Program-made: the position numbers and the translations under genes | Source: Raillietiella orientalis | Lineage: Eukaryota | NCBI GenBank assembly: GCA_036172245.1 | Contig: JAYWIR010000023.1 | Coordinates: forward strand, 868,001 to 932,000 | Length of the DNA stretch: 64,000 nt | Reading direction: 5' to 3' | In this document: positions 1-64,000 of the stretch, piece by piece | Numbering within the stretch: the stretch's first letter is position 1 | Layout: each line of letters begins with the position of its first letter | Notes under the pieces: generated by a model | Told to the model about the DNA's origin: nothing | The model's input: only the letters and a program-made list of their open reading frames with translations | Database searches by the model: none

Positions 1-224
1 CCCCTCTTTCTTTTTTTTTTTTGACTGTTTTGTTTTTGTTTTATTTTTTTCTTTCTGTTTGTCTCCCCTTCCCCTGTGCTGCCGAGGCAAAGCCTGCTGG
101 TCTGCGTGGCAGATCCCGGCAGGTTCCTTTTCGTATTCATAAGTAACGTGGCAGGATCAAACGATCTGCCACAGACGTGTGTGTTTATTTTTTATAAATA
201 AACGCCCGGAATGACCGGGTGTGA
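1..224 (+). mobile_element. 3' end (3' UTR) of an L1/Tx1-clade non-LTR retrotransposon of the same group as the 54.6-64 kb cluster (copy E); continues left of the window
   Basis: Pyrimidine/T-rich tract, CTGCCG(79-84)...CTGCGT(102-107)...CGGCAG(117-122) stem, and terminal AATAAACGCCCGG-AATGA-CCGGGTG (197-221). The same motifs end the four elements at 54.6-62.1 kb. Confidence 0.8.
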
Positions 225-392
225 ACCAGTGCCGCCCCCGAAGCCTACAGTCTAACTGAAGTCATCCTGCCGGAGGTTCTTGAAACCCACTACGCATCCC
301 CCATTGTCGCTGTGGATCCTCCACGCGGGGATTCGAACCCGCAACGCTTGGTGCCTCCATGCTCGGAGGCCTCAGCCACACGGTCGCTCAAT
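225..392 (-). mobile_element. Probable tRNA-derived SINE head and start of body
   Basis: Minus strand reads CGACCGTGTGGCTGAGG (A-box/D-arm-like), CCTCC-GAGCAT-GGAGG hairpin, then GGGTTCGAATCCCC (B-box, plus 329-339). No proper acceptor stem, so not a real tRNA. Confidence 0.45.
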
Positions 393-2673
393 TCGTGCTA
401 CAGAACAGTCTATAGGACACTGCACGGGAACTTCACCAAAGGAGGCGTTGCAATTCTGCCGTGGACTCGCGGGTGTCGTGAGAATGGTCTCCCATAGAGC
501 TCTATAGTCGGAACAGGACAACAGATCCTCCTCGATAGTCGCAATCCTGAACGCATTCCAGAGCAGGCCAAAAGCGGAAGCGAATGGAGAGGATGCGACC
601 TTTGCTATGGGCGCAGACTTCGAGGAGCGCGCCATCCTGGAAGCACGGGGGAAAAAAAACCGAGGGGGAAGGGAAGAGGGAGGGAAAGAAAGGGAGAAAG
701 CACTTCGTAATTGCTGTGGTGATGACAGCGGAGTTGAGCTGGAAATCTGCTTGAACGGAACGTGATCACATCTTCGGATCACACGAGGAGTACTCCTCCT
801 GAAGCTTCAATCCACGAAGGCAGACGCAGGATCCTCAAGTCAGAGTAAGAAGCAGCCAAGGAAGAAGAATCACACGAAGATTCGAGTGGGATACAGTGAA
901 TCAGGGGGGAGGGAGTGGCTTTGGAGTTTTCCTTAGAGCATGAAGGGAGGTCGAAGGGAGCGAGGATCAATTTCGCATCCCCTGTCTCTTTGAATTCTGC
1001 ACACTGGAGAAAGAAAGAAGGAAAGGAAAGGAAGGAGGGAGGAGAACAGATTTTCTGGCATGAAATCACTCTGGGAACAGAAGTCGAGATGACTGAACCG
1101 GGGGTTCCTATGCAAAATGCTTGCGAAACACTCCCCCTTCAGGCTAAGGAACGTCTGCCGTAGAGGACGGTGATTCCCTTGTTTTCCAAATTTCCCTTTT
1201 CCCTAAAGGGAGGGCTTTCTAGTAGGAAGAGTGAACCACTACACGTTCTTCTGCTGGCCGAGCGTCTTAAAAGTCTGCACAGCATCCAAACAGCAGATGA
1301 GTGCGCCTTCAAAATGTTTTCAGTTAGCAGAGAAGATGCGGAAACCAATTTCAGTCACCCCTGTCGAGATCCCTCCCCAGATGAATCGAAAAGGTCAGAC
1401 TTGAAAGAAGCGGACATCAGCGATGAAAAGATCCAAGGATCACGCCCCTAGCGATTTTGAAACAGCAGCAAACAGGAACGATGCGAAAAGCAGGCTGGAT
1501 GCGCTCTGGCTTGCCTCCGGATGCTTTCTGAACGAGACCGAATCTCCCTGTCGAGTGGCCTTCCGTATCTGTTCATCACGGTCAGCTGCAGGACAGAAGA
1601 ACTCCAGGAGCTCGAATTGTTTAGAAGTTTCTCACTGGCCGCACGTTTAGGTCGATTCACCTCCAGAGATTACGACCCTCAGAAAGTCTTATCTGTCCCC
1701 GAGTTCATAGGAGTAGTTCATCGCTCGGGTCACGAAGGAGCTGGAAAAATTGGGCGCGGAGCGGCTCCAGTTCTCCGGTCTCCTCCACGCATGCTGCGAT
1801 GCTTCCTTCGACTTGCAGTCTAGAGGAAAGACGCCGTGGCAGAAAGGCGAAGAGGCCGAAATGCCGGCCCGCCAGTTCTCCGGGGATAACCAAGAGAGTC
1901 GAGCATTTTCGACGACTTTCCGAGGCGCTCTGATTCTTCTTTTTAAATTCCAGTCCACGGGGAATTCGCTGACAGTCCAGCGGTGCAGATGCTGGCGATG
2001 CTTCCATATGTTCATCTTTCGATTCACTCCGAAATGCATTTGGCGCCCATGGTAAAAGTCCAGTTCAGGAACAGAATCAGATGAAGAATCTTTTGATCTG
2101 TTGAACTCAAAATTTTCTAGATGCTGCAGACCCGAGTCTTTTTTAATATTATTATTATATTTGTTTTTTTTTAAAAAAAAAAAAAAAATCTTTCGACACT
2201 GAGTCTTCTCTCTAGAAGTTTCTCAAACCAGATCCTCTACTTTGGTCCTGAAGTTGCGTTGGTGTGGTTCCCATGTCCAAAGTGTCAGACGCTGGGATGC
2301 ATTCACGCGAAATTCACGGATGAGACGAGGATGTTTGATTCCGTCTTGATTCATCGAGGTGCACTGGGTAAACAGGGTGGTGCGTTTTACTCCACCCCGA
2401 CCCCGTTGATCTCGGTCTTTTGCTGCGATTCGAGTCGTTCCGGGATCCCAGCAAGATACGTCGGCGAAACCCGTTCCCTGGTGCCTGGCAACAGGCAGCT
2501 TCTGGTGACTGATTAGGCGTGAGGCAGACAGGGAAAGTGCGAACCACTTCTCACTAGATGACTCTGCTCCCGAACGAAAATTAGGGGTCCCGTGGATCGC
2601 GCATATCACAGGCAGGCAGCACTCGGGAAAGCTCAGTGCGGCTCTTGGCAGTCACTTGAGCTTCGGCATTGCG

Positions 2674-5600
2674 ATGCAGGATCTCAGTGCAATTTTTCAA
2701 GGTTTGCCTGTTGAGCCGCTACCGCCTCCGAGGAAGCGGAGTGATCTTTTGGCTCATGCTCCTTTCGTAAACAGCGGACTGAACCCTTCGGAAGTAAAGG
2801 TGAGCGTGACTCGTTTTTGCGAATGAGAAGTAGAAGAATTCTTGCAAAACGTCTCATTTTTCTGCTTCATTTCGTTAAGGATGAATGGTGGAAAAATGAT
2901 GATGCATTGCTTGCCTACATCTTGAGATTAGAGAAAAAATTGTTGCTACGCGTGCTTTTCCGGACAAAATAGATATGCTTGACGAAACACATCAGTGAAC
3001 GCAGAGCGTTGCTAAAGTGAAAGCATAGCACCTTCATCCCTTTCTAGAGATTAGAAATCAGGATCTCTCTACAGACACTCCTTGCGATACGTGCTAGAAG
3101 AAGCCAGATGCATAATTTGCAATCTTCCTGCTGAGTGATGCGCCTGACTTTTCCTCTCCATATGATAAGCGCTTTGCCTATTCAAGATTGTGACAGAAGA
3201 GATTTCTGTCCGTTCATCAAAATACTTCGTGTCCTCTTTACGAGCTGCCAGGCACATTGAGAAGAGAGCCTTCTTGTAGCTTCTCCCTTTCTTCTTATCT
3301 CATCTGTAAGCAAGCCATCCATAATCCTCCGTCGCAAAACTGAATGAGAATCTCTTACGTCATTGCACAGAGAAGAAGACAAACGAAACTTTAAAAAAAA
3401 AAAAAAGAAAGCCTCGAAAATCAGAAATGCTTGCTTCTCGGGGCAGCCAAGCAAATGGACAACCAATCTTTGATCAGCATCACATGATCAGCTTTTCACC
3501 TTCTGTGATCAGACTGGATCGGAACTCTGAAATGGAAAGATCAGTTGGGATGAGGCGGTTTCATTCGCTGGCGACTAAACCTATCCACTTGCTCTGCTGC
3601 TGCTGCTGCTGTTCACTGCTGGTCTTTTGAAGCACGTGCCTTCCGGTCAGCCTGCGCTCCACAACGGTTCATTCCATGAGGAAATCTTAGAGCTCATGAT
3701 GGAATCGAAGTGATGACAAGTCGGGAGTTTTTCATAAAACTTTTCGCTCGATTTCACTTTGGCCCGAGGATCCGCAAGTGCCATTTAAAGCAGCTCTGCT
3801 GAAAGTTCTCCGTGAAGTACTCGGAATACTACTTTGGAGGAATGTTTTCGACATTCCGATTTTCCGTGCGTTGTGTGCTTTGTGTCTTCTCTGATGGTAG
3901 CGGAAACGAATCACCAATCGGGCCGAATCTTGAGCTGCAGCTTCCGAATAACCATCACCGAAGATGTAGCAAAGTTCAGGCGAGTAGCTTCTCACCCAGA
4001 ATGCTATTCAATCGGTGCCAACAAGCAGTTACTTTGCTACTTGTTTGGTGGAAAAGAGCTCATAAAAAGCAGATGACTGTGTATTAGATCAATGCGTTGG
4101 CTCTTTTTTTTTATTTTTTTTTTACTCCGAGAAGCCGCGACTCTTAACTGGGAGATTCGAGTGTTCTCCAGAAAGAAAAACGACCGATTTTTAGCTCTAG
4201 AAGCTCTATGAAAACCCCAATCGTGGGGGGATTCCCTATAGCTCATTTTCTTCGTTACAATTATACGAGAAAATGATTTCGCCTGGGGCACCAAATGGTG
4301 ACCAGGAAAGGGAATTGAATTTCCTCATACCACTAACTTGAAGCAATCGAAATAAGATAGAGAATAGCGGAAGCTGCGTTTCCAATGGCACCAATAATTC
4401 AAAAGGAATTTCCCTGCGGACACGTACTGGTAGGACCAGGAATGGTTGGTTATTCCTGCTCATATCATTCTCTATAACACATGAATGAAAATGGAATTTA
4501 TGCTTGCAGAAATTTATAGAATCAATCGAATGAACTATTTACATTATCAATTTCATCTGCCGTTTGCTTTGTTTCCTAACCAAATACCTCTTAATAATTA
4601 ATATAATATATATCATGATGGCATCTTGAGGTATTTCCAGTAGTCTTCGGAAAAATTCCGGTTTCATGTGTGCTATCACGATCGATTGTATTCTGTAGAC
4701 TCTTTCTCCAACGAATTATAGGTCCTGTTGTCGTCATTTTTAAAATTTCCAGTCACTGTAGCCTTTAATCAAACTGGACCATGGATTGCCTCAGCTGTTT
4801 CGGAGATCACAACATTGTGTGCTTTTTCAGTTAGTGCTCTTCCTTGAGATGGTATGTTATTGCTCTTTTCATCTTCGATCGCTCCTTTTCTTTCTTTCTT
4901 TTTTTTCATTTTAGAAACAGTGCTGTTGTTTTCATCGTATTCGCTTTTTTTTCCTTCCTGATTCCAGCAGCAACTTCTACTGCCAATTTCAATGCAGTTA
5001 ATTAAAATTCCAGATATAGTGAATGATACATGGAATTCGGCAATACAAGTTGCTGCTGGAATCAGGAAAAAAAACAAAAGCGAATACGATGAAAACAACA
5101 GCACTGTTTCTAAAATGAAAAAAAGAAAGAAAGAAAAGGAGCGATCGAAGATGAAAAGAGCAATAACATACCATCTCAAGGAAGAGCACTAACTGAAAAA
5201 GCACACAATGCCGTGGTGCCAAAGGACACCTGGAACCATCTGCAAAGCTCTGATAACTTTCTGGAAAATTTCCGTGTTCCTTCTATCCGAATCACCAATT
5301 CCAGAGAAATCCTAGCCGTGACAGCAAGAAAATTATCCTAAGCTCCTCCCATTCAGTTCTTCCAGATAACAAAGATCCGCATAAGTCATCGAGGGCATCC
5401 TGTTCCATAAAAATATTCCAATCCAGTGGCTGCTCACAAGAGTTCTGCCATTCGATTCCTCACTTGGAGAGCAATCACGTAATGCGAAGTCGAACGGAAA
5501 TTTTCAATTTTTCGTGTGAACTCTCTACAAGCGGATGAGGGATGAAAGATGAATTCGCGTTCCCTTCGTTCTTTCCGAAGGAATTTCCGCACGTCTATGG

Positions 5601-8600
5601 TCCTCCCCGGTGAAAGAAATAAGCGATGCGTCCTCGAATGGGAATTTCTCGAGCGCCCTCAGCGGAAGAGGAAATCACTTTGCAGGAATACTCGGGGATG
5701 CACACTTTTGGGTAGGAAGTGGAAAGTCCGCAATTTCCACGCAGCTATAAGCCATGGCAATTCACGGTCATTCGATGGCTGTAGCTCCATATTTTTCCCG
5801 AGCAAAAATTCAATCACGGTGCAAAAATGGTCGGAACGATTCCCATATTACTTTTTCCGGTAGTGTTCATCTTTTCCTACGGCTTCCTTGACACCCGTGA
5901 AAAGGACTCTTGTTGACAAAGTCCTCTGGAATCTGTCGGACCCGCGTAGGCCATTTCCTAATAACCTCTCTATCATCGCTTACGCATTAGTAGAATAGCA
6001 TCTTTCACTGGTCCAAACGGATGGTATTACGAGCCGAATCCGTGTGGTATGTTAATGGGCAAGGCACTGCACAGCAATTTGGTGATGCTGCTGTTTCATT
6101 CAAAATGCTGTGCGGCCTTGAGTTATTGAGGATGAGGACATTCTCCTTTCGCAGCCCTGGCTGAACGCCCCCTTCGTGTTTTATGGACTCTTTGCAGGGT
6201 GCTGATGTATTCCCCTCTCAATGTTCCTTTGCCCTATTAGTCGGCTGGAATTTTTATTTTTATGTCCCCGCAAATGGTTGCATTGCTTCTGCTCAAAATC
6301 ATCAAAATCATCTTGGGCTTCTTGATTGGCAAAGTCGTGAGATGCCATCCCACAAGTTGTCGTCTCTTTTCGGGCTCAAACTGGTGAGCTCTTGTCTCAT
6401 CAGCAGCAATCCGTCAAAGAAGGTCGCGTCCTTATCGAACCAGCAGCTCGCCCAGAATGTTCTTCCTCCGGGCATTGCGTTCTGGTGTCGGCTGTCCAGG
6501 AAAAGAAAACAGGAACATACTGCCTGCTGAACATACTGTCCAGGAAGAGCTTCTGGACAGCTCTTTCGTTTTCTTCACTGATTTCGAGCTACAGAGTCGG
6601 ATCTTTCAGGCAACACATTAACGTTCTCCCCAGATGATCTCACTAGAAAGTTACAGGGGGTGCGGTGGCAAGGCGTTCCCAAGGGTAGGCGGAGCCATGT
6701 GGTCCATCAGAGAGGTAGAAGCCACCTTTCGTCGACGGTCCCGCACGTTGGCATGCAGTTATCCTTCAACAAACAAAGCAGTCTCTGAAAATGTTTCCTG
6801 ACTCTCGTGGAAATCACCTGTTGTTCCTGTTGGGAACTCTGTGGCTTGCTTCTCTATCAGACGGCATTTTAGCCACTGGGCTGCAACCATAAAGGAAGTC
6901 CCTGGAAAGGTGTGGAGCTAAAATCTGAAACAGTCACGCCAACTGTTATGTGCTTTCGAGGATTTTCGACCGATAAACAGATATGGAGGAAAATTTGCGT
7001 GGAACTCGTGAATGGGAAAAGTGCCTGCAATGAGTAGGGTGTTGAATTTTGCGCAAAACAATAACAAAATGGAAAACGCTTTTCCGAGCCATCAAATAGA
7101 GGGTGTGGTGTTTCTACCGCAGCAGTATTATGTATTATAGAGCTAGATCTGCAAGCTGTTCAGCAGAAATCGTAGTTTTTGATGGATCCCGAAACTGAAA
7201 GATCAACTCAAGAACTGGAACAGAAATTATTTAGCTAGAGACCGAGCAGGAGACAAATTACATGTTAGAAACAGGAAGTAGGGTAGAGTTGTGTGAAAGC
7301 GTGAAATTATGCAAAAGATCGGGAACAGAAGCCTCATGTTGTAGAAGCCGAGGAATGCGCTGCGAGATGCAGCTGCAAGCACCCTTAGACTCCAGAAGGA
7401 ACGTGGCAGACTGGGAGGCTGGATTCACACGCACACTCCCTATGCTCCGCAAGCAGTGCTCGTTCGTTAAATGGCGCAGGGGAACAGATATGACTCACGC
7501 TGTTCGCTGTTTCCTCACCATGGTCTGGTGGTCCATAATTCAGTACTTTTCACAGCTGCATTTGTATGATCGTGTCGTGACAAAATGGCGAACAGAAAGG
7601 AACGTAAGCACTAGGCCATAGTAGCATTCTCACTAGACGCATCCGTTCCTGCAGATCTCGAAAAAATGTCCCTCGTCTCCACGCGGAAACCAATTTCCAG
7701 ACGAATGCGATTCGGGAAAAAATCACAGGAAGAAACGATGCAATTCTCTATGCTGCAACAGAAAATTACGCCCAGCCACGCCAAAGGCACGCATATCTGT
7801 GTGTGCGCATTCAGTTAAAAACAAGCAGCTGACACGCTCGAAGGTACACTATGGAGTGGTAATGTTATGTACAGCCATTATAACCCTGGTATCTCTTGTT
7901 TCACCCTTCATTACTAATCTCCTTCCATAATTAATCATGATCAGCCATTCTGCACAAGGGAAACCTCTTGCGAGTTTGCTATAGAAATTTTTCTTCCTGC
8001 AGAAATATAATAATTATTATTATTACTGTTATTGTTATTCATAGATCATATTTCACTGAGGTAGATGAATTCACGTATTGGAAGCGGATTGTACGTACAG
8101 TAAACTTAGCTGTAACTAGTACTGGTCGGCTGCTCTTTGTAAGCTCTGTGCGTTACTCCAGGGGAACAGAAAACGCTCTTTACAAATCACATATGAAAAC
8201 GATGGTGGTGTATTTGGGACATTGAATTTAAAAAGCTATGAAATTCACATAGTCATTGAGGAATTTTACTGGGAAAACATCCAGGAAATGCAGGTTTGCG
8301 TGGACTCTCATCTGCTGGGTTGCATCTGTTTTCGTCTCAGCTGGCTTCAGTCTACCGTACTTGCCTTCCATAGAAATGCTTACTCGAAAGTATGGAGTAC
8401 TCCCTCTTATCTTATTTCGAGATGCTCAACTTCCGTAGTAGCTACTCCTACTGATACTTGTTCTGGATCTGAAATGGAAAACAATCTTGTCCAGCAGCGG
8501 AATGGAAAAATGCATCGGAGATAGGAACCGAAGGGAGCATTAAAGGATTGCTGTTGCCCGAAGCTCATGACTGCTCCGGTGTCCTCCTCGGTTCTCTTTT

Positions 8601-11600
8601 CCTTCAAAAGTGTGGAAAATTCAATCAGGCTTCAAGGGATGCAATGGGTTTTTGTGGAAAGTGCAGTAGTCGTTTGTTTGTTTGTCTTATTTCCTCAATA
8701 ATCTTGGTTCATTGGTGTTGGTAACACTGGTCTTTTACTGCTCACTTAAAAAACAGCAGAATATTGCGATAATGCCATCTTTTTATTACCAAAAATTCAG
8801 GAAAGCATTTTGAAAAGAGAAGCCAAACGTATATTCGGCGGACAACTTTGCATGAACTGTACTTTGCTTTCTATGCATGTGATTACATTTATATGTATAC
8901 AGTACAGATGTATGTGTGTATTCTGTATACGTGTGGAACATGATTTACAGCAGGGTGTGCTGCCCAAATTGAACTGTGCCTACAAAATCGTCTCCGCAAA
9001 ATTCATGGCTTGCCTTTTATTTTTATTCAACTTTTTCTGACGATGTATGGGGAAAAAAGGGTATTCATGTCGTTAATTATTCGACAGGACTTGTACGGGA
9101 TGATTGTATTGCGTCACAGGCACCTAGGAAAGCGTTACAATTTTAAGATATGCAGAGAGTTCGGCATCATTTGCACGGCTGCCCTTGAATGTGGTTGAAG
9201 CTTTGAGCTGAATAATTAAGTACTTCGTATTCAATCCAATAACACTTGACAGATGTACAAGCTAATGGGATGCAGACTTTGAAATCTTCCAAAGGGGTGG
9301 AAAGAGATTCTTGAATTATCTCAAATAGATGTTGTTGGTTTGCATGTCCCCCGATCTTATAGTCAGCATTTAGAAAAATATCGCTGCCTGCAAATCTGTT
9401 GCCTCTAGAAAGTACCACCAAAACGTTCGGCATCACACCAAAAGGTACAGTATCGTCCAGGCACCTCGTTCCTTCGGGATGTCAGCAAGTGACTGTATGG
9501 CTGCTTATATTGCGCTGATAGACACCTGGATGCGTGTTTTCGTAAATGGGGACAATTTTATGTGATGAGCTGTACGTCTATACGTGCGTCTGCTCAAAGC
9601 TTTTGGTACAAGAACAACGAAAAGAGACTTGCAAAAACCAAAGATGCAAGAGAACTTCAGTTAGAAGGCAAAAGTGGACAGAAAAAGCAAGGTGGATCTC
9701 TATACAGCAGAACAGACATTTCGGGAAGACGTAGGCTTACAGGATTTCAAAGTGTTTTTGCATTTCTCAGACGCTCTCTACATTTTCTTCCAAAATTTCT
9801 GTGCTTGGTTGCATTGAGATCTAAGGAAGGGATGATCATCTGCCAAATGCAAGATACAGTCTCGTAACGTAGGCAGCGGCGTTTCTGTGGTGACAACCGA
9901 CTTGATGCTGTCTCTTGGAAACTGCCCCAAGCGCTCAAGACCTGAAGAAGACAAAAAAAGCTTTTTGTGTTTATCGACTTACAGCCTCCGAAATCTATTA
10001 GAGTACCTGAATTCACAATTACTTCTCAAACTGATATGAGCTTATGAAGCAATCGAGTAGCTATGAAGCAGCCTTCCGTGTCCATCTTCATTCACACCAA
10101 TGTGTGAAAATCAATCGGCGGAAGGTGACCACATCAGCACCAAACACAGCAGCAAAACCCCAACTCCAGTAACTCGACAGTGTTTCACAGGGCAGCAATG
10201 TGCCTGCTTATCTTGTTAGCTGGTAACCCCTAAAATCGGCTATCCAGACTCTCAGCTGATATCCCTTTGTTTTCGAAGAACAAAAATCCAGCAAAATGAT
10301 CTTCAAAGTCGAGCATGAATTCGGAAGAATAAGTGTCGCTAAGGGGGAGCCATTTCCTCGGGGACATGTGAAGTAAGCAAATTTCGTTTCCGGAACCAGC
10401 GACCGACCAGGCGACGTTTCTCGTAGCTCTGTCCTCCCAAAGCTGAGCACGAATCACGGATATTCCACCCGATATTCTGCCTTTCGGTTTCCATTATAAA
10501 GAAGGAGATCCCGGAAAGAATGAGGCGGAGCTTTTCTCCACGCTTGCGAGCTCTCAGTACTCTGAGGAGCGCAGGTCGGCATCGGAATTCCAGGATGGAC
10601 GGAAAAGCCGAAAGCAGTGCGTCCGCATTTCGCGTGCAGCTTCCAAGCTGATCTTTCTTTTACCGATTTTTTTCTTGTTCGTGTTCCATCGGTGCCCTGC
10701 CCTCTCCTGGATTCAAGTTTCCCAGCAGCCCGCAGTGGGAAACGCGTTCTGCCGGACTTCGGAAAGAAAGCCCACGTGGAATCAGCAGGTACAAGAGATC
10801 CAGAACTGGAAGGTTCCGAGCCAGGAAATTTGCTCACGGTGCTTTGCAAAACCTAGGAGGGAAAATTTTCACTCCATCATAATGAAGGAAGAACCGTCCG
10901 GAAAATTTGTCTGAGAAAGTGTGAGGAATAATAAAGCAGTGGATGGTGGCTGCAGCGAGTAGAGTCGGTGTTCCCCCCGGAATCGCAATGGGGTAAAGGG
11001 CAACAAAAAAAAAAGTTCAGGAAATGAAGAGAAGAGAATGGAACTCATTAAAAGCTATCTCGAAAGGCCAGCTCACCGAGGCTAACTGGAAAAGTTAGCT
11101 TGATTGAATCTTCAGCGTGATCCATCATACTTGCTGAGTCTTCCGTTCAGCATGGAGACACTGGAACGTTCTGCAGAAGATTCCAGAAATTGTTCCACTT
11201 CCCAAAGAGCAATCTTGAACTCGTCCTCTCTTTAAAAAGAATAATTCTTCATGTGGTTCTTGTTATTCTGAGCTTCTGGTAAAACCTGTTTTTGAATTTA
11301 GAAATGGGTATCATCTTTGTAAATAGTTGCTAAAAATCCGAATACGAAAATATCAGCCCATCGGTAAAATGATGTAATGATAGTTCTCGTCTATCAGATT
11401 ACATATACATTATCTAGTATTGTGAGTGCGATAATGCAAGTGTGTCTGACCTGATGTTTTTTTTTTTTCCTCTTCTTCCAGCTAGCTCTCCGAAATGCCC
11501 TGAGGTATTTTCCCAAATCAGTGCATTCCATCCTGGCTCCAGAGTTTCTAGAAGAGTTAAAAACCTACGGACACATTTACATGTACCGGTTTCTACCTCC

Positions 11601-14600
11601 TTTGAGAATAAAAGCGTATCCTCTGAACTGGTATCCTTGTAAAAATAAGCATGCAGCCTGCATAGCTCTGATGATTATGAATAACTTGGATCCCGATGTT
11701 GCTCAGTTTCCGGAAGAGCTTGTAACTTACGGAGGGAACGGCCAAGTATTTTCAAACTGGGCTCAAGTACTTCAAAATGCAATTCAAAGAACAATCATTG
11801 TATTTCAAAAAGTTTTGGATAGTAATGGAGTATCTGGGCTGCTTGACTGACCAGCAAACATTGGTTATGTATTCTGGTCATCCTCTTGGTTTATTTCCCA
11901 GTTCTACCTCAAGTCCTAGAATGGTCATAACAAATGGGATGATGGTTCCTAATTACTCTTCAGTCACCAACTACAACAAATTTTTTTCTTTGGGTACGAC
12001 AATGTAAGAAAATTTTTCCTGCATGCTCTTTGTATTCATTTTCGCCTCTGGTATTTAGGTATGGACAGATGACAGCAGGTAGCTATTGCTACATTGGCTC
12101 TCAGGGCATCGTACACGGAACCATGGTAAGTACATAAACGTTCTGTTGTTTTCCAAGCCTCAGGAGCAATCAAAAATTTAAGCAATGAGGTCTTCAAAAT
12201 GAATTATCCAAGTAGGTGATTCAACGATGTCACATTGCGTGCCGCATCCTGTTGAGTTCAGCAACATCCGAGTGTTTACTGTAAAACTGTGTGTCCCAGA
12301 GTAGAACAAGAGTAGAACCATTTTGACCTTAGCAATCTGCTTCTAGTTTAGAAACGCAAGTCAGCTCAAGTCATAAAAGTCCAGTGCGTTATTTAAATTA
12401 CATTTGAATAAATATGTCTAATCTTACATCTGTCCTGCTGTAAGCGGCATCTTAGAGCCTTAGCAATTTCCCATTGAGAAAATTACTTACTATTCAAATA
12501 TTAAAATAGCAATATGCCATAATACGTGAAGAATCTCGTTTGTCTCTCTCCTGATTGCCCACATCACTCTGAATCACTGGAATTTCCTTGTCCGTCTTTC
12601 GTCCTTGGATTGTATATACTAGAAACACTTCCATTTTGTTGCTAAATCATTTTATGTAACGAACATACTTTTGTTGGTCTGACTGACAAAAAATTCCATC
12701 AGAGAGAAATCAGGCAACAAAATTCATTCTGGCAAGGATCTGACGTCTTTTCAATCAAACGTATTAAAAGCTGCGAGTGCAGAACATCATTATATCTAAA
12801 GTAAATGGAAGGATAGAAACTCGTCTAGCTACTCAAATTGATGCTTTCACACATAACAATTGCGCAAAAGTATCTCTTCAAAAGTACCATAGAGCTTCTT
12901 CTTCTTTTTTTTCATTTACAATTTATTTCATTGTGTCCGTTCTTAATGCGCGTGTACATATCTAGCTGACCATCAAAAATGCTGGAAGAAAGTACCTTGG
13001 GCGTGAAAACTTATCTGGAACCGTCTTCGTTACCTCCGGTCTGGGAGGAATGAGTGGAGCACAGCCTAAGGCAGGAGTGATAGCTGGATGCATAACAGTT
13101 GTGGCTGAAGTATATTCTGCATTTGTAATCCTATTGACAACACTTCTTACAAGTCACATGATTCAGGTGTCCAAAGATGCTCTGATGAAACGGTACGATC
13201 AAGGCTGGGTGATGGAAATTGTAACCGACGTTGAAGAACTCTTACAACGCATCTGCGTTGCCAAGAAAGACCTCGCAACAACTAGCATTGCTTACACTGG
13301 AAACGTGGTGACCTTGTGGGAAGCGCTAGTCGGACACTACCAGAAAACTGGGGAATTACTGGCTGAATTGGGCTCGGACCAAACTTCGTGTCACAACATC
13401 TTTAACGGAGGCTACTACCCCGTCCAGTTATCCTTTGAGGAGTCCCAAGCGGTGAGTTGAATACTTATCGCGATTCTCCACTCCAGTTCCATCCTTCAGC
13501 TCATGGCGCGAGATCCGGACAAGTTTAAATCTCTGGTACAGAGTAGCCTGAGGAGGCAGGTCAATGCCATAAACATCCTTTGCAAGGCTGGAATGAAATT
13601 TTGGGATTACGGAAATGCGTTTTTGCTTGAAGCTGGGAGAGCAGGAGCAGACATCTTCAAGGATGATGGAATAGATTATAAATATCCTTCGTACGTCCAG
13701 GATATTATGGGGTGAGACCGAATAGCAAATTAAAACATTCTACGTGACACCATAGAGAGATATTTGCTTTAGGGTTTGGACCTTTTCGCTGGATATGCAC
13801 CTCATGTGACATGGGAGATCTTGATATTACTGACCAGATAGCCAAGACCACTATCGAATCACTCCTCCAACGTAAGCATCATCATGTTCTCTGGTGTGTA
13901 AAGATGCTGAGACGCGGAAACATAAGCACGCCTGAATGTTGCACGCGTTCCTAATAACGGGAAAGTTTGAGAGCGAATCGAGTCTTGCTGTTGTCACCTC
14001 ATCTTTCTTGAACTCTGCAGCTTGTTAGATGCCGTGATTTTGGAAATCGACGCACATGGATCATCCTAATTAGGGCACAGATCATTGATGCTTTTCCTTC
14101 AGAAAACTATTATGGTCACTGGCGCTTCTATCAAAGGACAAAGCCCATGTGCTCGACAGATCCTATGAAACAACTTTTCATAAGCTGCAAACAATATTCG
14201 AGAAAGACTTGAATGTGTTGCTGTTGTTGTTGAAGCGACCTTACTATATGCAGTGCTGTTTTTTATTCAGAGGACTTAGAGAAGGAAACTCAGCTGCAAT
14301 ATATTGACAACTACAAATGGATAGCTAAAGCCAAAGACCACAGACTTGTTGTTGGATCATGCGCCCGCATTCTCTATTCTGATAGGAGAGGACGGGTCGC
14401 CATTTCTACAGCATTCAACCGCAGCGTATCCAGGGGAGAACTAAAGGTAAACTTTCGTCTGCACGAAATACCAGAAATTACGCGATCATCTGCGCTGCTG
14501 AATCATCATTTTCTGATTTGAAACATCGCAATGATGTAATCGTTAATTAATTCCCAGTTTATTACCTGGAATCTTACTTAGGCCCCAGTCATCATCAGTC

Positions 14601-15631
14601 GAGACCATCACGATGTGAGTGGAACAGATAGTCCTTACCGTGAGACATCGAATATAAACGATGGTTCAAAGTTCACTGCTGGTGAGCAAATATACTTGAA
14701 TACACTTACATGTATATACATATATATGTATGTATGTTATACGTATATATAAAGCGAAATTCGATTTGTTACGCGGCAACACGCAAAAGTTGAGTAAAGT
14801 AGCTGCATGTGGATTTACAAGGAACAGCAGGGACAAACGGTTTAATTAGATATTGTATAATTTTCATAACTCCAAAGTGCCTCATTAGACACTACTATGC
14901 CTTTGAGGTTTATTACCATCGTCGGTTCTTCTAGGATTTTTTTTTTTTTTTTTTTTTTCCGGCATTTTGCCGAAAAATCTCAACTCCAGTCTGAGAACGG
15001 CTTTCGAAATTCTACGAAAACTGTAGATTAGTCGATTCGTAAAAGTGTTACTTTTCTCACAGAATGTGACTTTTCGAAACCCTCCGATAGTGCTCCATAT
15101 TTCTTCTTGAGCACTTCTGTAATCCTGAATTACCCACGGATCAGGCTACTGCCACAGATTTGCAGCATTTCAGACAATACTGTTTTCATTATTATCATTA
15201 TTGTTTTTTTTTTCTTTTAATAACGATATTTTCAGATATGGCAGTGCAAAACTGCATCGGTGACTCATTCAGAGGAGCCACGTGGATCGCTCTGCACAAC
15301 GGTGGGGGAGTAGGCTGGTAACGTACTTTGGCTTCGTAAGATGGGCGAAGTTTGAATTTGTGTTGCCAGGGGAGAAGCTGTTAATGGAGGATTTGGACTC
15401 GTGCTTGATGGATCCCAAGAAGCAGAAAACAGAGCAGCTCTCATGCTAAAGTGGGATACCAATAATGGTATCGCAAGAAGGGGTTGGTCTGGAGATCAGA
15501 AAGCCATCGATTCCATCATGAGAGCAATGATTGAAGATCGATCCCTGAAAGTTACTCTCCCAAACCTGGCTGATGATTATGCCATTGATTTAGCAGTAGC
15601 TAATTACAACGCATCATCTGATAAGCCATGA
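2674..15631 (+). CDS. UROC1: Urocanate hydratase (urocanase), 12 coding exons
   Basis: Exons 2674-2799 (MQDLSAIFQGLPVEPLPPPRKRSDLLAHAP...EVK), 11482-11766 (LALRNALRYFP...ELVTYGGNGQVFSNWAQ), 11813-12003, 12059-12125 (YGQMTAGSYCYIG), 12966-13109 (TSGLGGMSGAQ), 13167-13451 (SDQTSCHN), 13500-13711 (WDYGNAF), 13756-13871 (GFGPFRW), 14271-14446, 14582-14681 (SRDHHDVSGTDSPYRETS), 15236-15317 (HNGGGVG), 15370-15631. All introns GT-AG, frame continuous, collinear with animal UROC1. Confidence 0.97.
3594..3611. repeat. (CTG)6 microsatellite in UROC1 intron 1
   Basis: ctgctgctgctgctgctg read directly. Confidence 0.85.
4813..5210. repeat. Long inverted repeat (~180-bp arms, ~35-nt spacer) in UROC1 intron 1
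   Basis: 4813-~4994 is the near-perfect reverse complement of ~5029-5210 (cattgtgtgctttttcagttagtgctcttccttgagatgg... / ...ccatctcaaggaagagcactaactgaaaaagcacacaatg). Confidence 0.95.
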
Positions 15632-15797
15632 ATTCGGAGCTGTAAACCCTCATCATCTTTTTCATCAAGCGTAATCCTGCTCCTCTTGGACCTGGGCTGC
15701 TAGTCGGCATGACATTCGAAAAACAAATGATTCTGGGCAAGGAACAGTGGCGCCTGATTGATTCGGTGCTCTTTATCTGTTTTGTTTGCTCATCAAA

Positions 15798-15803
15798 AAT
15801 AAA
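15798..15803 (+). promoter_or_regulatory. Candidate polyadenylation signal of UROC1
   Basis: First AATAAA ~170 nt after the stop codon. Confidence 0.5.
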
Positions 15804-18800
15804 AGCACGTACGAAACGAACTCTTTACGAACACGCCGAGCCGTGCAACCAGGGAGAAAAATTTACGTAGATAGGAAATGTTGATAAGTACGCTGAGGGC
15901 GCTGTTAGGAGCAGCAAACAGATGTTGCATCACGAACTTTATGGATCTTCGGAAGCGTTGCCTTCTCTCCTCTCAGCCTCGATCTTTGCCACTGGGCATC
16001 CACGCAAATCGAGGGTCAAGTTCCTTGCCTTCCTTCCTTGACGACCAGTTCTTGAGATGAAGAGATTGGCAAACGTCGAGAAACTGCAAGGTAATTCGCA
16101 CTGATGATAGCAGTTTCCTCATTCCCCAGGACGCATTTAAGGCGATGCATGATATGTTTAGAATACATGTGTTTCCTTGGTAGCTCTACCTGTTTGTTTT
16201 CTAAGCTGCAGACCTCGAAAAAGTCTGACTGATTTTGGCTGACCTGAAGTGAGCAGTGCTGAGAATGCTGATTTTTCGCCACAAAGATTGTCATCTGTTC
16301 TTTGACGCACTGGCTTTCCAATTGAAAGACCAACAGGGAAATGAAAATATCGACAGATCCACCGTTCGTGGATCTATCATTCGGTGAAGCGAATCAAGAG
16401 TTGCGTATTGGGATGAAGCAATAAAGAGGAGAAGGCTGTTTAATTTTGTGATCCCCATTCTGGGAGGCAGCAAGGGCGAGTCAACTTTCATGTCCGAAAC
16501 CGGAAAAACGAACGGAAAAATCCGATCTCCAATTTCGGAGAGGAATCCTTGAAAACCCTGAGGCGCTCAGCATCGCCGTGGTAGATGATTCTGTTATTTG
16601 ATCGCGATGTGGCTAATTGACCCATAAAGCTTGCAAAATGAATTTACTTTTCCATACTTTTCAGGATTTTTCTTTTTTATCTTTGATGCTTTTCCTTGTC
16701 CCCTTCAATAACAACTTTTGTTTTTTCTTCTAAGAGTTCCCACCCTTACAATAAAATTGGAAATAAATTACTGTTATTTTTTTTTAAGAGAATATAATGG
16801 GATGTCCCTCACTCCAAACTCTGGTTTTAAAGGAGCATTTAAAAGGAATTTCAATTGGATTATGATTAGTAGTTTCCCAATATCTTAAATCCCATCACCA
16901 CTTACTCTTACAGCTTAGACAAGAGTTCTTTCACTTTGTGTCTGAAAGGTCTTTGCTGTTATTTAACACGGAACTATCCGTTCTGGCTGTGATCTAAGTC
17001 CAACTTGGAAGAAACTGAGATAGACATCTCAGAGAGGATGCGAACAATCCGAATTTCGACATTGGTGTAAAGATGGTAAATATTATGGCTCCTGTAACAA
17101 GAGCCTCTGCTGCTGTCTCTGACCGTTTCACAATAGCACGCATTCCCAGCGACTGGCACCAGTTAAAACGGAGGAAATGTGGAGGAGGAAGTAGTAATGG
17201 CGTGTAAGAGCAGAGTAAGTGGAGTTTAAGGAACCGTGAGAAGACGGAAGACGAAAGAAGTAGGTCGTTTTGATGGCATGGCCCTGATTATTTTAAAGGA
17301 CATCCGCAAGGCAGGCTGAATCTATCTCTGAAGTAACAGTCAGTGGATTCTCGTGCTTATAAATGTACACTGGCGGAAATGTATACATTTTCTGTAGGCA
17401 TACTTTTAACTATTATCGCGGCTTTGATGCGTTAACGATCCGCTGTGGTGATTCTTCGTTGGTGGTTGGATCTAGTTAGAGGTGTCTCTAGCTGCTCGGT
17501 TTGTCTTCTGGGACATCGTAAGAAAACCATGAAACTGAATCCACGAAGTTCATGGCAAAGTGTGGGACTCATTCTGAGCATCACCTCGAATCAGCCCCAA
17601 GAAAGGAGCATTCTGTTTGGGCGGTCTCTGATTGCAATGTGACCAGTCCTAGAGAAGTGCCTCTGAACTTATTCCAAACTGGATGAAAGATGTCTCCAAA
17701 TGAAGTTCAAAAGGTGAGGATGGTAGGCTTCCTATAAGCCGTCGAGTCACGACGAGCTTTGATTCTGAGGAACAGGAAGAACAAGGCAGGAAAAATGTCT
17801 GCAACCGCTCTGGAAAAAAGGTCAAATAGCCGGTATAACTTCATGAAGAGGTGATGATTAGTTGTCGGAGTGACAGTATTAGCTGTGTCATTATTATCAA
17901 TATTAGTATGACAATGACAATATTATTTTTGCCGACAGAATTTCCAGTACTGAGTACCAGCATACATTGTCCTGTTGGACCAATGGAACCAGGATTTCTA
18001 TTTTCTTTTTTTTTCTCCCATACGCAGCCCTCAACATCAGTCTGAAAACAAAGAATTCTCTGCTTTATGGCCTTTGTGTACTGTTATCCCTAATAAGCTT
18101 AAAAATATAAAAAATCTGTTTACTTTCTTTGTGAAGAGTATTGCAAAAACACCATATATCCTAAGGTGACTTCTTAATTGTATGCAGCATCCAAAAGCAC
18201 GATTGTTTATATGTGCTTGGAATTCCCAACACTTTAAGATGAATTTCCAGCCAAAATTTGGGACGCCATTCACTTCGTCCTCTGCTTCCTGAGGAGGGCA
18301 GCAAGATATTCCCACCCGGGCTACATGCAGCAGGAACTTGTCGGTATCCTTGGAAGCATGCATAGGATATGCCCCTCCTAGCAGAATGCGATTCCTTCCC
18401 CTCAAACCCCAAAGATATCTCTATTCACTTTGGTTCATTTTTCTTTCTGTGTGCTCCTCTGCCTTCTGTTGCCGAAGCGACTCCCCAGTCCTCGTATCCA
18501 AATCTCGACAGGTCCCCTGTTCTCTGGCCGTGGGAGGAGCGAGGGCCCTATTGCTTCTTTTGTAATGCATCTCTGTTTTTCTTTAAATAAATGCTTCAGC
18601 GCACCAGGGTGAAAGTCCAGCCGAAAATGCCAGCTGATGCTTTTCTGGTCTCAAATGCTAAAAGGCTGTGTAGCATCGAAGTGGTTGGCTAAACTGCCTA
18701 CGACTCCTGGCACAGCCCGCTTTCACAGTTTCAACTTTCGCATTCCTCACTGGCTTTGCAGCTACAACCAACAGGTTTGATGGTTTGGCTGCAATCAGGA

Positions 18801-21800
18801 ACGCATTCGGAGGTACATGCAGAAACTTCAGAACACTCATACCGAGTTGCACAAGGACAAGGGCAGTTGGTCTTCCCTCATCCACGAATGCAGGCATACG
18901 CAACGCAGTCTCGAAAAAATTTTGTGCTTCTAAGGTTCGAAAATCGGTTAAAAAATAGACAAATGTTCCCAATTCAGACCCTGCCAGTATCAAATCCGAA
19001 GCACAGTCATGCCTCGTTGTGAAGCATCATTTTTTAAGCAAAGTAAAAACACTATAGTATGAACTGCAAAAAACAGCAGCCAAACTCGATTTGCGCCTGT
19101 GATGAGTACCGAAGTACAATTTGTTGCAGTAGTAGAGCCATTCACAAGCGACAAGAGAGACAAGAGAAAGCATATCGGATAGAAGACGTATCTTGTGCAT
19201 TATTCAACAGTCCTGTAGAATGGAACTCCTTCTTAAGGGCACGGAGAAATTCGAACTCTTCAGTTAAAATGCATCTGAGTAGCCAGCGATTTGGAAGCAA
19301 ATTGCTTTTAACAGTTCCGGAGAATTAAAACCAAAACCATGCCATCAGAACGACCTACTAAGAATACTTTGCGTCTCTTGCAGCAATTAAACGTGTTGAT
19401 TGAATGCGCAGTACATGATTTAGTGATCAGAGAATCATTGATCACTTTATACACGTCAGGTCTTTAGACCAAAGATTTCACATCCGGCTGTTCCAGGAAT
19501 GATGAAGCAACGAAATTCTGAGCTATGATTATGGATTTGTTCAAGACAGTGGTTTGCCTTCTCCCTTTCTTTTTTCAACTGGGCGGCAGCGTAAAAATGG
19601 TTGTTATTCAAGAGCAAACATGAAATAGCTTTTTATGAAATAATGAAAAAAAAAAAAAAAAACATGAAATGATCTTTTATTAATAAGTGTTCTTCCTGAA
19701 CAAGGCGTTTCTACCCTACACAAAGATTGTATGCAACACGGTTTTTATTAAAGAATTCCACAGAGAATTAACTAGAGCTTCCATGGACTGCAAAATTCCT
19801 CACGTGACGTACTCTGAAAACCACTGGTTTAAGAGGTTTATTCGTGAAAGTGGCCAACAGGTTCGATCATCTTACACTTCTTTACGTTTCCCTTTATCCC
19901 TAAGCATGACTCCGTTCCATTCACAACTACTTTACTCTGTAAGCACTGAGGAGCTCATCCCTTAAGAAATGCGATGATCTCTTGTGAGAAAGAGGAGATT
20001 AAGGAATCAGCAGAATAAGAATGCAAACCTACTTTCCACTCCTTTATGAATAGTAGTATTAATCACCTGATTATGCTCCATTTTAATCTGAATTGCTGAG
20101 AAATCATTTCACCTTGGGTACAAAGATTTATTTCTATTCTATTATGTTTGTCTGCCTTTTATATCACTTCTTATTCATTGATTTTCTGAAAGTTTGTATT
20201 TAGCAGACTAATTCGAATATATAAGTCCTCAAGATTCACCTTTTTATTTCCAGAAAGCATCTGAAAGGAGGTGGAGGGATTTCGCCTTACCTATAATTTA
20301 TCATGGGGAACACGACGAAACCAATTTTCCAAGAATCCCTTTTCTTTGTTTCTCTGGTCCCCAGTCTAACGGGGACCAGAGACACGTAATGACAGTCCAA
20401 CGATCCTTTGTCTCTCAAAAAGATAGATCAACCAAATATAAATTTCCTTTATTTTAAGCCTCTTTTCCGTATTTCTTAACCATTTTCTCGTAATGATTAT
20501 GAGAAAATGGCTGAGAAATCTGTACATTTCTTTCCATTTTGGAAATTCCTTCTGGAAATCTTGGAAATGACGCGATTGAAATCCTGGACAACTTTGCATC
20601 CGTTTCCTTGGAGCTAGAGTTGTCTAAAGCATTTACTAAAATTCTATGCACCCTTGAGGAATCTGTGCCTGTGACTAAGATTCAGTGCTTTGTTCATGCA
20701 ATCGTTGAAGGATTTCAGTTAAATGGGAACCATAATTATTTTGATTATGTGTCATAGTTGAATCCCTGCTTATCATGCTGAGGAATGATTTTTTTTTTAT
20801 AACTACGGACACTTATTCCCCTCCGTTGAAATATTAGTTTAGGAGTTCATCGTAGGGCACTCCCTTACTCTGGTATATTCCTCTACAGTAAAACTTCTAA
20901 GCTGATCCCCAAGAGTGTGCACTCATTGCAAAATCATTCCACTTCTCATTATCCACAGATAACTTTTTTGTGTATTTTGGATGTGGAATTGTCGAAATTT
21001 TTGTGATCACGAAGATTTGAACGAAGCAAAATCAATGGGATCTAGGCAAGACACTAGTAGTAATGCGTGATATTCCTCATGAATGGAGAATAGAGCAAGA
21101 AAACAAATGCATTTTGAAAACGATTTTACAAACGGGAAAACAATTGCTAGTATGAAGCAGATTGGAATAAAACCTAATTCTAAAATTCTCACATTCGCAA
21201 AATGATACAAATACAGGGCTACCTCAATCACAGAACGATACCAACTCTGAAACTCATGAAGAGTGGTATGTGCGTGAGGAATTTTAAAAGAATCCTCCTT
21301 CACAAAAGATAAGGGTGCATATAAAACTTGGCATTCCATTCAGCAAGTACTAAGCCAGCACCCCATATGAATGCTAATGTGGTGAGGTACTTATCCACAC
21401 AAAATAAAGTTCCTCAAAGTGGAAGAGCAATCAGATGCCATCATTTGCTTTCAAACTCGAGCCTTAACTGTATTAGGATCGGTAATCTTAATACAGTTCA
21501 GCAATAATTTAATAACCACCTTACCTCCACGAAGTATGATCAGATTGTACGTTACAGCAATAATTTTTCCATACATAAGCGACATAGTCTTTTCAGTACT
21601 TTACTGATTATTCATTTATATTTGACAGTTGTAGACATTTAATAACCAATCCTTGACATTTTCAAGCATAATTTTGCATCTAGTACATGGTTTTGAATCT
21701 TTGTTCCCTGTCCAGCTAGATTAACGAAGATCGCATTCAAAACCAAAACAGAGAGAGTACTAAAACTTTTCCTTTCTTGAGAATAAAAAATAAAAAACTA

Positions 21801-23138
21801 ATATCTCTTAGAAAAACACATCTTTTGATGAGCTACGTTTCTAAAACGATCTAAATTAATCTAATTTCAACGAAAGCTCAAAACTACTCAAAACAGAAGA
21901 ACAAGAGAATTTTGCTATAAATACAAAATGAAAACTCCTATTTCTAAAAGAGTTTTCAGTTTTAAAGTATTTTAATAACTCAATATGGCCAAAAAAAGTT
22001 CTTGAAACAATCTAAAATCATTTAAACACGAAGGAAAGTTGCAAGGGTTGCATTTTTATTTAAGCCTAATATAAATATTTGGTACTAAATAAGAGGACAA
22101 CTTTAATTTAAATAAGCATCTCCATATAACTCAACAAAGAATAAGCATTTTAAATGCAAAATGATACCACGAAAGTAAAGGGTTTTTTTTAATTTATTAA
22201 CATTCTATTATTCGTCTACAGTTATCTATTTTCTTTCTGCATTATCGTATTAAATACAGAAACATGAAAAATTGACATATCTATTCGCCTTATCAGCTTC
22301 ATTTTCCACTCTGGAAAAGTGAATTTTGCATCCATTCTGATAAGATGTAAAGCTATTAAGTTTTGGAAAATTCCCTACAGTATTTCTCATAAGTACTATG
22401 GTTATCAAACCCCTTCGAAAATCAAATGCTGAATAGTTGTATACATGAAACTGAAAGTCTATAAAATGAGAATATAGTTAAATCTAAATAGTTATATTAA
22501 TTGAAATTGTAGTGACATTTAACATTTTCATCATTTGAAATTCTATAGATTAGAAGCATTTTTATTCTATAGAAATAAAATTTTTCAGTATCACTAACAC
22601 AAGACGTAAATAGGTGATGATGAGCTCTCTCTGTCTATCTGTGTGTGGGGGGATGTAAAATTTCTCACAGTTGAAAGTATTATAAGAAATTTTTTTTTGA
22701 AAAGTGTACGAATAGTGTAGCAATACGAAGTGTTCGTATTGCCTACAAAATTGTTCAACACCACGAAAACTTTCACTACTATTTCCAGAATTTTTTTTTT
22801 TTTCATAAAAACAGGTGCATTTTGAAAACACGAGTTTCACCATGAATCGAATAGAAATTAAGATACTTGGAAATTAAGGAATTTGGAGGAAAGCAAATTT
22901 TAGAAAAGTGCAGATAGCCCCTGTTTCGTCGAAATTCTGTTAAAGACGGCTTTCCGGGATTATATGTATCATGTGAAAACTGGATGTGCTCTGATTCTGT
23001 TAAGATGTGTTCTGAACATTATCTGCGTTTCATAAAGAATAATTGTGTTGCAAACTCTCGGAAGTAACAGTTGAGGTAATCTGGAATATATTCCATTGTC
23101 TGCGAATTGTAGCTGAAATGTAGTTCACAGACAAAATA

Positions 23139-26059
<2,921 letters not shown>

Positions 26060-26659
26060 GAAGAAAGTTGTTGGTGATTTCTATGCCAAAGAATTCCCAC
26101 TATGCTAAGGCAGAAAAAATGCTGATTGCAAGAGTTGATTGCTTTTGCTTTCCTCCTGCATTGTGTGTCCTACCTTAAAAGATCACAATGAAATGAATCA
26201 CCAGAGTTTGCGTTTTTTGGTTGATTTCTGGTTGATTATGGCTACAGATGCAGTATGGTTTAATGTGGGATTTTGCTGTAGTTACTGTTACAACTGCAAT
26301 CCAAATTTGCATGTTAAGTGTTTGAAAACTGCTATTTAGCATATTGCTATTCACAGTGAGAAAAGTTGCACAAGTCTAATTCAGTTGATAATGGAAACTA
26401 CAAAGATGTGCTAAACACAGTGAGCCAATAAACATGCAATTGCCATCTCTGTCTTATGTTCACAACTCGGTTTTTGACCACTTGAGCACAGAAACATGTT
26501 TCTTGTTCAGTTTAGCATTTATAACTGATTAATGATATGGGTAATTTACACCATATATCAGCAACATACAATCATAAGCATCTTCTAATAACTAATTGCT
26601 GTTCTGATGATTACTCAGTGAAAGTATCTAATCTTTTCCACACAAAAGTAGCATCTACT

Positions 26660-26790
26660 ATGGGTTGATGGAAATCGAATTGCGAGAATGCCTTTCAGTG
26701 AGCACTTCAAATATTTATCGGTTTACTTGTAAGCAAGCTATCACTGGAGCACATAAATTTCCACATGTAGCTTCCAACAGGAAACTGGGT
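26660..26790 (+). mobile_element. Possible highly decayed LINE RT-thumb remnant
   Basis: Reads WVDGNRIARMPFSEHFKYLSVYL*ASYHWST*I, resembling the FKYLG region of LINE RTs. Single motif only. Confidence 0.25.
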
Positions 26791-27299
26791 AGTAACAGAT
26801 TTCAATGTGCAGCATGTCATGCTTTGATTCAACAAGCCTAACATCACTTCAACAGATTTCTAACTTGTCCGTTGTAAGCACCCTATTTATAACATATTCA
26901 AAAGCTAACCTGTATGCAATCAATTTACCATGCTTTCCTTTGGGAAATTATTGCTCAACATGCCTTTTGCTCACATTACTTTGGAAATATTCAACGATGT
27001 TCACGAAGTTTATTCATCTCGTTATCCCGAAAAAGAGAATCTATGTAATCTAGTACGATTGATTATAATATATTATAATACAAAGTTAGAGCAAATAACT
27101 TACAGTATATGGTTGAAGAACACGCAGGTTGATATGAACTTAAACCGAATAAACATTTAGATATGCAAGAAATATAGTTGCAAAAGTGCATGAAAGTTGT
27201 GATGTGTTCAATAATAGGTTACAGTCAGCAAATTGCACTTAATATGCAGGATGAACTCTGGACGAAAAAGGGTTTTAATTACAACAGCTGCGTATTATA

Positions 27300-30200
27300 A
27301 GACCTAAGATATGCGAAAGATAGCGTCTACACCCTAGGGTCCTGAATGCTGCAGCGCATTTCTGGGTGATATAATCTTTCAAGCATGCAGTACTACCGTC
27401 CATTCAACAGCCCTTTTGGTGCCTGAGGGCAATGACCATTCCAAGCATTCCCACATCTCAACTTGAACTTCGCGCGAATTAACAACTTAAATGTCTGTGT
27501 GCTGCCTGCTGCCTTATGATATGTGTGCCGTGTTAGTACTCGGATCACCGTGGGGCATAACGCTGTTTTCCACCACGTAAGTCGCGGATTTGCAACAGCC
27601 TGCATTGCTCCAGCCACCATCCCATTCAGTAGTGTGGACTGCTGAGTTGCAACCGTCCAAAAACGCACCGCTCGGCACGCCAGGCTGGAAGCATCGTGGT
27701 GGGAGCAACTTTGGAGATCTTTCCATAGTAGCAAACTGAATTACCTCACAATTCGCTTCAGAACGTTTTGAGGGGGTTCGTGGGAGAAGTTAAGCAAGGA
27801 CTACTCCTTCAGGACAATTTCCCCAGTTTCTCCATCCGTTATCAGCTCTTCTTGCATAGCCCATTCATGGACGAGATAGATGCTCGGCATGAACTTCAAA
27901 GCGCAAAGCGGAGCATCCAGATTTTCCAGGTCTCGTTGATCCTCGGATACTTCATTAATGTGGAGTGTACCGTGTGGGTATTCCAGATGGGTGATATTCT
28001 TCTTATGTCTGGAATGTGTTGTTGAATTCCATTCCCATCACTACTTCAACAACCTATTCATTTCCATTTACTTGCGGAAGGAAGACTTCACGTTTGCGAA
28101 CAGTAATGCATTAATAAATCATAAAAATTAGCCCGGTAAGGAAAACGAAAACTAGATTATTGGCTAAATTCTGTTCAGCACCGTAAGTTCGCCACTCATT
28201 GGTACGTGGCCGCTCAATCTCAGAAGCTCGTTCTGGCAAGCGAGGAGGATGCACTGCACAGTTGCTCGGAAGATGACATGATATGCGGATTCTCATAGGC
28301 ACTTGAAGATGTCCATCAGGATGATGAGATCACGTTGGATTCAGAGGATGCAGCACGGATGTACCTGAACGTGACATAAAAACAAGGATATAATGTGCCC
28401 GGAACTGAAACAGGAGTTCCAATGGGATAAGAAGATTCGAAAGCAGATGAAATCAACAGCGATAAGGACGTGCTGCCCTTCGAATCCTCTGCTTGGGTCT
28501 GTGTTAGTTTCTTTATTCCTTCTGATCACTCTTGGGCCATTTGCTCTGCTATGGGACATAACTGTCCCCGTCTCTGCTAGACAGGTTGTACTCCTTGATG
28601 GAGAGGGACCTGTAGGCAGATGCGTTTAATAGCAGGCATTCCTACAGGAGTCAGAAATATCAAGTCTTCAAGGACAGCATTTCGATGATACCTTTGCATC
28701 TCTGGCATTGGATTCACACCAGGACCTGAGCTACGCTGGTGGTTCTCAGCTCCTGAATCGAATCCTGCTGTTTAGGAGTGGAATCAAGCTATCCAGTTCG
28801 CTCCTATGGCAGCAGCACCTCAAAGAGAATGAGAGGTTGGTGAAGGTATCCTTACCGATGTCCGACCAGAGGGAATAACATAGTGAGAAGAGAATAACCA
28901 TGAAAATCAGGGCAACAGGGGCGCAGGATCTTGCACGAAAGTTCCACTAGGAAAGGGACTACGTCTGATTAATGTAGGACTTAAATATATCTCGCTAAAC
29001 CCTCGACGATTACTTTTGTAGACTTGTGGGCGATAACCCGGAAGTTTTAGATATTAATCCGCTGAGAATGGTGACTCGAAGAAAAGAAAAATCCACTAAA
29101 ATAGAAATTCAGGGAATTTCACCAGATCAACTGAAGGAGGAGGTTCATGAGAAGCATCCTCATGCCAAATGATGTATCAGCATCGAGGAATTGGACTGGT
29201 ATTTTCAAGGATGTTTGAATCCATGAAACCTGTATACACATCCTTGTCTAAGAATACCTGAATCAGGGGAATAGACTCGATCTCCCCGCTTGATCCAGCT
29301 CCTTTAGCAAAGAACGAAGTAACAATAATTCTTTGGAATGGAGAGAATTCCTCTCATGGAGCCAGGAGAGTTACATCCATTGGTTGATGGATAATTGATG
29401 GGGAAACTGAAATGGAAATCAAAACCTGTTTAAAACCTATTTAAAGAACAAAGCAATTTCAGGAGCCTGGGAGCACACCATAACTGCCTCCCCAATCCTG
29501 TAAACATTGAAGGTTTAAGGCTGATTTCGATAGGATGTGAGTACAGACTTGTACGCTAAATCCCTCTAAAGAAGGTTTCAGAAATGATCGCTAGACAACC
29601 ACTTCATCTGTCCCAAGCAAAAAGGCTTTTTCCATTTGATGGCGTCCTGTAGCACAAACTCTTTTTTCTGCTTTATGTGGATGGCATTAGAAGGAAGTTG
29701 AGGGATGTATGCACTGAATTCATAGATCTAGCAAACGTTTTCGGAATAATATGCCCATGAAATACACGCAGAATGAATGGTCAGAGAATGTGGAATTGAA
29801 ATTCTTGACAATTATTGAGGAATGGTATCGAGACGCATCCACCTCGATGCAGTCGGATTCTCAGACTATATGATGCATCAAGATTCTTTGAGGAATAAAA
29901 CAGGGATTCCCTCTTATTTTGCTACTCTTTAACATCTCTCTAGAACCGTGCTAAGGAAGGTGAAGGAGTCATTTGGCACTATTGCACTTTTGGCATACAC
30001 AGATGATCTTGTGATCACTGCAGTCAGAATGATCCCTTCTGACTTGCCTCTGTATGTTGGAGGGCCTCGATCAAAGAGCGGACTTTACGTAACTCCATGA
30101 AAGTGCCACTCTTGTGTTATGCATCAGCAATTCCACAATGAACAAGAACAGTGTCTCGCATAAAAGAAATGATCCACCCATCCTGGAAACATAGCAAGTT

Positions 30201-30480
30201 TACGAACATCTTGGCCAGACGTTTGGAATAGATCTGATCAACACTAATTCAACAAAGATCTGTGGCCAAAGAAGGGATTCAGGACAGGGAGCTCCCTGCT
30301 TCGAAGATGGATGCTCTAAACAAAATTCTTTCCTGCATTAGTACTCTTCAAAGAATTGGAGCCCTTTTGGGAGACGGGATAGCTGGTCTTATATTGGCCG
30401 GAGTGACCGACTCCCGAGGAAGGCGGCCAACGAACACTCGTATGGACAACTATCAGTTCAACTGACATCCCAGTGCCAGT
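27300..30480 (+). mobile_element. Decayed R2-superfamily (NeSL/Utopia-like) non-LTR retrotransposon, many stops and frameshifts, no C-terminal nuclease seen; boundaries approximate
   Basis: Ordered RT motifs on +: ICPKQKGF.PFDG (~29605-29645), FIDLANVFG (~29720), GIKQGFPL..LLFNISLEP (~29890-29948), ALLAYTDDLVI (29984-30016), K-ATL-like (~30100), YEHLGQTFG (~30200), KMDALNKIL (~30305). Confidence 0.75.
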
Positions 30481-30894
30481 CACATGAAACGGGATTTGAC
30501 CCTAATTCGGACAAAGTCTTCGTGTTTTCAATTTTTCTTTCGGATCTTAAGGTGTTCATTTTTATCTTCAGGAGAAGACAGAATTTTTTATTCATTGCTG
30601 AGGCTTCTCGGCCTTTATCGATAAATGTGAAACTAATGGGAATCGAAAGCAATTTTCCTGTTCTCGAGATCACTTTTGAACTCCATTAAATTTCATACTG
30701 CATGTTTCCGGATGCAACTTACTAAAACATTACAACCTGTTGCACACATATAACCTGATATTTCCAACAAATTCACTTAACCCAGGAAGAAAAAAAAATA
30801 CAATTCTAACAGATAAAAAAAATTAATGAAAATTTATTTCATTGAAAGCGGAAAGCTAATAATCTTTATTGTATATCAACTACGGGCTTGGCGA

Positions 30895-33800
30895 TTAGTT
30901 TTGGAAAAGAGTGCGAGTAAAGTCAACATAATCGTATGCATTGGGGATGGTTCGTTCCGTCTTTGGATCCACATATGGTTTCATTCGAGAAACACAATAG
31001 TCTGCCATATCTTTTGCTAGATTCTGAAACAGAAGAATAAAAATAAAAACGATGTGCTGCCGGCCAAAAAATTACCGCATATAATTCATCTGCCGTTACA
31101 TAAGGTCTTTCATTAGATGTAATGGCACGGAAAGCATTTTCGATTTCTTCGGAGCTCTGCACATTCTCTGTTTCTTTACCAATTAAAAAGGCCATGTACT
31201 CTTGCAAGAACACATATCCATCACGGTTTGGATCAACCCAATCTGCCCAAACATTCAAGACTATATATAAGGAGAAACTGACTTACCTAAGATACTCTCA
31301 AATTCAGGATCTGCTTGGCCTTCTTCCACCATTGGCAGGTCATAACCTAGTGCTCGCAAGCAAGATTTGAATTCTTGATGATTTAGACGACCACTTTTGT
31401 CTTTATCGAAATGCCTAAAAACCTTGGGTACGAAAATCCGACAAACTATATGCGTACTTGAACATCATCGAAAACTCCTTCAAAGCATCTTCTGATACAC
31501 CACTCTGATTACGTGCTTGGATCTGCTGCTCCAGATTGTGTTGCATGCGCATGCCCAACTGGTCCAACTGGTCCCATTGTTGTGCAAGACCTACAGTACT
31601 ATGTTCTGTGTACCGATTATCTAAAATAAGATGTTCGCTCATGCGAGCACCCATTTCCTCTATTGTTCTTAATTCTATTCGATGGGCCCGCACTTCGGCT
31701 GCTTTACGTCTCAAAGCTTCCAATTGCTCTTCTAAGGTGCCTGAACCTTCCATCATCAATGCTCTGTAGAGCATATGATTTCAGCTAGTAAGTAATTTCT
31801 GCTTTGAAGCTCACCGAGTTTCTGTTAACCACTGATGAAAAGCATTGGCGTGCTGGGCAAACTGTTTGCGCAGCACATCATTTTCTTCTTGACGTTTGTG
31901 CTCTTTCCGTAAATCTAAGTCTCGATCTTTGATAATCTTCTGCAGATTCCTCCATGTATCCTCAAGTGCTTCCATAGTGAACCATGTATAAGGATTTGGT
32001 CCAACATTGAAACTTTTAATCTTCTGATCTAGTGCTGCTACTCCTTCAAAATCAGCTTGTGCAGAGGACAAAGAAGCTTGGAATTGTGCATGAGCCTCAC
32101 GAAGAGCTTTAATCTCTTCTACAGAATTGCATCGCACCGGATCTGTTAGATCTTCTTCTGCATTCTCAAACCATGAATTGAAGGCTGATGCTTTCTTGGC
32201 AAACATTAGGTAGAGATCTTCAATTTGTCTGAACTGGTCTTGTATGTGTAATAATCGCTGTTTGCGTGCTTCTGAATCAGCAAGCAATCTCTGCCATCTA
32301 ATAGAAATTTTGATAATCGAGCAAATATCCACGCTGCATAATACTCTTACTTGTTAATGACTTCATCATAACGTTTCTTGATATTCCCAGACTGACTATG
32401 ATGTGCTTGTAAGAGTTGGTCTTTCAATGATGTAATATTTTGGATTCCTTCTTGCTCAAACGCATGCAATCCTGCAAATAAATCCATAAAGAGAGAACCG
32501 AAACATACAATGAATCCATACCAGAATCATATAACCCCAAGCTTTCTTTCAGGATACATAATCGAAGGATGAGGAAATAGGATGGGTCTTTGGGATTTTG
32601 GAGAAGATACACAGGTGCACACAAATCTTACCTGCATCAAAAGTTTCTTGTTTGGTGAGTAATGTCTGCACTGAGGATAAGTCACGTCCGAAATCCTCTG
32701 AACGAACATGACCTTCTTTATCTACAATCCATGATTCAACTACATCTGCTTTCCACATGAACTGCAAGTATGCTGAATTATCGAGTAAGTTTCTTTTTCT
32801 GTGAGCAGCAATAGTGGCCAAAGTATCCAGCTTTTCTCGCAATTGCTGGCAGCGCTGAGTGATACTAGGTGAATGATGATTGTTTTCATCAATGAGTTTC
32901 TCCCCTTGTTTACAGATGTCACCACATCGATCACAGTGAACAGCTAAATCAGTTTCAAAGGCATCATGTTTCTTTAGCAATCCTTGCACAGCAGCCATAG
33001 TATCTCCATAATCTTCAATGGATAAGACTTGCTGTTTTTCACTGATCCAAGCTTCTTCTTCTTCAACTTTGGCCAAAAACTGCTGATAAATAAGAGATTC
33101 ATCTAGTTTCTGGCCTCGATCTCCAGCCATCTGTTTCAATTCAGCCCAAGTCTGGTTCAAAGCTCTCAAACGTTGCTCAATTTCAGGAACTCCCAAATTG
33201 GATACATGCATCAGTTTCTCTCCAGCTTCTTGGACACCTTGGATGGACGGCTCATGGCTGGCTAATTCAGCCTCCAGTCTTTTGTGCTTTTTTTTTAAAT
33301 TTTGCACACCAGTCAAATCCCGGCCATAATCATCAGAACCCACAAGCAATTTTTTCTCTCTACATTAAGATATTATATTTGAAAATTTAAAAAGACCTAC
33401 TTGATCCATGATTCCTCATCAGCTATATCACGGAAAAACTGATGCAATGTATTAGCTTCATTTAGACGAGCAGCACGATGTGCACACAAATTCTGAATAC
33501 GTTCGTATCTTTCATTGATTGATTGACATCGTTCTTGGATATTTGTAGCATCAAACTGCCCACTGTCAATGAGGGATTCAGCCTGATTGTTCATATCTGA
33601 AGAGCAAATAATTACTTGAATACTTGAATAGAGTAGCAGGTCTAACCTTTGATGCGATCATCGTGAGTTTGGATGTCTGCTTCCACAAGCTGGTGTTTTT
33701 TAATCAGATTCTGCACGGACGCTAAATCCTTTCCAGAATCTTCTGAGGTCAATAAGGACTCCATCTATAATGAATAAAGGAACATAGAAAAACGAGCACA

Positions 33801-36800
33801 AGTTACAAGTTGCTGACCTCTCCTAGCCAAAAATCCAGATCTTTGACAGCAGCCATATATGTCTTTTGTTTGTTAGCCTCTTTTAACTTCTGAGATTTTT
33901 CGGTAGTTTTCCGGGTCAAAATATCCCATTGCTCACTAATAGAGGCCAGCCGAGTGCCCACTGCATCTTCTGAACCAGCACATTGGTGCTTATCAATCAA
34001 ATTCTGTCCAACACCCAACAAGGACTGAATACGATCAGCATTAGCAGCCAGCTCTGCTTCAAAAGCTTGATGTTTTTGATGTTTTGATTGGATATTAGCT
34101 GGATCTTTATAATTCTCTTCAGAAGCAAGTTGTAGTTTCTCTGCCATCCAATTTTCAATCTCATCTGCATCTCTGCTGAACTGTTGCAAAGTCTGGGATT
34201 CTCCTAACTTTGATCTCTTCTCTATGAGTGCCTCTTTGAGACGTTTCCAGCGATTTAACACTTCTTCTTGCTTTGCCTCGATAGATGGAGCTGCATAGTG
34301 ATCTGCTTTCACTAGCTGGTCAGCAAGAATGACCAGTGCAGCAATCTTCTCCTCTTGTGAGCCAATGGCTTTGTCAAAGTCTTCATGTTTTTTAATCAAT
34401 GCTTCTACATTATCCCCCTTGCTGTTCACTTGCTCCTGAGCTAGAAAAGCTTCTCTAGCTGACATCCAATTTTCAGCTTGTTCACAATCTCGATAAAACA
34501 ACTGAAGCTCCAAACACTGATCTAGTTTAGCACGACGATCTACCCAAGCACTAAAATATGCACAGTAAACAACAACATGGTAAAAATCATTAACCTTTCT
34601 AGTTCTTTGCGTGCTTTATTAAGCTCTTCTAATTTCTTAATAATTTCACTGGAAGCAAAATGTTTGGCCTGCAGTAGCTGTTGTCCAAACATTTCAATCA
34701 AAGCGAAGCTTGAAGTCCGAGCATCAATTTCAGTTCTATGTTCCTAAAAAATAAAGCAATAAATCAATGTGCGACCTTTGTTACTACGTTATGCATATGT
34801 ATGCACACCAAAAAAAATCGTTAGTAGCCCTACAGGACATGCTAGCACACTAGTTAGTAAAACATGACCTGTTGCCCTGACCTGCAGGATGCCATACTTC
34901 GCATCCATTTCTATTCTATAATTCTATAGACAAAAGACTCCCTGCACTAACTCCTAAAGTAATTGCTCACTGACCTGATGGCGTTCCAACAATGCTTCTG
35001 CACTTGTAACATCATCAGCCAATTCATCACTAGATACCAATGCTTTCATACTATTAATCCATGACATAAGATCACGATAGTCACTAAGGAAGCGTTGCAA
35101 GTCATAGGAATCTAGCAGCTTCTCTTTACGGCTATTGGCTTTAGCAATTAAACGTTCCCACGCTTCATTGATCTCTTGTTGTTTTTTGAAAACAGCATCA
35201 TCAGTATCAGGATGAGTTTGCATTAGACGGTTAGCTGTTTCATCCAATTGCTGAATCTAATGAAGCGTTATTTTCACCTCCTTCTTTACCTAATTTACCT
35301 TATCACCAAGTGCTGCCAGGTCTCGTTCTAAACCTTCATGTTTCCTCTGCAACCGCTGAACACTTTTGAGATCCTTTCCCAAGTCATCATTATTCAAAGC
35401 CTCATCTTTTTCCTCAATCCAATCTTTGGTCTCATCTACATCACGATGGAAGCGCTGCACTTCATGTGCAGATCCCAACTGATTTGCTCTTTCAGCTGCC
35501 ACTTGCTGAAGCTGGGACCATTTTGTATTGAGATCCTGCAAGTATTGGTCCTGTAGATAGAACAAATATTTAATCACTCACATCAATTTGGGTTTGAATT
35601 TTAAGAGCAGCTTCAGTTTGACCTAATGTGACTAGTTGCATAGCCATTTCATTCATATCAGATAGTCGTGCTTCATTAGCCTTAAGATCTGCTTGGAAAT
35701 CATCAAATTTCTTTTGCATAACTTCCACTTGCTCCAAGTCATCGCCAATGTCTTCCAGTTGTGCATACTGTTCTTTATTACGGATCCAATTAGTCAATTC
35801 AGCAGCTTCCCGAACAAGGACATATCCTCGAACAGTATCAGCTAATTTCTTTAGACGATCTTGGCCAAGAGACAAGAGGCTATGGTACTGTTGCTCAATT
35901 TGATTCTGACGAGCTGCAACAGAGTTGCCATCTGACAAATTCTGAAGAGATGATGAAATGACAGGATCAATTTTCTTAAGATATGCTGAAGGTACAAATC
36001 CCTGCCGATCATTCACCTCCACTTTCCACCAATCCTAGTGATGCTGGTACTCGTTCACAAACAAGAAAATACATACCTTGTTGTTGGAATTGAGAACAGT
36101 TAAAACATCACCCTTCTTCATAGAAACTTCACGAGGAGATTTTTCTGTGTAATCATACAATGCTATTACACATTCTTTCCCAGTGATGTCTGTTGTAGGT
36201 GTTTCTTGTTGCTGCAAGTCTTAATCATAAACTTCCTATGTCAGTCTCACCTTACTTTACATTCTTTGGCCTGTTCTTTAAGAGCTTCAATAGTGTTGTG
36301 AAACGCTTCCAAATCAGACATAAGAGCTTCATGCTTCTTCAGAAGTGCATCTGTTGAATCTTCATCTTTGCCATAGTCCTGACTCCCCACAATAGGTTCT
36401 TTTTCTCTCATCCAAGATTCTGCTTCATTAGCATCAGCAAAGTATTGATGAACATGCAATGAGTCGATGAGATCTTGTTCCCGGTGCTCCGCCTTTTCCT
36501 TCAATGATAACCAATCATCATTAAGCACTTGCAAACGTCGCTGAATTTCTTCTGATAGAAAATGTCGCTTTTCAATCATTAGCGTTCCTGCATTGGTTAC
36601 ATCAGTGATTCGACTCTGATGATTGTTGATTTCAGCTAGCACTGTTTGATGTTTTTTAATCAAATTTTGAACGCCAATCAGATCACGTCCTAAGAAAAGT
36701 TGGTTCAAAGGCTAAAATGTATTGATATTGTACCTCTGTTGTTACTGCCTGCAATTGGTTCTTTTTCCCGAATCCAAGCCTCTTCATCTTCAATATCCCG

Positions 36801-39800
36801 AAAGAGCTGCTGCCCATTTAGGGAATCTTTCAATCGTCTACGACGATTCTTTAAAGGTATCTGCAGAGCCTTATATCGCTCTGCTAGATTATCCTTTACA
36901 TACAGCTTAGAGATCAGAAAAACAAAAAGAAAAATGCAACTTACCGCTTTTAACTTAATATTATCTGCATCAAAATGACTTGTAGATTGAAATTCCGTAG
37001 CATCCTGGCGCACAGCTTCAACTCTATCCTTACGAGAAGCAATATCAGCTTCTAACAAGTTGTGCTTCTTTTGAAGATTCTGTACACTGGTCAAATCCTG
37101 CAAATCCACGAGTTAACGATAAAATCCATAATATATTAAGAGTAATTACGTTTGTTGCTTCAAAATGCTACTTACTTTGCCATAATCATCACTCTGCAAT
37201 TGAGCTTCAATCTCACTAATCCAAAGTTCTATGTCCTCAATTCCATGGCTGAACTGTTGACCTCTTTGGGCATCTTTCAATTTAGCACCTTTCTTCTCGC
37301 TAGCTTGCCACAAATTATTCCAAAGAACAGAAATTTCTGTCACACGTTGTTCAATGCGTGGAGAAGCATAATGTCCAGCCTGAATGAGTTCATTACCAAC
37401 TGACGTCACTTCATCTATACAAGGCCGATTAGCAAGCAGTTCCTGCTCAAAATTCTGATGCTTTTGAAGTTTTCCATTCAAATTAGTGGGATCCTACATC
37501 AGCTATATTGAGTGTAAAATTTAATTCTCAAGCTTACCATGTAATTTTCATCTGTCGCTACTTTAAGCTTCTCATTGATCCATCCCTTAGTTTCATCACA
37601 ATCTCTCTCAAACTGCTGCAAGCGATAAGACTCATCTAACATAAAACGTCGATTATTTGATTTGTCTAAAAGTGCTAAGCGTCGCTCTAGAAGCTAAAAA
37701 AGAGTTGCTTTTTCTGAAATATACATCCAATGATCCTGACCAACTGCCTGCGATGCGCCACATCATCAAGTGCATAATGCTGCTCATTAATAAGCTTGGT
37801 AGCAAAAACCTCCAAAACTTTGATCTTTTCTTCTTGTGCAGCTAAAGATTTCTCAAAATCCTCGTGCTTTTTTATAAGGGCTTCCACAGAATCTAAAGAA
37901 TCGCCAAGATCGTCACTGATCAGGAAAGCTTCTTGCTTGGCCATAATTGCATCAGCTTGTTCAGTATCGCGATAAAATAATTGCAGATCCAAACACTGTT
38001 CATAAAGAATTCGTCTATCTTCCCACAGTTTCAATAAGGAATTCTTCTCGGATCTTAAGGTGTCAAGCTTTTCTTTCACATCCTCAGAAGCAAAATGTCC
38101 TGCATCAAGCAACTTTTGGCCAGATGCCATTGTATTCTGGAAATTATCGCTATGGGCATCGATTTCTCCTTTGTGTTCCTGATGACATTCTAACAGAGCT
38201 TCAGCTCCTGAGACTTCTTTGGCTAACTCATCAGCCAGTATAATCGTTTTCATGTCTGCAATCCAAGACATCAGATCACGATAATCAACCAAAAAACAGT
38301 GCAGCAAGTAGGACTCATCTAAGCGCCTTTTTCGATCCTGAAGTCGATAATTAATTGGTACACAATCTTAATCGACAAATTGTACCTGAGCTTTTCCCTT
38401 TAGATTTTGCCAGTTGTTTACTATAACTTCATGTTTTGTTTTGATTTGATCACTGTTCTCAGGATGTGTGTAACACAGATGTTCAGCCTCTTCACCCAAA
38501 TTGCTCACTTTGTCCTCCAGAGCTGCTAAATCTCTCTCCATTCCCTCATGTTTTCTCTGTAACAAATTGGTACATGACAGGAACTACCTTTCATCTTTTG
38601 TTATAGACCTGTAATGCTTGCACACTAGCAAGGTCTTTGCCTAAGTCATCTGAAGACAAAACTGAATCTTTCTCCAAAATCCAGGCAACCGTCTCATCAG
38701 CATCTCGATTGAATCTTTGAATTTCATGGGCCCCAAATAAACGCTCCTGTCTAAGAATAGCCATCTGTTTCAAATGCTGCCAAGCTTCCAACATTTCCTG
38801 CAATTACTATAATCTTGTCATGCTACCCACAACAACTGACCTCCTTTCTTTTGATTATCTGGTCTTTTTCAGGATGATGTTCTTCAATTAATCGATTTGC
38901 AAATTCACATACTTCCAAAACCCGATATTCCTGAGAAGCCATATCTTTTTGAAATTCATCAAACTTTCTCTGCAAGACTTCGACATGCTCAAGATCATTA
39001 CCAAACTCATCTGCACTGACGAAAGTTTCCTACATATTACACACATTTGTTATTTCTTGACCACTCATTCATTTGTACACTAATAACTTGATTACCTTAT
39101 CACTTATCCAGAACATGACTTCATCACACTGTCTCAAGAATTGCACTAACACTAATGCCTGTTGCAATTTCATACCTTTTTCTGCTAGACGAGAAAGAAG
39201 CAGTTCCCATAAATCATGCAATTCTTCTACAAAAGAGTAAGTATATCATAATCTCCTCAATACCTATAAACAACTTGCCTAATCTTTTTTTGATAGCAGC
39301 GGATTCAAAATGATTCTGATTAATCATTTCCCAACCAGTATTATCTAGTACCACAATTGCATTGCTGTGAGCTGATACTTCAGCCTCGAATGCTTGATGT
39401 TTCTGAATTTTCGCCTGAAACGGGCTTGTAGATAAATTTGTGACACAGCAGTGAATAACCTGTAAATTGGATGCATCCTTGTAGCTTTCATCAGATGCAG
39501 TTTGCAATTTTTCATAGATCCACGACTCCAGTTCATCACAATCTCGTTTGAAGTACTAAATATTTGCAAATTAAGGGTCAGTTACACATAACAAAATACT
39601 CATCACTTTTAAAACAAAAACAGTTTAATTTGTATATATTCGTTTGGAGGAAGAGAATCTCCGGCTTTTTTTAACACGACATTTTTCGATGGTTATTACG
39701 AAGCTCACAACAAGTTATATTAAAAAATACGCAGTTGACCAATAAAAGCTATAACAAATAAGAAAAACTATGCACTTGTGTTTTCAATGATAAATCCGTT

Positions 39801-42122
39801 TCCTCATAAATTAATGTATGCATGTACTAATTACATGCCTTCCCTTGTGGGAATATACCAAAACCATGCGTATCTTCTTAAGCAATTTGCATACATGAAT
39901 GATTTACATGATGGTAATTTCAATCAACTACTAATTTCAAACAAAGATAAGAACACCTCTATGATTATACAAACATATGTTCAATGTGGGGAGACATAAT
40001 GTGATGACCTGAACATTTTCATACAAAGTATTATGGAGCCAAACTCCCAAATGGAAAATTATGAAATGTATGCAAGAAATATAGCTTATCCAATTAAAAA
40101 ACATTTGTATTGTAAGTGTACAAATTCACAGAAGCAAACTCTCTAAGTAGGCATGAAAAATGATGAAACTCCCATGCAGCGTTAACTTTTTTACCAGGGA
40201 ACGGTACCAAATTTGTAATATTGCAAGCAGTGCAGCAATTACGTACTATGACATGATAAATAATATAAAAACCAAATCAATTACGTTATTCACACTGAGC
40301 ATACAATGTACTTAAACTGTAATCAGCTTATGTTACAAATTTAAATTAAGTAACATTACACCTGATGTGCAATTTTATGATAAGCAATAGAACAGAAAGA
40401 ATTACAATTTTTGGCTATAGGAAACTCATTTGGCCAACTGGCCAACTCATTTAAAACAACAATAAACATTAAACAGTACGATATTTTTTGAAAGTAATGA
40501 AAATAAAAAAAAAATTGAATATCTGGGAGAGATTTCCCATTACATGGTGTTTTTCTTGTATTTATCCACAGCTCGCAAAACAAAACACTGATATCAAGAA
40601 TACTGCCAATCAATGTTTTCTGTTATTTTCTACTCAACTCCGATCCTGTCGCATATTTTAAAGTCTCAATACATAACAAGAGCTGCAACTTGAACTTGGA
40701 CCTGTTCACGGAGAAAAGAATATAATGGAGACAAAACAAAGGCTGCAAATAAGAATCAAAGAACTTGAATGCAAACGCATTAATTATAGTGATAAAAGAA
40801 ACACTATGTAAGGTTCAGACCTGCTCAGCATTAAAAGGAAACAATAGGAAATTCCAAAACGTATTGCTAAATCCATGAAGGGGTAAAACACTTGGATATC
40901 CCAAAACATGGACATAATTTACACATTAATGTCAAGAATCACATTAGATTTTCTAACTAATAGGCCAAAAAGAAAAAGCAGTTCATAACAATAGGTCATG
41001 TACATTACAACAGCTGAAACTCAAGTCTTACGACATAGAGGAATGGTTGGGAAAAAAATACCCTAATACGTTTTGTTGAATGATAAGCCTATATGTTATT
41101 TTCAAAGGAACTGTTTGTGAATGATAAGTAATTCCTGAAGGGAAAAGAGTGATCCATCTTTCAAAACAGATTGCAACGTTACAAAGAACCAACATACATA
41201 AAACTTTCTGCAAACATAGAAATAAAACTTACGAAGAAAAATTCTTAAATGTTATGCACACAACATCTTTTAAAATTTATCATCTTTTGCTGAAAAAATA
41301 ATCTAGGTAAGGAATCAAATCACATGACAGAATCACTATTGATTTGCAGTTTCATATCATGCAATACATATGCTGAACTTGAATTCTAACATACACGCTG
41401 ATACAAAAAGTTACTGACAAACTTGACAGTACAGAAGCACACAAAGTTTTACTCATAAACTTTTACATAAATGTTTACTCAGGTTTCTGGGACTGGGTTC
41501 GGTACTCTAAGCAAATATGGTGAATCGCATGTAAAACTTTCAAGAAATCATTTCCTTTTCAGTAGGCATGCTTATTGGTGTGTTAAGATGACTTCATAAA
41601 TGAGCTATGAGCAAGAGGGCACATATTTTTGTGAAAAGTGCAGATCGATAAAGTGCAGGGCATACGAGGAGCTCATCACGATGCGAGTTTCAGAAATTAA
41701 TTCATTTTTTCTGAACTTCTACGTCCGTACATGCAGGAATTTTGTTTGGATTAATTCCGTTCGATTCTGCTAAATACTCAACAGGGCACCGATAGTTTTC
41801 CGCCCAACGAAAGGGAAGACACCGCACCAACATTTACTTTCGTGAAATTTTAAAATTTTCTACGAAGATGGAATACTCAGTGAGTGGAAAATAGCTGATC
41901 ATAGCATATTACGACGGAAGGCAGGTTAAAAAATCCTACTTTTCACGGTAGGGAGCGAGCATCCATTACCTGGTATTTCCGGGATTCATGTAGCTTATCC
42001 CTTTTATTGCGTGCTTCCAATTTACACTGAGCATACCTCGTCAAAACAGAATTACGTCTCTCCTGTATATCTTCCACAGTCTCCAAAACTTTTACATCAT
42101 TCACAACAACGGACTGATCCAT
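30895..42122 (-). CDS. alpha-Spec: Alpha-spectrin, full length, multi-exon
   Basis: Exon 1 41970-42122 ([23 protein letters not shown]), 2.4-kb intron 1, exon 2 39460-39555. Then spectrin repeats, SH3 ([19 protein letters not shown]...[15 protein letters not shown], ~36000-36210), C-terminal EF-hands (FDKDKSG, VDPNRDG), ending [12 protein letters not shown] at 30895. Collinear with arthropod alpha-spectrin. Confidence 0.98.
34882..34923 (-). other. Candidate 42-nt cassette exon of alpha-spectrin ([14 protein letters not shown])
   Basis: Flanked by tctatag| and |gtcagg, phase 0-0, no stop. Leaves a typical 51-nt upstream intron. The peptide resembles the start of the next exon (EHRTEIDAR). 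Confidence 0.65.
40697..40775 (+). mobile_element. Penelope-like element GIY-YIG endonuclease remnant in spectrin intron 1 (duplicated at ~51986-52064)
   Basis: [11 protein letters not shown](E)[12 protein letters not shown] with one frameshift, resembling the Penelope C..YIGETK..L..RIKEH motif. Confidence 0.45.
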
Positions 42123-45100
42123 TCCGACCGCAGAAGCACCTACTGACACACCTCCGACTCCGACCCAGCCTCGCCCCTATACTTGGGCCTCCACAGAAGA
42201 CCGCCGTTGCGCAACCAAAAATAGTTGCAGAATCGAATTTGAAAAGTAGAGAATATTGTAGAGATGCTACAGCATGTAGTGCAGCAAGTGCATTTGAGCC
42301 AGATTCCTTCCTCCCAAAATCGTAAGGATTTGTTCAATGTCTGTCTATTGCAAGAAAACATTACGTAGTTTTCCAAATGATCGTTTGCTTCCTTAAAGAG
42401 TCACTCGGACATTTCTTCCAAAGTTTTAGTTTCATTGTCCAATTTATGCAATGGACATTGGGTATGGTTCTATTTCTAGTTGGTTTTCCTTTATCATCAT
42501 CAGTCTGCAACACGCTATGACGAATTAACAAGAACAAGGTCTTACAGTCACTGAGAAGTGATCAAAAAAAAAGTTCACTGGAAGTTCCCAAAGAGGATTT
42601 CGCTCCTTTGTGAAATTTCATAATTCATTTCGTTGTTTGGATTCGAAAATTCGACGAATGCTACTAAATGATTTCAGTGAACGTAGGTAGGACCTACTTC
42701 GATATTTCTCTCTTGTGCCGCTGCTAAACTGAAACCCACAAGAAGATGCACAGAGCTGTTAAGACAAGTGTACGAATTGTGACAGCACTGTATCGTGATG
42801 TAAGTTGTCTGTAGTGAAGTACCAATATTTTCACATCGAGAAACTGTCAGCTTCTTTGGTGAGCTAATGGACTCTTGAACGCAGAATTTCATTCAAAGAA
42901 CTCACAAGCAGACTTCCGAGTACGAAGAATTAATAGCACACGTGACCTTTGATCTGAACGAAGATTGCTTGCTTTCACAAAGAGACAGATTTTCCAAAAT
43001 GTTTCTGAGACGACATCTAATGACGTTCGTGATGCATTGAAGCTGTTTGTATCGTTATCACTTCAGCTGTCATGCAGTGCTTTGCAAGTGATGACGATAT
43101 TAGGAAGGCAAGGAAAAATTGGGAATGACCCCGGAACACAACTACGGCTGCAAATAATATTTTCGCCAACATTGACACTTGGAAGCAAGCTAAGATTAGC
43201 ATCGTTGATTAGTATTTTATACTATTTTATTTATTTAAATTGCCGACAAATTTTATACTTTTAATGGAAAACTTGTTGTCAGAATCATTAATTTGAATTT
43301 CTACTTTTCTTGCTGTTTATCCATTTACAAGGTCCAGTGATTGTGTTGCTGTAAATCGACCGTAGTAGTTCAATTCCTTGAAGTTGAATCTCGTTTATTT
43401 GCATAACATTACAGATAACATAACATTGCAGATATTTTTTGAATATTAGTTGTGTGTATTGTAGCTTTACCACGGTTTCCCAATTCTTTTCTTTTTCAAT
43501 TTTTAAAAAATCCAACAAATGTCTAAGGCCAACTAACGCCTGCAGGTGTGAATTTTCACACAACTTTTTGTAAAAATTCTTCATGCTGCGAAAAATTTTC
43601 GAATCTACACAGATATAGAACAAATGTGTGAAACCTTCGGTTTATACAACAATTGATGAAATTTAATTGGTTTATTTTTATTTGCTCATTTATATGGCAA
43701 ATGTGAAAGTCAACTGCACAAATTGATGCCTTCTAGGAATGCTCTTTAATTAGTTCTTGAATCGCTCAGAACAGATACTGCGACTGCAGCAAAAAATCAT
43801 TTGAGAATCTTCGAATGTCTTGAGGCTTTTGTGGTTACATATAGTTTGTTCGTTGTGCAGTTAGGTTTCCCATTAAATGATGAACGAACAGAATACATTG
43901 CACGCTTATTTTTAATAATTGTGAAAACATCACACCAGCATCTAAAGAAGCTTACTAATTTGTAGCAAGGACACGCAAGTCTACACACTTGGACTTTCGC
44001 CATACTAATAGCATTTCACGAACCTATGATTTAGACCAATTATTCAAATTCTAATTACTAATTTAAAGTTGATTTGTATCACTAGGTGGGAAAAGAAGCG
44101 GTAACGAATCAGAATCACAAAGATGAGAAAATATTCACAAAAATACGGGAAAATGGGTGCGTGAAGGGTTGTCGAGAATGTTTGTCATGATGGCCTTAAT
44201 ATGCGCAAATCGCTGTTCACAAAGCGGAAAGCATTCTAAACAACATCCAAATTCTAGCAAAATTCTGATACTTGGAGCTAACCGCAAAAGGAAATAGAAA
44301 AGTTATTTGATCAATCGGAAGATGCAAGAAATGAAGAACCTTATAAATGCTATATAGAGCACACGAGATTTGTGCCCACTGGTCAATATGTGAATATTCG
44401 ATGGCGAGAAAAGATGGAGAACAGCAGTTTAAACGGTTTGATGTCCATTTTCTTTATTGTAAGTGTGCATCTCCGACGGAGATAGCATTTCACAAACGTA
44501 TGATTTAAGACAATATCCTGCTGCACAAATTTTCATTTAAAAAACTTTTACTCGATCCCCTTTTTATTGGCAAATTTTCGCATTGTCAATACAGTCGAGT
44601 ACTTGCTTCATCCTTACATAAACATTGCGTCTTGGTAAGAAATCTTCCAAACAGTGTGACCTAGGAAGAAAGAAAAAAAAAACCAACTCTTGCAATTAAC
44701 TTCGAATTCGAATTCTCATAGTTGAAGTGCATTTTTCGATACAAACCACACATGCAGAATCAAATTTGAACAAGATGTATTCATTATATATTCTCTTAGC
44801 TATTCATAAACATATTAGTCATGTGGTTTTGGGTTTTCATGTCACATACTTATGTCACATCACAAGCAAACATGAACCAGTAGATCGTAACCTTCACTCT
44901 GGAGTTCAGTTGTGTTGGCAGTACTTTCGCAGACTCGGAACTGTGTGTTTCTTCGAAATTCCCCATGTAATAGTCCATGAGGGAAGTTACGGGATATCCT
45001 GATGCTAATACTTACACAACATAAACAGGGTGCAATTGAGTCCTGAGAATATTCGACGCTAATTTGAACAGAGTTCAAAGGTAATGGGTTTACTTGAGTG

Positions 45101-48070
45101 ACGTAGAAACGTATCGATTAAATTCGAAAGACTGCATAAGTTTAAAATGATGCAGCAAGTGACTTTCATGTAACTTCGTTTGAGAACTTGTGGCAAACCT
45201 ACATACTTCTCAGGAAGAAGCATATGAAAGCAAAATTTTAGAGAAATGTTGGTGAAATGTGTTCCGAGATCAAGATCTAAAGAAACAAAATTTCATGTGA
45301 AAGAATTTCGGTTGCGTATCGAAATGACTTGGCCGGGGAAAGGCAAATAAAGAGTTTATTTGCAACTTGACAGAAATAAGGCTTTGAAACGTGTATACTG
45401 GTCATTCCTATTCCCCATAATTTACATGTAGTCATATCACATGACTTTTCAACTTTGTATCGTGGGCAGTATCCAAAACCACATAAATCCCAGCATACCT
45501 CAATGGTCCACATTTTAAACTAGTATCGACAAACAAGTCGATCAATTAGCTGTACCAAAGGTTTCTTCATACCTACCTAATTTTCATTTAGAATTTCGTT
45601 GACTGATCTAAGTGTCTCCCTCCCATTTGTGCATGCAGGGTTCAAGTAGTTTTCGCAGAATAGGAGGAGGTAGAGCACAGAACGTAGTCGAAAGAGTGTC
45701 ACAGATTAGATCGAACTTTCCGAGTACACTGTGGTCATCTGTATTGGATACTATCAACAAGTGCTTTGTCTCTTTTGTATGCACATCACATGCGTATACG
45801 TTCTGGTAATTTTAAATTGTGTTTCCACCTGTTTTTCCAGTCAATTTCTCATCATTTTAAAGTCGAGTATTCGAAGCATTCGTATACTTTGAATTCGATA
45901 ACTTTAAGGACATGTAAGAGAAAGTAAAAAAAAAACTTGTAGCAGAAAGTGAAGAAGGATTAACTTGATTTTCCCGAACTGTTTGAAGAGTTCTGCTTGA
46001 ATCAGCAATATTCGAATCACGTGTGCTGTTTATTACAAAACTTTCATCCAAAGCACTGGCATAATGTTTGTGCTTTCACCCCATGGATCTTTCTTTCTTC
46101 AATGTGAATTACTTGATTCAGTCTATGACAGGAAACAAAAGTAATGCACACCATTTTTGAAACTGAATGCATTTAGTGTGTGGAGGATAGGTAGTATTAG
46201 GCGAAAAAAAAAAGCTTATTAAATAATCAGAGCCCGTGCGACAATGTTATTTACGTGGAAATTGATTTCCATGTTACGAAGCATAACTTCCATGTCCAAT
46301 AAAGATTTCAGTGCTTTTAAGATGCTGGGAATCCTGCTTACATGCAGAACCACAGGTCACAGTTTGGGAAAGTTACTATTCCGATGAGAAAATCCCGTAC
46401 CACGGAAAAGTTATGTACGTACTACAAAATGAATCCAAGACATTAAGAAGGTACAAGTGTTTCGATTTCGAATGGTGGAGACCCTTCCAATGAAAGCGTG
46501 GAAAGTATGAAATTGCAGTGAAGACATTTTCGTGCAAATTGTTTATTAGTGTACAATCAGCGTCAAGGATCAGAAAAGCGAAATGATGAACCAAATTCAA
46601 TGAATGAAGCATCTGCGCCGGAGGTAACGTGAAGACCCTTTACGTTTTTAAATCACGTAAAATACACTTAAAGTTAAAACAGGTAGCGCAGTTGGCCATT
46701 AGACTCTATACCATAGTGTTTTGTTTCAAAGTGACGAAGGATTTGATTGGTAAACATGGATTTCTTAGAAGCAAAAAGAGACGCTACTTTTTCCAAATGG
46801 GCACTTCTGCCATCGCAGGAAATTCCACGCACTGCGTAGTTCCCACATCGTCCCGGAAATCGCATTCTGCTGCGTGCTGAGGTCGAGAAAAATTTACCTT
46901 GCCTGCAATAGTGGCAACTGTTTCGTGGAGGATCAGTCTTCAGAAACAGAAAAAAGGAAAGTAACCAGAAACACTTTTACAATTCTTCCTGGATTGAAAG
47001 CAAGCTTGAAACTTGTACGATACATGTGTACTCCAAGGGAAAAGTAATATGCTGTTCACACTAGCTTCGAATGTCATTTTACTCGTTTCACTAGCATGGC
47101 TCCTTCTAGCATTACGTGAGATTTGAAGAATACTTTATTGGCTCATGAAACAATACTGAAGACACATTACCTTGAAAACTGATGGAATTAGGAATGCAGA
47201 GTCACTAGTCGGTTGACAAATATTTCAGTTTTCCTGGTTCACTACATTAATAGAATGCTAGCGGTTCATTCGAGACATTTTGCTTGTAGTGTGCTATTAA
47301 AATGTTTACACAAAATGCCTCACACTCAAACAAGAAAGCAAATCCTTGCCTGATTCGCAGTCGAAACTTGTGAATGCTTGTAAATTTCGAATGAGGTTTT
47401 TCTCAATACTCATTAGAGGTATATAAATTGAAAAGCAATAAATTATAAACAATTTAAAAATGGTAGACTGTTTATAGAGGAATACACTGCTGTATTTGGA
47501 AAAAACACACTTCATCCGTTAGCTTGAGGTGCTCTTAATAAAATTCTAGTTGAAAGCTGCTATGAAAGTAAAATTGTTCCGAAAATAACTTGCGAACAGT
47601 ATTAATTATTTTTAAATCTGGAATGAAGCAATAGTTGAGTAGTTGTTGCACATTTTCGCAATCCCTCCCAAATGATACACCTTGTATAAGTACATAGGTT
47701 ATATACTGAATCAATCTACCATGCATTTATTTTTATAGACTATATTCCAAAAACTCATTTCTATTACAAATACATTAATGTACACGCGTACTCAACTGTG
47801 TAAGATTTACTTAATTACAGAACATCTGCAAGGTATACTTTACGCAAGTGCAGAACTACTTTTTCATTTATTTCCACTATTTTATTTTCATATCCATTGT
47901 TCGCACTGTAAAATTGAAAGGCTGGGAACAAATCCTCATCTCATGTAACTAACCGAATTGAAAACTGGAATATTCTGTTTACTAAGAATGAGTTAACAAA
48001 TTTCCATGTTGTGTTAAAGAAAAGCAATAATGAAATGAGTATTTTTATTTGCCCAGATGTGTGCATATCT

Positions 48071-48093
48071 ACACACACACACACACACACACA
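48071..48093. repeat. (AC)11 microsatellite
   Basis: Read directly. Confidence 0.9.
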
Positions 48094-48208
48094 ATCACGC
48101 ACACAAACAAACAAATAATTATTAGAATCGATTAAGCGCAACAAACTCATACCTAATACTCTTATGTGTCTTCCAAAATAAAGCTTTCAATCAATTCCTA
48201 AACTGTTT

Positions 48209-51200
48209 TCACCTGCTTTCTGATATATCTATTCCAGAGATAGGTCCCCCTGATAAGATAAAAATATTCACAATTTACACAGAGATCACATTAATTGAGA
48301 ATTACCTACGTTCATGGCACCTGGCTGGGGGTATGGCTGAGGTGGAGGTGGTACAGGTTCAGAAGGAGGTACTGGTGATGGCTGACTTCCAGGTACAGGG
48401 ATATTTTGACCTGCATTAGCAGGGTTTGTTGAGGCAGCCTGGCAAATACATCATGTTCCAAGTGATTAAAGGAAGCAGCTTCAAAAAAAATTCTTTTTTG
48501 CATACTTTTTCAGCTTTCATTTGCCGTTCTAAAATTGCAGCTTCCTTGTGCATGCCCATGGAACGATAATATTCTAACCACTGAGCACTATAATCAGGGT
48601 GACCTGTAGTTGGTGTCGCTGCCACAGGTACAGGGGCAGCAGAACGTGGCACAGGCTCATCATAATAATAGGAATAGGAATTAGCAAATACTAGAAGGCA
48701 CACAGATGGCACTTCATCTGTGCAAGGCCGATTTGCAAGCAGTTCCTGCTCAAAATTCTGATGCTTTTGGAGTTTTCCATTCAAATTAGTGGGATCCTAC
48801 ATCAGCTATATTAAGTGTAAAATTTAATTCTCAAGCTTACCATGTAATTTTCATCTGTCACTACTTTAAGCTTCTCATTGATCCATCCCTTAGTTTCATC
48901 ACAATCTCTCTCAAACTGCTGCAAGCGATAAGACTCATCTAACATAAAACGTCGATTAGTTGATTTGTCTAAAAGTGCTAAGCGTCGCTCTAGAAGCTAA
49001 AAAAGAGTTGCTTTTTCTGAAATATACATCCAATGATCCTGACCAACTGCCTGCGATGAGCCACATCATCAAGTGCATAACGCTGCTCATTAATAAGCTT
49101 GGCAGGTAAAATCTCCAAAACTTTGATCTTTTCTTCTTGTGCAGCTAAAGATTTCTCAAAATCCTCGTGCTTTTTTATAAGGGCTTCCACAGAATCTAAA
49201 GAATCGCCAAGATCGTCACTGATCAGGAACGCTTCTTGCTTGGCGATAATTGCATCAGCTTGTTCAGTATCGCGATAAAATAATTGCGGATCCAAACGCT
49301 GTTCATTAAGAATTCCTCTATCTTCGCACAGTTTCAATAAGGAGTTCTTCGCGGATCTTAAGGTGTCAAGCTTTTCTTTCACATCCTCAGAAGCAAAATG
49401 TCCTGCATCAAGCAACTTTTGGCCAGATGCCATTGTATTCTGAAAATCATCGCTATGGGCATCGATTTCTCCTTTGTGTTCCTGATGACATTCTAACAGA
49501 GCTTCACCTCCTGAAACTTCTTTGGCTAACTCATCAGCCTGTATAATCGTTTTCATGTCTGCAATCCAAGACATCAGATCACGATAATCAACCAAAAAAC
49601 AGTGCAGCAAGTAGGACTCATCTAAGCGCCTTTTTCGATCCTGAAGTCGATAATTAATTGGTACACAATCTTAATCGACAAATTGTACCTGAGCTTTTCC
49701 CTTTAGATTTTGCCAGTTGTTTACTATAACTTTATGTTTTGTTTTGATTTGATCACTGTTCTCAGGATTTCCAGAAAACAGTGAGTCAGCGTCTTCACCC
49801 AACTTGCACACTTTGTACTCCAGAGCTGCTAAATCTCTCTCCATTCCCTCATGTTTTCTCTGTAACAAATTGGTACATGACAGGAACTACTTTTCATCTT
49901 TTGTTATAGACCTGTAACGCTTGCACACTAGCAAGGTCTTTGCCTAAGTCATCTGAAGACAAAACTGAATCTTTCTCCAAAATCGAGGCAAATGCCTCAT
50001 CAGCCTCTCGATTGAGTCTTCGAATTTCAACGCCCCGAAATAAACGATCCTGTCTATGAATAGCCACCTGTCCCAAATGCTCCCAAGCTTCCAACATTTC
50101 CTGCAATTACTATAATCTTGTCATGCTACCCACAACAACTGACCTCCTTTCTTTTGATTATCTGGTCTTTTTCAGGATGATGTTCTTCAATTAATCGCTT
50201 TGCAAATTCATATACTTCCAAAACCCGATATTCCTGAGACGCCATATCTCCATGAAGTTCCTTACACTTTCTTTCCAAAACGTCGAAATCCTCAAGACCA
50301 TTAGCAAATTCATCTCCACTGACGAAAGTTACCTACATATTACACATTTGTGATTTATTGACCACTGATTCATTTGTACACTAATAACTTGATTACCTTA
50401 TCACTTATCCAGAACATGACTTCATCACACTGTCTCAAGAATTGCACTAACACTAATGCCTGTTGCAATTTCATACCTTTTTCTGCTAGACGAGAAAGAA
50501 GCAGTTCCCATAAATCATGCAATTCTTCTATAAAAGAGTAAGTATATCATAATCTCCTCAATACCTATAAACAACTTGCCTAATCTTTTTTTGATAGCAG
50601 CGGATTCAAAATGATTCTGATTAATCATTTCAGAACCAGCATTATCTAGTACCACAATTGCATTGCTGTGAGCTGATACTTCAGCCCCAAATGCTTGATG
50701 TTTCAGAATTTCGGCCTGAAATGGGCTTGTAGATAAATTTGTGACACAGCAGTGAATAACCTGTAAATTGGATGCATCCTTGTAGCTTTCATCAGATGCA
50801 GTTTGCAATTTTTCATAGATCCACGACTGCGGTTCATCACAATCTCGTTTGAAGTACTAAATATTTGCAAAGTAAGGGTCAGTTACACATAACAAAATAC
50901 TCATCACTTTTAAAACAAAAACAGTTTAATTTGTATATATTCGTTTGGAGGAAGAGAATCTCCGGCTTTTTTTAACACGACATTTTTCGATGGTTATTAC
51001 GAAGCTCACAACAAGTTATATTAAAAAATACGCAGTTGACCAATAAAAGCTATAACAAATAAGAAAAACTATGCACTTGTGTTTTCAATGATAAATCCGT
51101 TTCCTCATAAATTAATGTATGCATGTACTAATTACATGCCTTCCCTTGTGGGAATATACCAAAACCATGCGTATCTTCTTAAGCAATTTGCATACATGAA

Positions 51201-53412
51201 TGATTTACATGATGGTAATTTCAATCAACTACTAATTTCAAACAAAGATAAGAACACCTCTATGATTATACAAACATATGTTCAATGTGGGGAGACATAA
51301 TGTGATGACCTGAACATTTTCATACAAAGTATTATGGAGCCAAACTCCCAAATGGAAAATTATGAAATGTATGCAAGAAATATAGCTTATCCAATTAAAA
51401 AACATTTGTATTGTAAGTGTACAAATTCACAGAAGCAAACTCTCTAAGTAGGCATGAAAAATGATGAAACTCCCATGCAGCGTTAACTTTTTTACCAGGG
51501 AACGGTACCAAATTTGTAATATTGCAAGCAGTGCAGCAATTACGTACTATGACATGATAAATAATATAAAAACGAAATCAATTACGTTATTCACACTGAG
51601 CACTTCAATGTACTTAAACTGTAATCAACCTTAGTACAAATTTAAATTAAGTAACATTACACCTGATGTGCAATTTTATGATAGCAATGAAACAGAAAGA
51701 ATTGCATTTTTGGCATGTGAAACTCATTTGACCAACTCATTTAAAACAACAATAAACATTAAACAGTACAAATATTTTTGAAAGTAATGAAAATAAAAAA
51801 AAATTGAATATCTGGGAGAGATTTCCCATTACATGGTGTTTTTCTTGTATTTATCCACAGCTCGCAAAACAAAACACTGATATCAAGAATACTGCCAATC
51901 AATGTTTTCTGTTATTTTCTACTCAACTCCGATCCTGTCGCATATTTTAAAGTCTCAATACATAACAAGAGCTGCAACTTGAACTTGGACCTGTTCACGG
52001 AGAAAAGAATATAATGGAGACAAAACAAAGGCTGCAAATAAGAATCAAAGAACTTGAATGCAAACGCATTAATTATAGTGATAAAAGAAACACTATGTAA
52101 GGTTCAGACCTGCTCAGCATTAAAAGGAAACAATAGGAAATTCCAAAACGTATTGCTAAATCCATGAAGGGGTAAAACACTTGGATATCCCAAAACATGG
52201 ACATAATTTACACATTAATGTCAAGAATCACATTGAATTTTCTAACTAATAGAGCCCAAAAAGAAAAAGCAGTTCATAACAATAGGTCATGTACATTACA
52301 ACAGCTGAAACTCAAGTCTTACGACATAGAGGAATGGTTGGAAAAAAAATACCCTAATACATTTTGTTGAATGATAAGCCTATATGTTTTTTTCAAGGAA
52401 CTTTATTTGGCCATAATGGAGACTTCCTTAAAAACTGATGTGATCCATCTTTCAAAACAGATTGCAACATTACAAAGAACCAACATACATAAAACTTTCT
52501 GCAAACATAGAAATAAAACTTACGAAGAAAAATTCTTAAATGTTATGCACACAACATCTTTTAAAATTTATCATCTTTTGCACCTGAAGCTTCTTGAAAT
52601 AATCTAGGTAAGGAATCAAATCACATGACAGAATCACTATTGATTTGCAGTTTCATATCATGCAATACATATGCTGAACTTGAATTCTAACATACACGCT
52701 GATACAAAAATTACTGACAACTTGACTACAGAAGCACACAAAGTTTTACTCATAAACTTTTACATAAATGTTTACTCATGATTTCTGGGACTGGGTTCAG
52801 TACTCTAAGCAAATATGGTGAATCGCATGTAAAACTTTTGAAATCATTTCCTTTTCAGTAGGCATGCTTATTGGTGTGTTAAGATGACTTCATAAATGAG
52901 CTATGAGCAAGAGAATACATATTTTTGTGAAAAGTGCAGATCGATAAAGTGCAGGGCATACGAGGATCATCACGATGCGAGTTTCAGAAATTATTCATTT
53001 TTTCTGAACTTCTACGTCCGTACATGCAGGATTGTTTGGATTAATTCCGTTCGATTCTGCTAAATACTCAACAGGGCACCGATAGTTTTCCGCCCAACGA
53101 AAGGGAAGACACCGCACCAACATTTACTTTCGTGAAATTTTAAAATTTTCTACGAAGATGGAATACTCAGTGAGTGGAAAATAGCTGATCATAGCATATT
53201 ACGACGGAAGGCAGGTTAAAAAATCCTACTTTTCACGGTAGGGAGCGAGCATCCATTACCTGGTATTTCCGGGATTCATGTAGCTTATCCCTTTTATTGC
53301 GTGCTTCCAATTTACACTGAGCATACCTCGTCAAAACAGAATTACGTCTCTCCTGTATATCTTCCACAGTCTCCAAAACTTTTACATCATTCACAACAAC
53401 GGACTGATCCAT
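48209..53412 (-). CDS. Chimeric gene: N-terminal ~635 aa of alpha-spectrin fused in frame to a FUBP/PSI-like C-terminus (DUF1897-type Tyr-rich motif + Pro-rich tail)
   Basis: Spectrin-derived exons from 53260-53412 down to the fused exon 48506-48796 keep their splice sites and frame. The fused exon reads ...NRPCTDEVPSVCLLVFANSYSYYY...GHPDYSAQWLEYYRSMGMHKEAAILERQMKAEK. Next come exon ~48310-48438 (AASTNPANAGQ...PPPPQPYPQPGAMN) and a last exon starting 48249 (stop at 48229 or 48209 depending on donor). Expression is not shown by sequence. Confidence 0.75.
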
Positions 53413-54634
53413 TCCGACCGCAGAAGCACCTACTGACACACCTCCGACTCCGACCCAGCCTCGCCCCTATACTTGGGCCTCCACAGAAGACCGCCGTTGC
53501 GCAACCAAAAATAGTTGCAGAATCGAATTTGAAAAGTAGAATATTGTAGAATGCTACAGCATGTAGTGCAGCAGTATTTAGGCCAGATTCCCTCCTCTAA
53601 AAATCATTAAGGATTTGTTCAATGTCTGTCTATTGCAAGAAAACGTGCCATCATTCCAAATGATCGTTTGCTTCCTTAAAAGAGTCACTCGGACATTTCT
53701 TCCAAAGTTTAGTTTCGTGTCCGAATTTATGCAATGGACATTGGGTATGGTTCTATTTCTAGTTGGTTTCCTTTATCATCATCAGTCTGCAACACGCTGT
53801 GACGAATTAACAAGAACAAAGTTGCTTACAGTCACTGAGAAGTGATCAAAAAAAAAAAAAAAGTTCACTGGAAGTTCCCAAGAGGATTTCGCTCGCTTTG
53901 TGAAATTTCATAATTCATTTCGTTGTTTGGATTCGAAAATTCGACGAATGCTACTAAATGATTTCAGTGAACGTAGGTAGGACCTACTTCGATATTTCTC
54001 TCTTGTGCCGCTGCTAAACTGAAACCCACAAGAAGATGCACAGAGCTGTTAAGACAAGTGTACGAATTGTGACAGCACTGTATCGTGATGTAAGTTGTCT
54101 GTAGTGAAGTACCAATATTTTCACATCGAGAAACTGTCAGCTTCTTTGGTGAGCTAATGGACTCTTGAACGCAGAATTTCATTCAAAGAACTCACAAGCA
54201 GACTTCCGAGTACGAAGAATTAATAGCACACGTGACCTTTGATCTGAACGAAGATTGCTTGCTTTCACAAAGAGACAGATTTTCCAAAATGTTTCTGAGA
54301 CGACATCTAATGACGTTCGTGATGCATTGAAGCTGTTTGTATCGTTATCACTTCAGCTGTCATGCAGTGCTTTGCAAGTGATGACGATATTAGGAAGGCA
54401 AGGAAAAATTGGGAATGACCCCGGAACACAACTACGGCTGCAAATAATATTTTCGCCAACATTGACACTTGGAAGCAAGCTAAGATTAGCATCGTTGATT
54501 AGTATTTTATGCTATTTTATTTATTTAAATTGCCGACAAATTTTATACTTTTAATGGAAAACTTGTTGTCAGAATCATTAATTTGAATTTCTACTTTTCT
54601 TGCTGTTTATCCATTTACCAGGTCCAGTGATTGT
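48702..54634. repeat. Segmental tandem duplication of ~37400-43344 (offset ~11.3 kb); resumes at 63982 after the retrotransposon nest
   Basis: Base-by-base match of exons, introns and upstream DNA. Several track ORFs are identical or nearly so (39778/51079, 41943/53233, 42674/53964). Confidence 0.97.
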
Positions 54635-55359
54635 TGCCACCCGGTCACGCCGAGGCGTTTATTAGAAATTCTCTACATTATGGTACGAGGCCCCACTACG
54701 GCCAACACAACAGGACCTGCCGGGCTGCCGGTACGCAGACCGGCGCTACTCCCCTCGGCAGCGGAAGGGGATGGGGAGAAAAACAAAAAGAAAAATAAAA
54801 TATAAAAACTAAAAGATTTGGGAGGGCGGGGAAGGGATCACGGTCCACTGCGAGGAGGGTCTATCCTTTCCAGGATGCCCTCGAGGTCCGTCCGTATAAT
54901 TCCCATGTGGGGCCATCTGGTCACAATCCGCAGGTGGCGGATTGCAAGTTCGACGGCATCGCTGTCGTGGCTAGGTCTTCTGACGTCGCTCCAACACGTC
55001 ACAATCCCTCGGACGCAGCAGGGCTGCGGCAGGCCGAAGGGCGTCACGCACAAAGAGGCGCGTCAGAACGTCTCTAGGGTTGATCGTGGGTGCTCCTAGG
55101 GCCGTTGCGAAACGCAACCACAGGGGTCGGAGGGCAGCACAATCTACAAGGAGGTGGGAGGAGGGTTTCCCGCTCCCCGCACCTGACGCAGGCGGGATTC
55201 ACTCGACCCCTGGTCCAGTGGTGACGGCGTGCGTTGCAAGGTAGGCCCCAATGCAACAACAGAAGCCCCGACTCCTGCCACTTCAGGGGGAGGATCCTCG
55301 AGCCTATGAATACCGGGGGCCACTTCAGGTCATCCGTAGGGATGCCAAGCAGCTCGCCC

Positions 55360-56760
55360 AATCCCAGCCTACTGTTTAAGGTAGGCCGGGTATTCGATGA
55401 TCGTGTGGCGCGCTCCTTTGAGCAGGAGCTGCACCGTTTGAACGTCAATAAGGAGGATCTGTTGGGTCTCTCCATCCGCAGCGGGGGGCAGCATTTCGAG
55501 CTGACCTGCAAAGAAGCAGGGTTGGCGCAAAGACTGCTGCGAACCCCCGTTAGGATCGAAGGCCGCCAGATCTTCCCTGTCCCGGTGGACAACTCAATAG
55601 TTGTTCACCTCCGCGGAATCACCCTACGGATGTCCCCGAGTGCCGTCAGGGCTGAATTGAGCAAATTCGGCACCGTGCACGCACTGTGGGCGAAGCCCAA
55701 CAGACTCCGTACTTATGACGGACTTCTAAGCGGGCATGCTGCTGCGCGCATCACGGTTGCCAAGGACGTGGGGATTCCCCACAAACTGGTTGTCGACGGA
55801 GATACTGTCGACATCTGGTATCTGGGTAAACCCAAATACTGCGCGTTCTGTGATGCTACGGGACACGTGAAGAAACGTTGCCCCAACATCACCTGCCGCA
55901 AGTGCGAGGCAACCGGGCACACGGAAGAAATGTGCCCGAAAAAGACTCCGCGCGCGCTGGCTGCTGCCACGAGTGGCACGAACGCGAATAAAAAGAAGCC
56001 TGGCAAGCCCTGGCCAACGTCCGAAAAACAGGTTGACCCGGAGCCAGCCGAAAAGGCCGTGCCGAACACCCCGTCTGCGGAAACGCAGGCAACCGGGGCG
56101 GAAGGAGAAGAGCCGGACTGGCAAAAGGTCAGCTACAAAAAAGGGAACTTAAAAAAGAAGAATAAAGTCCCTGCAAAACCCGCGAAACCAGCGAAAAAGC
56201 AGGGACTGAAAAAACGCACGATCGCACTGGAGCGCCTTACAGACGCCGAAGTGACATGCGAACAGGCCGTTGCCGTGTGCAACAACGCCGACAGCCCCGT
56301 CGCTGTGCGAACAGCAGCCGAGGGCTGCGGCGAGGGGGAAAGCCGCGTTGGCGCGGACTTTGCGAAAGCCGCCGTCGAGCTCGCCGCCGCCGTTCCGCAA
56401 TCACCCGCAAAGGGCGAGAAGAAGGCGGCTCGACATCCAGCCGAAAGGAGGGGGACCGGGACCTCGGACTCGGACCCGGAGGCCGGACACGCACCATCCG
56501 TGTCTGCAACCCCATGGAAGACCGGACGGAAAATCCGTAACCTGAGGAGGATCGTTTCCTCCGAGGAGGGGGAATCTTCCGAAAACGAGGGTGCGGCGAG
56601 CGTGGGAGGAATGGACACGAGTCCTGAACTCCCACGCCCGGTCGAGACACAGCCGATGCAAGCGGAGGGCGTCGTCGAGGCGCCCCCCACTGCAGACGAG
56701 CAAGAAAGCATCCCGCCCGATGGGGAGGCGGGAGACGCTGCATCACGTTCCCAGCAGTAA
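55360..56760 (+). CDS. Element B ORF1, gag-like nucleic-acid-binding protein, 5'-truncated
   Basis: RRM-like segment (VHLRGITLRMSPSAVRAELSKFGTV), two CX2CX4HX4C knuckles (CAFCDATGHVKKRC, CRKCEATGHTEEMC), basic/low-complexity tail. Confidence 0.88.
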   Translation, partial: NPSLLFKVGRVFDDRVARSFEQELHRLNVNKEDLLGLSIRSGGQHFELTCKEAGLAQRLLRTPVRIEGRQIFPVPVDNSIVVHLRGITLRMSPSAVRAELSKFGTVHALWAKPNRLRTYDGLLSGHAAARITVAKDVGIPHKLVVDGDTVDIWYLGKPKYCAFCDATGHVKKRCPNITCRKCEATGHTEEMCPKKTPRALAAATSGTNANKKKPGKPWPTSEKQVDPEPAEKAVPNTPSAETQATGAEGEEPDWQKVSYKKGNLKKKNKVPAKPAKPAKKQGLKKRTIALERLTDAEVTCEQAVAVCNNADSPVAVRTAAEGCGEGESRVGADFAKAAVELAAAVPQSPAKGEKKAARHPAERRGTGTSDSDPEAGHAPSVSATPWKTGRKIRNLRRIVSSEEGESSENEGAASVGGMDTSPELPRPVETQPMQAEGVVEAPPTADEQESIPPDGEAGDAASRSQQ

Positions 56761-59700
56761 TGCCGGGACTCGCCACCTGCCGTCAAATCCGCATCGCCAG
56801 TTGGAACGTCAACGGGCTTTGCGATGACGGCAGGAGACGAGACATAGCTGCCACCTTACAAGCCTTCGACCTTGTGCTGCTGCAGGAGATCCACGAGATC
56901 TCCGCAGAACATGCGCGGGAGATCGAGAGGATAGCAGGTGGTCAGCTAATGTGGCGATGCGGCCACTGCCGTACGCGCGGGGTCGCTTTCCTTCTGAAGC
57001 CTGCCTTACAACGTTCGGTGAGGAAAGTTCGTTTCAATGAGACAGGTCGGGTCGGGCAAATCACCTTCAGGTGGTCCGGCTCGATCGATCTCGTCGTCAC
57101 GAACGTGTACGCGCCGAGCGGCGGTCACGCGCGCGTGGCACGGACGGCATGCTTCCGTGCGTTCCAGCGCGACTGGCTGTCGGAGGCAGGCGCGCGCACG
57201 GCGCACCTGATAGCCGGCGATTTTAATATTCGCCTGCTATCAGGTGCGGCGAGGACAGAGGCCACCCCGGTTAACGAGATGTGCGCCACGGTGCACGCAT
57301 CCAACTTGTTGGCCGGGGACGCCGAGATGGAGCGGAGCGTGGACCACGTCTTCCTCGACGATCACCTGCGCTGTCGCGTGGGCAGGAGAGGTAAGATACA
57401 GTCCGCTGTCTCCGATCATTCCCTTGTGGAATTCGTCATTCGCCCGTGCGACAGGGGGCCCCCCTCGCAGGCGTGGCGTTTACCGGGGGACTGGCTGACG
57501 AAGCCAGGCGCAGGGGAACACCTCCTCGCGTTCTTGCGAGGTTTCAGCCTGCAGACGCTCGACGACTGGGACGATTTGAAAGTCTCGGTGCGAGAGTTCT
57601 GCCAACAGTTCCCCATGGACCGTCTCCCGAAAGGATTTGGAGAAGGTGTTCGGAACGATAGGGCTTACCTGCAGGCCCGTCGTTACACCCGAACACCCGA
57701 CGTCCGAAGACTGGCGGAATTTAAAGCTGGGGCCGAGAGGCAGGCCTGGCAATCCGGGTCGCCCAACCTGCTGGACGACGAAGGCCAGGAGCACTCGGCC
57801 CCGGCAGAGGTTTGTCACCCGGATATGCCGGGGCATTTATTATTCTAATTTGTTACAAAAATTAGATAATAAAGTCTTTAAAAAATGTTTTCTGTGGGGA
57901 ACACTGGGTTCTTCCACGCTACAATGTACTCGCTACCCGGTCTTTAGACCGGCGAGGTTCTCTCCCCAGGCGCTGGGGAAGGGGAAAAGGAAAACAAAAA
58001 ACAAAAAAGGAAATAACGGGGAGGGAAAGAGTTCTATGGGGAGGTGGGGGGTAGGGAAGGGATCACTGGGCGCCTGGCTCGGTCCTCCGCATCCTGTTTA
58101 GGATGCAGTCAAGTTCTGCTTTCACTGTGAAAGGTAGACGCCACCTTGTCGCCGTCTCCAAAGAGATCGTCGTCCAGTGGATGGCGTCCCTGCATCTTGG
58201 GCCTCTTCTTCTTGCGTGCCACCTTTGCACAATGCCGCGCACGCAGCAGAGGACTGCTAGAGACGCAGCGGGGCGCAGGCCGTCACGCAGAAAGAGGCGA
58301 CGGTAAATGTCCTTAGGGTCGCCTACTGGAAGATGGAGGATTGGGGCGATTCGACTCCAGAGTCCATCCAGGGCGACACACTCGAGGGTAAGATGCGGGA
58401 AGGTGAGCAGTGAGGCAGAGGTGAGCAGCCTAGTGCGCGGTTATTATTCCTCCCTGTACACCAGGGTGCCTCCGGACCGGGATTTTTCCCGGCTTTTGCT
58501 TCCGGATGGCGCCCCGGCGATCGGGGAGGAAGAGAGAGCACGCCTGGATGAGCCTTTCACGATGGGTGAAATCATCACCGCAATCGGGAAGCTCAAAAGG
58601 CGGAAGTCACCGGGGGAGGACGGCCTGCCCGCGGAGTTTTTTCAATGCTTCGCGGCGGAGCTTGTCCCCCTGGTGCAGCGGTTAACGCTGCTGATCCGGG
58701 AGGCAGGCGACGTTCCCGCCTCCTTCCGATCGGCACGGATGCGTCTTCTCCTGAAGGGAGGAGACTTACGGAACCTCAGCAATTGGCGTCCGATCACCGT
58801 TTCAAACGCGGACGCCAAGCTGCTTGCGAAGCTATGGTTGGAACGAATGGGGCGGATGGCGGAAAGCTTCATCAGCCCGGAACAGACATACGCTGTTCCC
58901 GGGCGAAGCATGGACGCCAACCTGCTCTTCGCGAACACCTGGTTCGAGTTCCAGCGATGTAGAGTAGATGAAAAGAATAAGGTCGGCACCCCGAGTTGCG
59001 GGACGTCCGCTGGTGGTTCGCGAGATGGTCGGGAGCGCGAGGGGGCCCTCGCGGTCGCAGTCGATCTGCGAAAAGCATTTGACTGCGTCGACCAAGAGCT
59101 CCTGCTGGAGCTAATGGAACGCCTGGGCTTCCCGGCCTCCTTATTAGCCTTTCTGCGCTCTTGCTGGCGCGACGCGCTGACCAATATTTCTTTCAGAGGA
59201 AGAAACGTGTTCGGTGTGCCGGTGCGCCGCGGGATACGGCAAGGTGACAGCTTGAGCCCCTTGCTTTTCAGCACCTACTTCGAGCTGGTGCTGAGGGCAT
59301 ACAGGGAGACTCTTGGTCGCCTGCCGCGCGTGTGCCCAGGTACACCGGCCGTGGCGTCTTATGCGGACGATCTTTTGCTGCTGCTCCCCATGTCCACCCC
59401 GGCGTCGGCGGTCGAAAACTTTTTCGAGCTGCTGCGTCGCGGGACAGGGCTGGAGGGGAACAGAGCGAAGTCGTCCGTGGTTGCAGCTGGTTCATCGCGG
59501 GCAGGGCAGCCGGATTGGTCTAGCTTGGGGATCCCCACGGTACCGTACTTTAAGTACCTTGGTGTGCCGTTGGGAAACTATTCCCCTGCGGAAGCGTGGT
59601 CTAGCTGCCTCCAAAAGGCCGAGAGAGCGATCGGCCCGTTCCTGGATGGCAAGTTTTTCTTGCCGGAACGGGCCGTGATGTGGAACACGTTTGTGGCCCC

Positions 59701-60932
59701 CCTTTTTCGCCCCTTGCTTTTTGTTTGCCCTCCACCCTGCGGTGTCAGAAAACGGACGAAGGACCTCCTCAGAATCGCCCTTTGGGGTAGAGGTAGGCCC
59801 CGAGTCCGTTTGAAGGACTTATGTGCCCCTGGTCGCGATGGAGGCCTCGGCCTCCTCACGCTGGAGCGGCTGGAACTGCAGCTGCAGTTCAGGACTAGGT
59901 CTAGTAGCGAAGCTATGGAGCACCAGCTGGTGCGAGCCTGCACGACGCCTTGTTCAGCGAGCTAGCAGCTGCGCGGGACTGTCTACCTTCCTGGCGCGCC
60001 GCAAACGCCGGTACCTGTTCCACTGCGGACTGGCACTTCGGCGAGTGGCGAAGCTGACCAGAACGAACACCTGGATCTCCTGCCGGCCCGCGAACGGTAC
60101 TTCCTGGTTGCAGGAAAGCCTTCGCACGTGGGCCCAGATCGAGGAAGCGAGCCCGGAGTTGCGGCAGCGAATGCTGCTCTCCTATCACAAGAGCCGCTCG
60201 CTGCAGGACATCATTGTGCAGCCCACCTTGAGCGCATGGGCTGAGAGGACCTCCCTTGCCACGGCTCTGTTCCACCTTAGGGAGCACCTGGGCAGTAGCC
60301 ATCCGGCGAAATGGGAAGTCCGGTGTAGTATCTCTGGAAGAGAGAGAGAGCAAGGTGGTTGGACCACGGGCCAGTTCACAGACGCTGCGACCCCAAGTGC
60401 TCCACCAAAGGGACTATTGCGCTGGGGCGAGCTGCTGAGCAACCCCATGGATGTACTCGAGTGGCCCCCGGTGCTGAAGACTACCCGGGCCCTCCACCTG
60501 AAGTGGCAGGAGTCGGCGTTCCTGGTGTTGCACTGGGGACTCCCCAGCAACGCCCGCCGTTCGCACTGGACGAGGGGGGCTGTGGACCCAAATTGTGTCA
60601 GGTGCGGGGAACGGGAAACCCTCCTGCACCTGCTTCTTGACTGTGTTGCCCTCCGGCCTCTGTGGTTGCGTTTCGCAACGGCCCTAGGAGCACCCACGAT
60701 CAACCCTAGAGACGTTCTGAAGCGCCTCTTTGTGCGTGATGCCCTTCGGCCTGCCGCAGCCCTTGCAGCCCTCTGCTGCCTACGAGGGATTGTAACGGCC
60801 TGGAGCACCGCCACTGGTGGACTGAACGACAGGGACATCTGCTCCGCCCTGCGTTTCCTAAGGACGGAAGCCAGATGGTCCCATTTGGGGCATATGCGGA
60901 CCGAACTTGTCAGCATCCTGGAATGGATGTAG
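56760..60932 (+). pseudogene. Element B ORF2 (APE endonuclease - RT - zinc finger), disrupted by insertion C and one frameshift near 59896
   Basis: APE motifs SWNVNG, LQE, NVYAP, GDFN, VDH, SDH; RT motifs KSPGEDG, NWRPIT, DLRKAFD, GIRQGDSLSP, YADD, KYLGVP; CVRCGERETLLHLLLDC. Removing C plus one TSD restores ...PAEVSSLVRGYY in frame. Confidence 0.92.
57812..58413 (-). mobile_element. Element C: ~600-bp 3' fragment of a related retrotransposon nested in ORF2 of B
   Basis: TSD GGCAGAGGT at 57803-57811 and 58414-58422. Minus strand encodes HLTLECVALDGLW...RRLFLRDGLRPAA... and ends AATAAATGCCCCGG-CATAT-CCGGGTG-ACAA. Confidence 0.9.
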
Positions 60933-61110
60933 AGGACGACTCCAGCGGAATGTGATCCCTTCCCCAACTCCTCCCTGCTTTTGTACATAGTGTTTTCTTT
61001 TTGTTTTTATTTGTCCTTTTCCCCCCCGCTGCCGAGTCGAACTCGCCAGCCTGCGTGCTTGCTACTCGGCAATTTCAAACTCTTTACTAGAACATTTTTT
61101 AGGACGCTGT

Positions 61111-61998
61111 TTATCACCCGGGTGCGCCGGGGCGTTTATTAAAAACTATCCGGGAACAGAGTTCCTGGACAAAGGGGAAGACAAGATACGAAGGAAGTGG
61201 GATCCCCAACACGCAGGTTGGTATGGCGAAAAGATGGAACGGGAGGGAGGGGACCACAAATAGACTACTATAAAAAATAAAAATAAAAATATGGTGGGCA
61301 GGGGACAGGGGTCTTTGGTTCGGCCGTTCCTTCCTTTCATAACCGGCGATGGATGCCGGCGATCTCTCTCCTCACGCTCTCTGGTAGGTGGACCCACTCG
61401 GCAGCCGACGACATGCTTGCGCTGGCTAATCCGGTGGGCTGACGAAGGATGGCCAGCTTCTCCAACTCTCAGTGGGCCTTGTCGATGGCGCGGGTGCAAC
61501 ACGGTTGCAACGACAGCACCCAAAGACAGGCCGCCTGGCGTGAAGAAGCGGCGCATCAAGTCCCTCGCGGTGTCCCCCTGGTGCAGGAGAGCTGATGTAG
61601 TCCCCTCCGCTAAAGTTCTAGAAGGGCACCGCAGTCCAGGAGCAGGTGCGGGAGCGTTTCCACTTCCCCGCACCGCTTACAGTTTGGGGAGACAACTCCC
61701 CCGGAAACACGGTTCGTCCGCTGGTTGGAGTGAAAACCCCAATGCACCAGCATGATGACGTCCTGCTTCCACGAAAGGGGGAACACAGAAGTGTTCAAAC
61801 AGGAGGGAGGGACCACAAGTTCTTCGGGGGCACACTCAAGTGTTCACTCCGCCGAAGGAGTCCCTTCGAGATGTGGCGAGGCGTGGCGGCGTCTGCCAGC
61901 TCGCAAGCCGACAATAGGTCGTGTTGCTCCTGCAATGTTGCAGGCGACCTCCCATCTCTCCAGTTCGCAGCTGTCATCTCTTGCCCTATCTCTCTTGC
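61111..61998 (-). mobile_element. Element D: ~890-bp 3' fragment of a related retrotransposon nested in the 3' UTR of B
   Basis: TSD TTTTAGGACGCTGT at 61097-61110 and 61999-62012. Encodes LVHWGFHSNQR...CKRCGEVETLPHLLLDC and ends AATAAACGCCCCGG-CGCAC-CCGGGTG-ATAA. Confidence 0.9.
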
Positions 61999-64000
61999 TT
62001 TTAGGACGCTGTAGGGGCAATAGCCCTACACTTGCTTGTTTGTTTTTATAAAAAAATAAACGCCCCGGTGCACCCGGGTGTAAAAGCAGCTCGCCCCATC
62101 TCATGAGTCCTCGCGGGAGGACACTTCGGGTCGTGGCGTCAACCAGCTGCCCCGTGGTCCAGCCGCTCATCAGCTTCTCTTTGCCTGCAATACGGCAGGA
62201 GACTTGCCACCGTGGCGTCCGGCTTCTGTGAAGCGCCTTCCTCAGGAAGGACATCGCCGTAGCTAGGGGGGTTGTCTCTGCCCAGGTGCTCCTCGCCGGA
62301 CACTCCAGTATCTTCCGCAGAGTGCAGCGGGAGTAGGCGCCGCGTCGCAGGCAGTTCCACATCTCTTCGTTCCTCTGATTTATCTTCGCCCACGTGCCAG
62401 TGGTCTCCTCCAGCCATGCGGAGGAGTTGGCGGGGCTGCATACCATCCAGCCGTTTTCCTTAGCCAGACTTGCCATGCGTCCCATGAGAAGGCCGCATCT
62501 CTTGATCTTCGAGCCACGGCACTGAAGATGAGTCGCGAGACCTTCCGTCCAGGATACACGGGTGGCAAGGAGGCGGGCCGGAACGCACCATGGGGTGCTC
62601 CATAACTTCGCTGCGATGGCGAGGGTGCGCCATCGCAGCTGAATCTCCACTCGCTCCAGCGTCAAGAGGCCGAGACCGCCATCACGTCGCGGAGCACTCA
62701 AGTCCTTCAACGGGACACGGGGCCTCCCTCTTCCCCAAAATGCAATTCTCAGGAGGTCCTTCGTCCGTTTCTTCAACTCCCGGGGGACGGGGCAAACAAA
62801 AAGCAGGGAGCAGAGGATGGGAGCCGCGAACGCGTTCCCCACCGCGGCCCGTTCCGGAAGGAGAAACTTGTCTTCCAGGAACGGGCCGATCGCCGTCTCA
62901 ACTTTTTGGAGGCAGCCGGACCACGCTTCCGAAGGGGAATAGTCCCCCAATGGCACATCAAGGTACTTGAGGTACCTCGCCGTGGGGATCCCCAAACGAA
63001 CCCAGTCCTGCTGCCCTGCCCACGCCGCACCAACTGGCACCACCAACGACTTCGCCCTGTTCACCTACAGTCCGGTCCCGCGGCTAAGCAGGTCGAAGAA
63101 TTCCCCGACTGCCTTTGCCGAGGTGGAGATAGGCAACAAGAGCAGAAGATCGTCGGCATAAGCTGCTACGGCGGGCGTGCCGGGGCACGAGCTCGGCAAG
63201 GGGGCCAACGTCACCCTGTACGCTCTCAGCACCAACTCAAAGTAGGTCCTAAAGAGCAGGGGATTCATTCTATCGCTCTGCTGTATGCCCCGCCGTACCG
63301 GCACGCCGTACGCCATTTGACTTCTGAAAGAGATATTAATTAGCGCGCTGCACCAGCAACAGCGCAGGAAGGTCAGTAGGGAGGGAGGGAAGCCCATGCG
63401 ATCCAGGAGCTCCAGCAGGAGATCCTGGTCCACGCAGTCGAACGCTTTATGCAGATCGACTGCGATCGCTAGGGCCCCCTTCCCCGCCTGGGTGTCCCGT
63501 CCCTGCCCGGCTGACGCCCCCAAAGTGGGGCTGCCAATCATTCCCTCTTCCTTATTTTCACTTCTCTGCACATGAAACCATGTGCTCGCGAAGAAGAGGT
63601 TGGCCTCCATACTTCGCCCGGGAGCAGCGTAAGTCTGCTCCGGGTTAATTATGGAATTGGTCACCTGCCCCAACCGCGACGCCCACAGTCCGGCGATCAG
63701 CTTGGAGTCCGTATTCACAATTGTGATCGGACGCCAGTTGCTGAGTTTTCTGAGGTCTCCTCCTTTCGGAAGGAACCTCACTCTGGCTGACCAAAACGAG
63801 GCGGGAACATCGCCTTCGTCTCGAATAAGCCTGGTCAACTGAAGCACCGGGGGGGCCAGCTCTTCCGCGAAGCACTGAAAGGACTCCGCAGGCAGGCCGT
63901 CTTCCCCTGGCGCCTTGCGCCTCTTGAGCATTTTAATCCCGGCGAGAATTTCGCCGGTCGTAAAGGGCTCGTCGAGGCTTTAGGTCCAGTGATTGTGTTG

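Follow-up and report, generated by a model that had tools for sequence, protein, structure and literature searches.

A predicted chimeric gene joining an alpha-spectrin N-terminus to a FUBP/PSI-type motif in Raillietiella orientalis, with a frame probably kept open by selection

Introduction

It is well documented that new genes can arise as chimeras where duplications join. Such cases are useful to study when they show both parents and the exact breakpoint, together with a dated later insertion and statistical evidence that the frame was preserved. Sdic of Drosophila melanogaster arose by duplication of two adjacent genes, AnnX and Cdic, both of which persist intact; its coding region comes from Cdic alone with AnnX supplying promoter elements only, its product is a truncated cytoskeletal protein with a new end, and the gene is tandemly amplified and testis-expressed. 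In chimeras of D. yakuba and D. simulans (Rogers et al.), duplications that ignore gene boundaries fuse one gene's 5' part with the neighbouring gene's 3' part, and 76 chimeras were counted among 1116 tandem duplications (PMC5460883, in the passage on these counts). Exon-shuffling hotspots of Drosophila affinis contain copied pieces of alpha-spectrin that are transcribed within composite genes, as an excerpt of bioRxiv 10.1101/2025.10.28.685065 describes. The papers found on alpha-spectrin, chimeric genes and duplication, judged from a listing and one passage, describe no fusion like the one reported here.

The two protein families involved each have a known binding role. The N-terminal partial repeat of alpha-spectrin and beta-spectrin's C-terminal tail together form the three-helix bundle of tetramerisation (abstract of PMC9082959), and PSI's C-terminal motif is needed for U1-70K binding in Drosophila and for Masc binding in the silkworm, where deletion of either of two motifs nearly abolished partner binding (the portion of PMC12167360 dealing with this motif). 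Here we analyse a 64,000-nt stretch of the Raillietiella orientalis assembly GCA_036172245.1 (contig JAYWIR010000023.1, positions 868,001 to 932,000; hereafter the window, with positions counted from its first letter), in which an earlier note had proposed a young fusion of these two families.

Results and discussion

A local duplication with an intact spectrin parent

Self-BLAST of the window revealed one direct repeat, in which 37399-43344 and 48702-54634 match at 96.08% identity over 5975 columns, and the chimera stretch is the upstream member of this 5.9-kb repeat. Located 11.3 kb downstream of the copy, the complete parent gene was traced by tblastn to its C-terminus, with similarity running on to 30898, which bears out the view that the parent is intact. 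No Rfam family matched anywhere in the window.

30898..42122, minus strand: complete parent alpha-spectrin gene, ATG to C-terminal EF-hand region (tblastn; EFhand_Ca_insen and Spectrin matches)
37399..43344, minus strand: parent block, the equivalent part of the complete alpha-spectrin gene (self-BLAST; parent exons mapped)
43345..48701, minus strand: single-copy spacer with FUBP-type last exons, 3'UTR and intergenic DNA before the parent spectrin gene (no second copy in the window)
48702..54634, minus strand: duplicated alpha-spectrin upstream region, exons 1-9 and start of exon 10 (self-BLAST, alignment)
54620..54634, no strand assigned: left 15-nt target-site duplication of the LINE nest (sequence comparison)
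54635..63981, no strand assigned: nest of LINE copies, 9.3 kb, 1.2 kb upstream of the chimera ATG (zf-CCHC, Exo_endo_phos, RVT_1, zf-RVT)
63982..63996, no strand assigned: right 15-nt target-site duplication of the nest (the 4 nt beyond equal parent 43345-43348)

The LINE nest is three deep and the parent has an empty site for its insertion; on this alignment, the nest was inserted after the duplication. Because the target-site duplication is present, the parent site is empty and the next 4 nt agree, the duplication extends past the nest rather than ending at 54634, with parent-like upstream DNA resuming on the far side. These 15 + 4 nt fit a tandem duplication that would continue beyond the window. 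No second copy of the spacer was found inside the nest, and 17 ORFs scanned in the spacer (43345..48701) gave no Pfam family above cut-off. Copying by LINE 3' transduction was rejected: no poly(A) is present at the 48703-48712 junction, and the nest went in as an ordinary insertion flanked by a target-site duplication of its own. Insertion of a spectrin fragment alone into a FUBP intron is disfavoured, since similarity to the parent's upstream DNA resumes past the nest.

A 12-exon chimeric gene model

The predicted chimera occupies the minus strand with 12 exons, whose 2283 nt make 760 codons and a stop without any internal stop.

53260..53412, minus strand: exon 1, ATG at 53412, 51 codons, N-terminal partial repeat (0/153 nt differ from parent)
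50761..50856, minus strand: exon 2 (2 differences from parent)
50580..50715, minus strand: exon 3, ending at a GC donor found in the parent too (gene model, splice-site check)
50397..50527, minus strand: exon 4 (identical to parent)
50144..50332, minus strand: exon 5, the most diverged (21/189 nt differ; Pfam Spectrin 31.2 bits vs parent 49.8)
49912..50100, minus strand: exon 6 (18/189 nt differ; Pfam Spectrin 31.2 bits vs parent 45.3)
49689..49859, minus strand: exon 7 (15/171 nt differ; Pfam Spectrin 35.3 bits vs parent 39.3)
49044..49640, minus strand: exon 8, roughly two spectrin repeats in 199 codons (Spectrin 127.9 bits vs parent 135.8)
48841..48996, minus strand: exon 9 (gene model; Pfam Spectrin match)
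48506..48796, minus strand: fused exon 10, with spectrin part, breakpoint, foreign intron tail and FUBP-type exon (gene model, Pfam, alignment)
48703..48712, minus strand: breakpoint interval, end of similarity to parent exon 10 (alignment)
48512..48616, minus strand: stretch encoding the FUBP_C motif, which is residues 61-95 in translated exon 10 (Pfam PF09005, E 9.7e-20)
48306..48438, minus strand: exon 11, proline-rich tail homologous to FUBP tails (gene model and homology)
48209..48249, minus strand: exon 12 with stop codon, short (splice signals only)
48044..48049, minus strand: AATAAA signal, about 160 nt past the stop (sequence)

All 11 splice donors are intact (ten GT and one GC, the latter common to the parent) and all 11 acceptors read AG. 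Past the breakpoint, the frame continues through the end of an intron, rich in pyrimidines and closing with AG at 48692-48691, such that the junction reads as a single 291-nt exon; a join of this kind falls in frame by chance about 1 time in 3. The motif downstream matched FUBP_C (PF09005, formerly DUF1897) with 70.2 bits against a cut-off of 20.1, and the match takes in positions 2-36 of the 36 in the profile. In 14 of 14 FUBP relatives aligned, the last FUBP_C repeat and the tail pair with the C-terminal 124 aa of the chimera (best match 47% identity over 102 aa), and this homology backs the frame of exon 11.

The product would comprise the N-terminal partial repeat, about five spectrin repeats and half a sixth (Pfam Spectrin matches lie in exons 5-9), a linker rich in proline, a single FUBP_C motif and a tail likewise rich in proline. 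The spectrin part stops at about residue 636, leaving out the SH3 domain, the dimer-nucleation repeats and the EF-hands, and all KH domains are absent; outgroup alpha-spectrins carry SH3 and EF-hand domains beyond this end point, according to their Pfam lists. The final spectrin repeat, cut in helix B, presumably cannot fold as a three-helix bundle. Transcription of the chimera is plausible, because its core promoter and 5'UTR region lie within 509 nt that match the parent completely.

Much of what the earlier note had read from the letters was recovered by these analyses, including an in-frame fusion of a spectrin N-terminal part to a FUBP/PSI motif (now a 760-aa frame across the join, with Spectrin matches upstream and FUBP_C downstream), the motif's identity as DUF1897/FUBP, a break inside exon 10 near 48702 (similarity to the parent stops between 48712 and 48703), exons without stop or frameshift, and the loss of EF-hands and dimer nucleation. 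Its intact fused frame stood as well, with the estimate of about 750 aa giving way to an exact length of 760.

Probable selection on the frame, and the case for a dead by-product

We consider it probable that the predicted chimeric gene is real, that it came from a duplication cutting two same-strand neighbours, and that its frame was kept open by selection. Outgroups show which copy has changed: of the 66 residues at which copy and parent differ, 48 have in the parent the residue that most of 52 outgroup alpha-spectrins carry and none has it in the copy, and the commoner residue is the parent's at 61 and the copy's at 4; judged by these alignments, all amino-acid change falls on the copy and the parent is the conserved one. 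Copy and parent differ by 92 substitutions in 1909 exon nt with no stop, whereas neutral simulation gave a mean of 4.1-4.5 stops and a probability of none of 0.008-0.012. Indel events number 32 in non-coding DNA and 0 in exons, for substitution-to-indel ratios of 92:0 in exons vs 85:32 in non-coding DNA (Fisher p 1.2e-9), and after clusters are collapsed to events an indel is present in 0 of 41 exon events vs 29 of 46 non-coding events (p 2.5e-11). Splice dinucleotides are intact at 22 of 22. An open frame after 92 substitutions is hard to get by chance, and the stop simulation and indel contrast give statistical backing to selection behind the intact frame. Among the 92 substitutions, 73 are non-synonymous (expected share 0.668 if the copy alone accepts them, binomial p 0.0057), as are 66 of 80 when counted by codon (p 0.0013), a hint that the protein has changed faster than neutral in the copy.

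The strongest rival, which we find rather unlikely, is that the fused copy is a non-working by-product drifting neutrally, its open frame reflecting youth, luck and patching by gene conversion. Residue-level divergence speaks for it, as copy vs parent pN/pS is 0.96, revealing no constraint on residues. Among outgroups, replaced and unreplaced sites show equal conservation (0.700 vs 0.681, p 0.48), and the replacements, if they depart from random at all, lie on the radical side (mean BLOSUM62 -0.59 vs -0.26 in simulation). Residues invariant in all 52 outgroups have been replaced, for example at 60, 85, 87, 184, 187, 195, 198 and 264 and further at 274, 400, 470, 473, 533, 542 and 600, and the family-invariant losses include three tryptophans. 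New prolines appear at 60, 473 and 534, plus 636 adjoining the breakpoint, for 3-4 helix prolines gained, and Pfam Spectrin scores fall 4 to 19 bits below the parent per exon. With invariant residues lost and helix prolines gained, an ordinary spectrin-like rod in the chimera is therefore doubtful.

Gene conversion, also invoked by this rival, does appear to have been active. Copy and parent are completely identical in runs of 701, 615, 509 and 431 nt, and because the 509-nt run holding exon 1 takes in non-coding DNA as well, the identity of exon 1 looks like gene conversion rather than proof of selection on the tetramerisation helix; for exons 1 and 4 together, conversion rather than constraint may account for the identity. 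The earlier statement that exon 1 is unchanged is thus literally correct but does not carry as a sign of constraint on tetramerisation, and "young" applies only in a relative sense, given a three-deep LINE nest inserted after the duplication and a mosaic divergence. The by-product account can also point to the nest itself, which might silence the chimera promoter from 1.2 kb upstream, and to the usual loss of chimeric genes (as stated in a passage of PMC5460883). However, conversion removes substitutions and indels alike and cannot yield the exon to non-coding contrast at either the substitution or the event level, and the lack of stops (P about 0.01) is likewise beyond it; the 22 intact splice dinucleotides also speak against this rival. 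The locus shows an unusual regime: its residues evolve as if unconstrained, yet stops, frameshifts and altered splice sites are kept out. If silent at the RNA level, the chimera is an ordinary decaying duplicate.

Patchy divergence and a possible third donor

Copy and parent diverge in patches, 50-170 nt long, that contain multi-nucleotide changes, and exons have diverged more than non-coding DNA, fourfold sites included (9/178 vs 85/3994, p 0.018). Both features could reflect the history of a third donor, an unseen spectrin paralogue or retrocopy that supplied the diverged exon patches. We regard such a donor as very unlikely, since a 12-mer search within the window found neither a donor nor a local inverted template for the patches, no look-alike of exons 5-7 or of the FUBP part was found in a sequence index of other DNA windows, and introns show similar patches that a spliced donor could not have reached; the event-level contrast between exons and short introns also comes from few events, counted by eye from the alignment.

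Very unlikely too is an assembly artefact, in which uncollapsed haplotypes or a false join via a repeat produced the extra copy or the FUBP join: the two copies do lie 11 kb apart at 96% identity and the window ends inside the structure, but the 66 residue differences, many at positions invariant in 52 outgroups, are not what alleles of an essential gene would show, the join has single-copy sequence to one side and does not fall at a repeat edge, the whole window contains no N, and the copy's own LINE insertion with its clean 15-nt target-site duplication, set against the parent's empty site, looks like a real, separately evolving locus. False duplication from haplotypes in particular was rejected on these grounds.

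Proposed origin and possible action

The selected-chimera reading suggests the following history. The ancestral order, as inferred from the window, would have been a FUBP/PSI-type gene, 4.7 kb of intergenic DNA, and alpha-spectrin. A duplication, most likely in tandem and 11.3 kb per unit, would have reached from within a FUBP intron, 12-21 nt short of an exon, to the inside of spectrin exon 10, joining the spectrin promoter and exons 1-10 of the upstream copy to the last three FUBP exons of the downstream copy; the FUBP-type parent would then sit beyond the LINE nest. A LINE would later have landed 1.2 kb upstream of the ATG and been invaded by more LINEs. The copy appears to have lost all alpha-spectrin-type residue constraint while selection held its frame and splice sites, which would imply that the chimera has been translated and useful.

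The fusion pairs a spectrin tetramerisation head, which has a known binding job, with a short protein-binding motif of a splicing regulator. Through its unchanged head, the product could compete for beta-spectrin ends in soluble form or cap them, and additionally or instead it might display a PSI-type protein-binding motif; its having a single FUBP_C motif weakens the case for such binding. Because the head's binding role is known precisely, capping of beta-spectrin ends is a directly testable hypothesis. The fullest version, which we consider improbable, is a working, positively selected protein whose head docks on free beta-spectrin C-terminal ends, capping dimers or loosening the membrane skeleton, with the PSI-type AB motif shown there. 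If true, it would be a natural regulator tying the cortical skeleton to a splicing-factor partner, and its rod would be free to diverge since only the two ends matter.

Comparison with known systems

Protein databases were searched for the fusion or an orthologue. Exon 10 recovered 6 proteins, all spectrin-like, from collections without a close relative of the species; a phmmer search of 1.84 billion representatives gave 363 matches, with both domains in 0 of the 9 scanned with Pfam among the 150 listed; and exon 8 gave 299 matches, with a best identity of 69% and PF09005 in 0, both among the 120 listed. With no close relatives in these databases, the absence of the fusion bears weakly on its age.

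Compared with the parent families, the chimera keeps the N-terminal partial repeat and spectrin repeats 1-5 of canonical alpha-spectrin and differs in ending near residue 636, before the SH3 domain, later repeats and EF-hands, and in its replaced family-invariant residues. With FUBP, KSRP and PSI it has in common a proline-rich tail and, at the C-terminus, the FUBP_C motif that in PSI is called the AB motif, and it differs in having one such motif vs 2-3 in all 7 full-length relatives scanned, and in lacking KH domains: KH gave no match in the chimera exons or in 33 ORFs scanned between 43 and 64 kb, whereas each of the 7 relatives has 3-4 KH_1 stretches.

Among chimeric genes, the earlier note's likening of this origin to Sdic, from neighbouring genes, holds in the duplication of two adjacent genes, in the truncated cytoskeletal parent protein with a new end, and, as far as the passage of PMC3395120 on this point goes, in the dead retroelement that inserted just upstream early in Sdic's history. 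The differences are that here both parents supply coding sequence, the promoter is the spectrin parent's own, and the chimera is seen as one copy, known from sequence. The D. yakuba and D. simulans chimeras share the joining of one gene's 5' part to a neighbour's 3' part; they are segregating, nearly undiverged and RNA-seq-supported, whereas the locus described here, likewise read from the assembled letters, has about 5% exon divergence and a later LINE nest. Drosophila affinis offers alpha-spectrin pieces as scattered fragments in multi-fragment hotspots (again from the excerpted text), in contrast to the single local duplication here, which carries the promoter and ten exons with their order unchanged.

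Duplicated block, parent gene and fused reading frame

When the window was compared with itself, a single long direct repeat emerged, pairing 37399-43344 with 48702-54634 (96.08% identity over 5975 columns). Both spectrin copies read along the minus strand, and the downstream one is part of a complete alpha-spectrin gene (the parent), traced from 42122 to ~30898 by tblastn with a mite alpha-spectrin query and ending 3' in Pfam spectrin repeats and a calcium-insensitive EF-hand. The upstream copy (the copy) carries exons 1-9 with 1.2 kb of DNA in front of them and breaks off within exon 10, where the match to the parent is lost between 48712 and 48703. The window is nuclear DNA of arthropod type, a label in keeping with the best protein matches, and its introns are short and GT-AG; in alpha-spectrin, however, both copies have a GC-AG intron 3, with the donor GCAAGT at 50579-50578 and at 39278-39277 (minus strand). 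The window also holds plus-strand exons of a urocanase gene (~11455-13457; Pfam Urocanase_N, Urocanase) and of a GOST-type seven-transmembrane protein gene (~24897-25844; Pfam GOST_TM), and self-BLAST revealed a palindromic or hairpin-like element at 4813-5210, 400 nt matching its own reverse complement at 90.8%.

The earlier note had read the break in exon 10 as the join of an in-frame spectrin/FUBP chimera, and this observation holds: exon borders taken from the sequence and then checked by script gave an open frame of 12 exons and 2283 nt (760 codons plus stop), with all 11 donors intact (10 GT and one GC, the GC being present in the parent too) and AG at 11/11 acceptors. The join lies within a single exon:

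48796-48506, minus strand: exon 10, comprising the spectrin start, the breakpoint, a pyrimidine-rich intron tail (AG at 48692-48691) and a foreign exon in its native frame

The FUBP/DUF1897 identity given to this foreign exon was borne out by the Pfam search that the earlier note had proposed, which matched it to FUBP_C (PF09005) at E 9.7e-20 and 70.2 bits (cut-off 20.1 bits) over profile positions 2-36 of 36. Searching exon 10 with phmmer against 1.84 billion representatives returned 363 proteins at E up to 0.001, and among the best 150 of these nearly all matched best to the exon's second half. A Pfam scan of nine among those 150 showed seven full-length KH-domain proteins carrying 2-3 FUBP_C motifs each; the other two were fragments, one of a FUBP_C protein and one of a spectrin, and none of the nine combined spectrin and FUBP_C in one protein. 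The C-terminal 124 residues of the predicted protein could be aligned to 14/14 FUBP relatives; the best alignment, 47% over 102 residues, is to the last repeat and tail and supports the exon 10-11 splice. Exon 12 (13 codons) is predicted from splice signals only. An AATAAA lies ~160 nt 3' of the stop codon, and between the two, in the FUBP-type 3'UTR, is an (AC)n microsatellite (48071-48113).

Frame preservation and protein change in the copy

The copy contains neither a stop nor an exon indel, just as had been claimed from sequence reading, and its reading frame is protected. When the observed changes were scattered over the parent coding sequence in 5000 trials, a mean of 4.1-4.5 stops arose and just 0.8-1.2% of trials had none. 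All 32 indel events fell in non-coding DNA, with substitutions to indels at 92:0 in exons versus 85:32 elsewhere (p 1.2e-9), or, with clusters collapsed to single events, indels in 0/41 exon versus 29/46 non-coding events (p 2.5e-11). Gene conversion does not account for this contrast, because conversion erases substitutions and indels together.

Across exons 1-10 the copy differs from the parent at 92/1909 nt, and introns plus upstream DNA differ at 85/3994 aligned nt. Of the 66 amino-acid differences, 48 have the parent's residue as the majority among 52 outgroup alpha-spectrins and none has the copy's, and the commoner outgroup residue was the parent's at 61 and the copy's at 4 (a first look with a single outgroup gave 43, 2 and 21). 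The outgroups thus side with the parent, so the protein has changed in the copy alone. The copy is without residue-level constraint: pN/pS against the parent was 0.96, replaced and unreplaced sites were alike in outgroup conservation (0.700 versus 0.681, p 0.48), and replacements were slightly more radical than random. Three tryptophans are gone, new prolines stand at 60, 473, 534 and 636, and Pfam Spectrin bits are lower in copy than parent for exons 5 (31.2 versus 49.8), 6 (31.2 versus 45.3), 7 (35.3 versus 39.3) and 8 (127.9 versus 135.8). The non-synonymous share (73/92; per codon 66/80) exceeded a neutral 0.668 (p 0.0057 and 0.0013), a value that assumes synonymous changes on both copies and non-synonymous changes on the copy alone, which gives a model-dependent hint of positive selection on the copy protein.

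The two copies (48706-54634 against 37403-43344) diverge as a mosaic. Identical runs of 701, 615, 509 and 431 nt, confined to exon 1, intron 1 and the DNA upstream, exceed chance length (P 0.0018) and adjoin dense patches in which 11/23 or 25/52 columns differ; patches of multi-nucleotide change occur in both exons and introns, and exon divergence exceeds non-coding divergence at fourfold sites too. The N-terminal 172 residues hold 7 replacements versus 59 in the remaining 464 (p 0.0011), and synonymous change is likewise low there. The 5' half may have been converted, selection may be keeping copy-specific patches against conversion, or an unseen third copy may have contributed sequence. Exon 1 is unchanged, as the earlier note had observed, but it lies inside the 509-nt identical run, and conversion explains its identity better than selection on the tetramerisation helix does.

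Taken as a whole, we lean towards a real fusion gene whose frame is held open by selection. A dead by-product would suit the missing residue-level constraint and the degenerating spectrin repeats, and we regard it as unlikely against the absent stops and exon indels. That an unseen third copy gave rise to the divergence pattern would suit the mosaic, and we think it improbable. An assembly artefact at the fusion junction is very unlikely.

Origin of the fusion

On its upstream side the match to the parent appears to stop at 54634 and to give way to GC-rich DNA. There, LINE copies with zinc knuckle, endonuclease, reverse transcriptase and zf-RVT domains form a nest (54635-63981) flanked by a perfect 15-nt target-site duplication (54620-54634 and 63982-63996). 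The parent holds the same 15-mer once, at 43330-43344, as an empty site, and the last 4 window bases after the second 15-mer are the next 4 in the parent, which makes the nest a later insertion into the duplicate, younger than the duplication; the duplication itself appears to extend past the window. On the basis of these 15 + 4 nt, tandem duplication of an 11.3-kb unit running from a FUBP intron to spectrin exon 10 would be the simplest model; the FUBP-type gene would then survive intact upstream and the spectrin gene intact downstream, with the fusion at the junction between them. The alternative, that just the spectrin segment landed in a single-copy FUBP intron, would bring nine strong exons in the wrong phase into the FUBP transcript and does not fit the renewed similarity to the parent after the nest.

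Likely product and comparison with known systems

The frame-preserved gene joins the spectrin head and a degenerating rod to a single FUBP_C motif and a proline-rich tail. As described in an excerpt of one source, the tetramerisation bundle forms by co-folding of the alpha N-terminal and beta C-terminal tails (PMC9082959), and we infer that a head without the dimer-nucleation end could sit on beta-spectrin ends, leaving the network unextended. Excerpts of another state that the AB motif of Drosophila PSI is required for U1-70K binding, and that in silkworm PSI loss of either of two motifs nearly abolished Masc binding (PMC12167360); a single FUBP_C may or may not suffice for partner binding.

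A literature search for alpha-spectrin chimeras formed by duplication found no description of such a fusion. The fusion is not a working alpha-spectrin, being without SH3 domain and EF-hands and having lost invariant residues, nor is it a member of the FUBP family, being without KH domains. It belongs to a known kind, the chimeric gene born by duplication, among whose closest precedents, judging from excerpts of the sources, are Sdic (PMC3395120), the Drosophila yakuba chimeric genes at tandem-duplication junctions (PMC5460883) and the composite genes of Drosophila affinis that contain fragments of alpha-spectrin (bioRxiv preprint 10.1101/2025.10.28.685065).

Follow-up and report, generated by a model that had tools for sequence, protein, structure and literature searches.

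A three-deep nest of four L1/Tx1-like LINE copies in Raillietiella orientalis, each guest antisense to its host

The window analysed here is a stretch of 64,000 nucleotides from Raillietiella orientalis. It carries a nest of four LINE copies towards its far end (Table 1), in gene-dense surroundings that include urocanase, a GOST 7TM gene and alpha-spectrin exons. Copy A lies on the minus strand and contains copy B on the plus strand, which in turn contains copies C and D, both on the minus strand; orientations were taken from the strand of the 3' motif and from tblastn. An earlier note on this DNA had described such a four-copy, three-deep nest with exact target-site duplications (TSDs) of 15, 13, 9 and 14 bp for A, B, C and D, respectively. 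The coordinates and strands were confirmed, and a direct-repeat check returned the same duplications, with no mismatch across the 51 bp of TSD pairs. The same note had counted a single further copy in the other ~54 kb. Motif scanning and tblastn agreed, recovering outside the nest only one further member of the family, copy E, of which just the 3' end falls inside the window. One other LINE remnant is present in the 54 kb (29787-29948). A proposal that E adjoins a tRNA-derived SINE was dropped, its sole support being a B-box-like string; neither a tRNA search nor Rfam gave a match anywhere in the window.

Table 1. Positions of the nested copies, their duplications and the fifth copy, numbered from the first letter of the window.
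Feature	Position	Strand	Description
A TSD	54620-54634 and 63982-63996	.	15 bp AGGTCCAGTGATTGT, exact repeat
A, entire	54635-63981	-	contains B
A 3' part	54635-55359	-	ORF2 C-terminus with putative zinc-finger region, 3' UTR; 3' module 54638-54663
A 5' part	62097-63981	-	begins within RT domain (5'-truncated); in-frame stop ~63062-63064
B TSD	55347-55359 and 62084-62096	.	13 bp, exact repeat; left copy is A sequence
B	55360-62083	+	contains C and D; 5211 bp without these guests; 3' module 62055-62080
C TSD	57803-57811 and 58414-58422	.	9 bp, exact repeat
C	57812-58413	-	602 bp, 5'-truncated; ORF2 end and 3' UTR; 3' module 57816-57841
D TSD	61097-61110 and 61999-62012	.	14 bp, exact repeat
D	61111-61998	-	888 bp, 5'-truncated, stops and frameshifts; 3' module 61115-61140
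E (3' end only, cut by window start)	1-224	+	3' module 197-221; downstream flank 58.5% GC

The coding structure is clearest in B. Its ORF1 is open to 56760 and encodes an RNA-binding-like region and two CX2CX4HX4C strings, putative zinc knuckles. Its ORF2 starts with the ATG at 56760 and encodes an APE endonuclease, a reverse transcriptase (RT) and a putative C-terminal zinc finger, a frameshift separating the RT frame from the C-terminal frame. B had been taken for a full-length element, a claim that did not survive because ORF1 has no start codon near the 5' end; all four nest copies, A, B, C and D, are 5'-truncated. The guests entered their hosts at different places: B in the C-terminal coding part of A ORF2, C between the endonuclease and the RT of B, and D in the B 3' UTR, 71 nt before the end of B. 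When C and one copy of its TSD (611 bp) were excised in silico, the endonuclease frame of B ran into its RT frame. Likewise, excision of B with one TSD copy (6737 bp) kept the reading frame of A. We regard the anatomy of the nest, the truncations and the independence of the four events as established.

Two artefactual or non-standard origins were considered and rejected. Misassembly was set aside on three grounds: every guest is bracketed by an exact duplication of its own, the lineages differ by at least 25% and the frames are restored. For the first two of these reasons, twin priming or template switching was rejected as a source of the inverted layout.

Profile searches matched B to Exo_endo_phos (2.9e-14) and RVT_1 (1.1e-19), and A to RVT_1 (5.5e-14). 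The APE endonuclease lies upstream of the RT in one ORF, the B frames joining once C is discounted. Further LINE traits are present, namely TSDs of variable length, 5' truncation and a lack of terminal repeats. The zinc-finger matches fell below threshold: zf-CCHC in ORF1 scored 20.5 bits, just under the 20.8 cut-off, accompanied by a weak AIR2-knuckle match, and zf-RVT after the RT scored 20.7 bits against a cut-off of 27.5, at a CX2CX7HX4C string found in A, B and D. Among solved structures, human L1 ORF2p was the best match to the RT (1.9e-37), R2 matching much less well (1e-14), and L1 EN was the best match to the endonuclease. The best named database match was a Danio rerio 'pol-like protein' of 26% identity with APE, RT and zf-RVT domains. 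Among 5.8 billion protein clusters, a single relative exceeded 33% identity (P0001, 79%).

The copies differ considerably from one another. The RTs of A and B are 68.5% identical at the amino-acid level, and the 3' part of A is 74% nucleotide identical to its counterpart in B. By tblastn, C shares 46.7% amino-acid identity with the B C-terminus and D shares 39% with B; pairwise tblastx over the 3' coding region common to the copies put C and D at 37-53% identity with A or B. All have a GC content of about 60% in an arthropod genome of roughly 40% GC. The earlier description of four lineages with differing zinc fingers holds in part: the strings were found in the translations of A, B and D, and C is truncated inside the motif, retaining its second half only. 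Judged by their sequences, the four elements represent as many diverged lineages within a single L1/Tx1-like LINE group.

An AATAAA and a possible 5-bp hairpin are common to all five copies in the window. The order of this 3' module is a poly(A) signal, the possible hairpin with its 5-bp stem, and GTG plus 3-4 nt, with no poly(A) tail. Across the five copies every stem pair is complementary (25/25 cells); four of the five pairs are invariant and the fifth changes at just one of its two positions, so that the alignment provides no covariation support for the hairpin. The module is probably what the RT recognises.

The 3' motif was also sought beyond the window. Scanning of metagenome contigs returned six loci, none with protein similarity to B, and scanning of genome contigs returned ten, all in bacterial MAGs or isolates; none of the 16 loci combined showed protein or nucleotide similarity to the nest. 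The single sequencing run recovered, X1, is distantly related; it contained 6% of the sampled words and represents a relative or a thin sample. At a likeness of at least 85% to positions 52000-64000 it yielded 305 short contigs, of which 11 matched at 99% or above, 32 at 95-99%, 95 at 90-95% and 167 below 90%; the depth of these contigs is not equivalent to copy number. One X1 contig joins 55363 to 62174, skipping about the length of B, with only 24 letters on one side, and six others stop 46 letters past 57766, at about the B/C boundary. These two observations fit copies without guests, and each is too weak to use.

The history of the insertion site could be read from a neighbouring paralogue. 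A third copy of the A 15-mer, at 43330-43344, forms an uninterrupted, empty paralogous site for A. It falls within a 5.9-kb duplicate (37407-43344 versus 48710-54634) with 96.2% identity over 5971 columns, and the nest is accordingly younger than a segmental duplication of 3.8% divergence; insertion after that duplication is equally firm. The CpG observed/expected ratio is 0.93 in the nest and 0.71 in the background. From the identity of the TSDs, the empty paralogous site and the CpG level, the nest is a young compound insertion.

We then consider the choice of target. The nest does not show Tx1-type target specificity, since the three nested sites occupy non-homologous host positions and share no motif beyond pyrimidine|A. 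Three of the five copies in the window are nested; A sits in host DNA and E adjoins GC-rich DNA, these two being the only family insertions in the 54-kb background. Under uniform insertion, three nested family hits have a nominal window-level P of 7.6e-4, a value that ignores the choice of window and selection against insertions in the surrounding genes. On the basis of this nominal P, it is plausible that insertion genuinely favours family or GC-rich DNA. Target-site GC is 0.30 for A, 0.625 for B, 0.645 for C and 0.485 for D, with 0.585 for the E flank; in the background the mean is 0.396, and a GC of 0.50 is reached by only 6.5% of 200-bp bins. Three of the five family 3' ends abut DNA of 58% GC or more, the D site standing at 48.5%. 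The GC-rich flank of E gave no match to family or LINE proteins.

With regard to orientation, each of the three guests runs antisense to the copy it entered. The earlier note put the probability of this at 1/8; for a uniform orientation pattern the fair value is the two-sided 1/4 (P = 0.125 one-sided, 0.25 two-sided). As a crude nick motif, GT with a purine after it was counted in the sense and antisense strands of each copy, giving 115 versus 120 in B, 70 versus 46 in A, 17 versus 12 in C and 21 versus 20 in D. The motif is therefore symmetric in B, which received two of the three guests, and offers no basis there for an orientation bias. Chance is the best reading of the 'always antisense' pattern.

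On balance we favour, with some reserve, an ordinary nested LINE pile-up, whereby four separate events stacked where insertions were tolerated, the three guests being antisense by chance. Four rounds of target-primed reverse transcription would have placed A into host DNA, B into A, and then C and D into B, each copy being dead because it was 5'-truncated on arrival. The endonuclease is apparently of little sequence specificity, with a first nick at pyrimidine|A and duplications of 9-15 bp. Stacking most likely marks where insertions survive: because the nest lies in gene-dense DNA, a dead LINE would offer the closest place where an insertion does no harm. Some mild attraction to GC-rich or repeat chromatin may contribute, and homing on kin would be unnecessary. 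Zepp-like active targeting of kin, independent of any fixed site, would instead have the machinery drawn to the DNA or chromatin of relatives (for example by a mark, a transcript or a protein tether) in any orientation. We hold this to be unlikely. The nominal P value argues for it, as does the pairing of a nest younger than a recent duplication with a 54-kb background that received two family insertions only; Zepp and Zepp-like L1 elements are, moreover, reported to nest by targeting existing copies (PMC3446292, PMC8226300). Insertion was evidently not restricted to kin, however, as A landed in 30% GC host DNA and E beside GC-rich DNA that matches neither the family nor LINE proteins. Furthermore, because nucleotide similarity between host and guest is low, and amino-acid identity 37-53% in places, little would be left for sequence-based recognition of relatives, and the case consists of one nest in one window that was picked for looking odd. 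One nest cannot show that a family seeks its own relatives. A general preference for GC-rich or repeat-type chromatin, under which GC-rich islands in an AT-rich genome attract elements regardless of kinship, appears distinctly improbable: it fits the GC of the B, C and D sites and of the E flank, all above background, but not that of the A site, and within the window's five sites GC-richness is confounded with family membership.

The remaining alternatives give orientation or mobility a larger role. Specific targeting of relatives in antisense, as a safe haven, as sabotage of rivals or as a self-made dsRNA/piRNA source, would account for the three antisense events out of three and for the lack, by sequence, of a guest AATAAA on the host sense strand. 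We consider it highly improbable, given that the orientation P is unremarkable and the nick motif in B symmetric. The 'sabotage of competitors' proposed in the earlier note fits poorly, because the hosts, already dead 5'-truncated copies, left nothing to sabotage. In a one-strand piRNA cluster the elements should share a single orientation, and here the order is -, +, -, -; additionally, the bias in the most thoroughly studied example, human L1-in-L1 insertions, is towards sense (21,559 versus 9,899) and is ascribed in that study to sequence features (PMC2836564). It is just as hard to credit that the composite was mobilised as a whole, C and D having entered a B-lineage element elsewhere and a read-through B+C+D RNA having been copied into A by proteins acting in trans, which would leave one local nesting event. 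A single duplication pair does bracket the whole composite, antisense guests place no poly(A) signal on the B sense strand and B retains its own 3' module, but the route requires trans-complementation of a 6.7-kb RNA, and the sequences analysed showed the C and D junctions only once each. The most far-reaching proposal, an arthropod LINE group that homes on kin without a fixed site and with an antisense bias, is very unlikely in our estimation; host transcripts would then go unterminated, composites would be transcribable and perhaps mobilisable, and the sense/antisense RNA pairs would feed small-RNA silencing.

On the favoured reading of an ordinary pile-up, the locus offers a textbook-clean case of nested LINEs with an internal empty-site control, and it brings to light a GC-rich, sparsely sampled LINE group from an arthropod whose genome is AT-rich. 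The 3' module persists across lineages that share no more than 37-53% protein identity and can serve as a handle for gathering junctions genome-wide. Site-independent homing of LINEs on their relatives is documented mainly for algal Zepp. Were kin-targeting with an antisense bias true, the nest would be an animal counterpart of Zepp nesting with an orientation rule in addition, and such a rule, if true, would bear on how transposon nests turn into small-RNA sources.

Comparison with known systems places the nest elements nearest the APE-type LINEs of the L1/Tx1 group, with which they share two ORFs, an ORF2 with APE endonuclease and RT, variable duplications and 5' truncation; putative zinc knuckles in ORF1 and a candidate C-terminal Cys/His motif in ORF2 would add to the likeness. 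Unlike these, they lack a poly(A) tail and end in the possible hairpin and 3-4 nt. Members of the Tx1 clade are described as inserting at fixed sites in snRNA genes, microsatellites and DNA transposons, and in that account Tx1, Keno, Kibi and Koshi each use the same position in one repeated target (PMC4494074), whereas the nest elements use non-homologous sites. In green algae, Zepp and Zepp-like L1 elements are described as GC-rich relative to the host genome and as forming nested, 5'-truncated copies (PMC3446292, PMC8226300). The nest elements resemble them in both respects, being GC-rich against their genome and lying inside one another as 5'-truncated copies. By these descriptions, however, Zepp forms one large cluster per chromosome, in contrast to one small nest in gene-dense DNA, and tandem arrays of 3' ends whose orientation, on our reading of the description, is shared, whereas orientation alternates here. 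A, moreover, is not nested and lies in AT-rich host DNA, and E lies beside GC-rich DNA without a family protein match. In Drosophila, same-family nested insertions of non-LTR elements have been reported, including opposite-orientation cases with both junctions visible (McGurk and Barbash 2018, PMC5932611), and orientation biases among human nested LINEs have been explained by strand-asymmetric target motifs (Levy et al. 2010, PMC2836564). As described, both studies draw on genome- or population-wide counts, whereas the present case is a single locus.

Four LINE copies occupy the final 9.4 kb of the window, where the GC content is 59.5% against 39.6% in the remainder; A contains B, and B in turn contains C and D. 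The earlier note had described such a nest with exact target-site duplications, and this observation was confirmed in full by the exact repeats flanking each copy together with reading-frame bookkeeping. When C is discounted along with one copy of its repeat (611 bp), the endonuclease frame of B joins its reverse transcriptase (RT) frame; likewise, discounting B with one repeat copy (6737 bp) keeps the frame of A. Thus, B and C are true interruptions of their hosts. In translation, the A protein carries on past the B insertion, running parallel to the sequence of B itself at that point.

Window coordinates of the nested LINE copies and of the 3' modules of all five family copies
Feature	Position	Strand	Details
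A	54635-63981	-	15 bp exact direct repeat; 2610 bp net of guests
B	55360-62083	+	13 bp exact direct repeat; 5211 bp net of guests
C	57812-58413	-	9 bp exact direct repeat; 602 bp
D	61111-61998	-	14 bp exact direct repeat; 888 bp
3' module	197-221	+	E; end-motif scan
3' module	62055-62080	+	B; end-motif scan
3' module	54638-54663	-	A; end-motif scan
3' module	57816-57841	-	C; end-motif scan
3' module	61115-61140	-	D; end-motif scan

A third occurrence of the 15-mer flanking A lies at 43330-43344, within a segment of 5.9 kb (37407-43344) sharing 96.2% identity with 48710-54634, and the sequence there runs uninterrupted through the site of A. This is an empty paralogous site which fixes the ends of A and gives this neat example of nesting its own empty-site control. 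It follows that the duplication, with 3.8% divergence between its copies, predates the entire nest. The absence of mismatches in 51 bp of repeat pairs and a CpG observed/expected ratio of 0.93 (0.71 in the background) also point to a young nest.

Together the two segments form a segmental duplication, at least 5.9 kb long and offset by 11.3 kb; the alignment ends at the nest and probably continues past the window. Both of its copies include an alpha-spectrin exon of 226 codons (37687-38367 and 48990-49670); several amino-acid changes mark the second, which may be an alternative exon or a pseudo-exon. On the minus strand, alpha-spectrin exons at about 31.8-38.4 kb share 80-84% identity with insect spectrins and, on sequence grounds, the host is an arthropod. 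Further left are genes for urocanase and a GOST-type 7TM protein.

ORF1 of B encodes two CX2CX4HX4C strings (zf-CCHC 20.5 bits, slightly below the cut-off), while ORF2 encodes an APE-type endonuclease (2.9e-14), an RT (1.1e-19) and a C-terminal CX2CX7HX4C motif scoring under the zf-RVT cut-off. The nearest solved structure to the RT was human L1 ORF2p (1.9e-37), with R2 proteins far weaker (1e-14), and that to the endonuclease was L1 EN. Database relatives were remote: one metagenome protein was 79% identical and the rest at most 33%. Among longer proteins, the best named match was a Danio rerio 'pol-like protein' (26% identity), and many best matches combined APE, RT and zf-RVT domains. On the basis of the structure matches and this domain make-up, it is reasonable to regard the elements as L1/Tx1-like; assignment to the Tx1 clade is a lead. 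The ORF1 stop and ORF2 start of B overlap as TAATG (56758-56762), an arrangement associated in certain insect LINEs with termination-reinitiation. GC makes up about 60% of the LINE group, compared with roughly 40% of the genome, and the group is not CpG-depleted. Since this GC-richness is common to all four diverged lineages, it seems to be a trait of long standing and not evidence that the group arrived very recently.

That the four copies represent distinct lineages was borne out by comparison. A and B are 68.5% identical in RT amino-acid sequence and 74% identical in nucleotides across the final 600 bp; in protein sequence, C and D are 46.7% and 39% identical to the B C-terminus. Pairwise tblastx over the shared 3' coding stretch gave 37-53% when C and D were set against A or B; between C and D themselves, almost nothing beyond the last 30 nt is shared. 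The zinc-finger strings cited in the earlier note were found in A, B and D, but C is cut off inside that motif. An end-motif scan of the 64 kb returned five sites and none else, one of them in a single further copy, E, a 3' end cut by the window start (1-224, plus strand). Despite 37-53% protein identity between lineages, all five copies retain a 3' module comprising AATAAA, a possible 5-bp stem (CYCGG/CCGGG), GTG and 3-4 nt with a final A. The 5-nt loop differs in each copy, and none of the five 3' ends has a poly(A) tract. Predicted folds range from -8 to -14 kcal/mol and pairing is possible in 25 of 25 stem cells; the stem is almost invariant, with no covariation among the five copies. By analogy with LINEs in which a specific 3' end is recognised, the module is probably the recognition element for reverse transcription.

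Directly downstream of E, 225-2825 contains several runs of 200-bp bins of at least 50% GC (background 40%). Its long ORFs matched no Pfam family and no LINE protein. On the minus strand at about 325-340, a B-box-like string, GGTTCGAATCC, hints at a tRNA-derived repeat; ARAGORN and Rfam searches of the window found nothing. Were this region a repeat, the count of repeat-in-repeat insertions would rise to four with E. Elsewhere in the 54-kb background, a single LINE remnant was detected: a short piece of RT sequence, interrupted by stops, from an unrelated LINE that is AT-rich (29787-29948; 37% identical to a reverse transcriptase of Danio, E=2.6e-5). Scans of two sequence collections for the 3' motif gave 16 loci, none related to the family; in one sequencing run, 6% of sampled words matched, and short contigs were mostly 85-95% similar.

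Ordinary stacking, whereby dead LINE copies would pile up where DNA tolerates insertions and orientation would fall by chance, is in our view the most likely account, held with moderate confidence. All four nested copies are 5'-truncated: A, whose sequence begins within the RT, is interrupted by an in-frame stop near 63062; B has no ORF1 start codon close to its 5' end, and a frameshift separates its RT frame from its C-terminal frame; D has stops in all frames. The earlier note proposed antisense targeting of relatives as a safe haven, sabotage of competitors or a dsRNA/piRNA source. All three guests are indeed antisense to their hosts; however, any uniform pattern would have drawn notice, so that the chance is 1/4 and not 1/8. 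A crude first-nick motif (GT then purine, on the primer strand) is equally frequent on the two strands of B (115 vs 120) and somewhat commoner on the sense strand of A (70 vs 46). Furthermore, the hosts were dead on arrival, which removes the sabotage reading. The full antisense model is very improbable.

Zepp-like targeting of kin is less likely than stacking though still credible, and a general GC or chromatin preference is credible too, if somewhat less likely again. With insertion taken as uniform within the window, the nominal probability that three in succession hit family DNA is 0.046 x 0.125 x 0.134 = 7.6e-4, a suggestive value weakened because the window was flagged for its nest, because selection likelier removes insertions from gene-dense surroundings, and because it rests on the window and not on the family's share of the genome. 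Local GC is high at the sites of B (0.625), C (0.645) and D (0.485) and in the E flank (0.585), and just 6.5% of background bins reach 0.50; a general GC pull and kin-targeting are thus indistinguishable in the window. Against the former, the A site has a GC of only 0.30. Composite mobilisation is likewise given very little weight.

Nested LINEs as such are already known, including those of algal Zepp elements (PMC3446292, PMC8226300). Tx1-clade families are described as inserting at fixed sites (PMC4494074), whereas the three nested sites here are non-homologous: B entered the C-terminal coding part of A ORF2, C lies between the B endonuclease and RT, and D lies 71 nt before the B 3' end. Read in element orientation, all four sites have in common only that the repeat starts with A and follows a pyrimidine. 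Self-nesting in opposite orientation is reported in Drosophila (PMC5932611). Human L1-in-L1 nests show a two-fold sense bias, ascribed to sequence features (PMC2836564, Table 3), in contrast to the three antisense guests of this nest; orientation effects are therefore already known and can have mundane causes.
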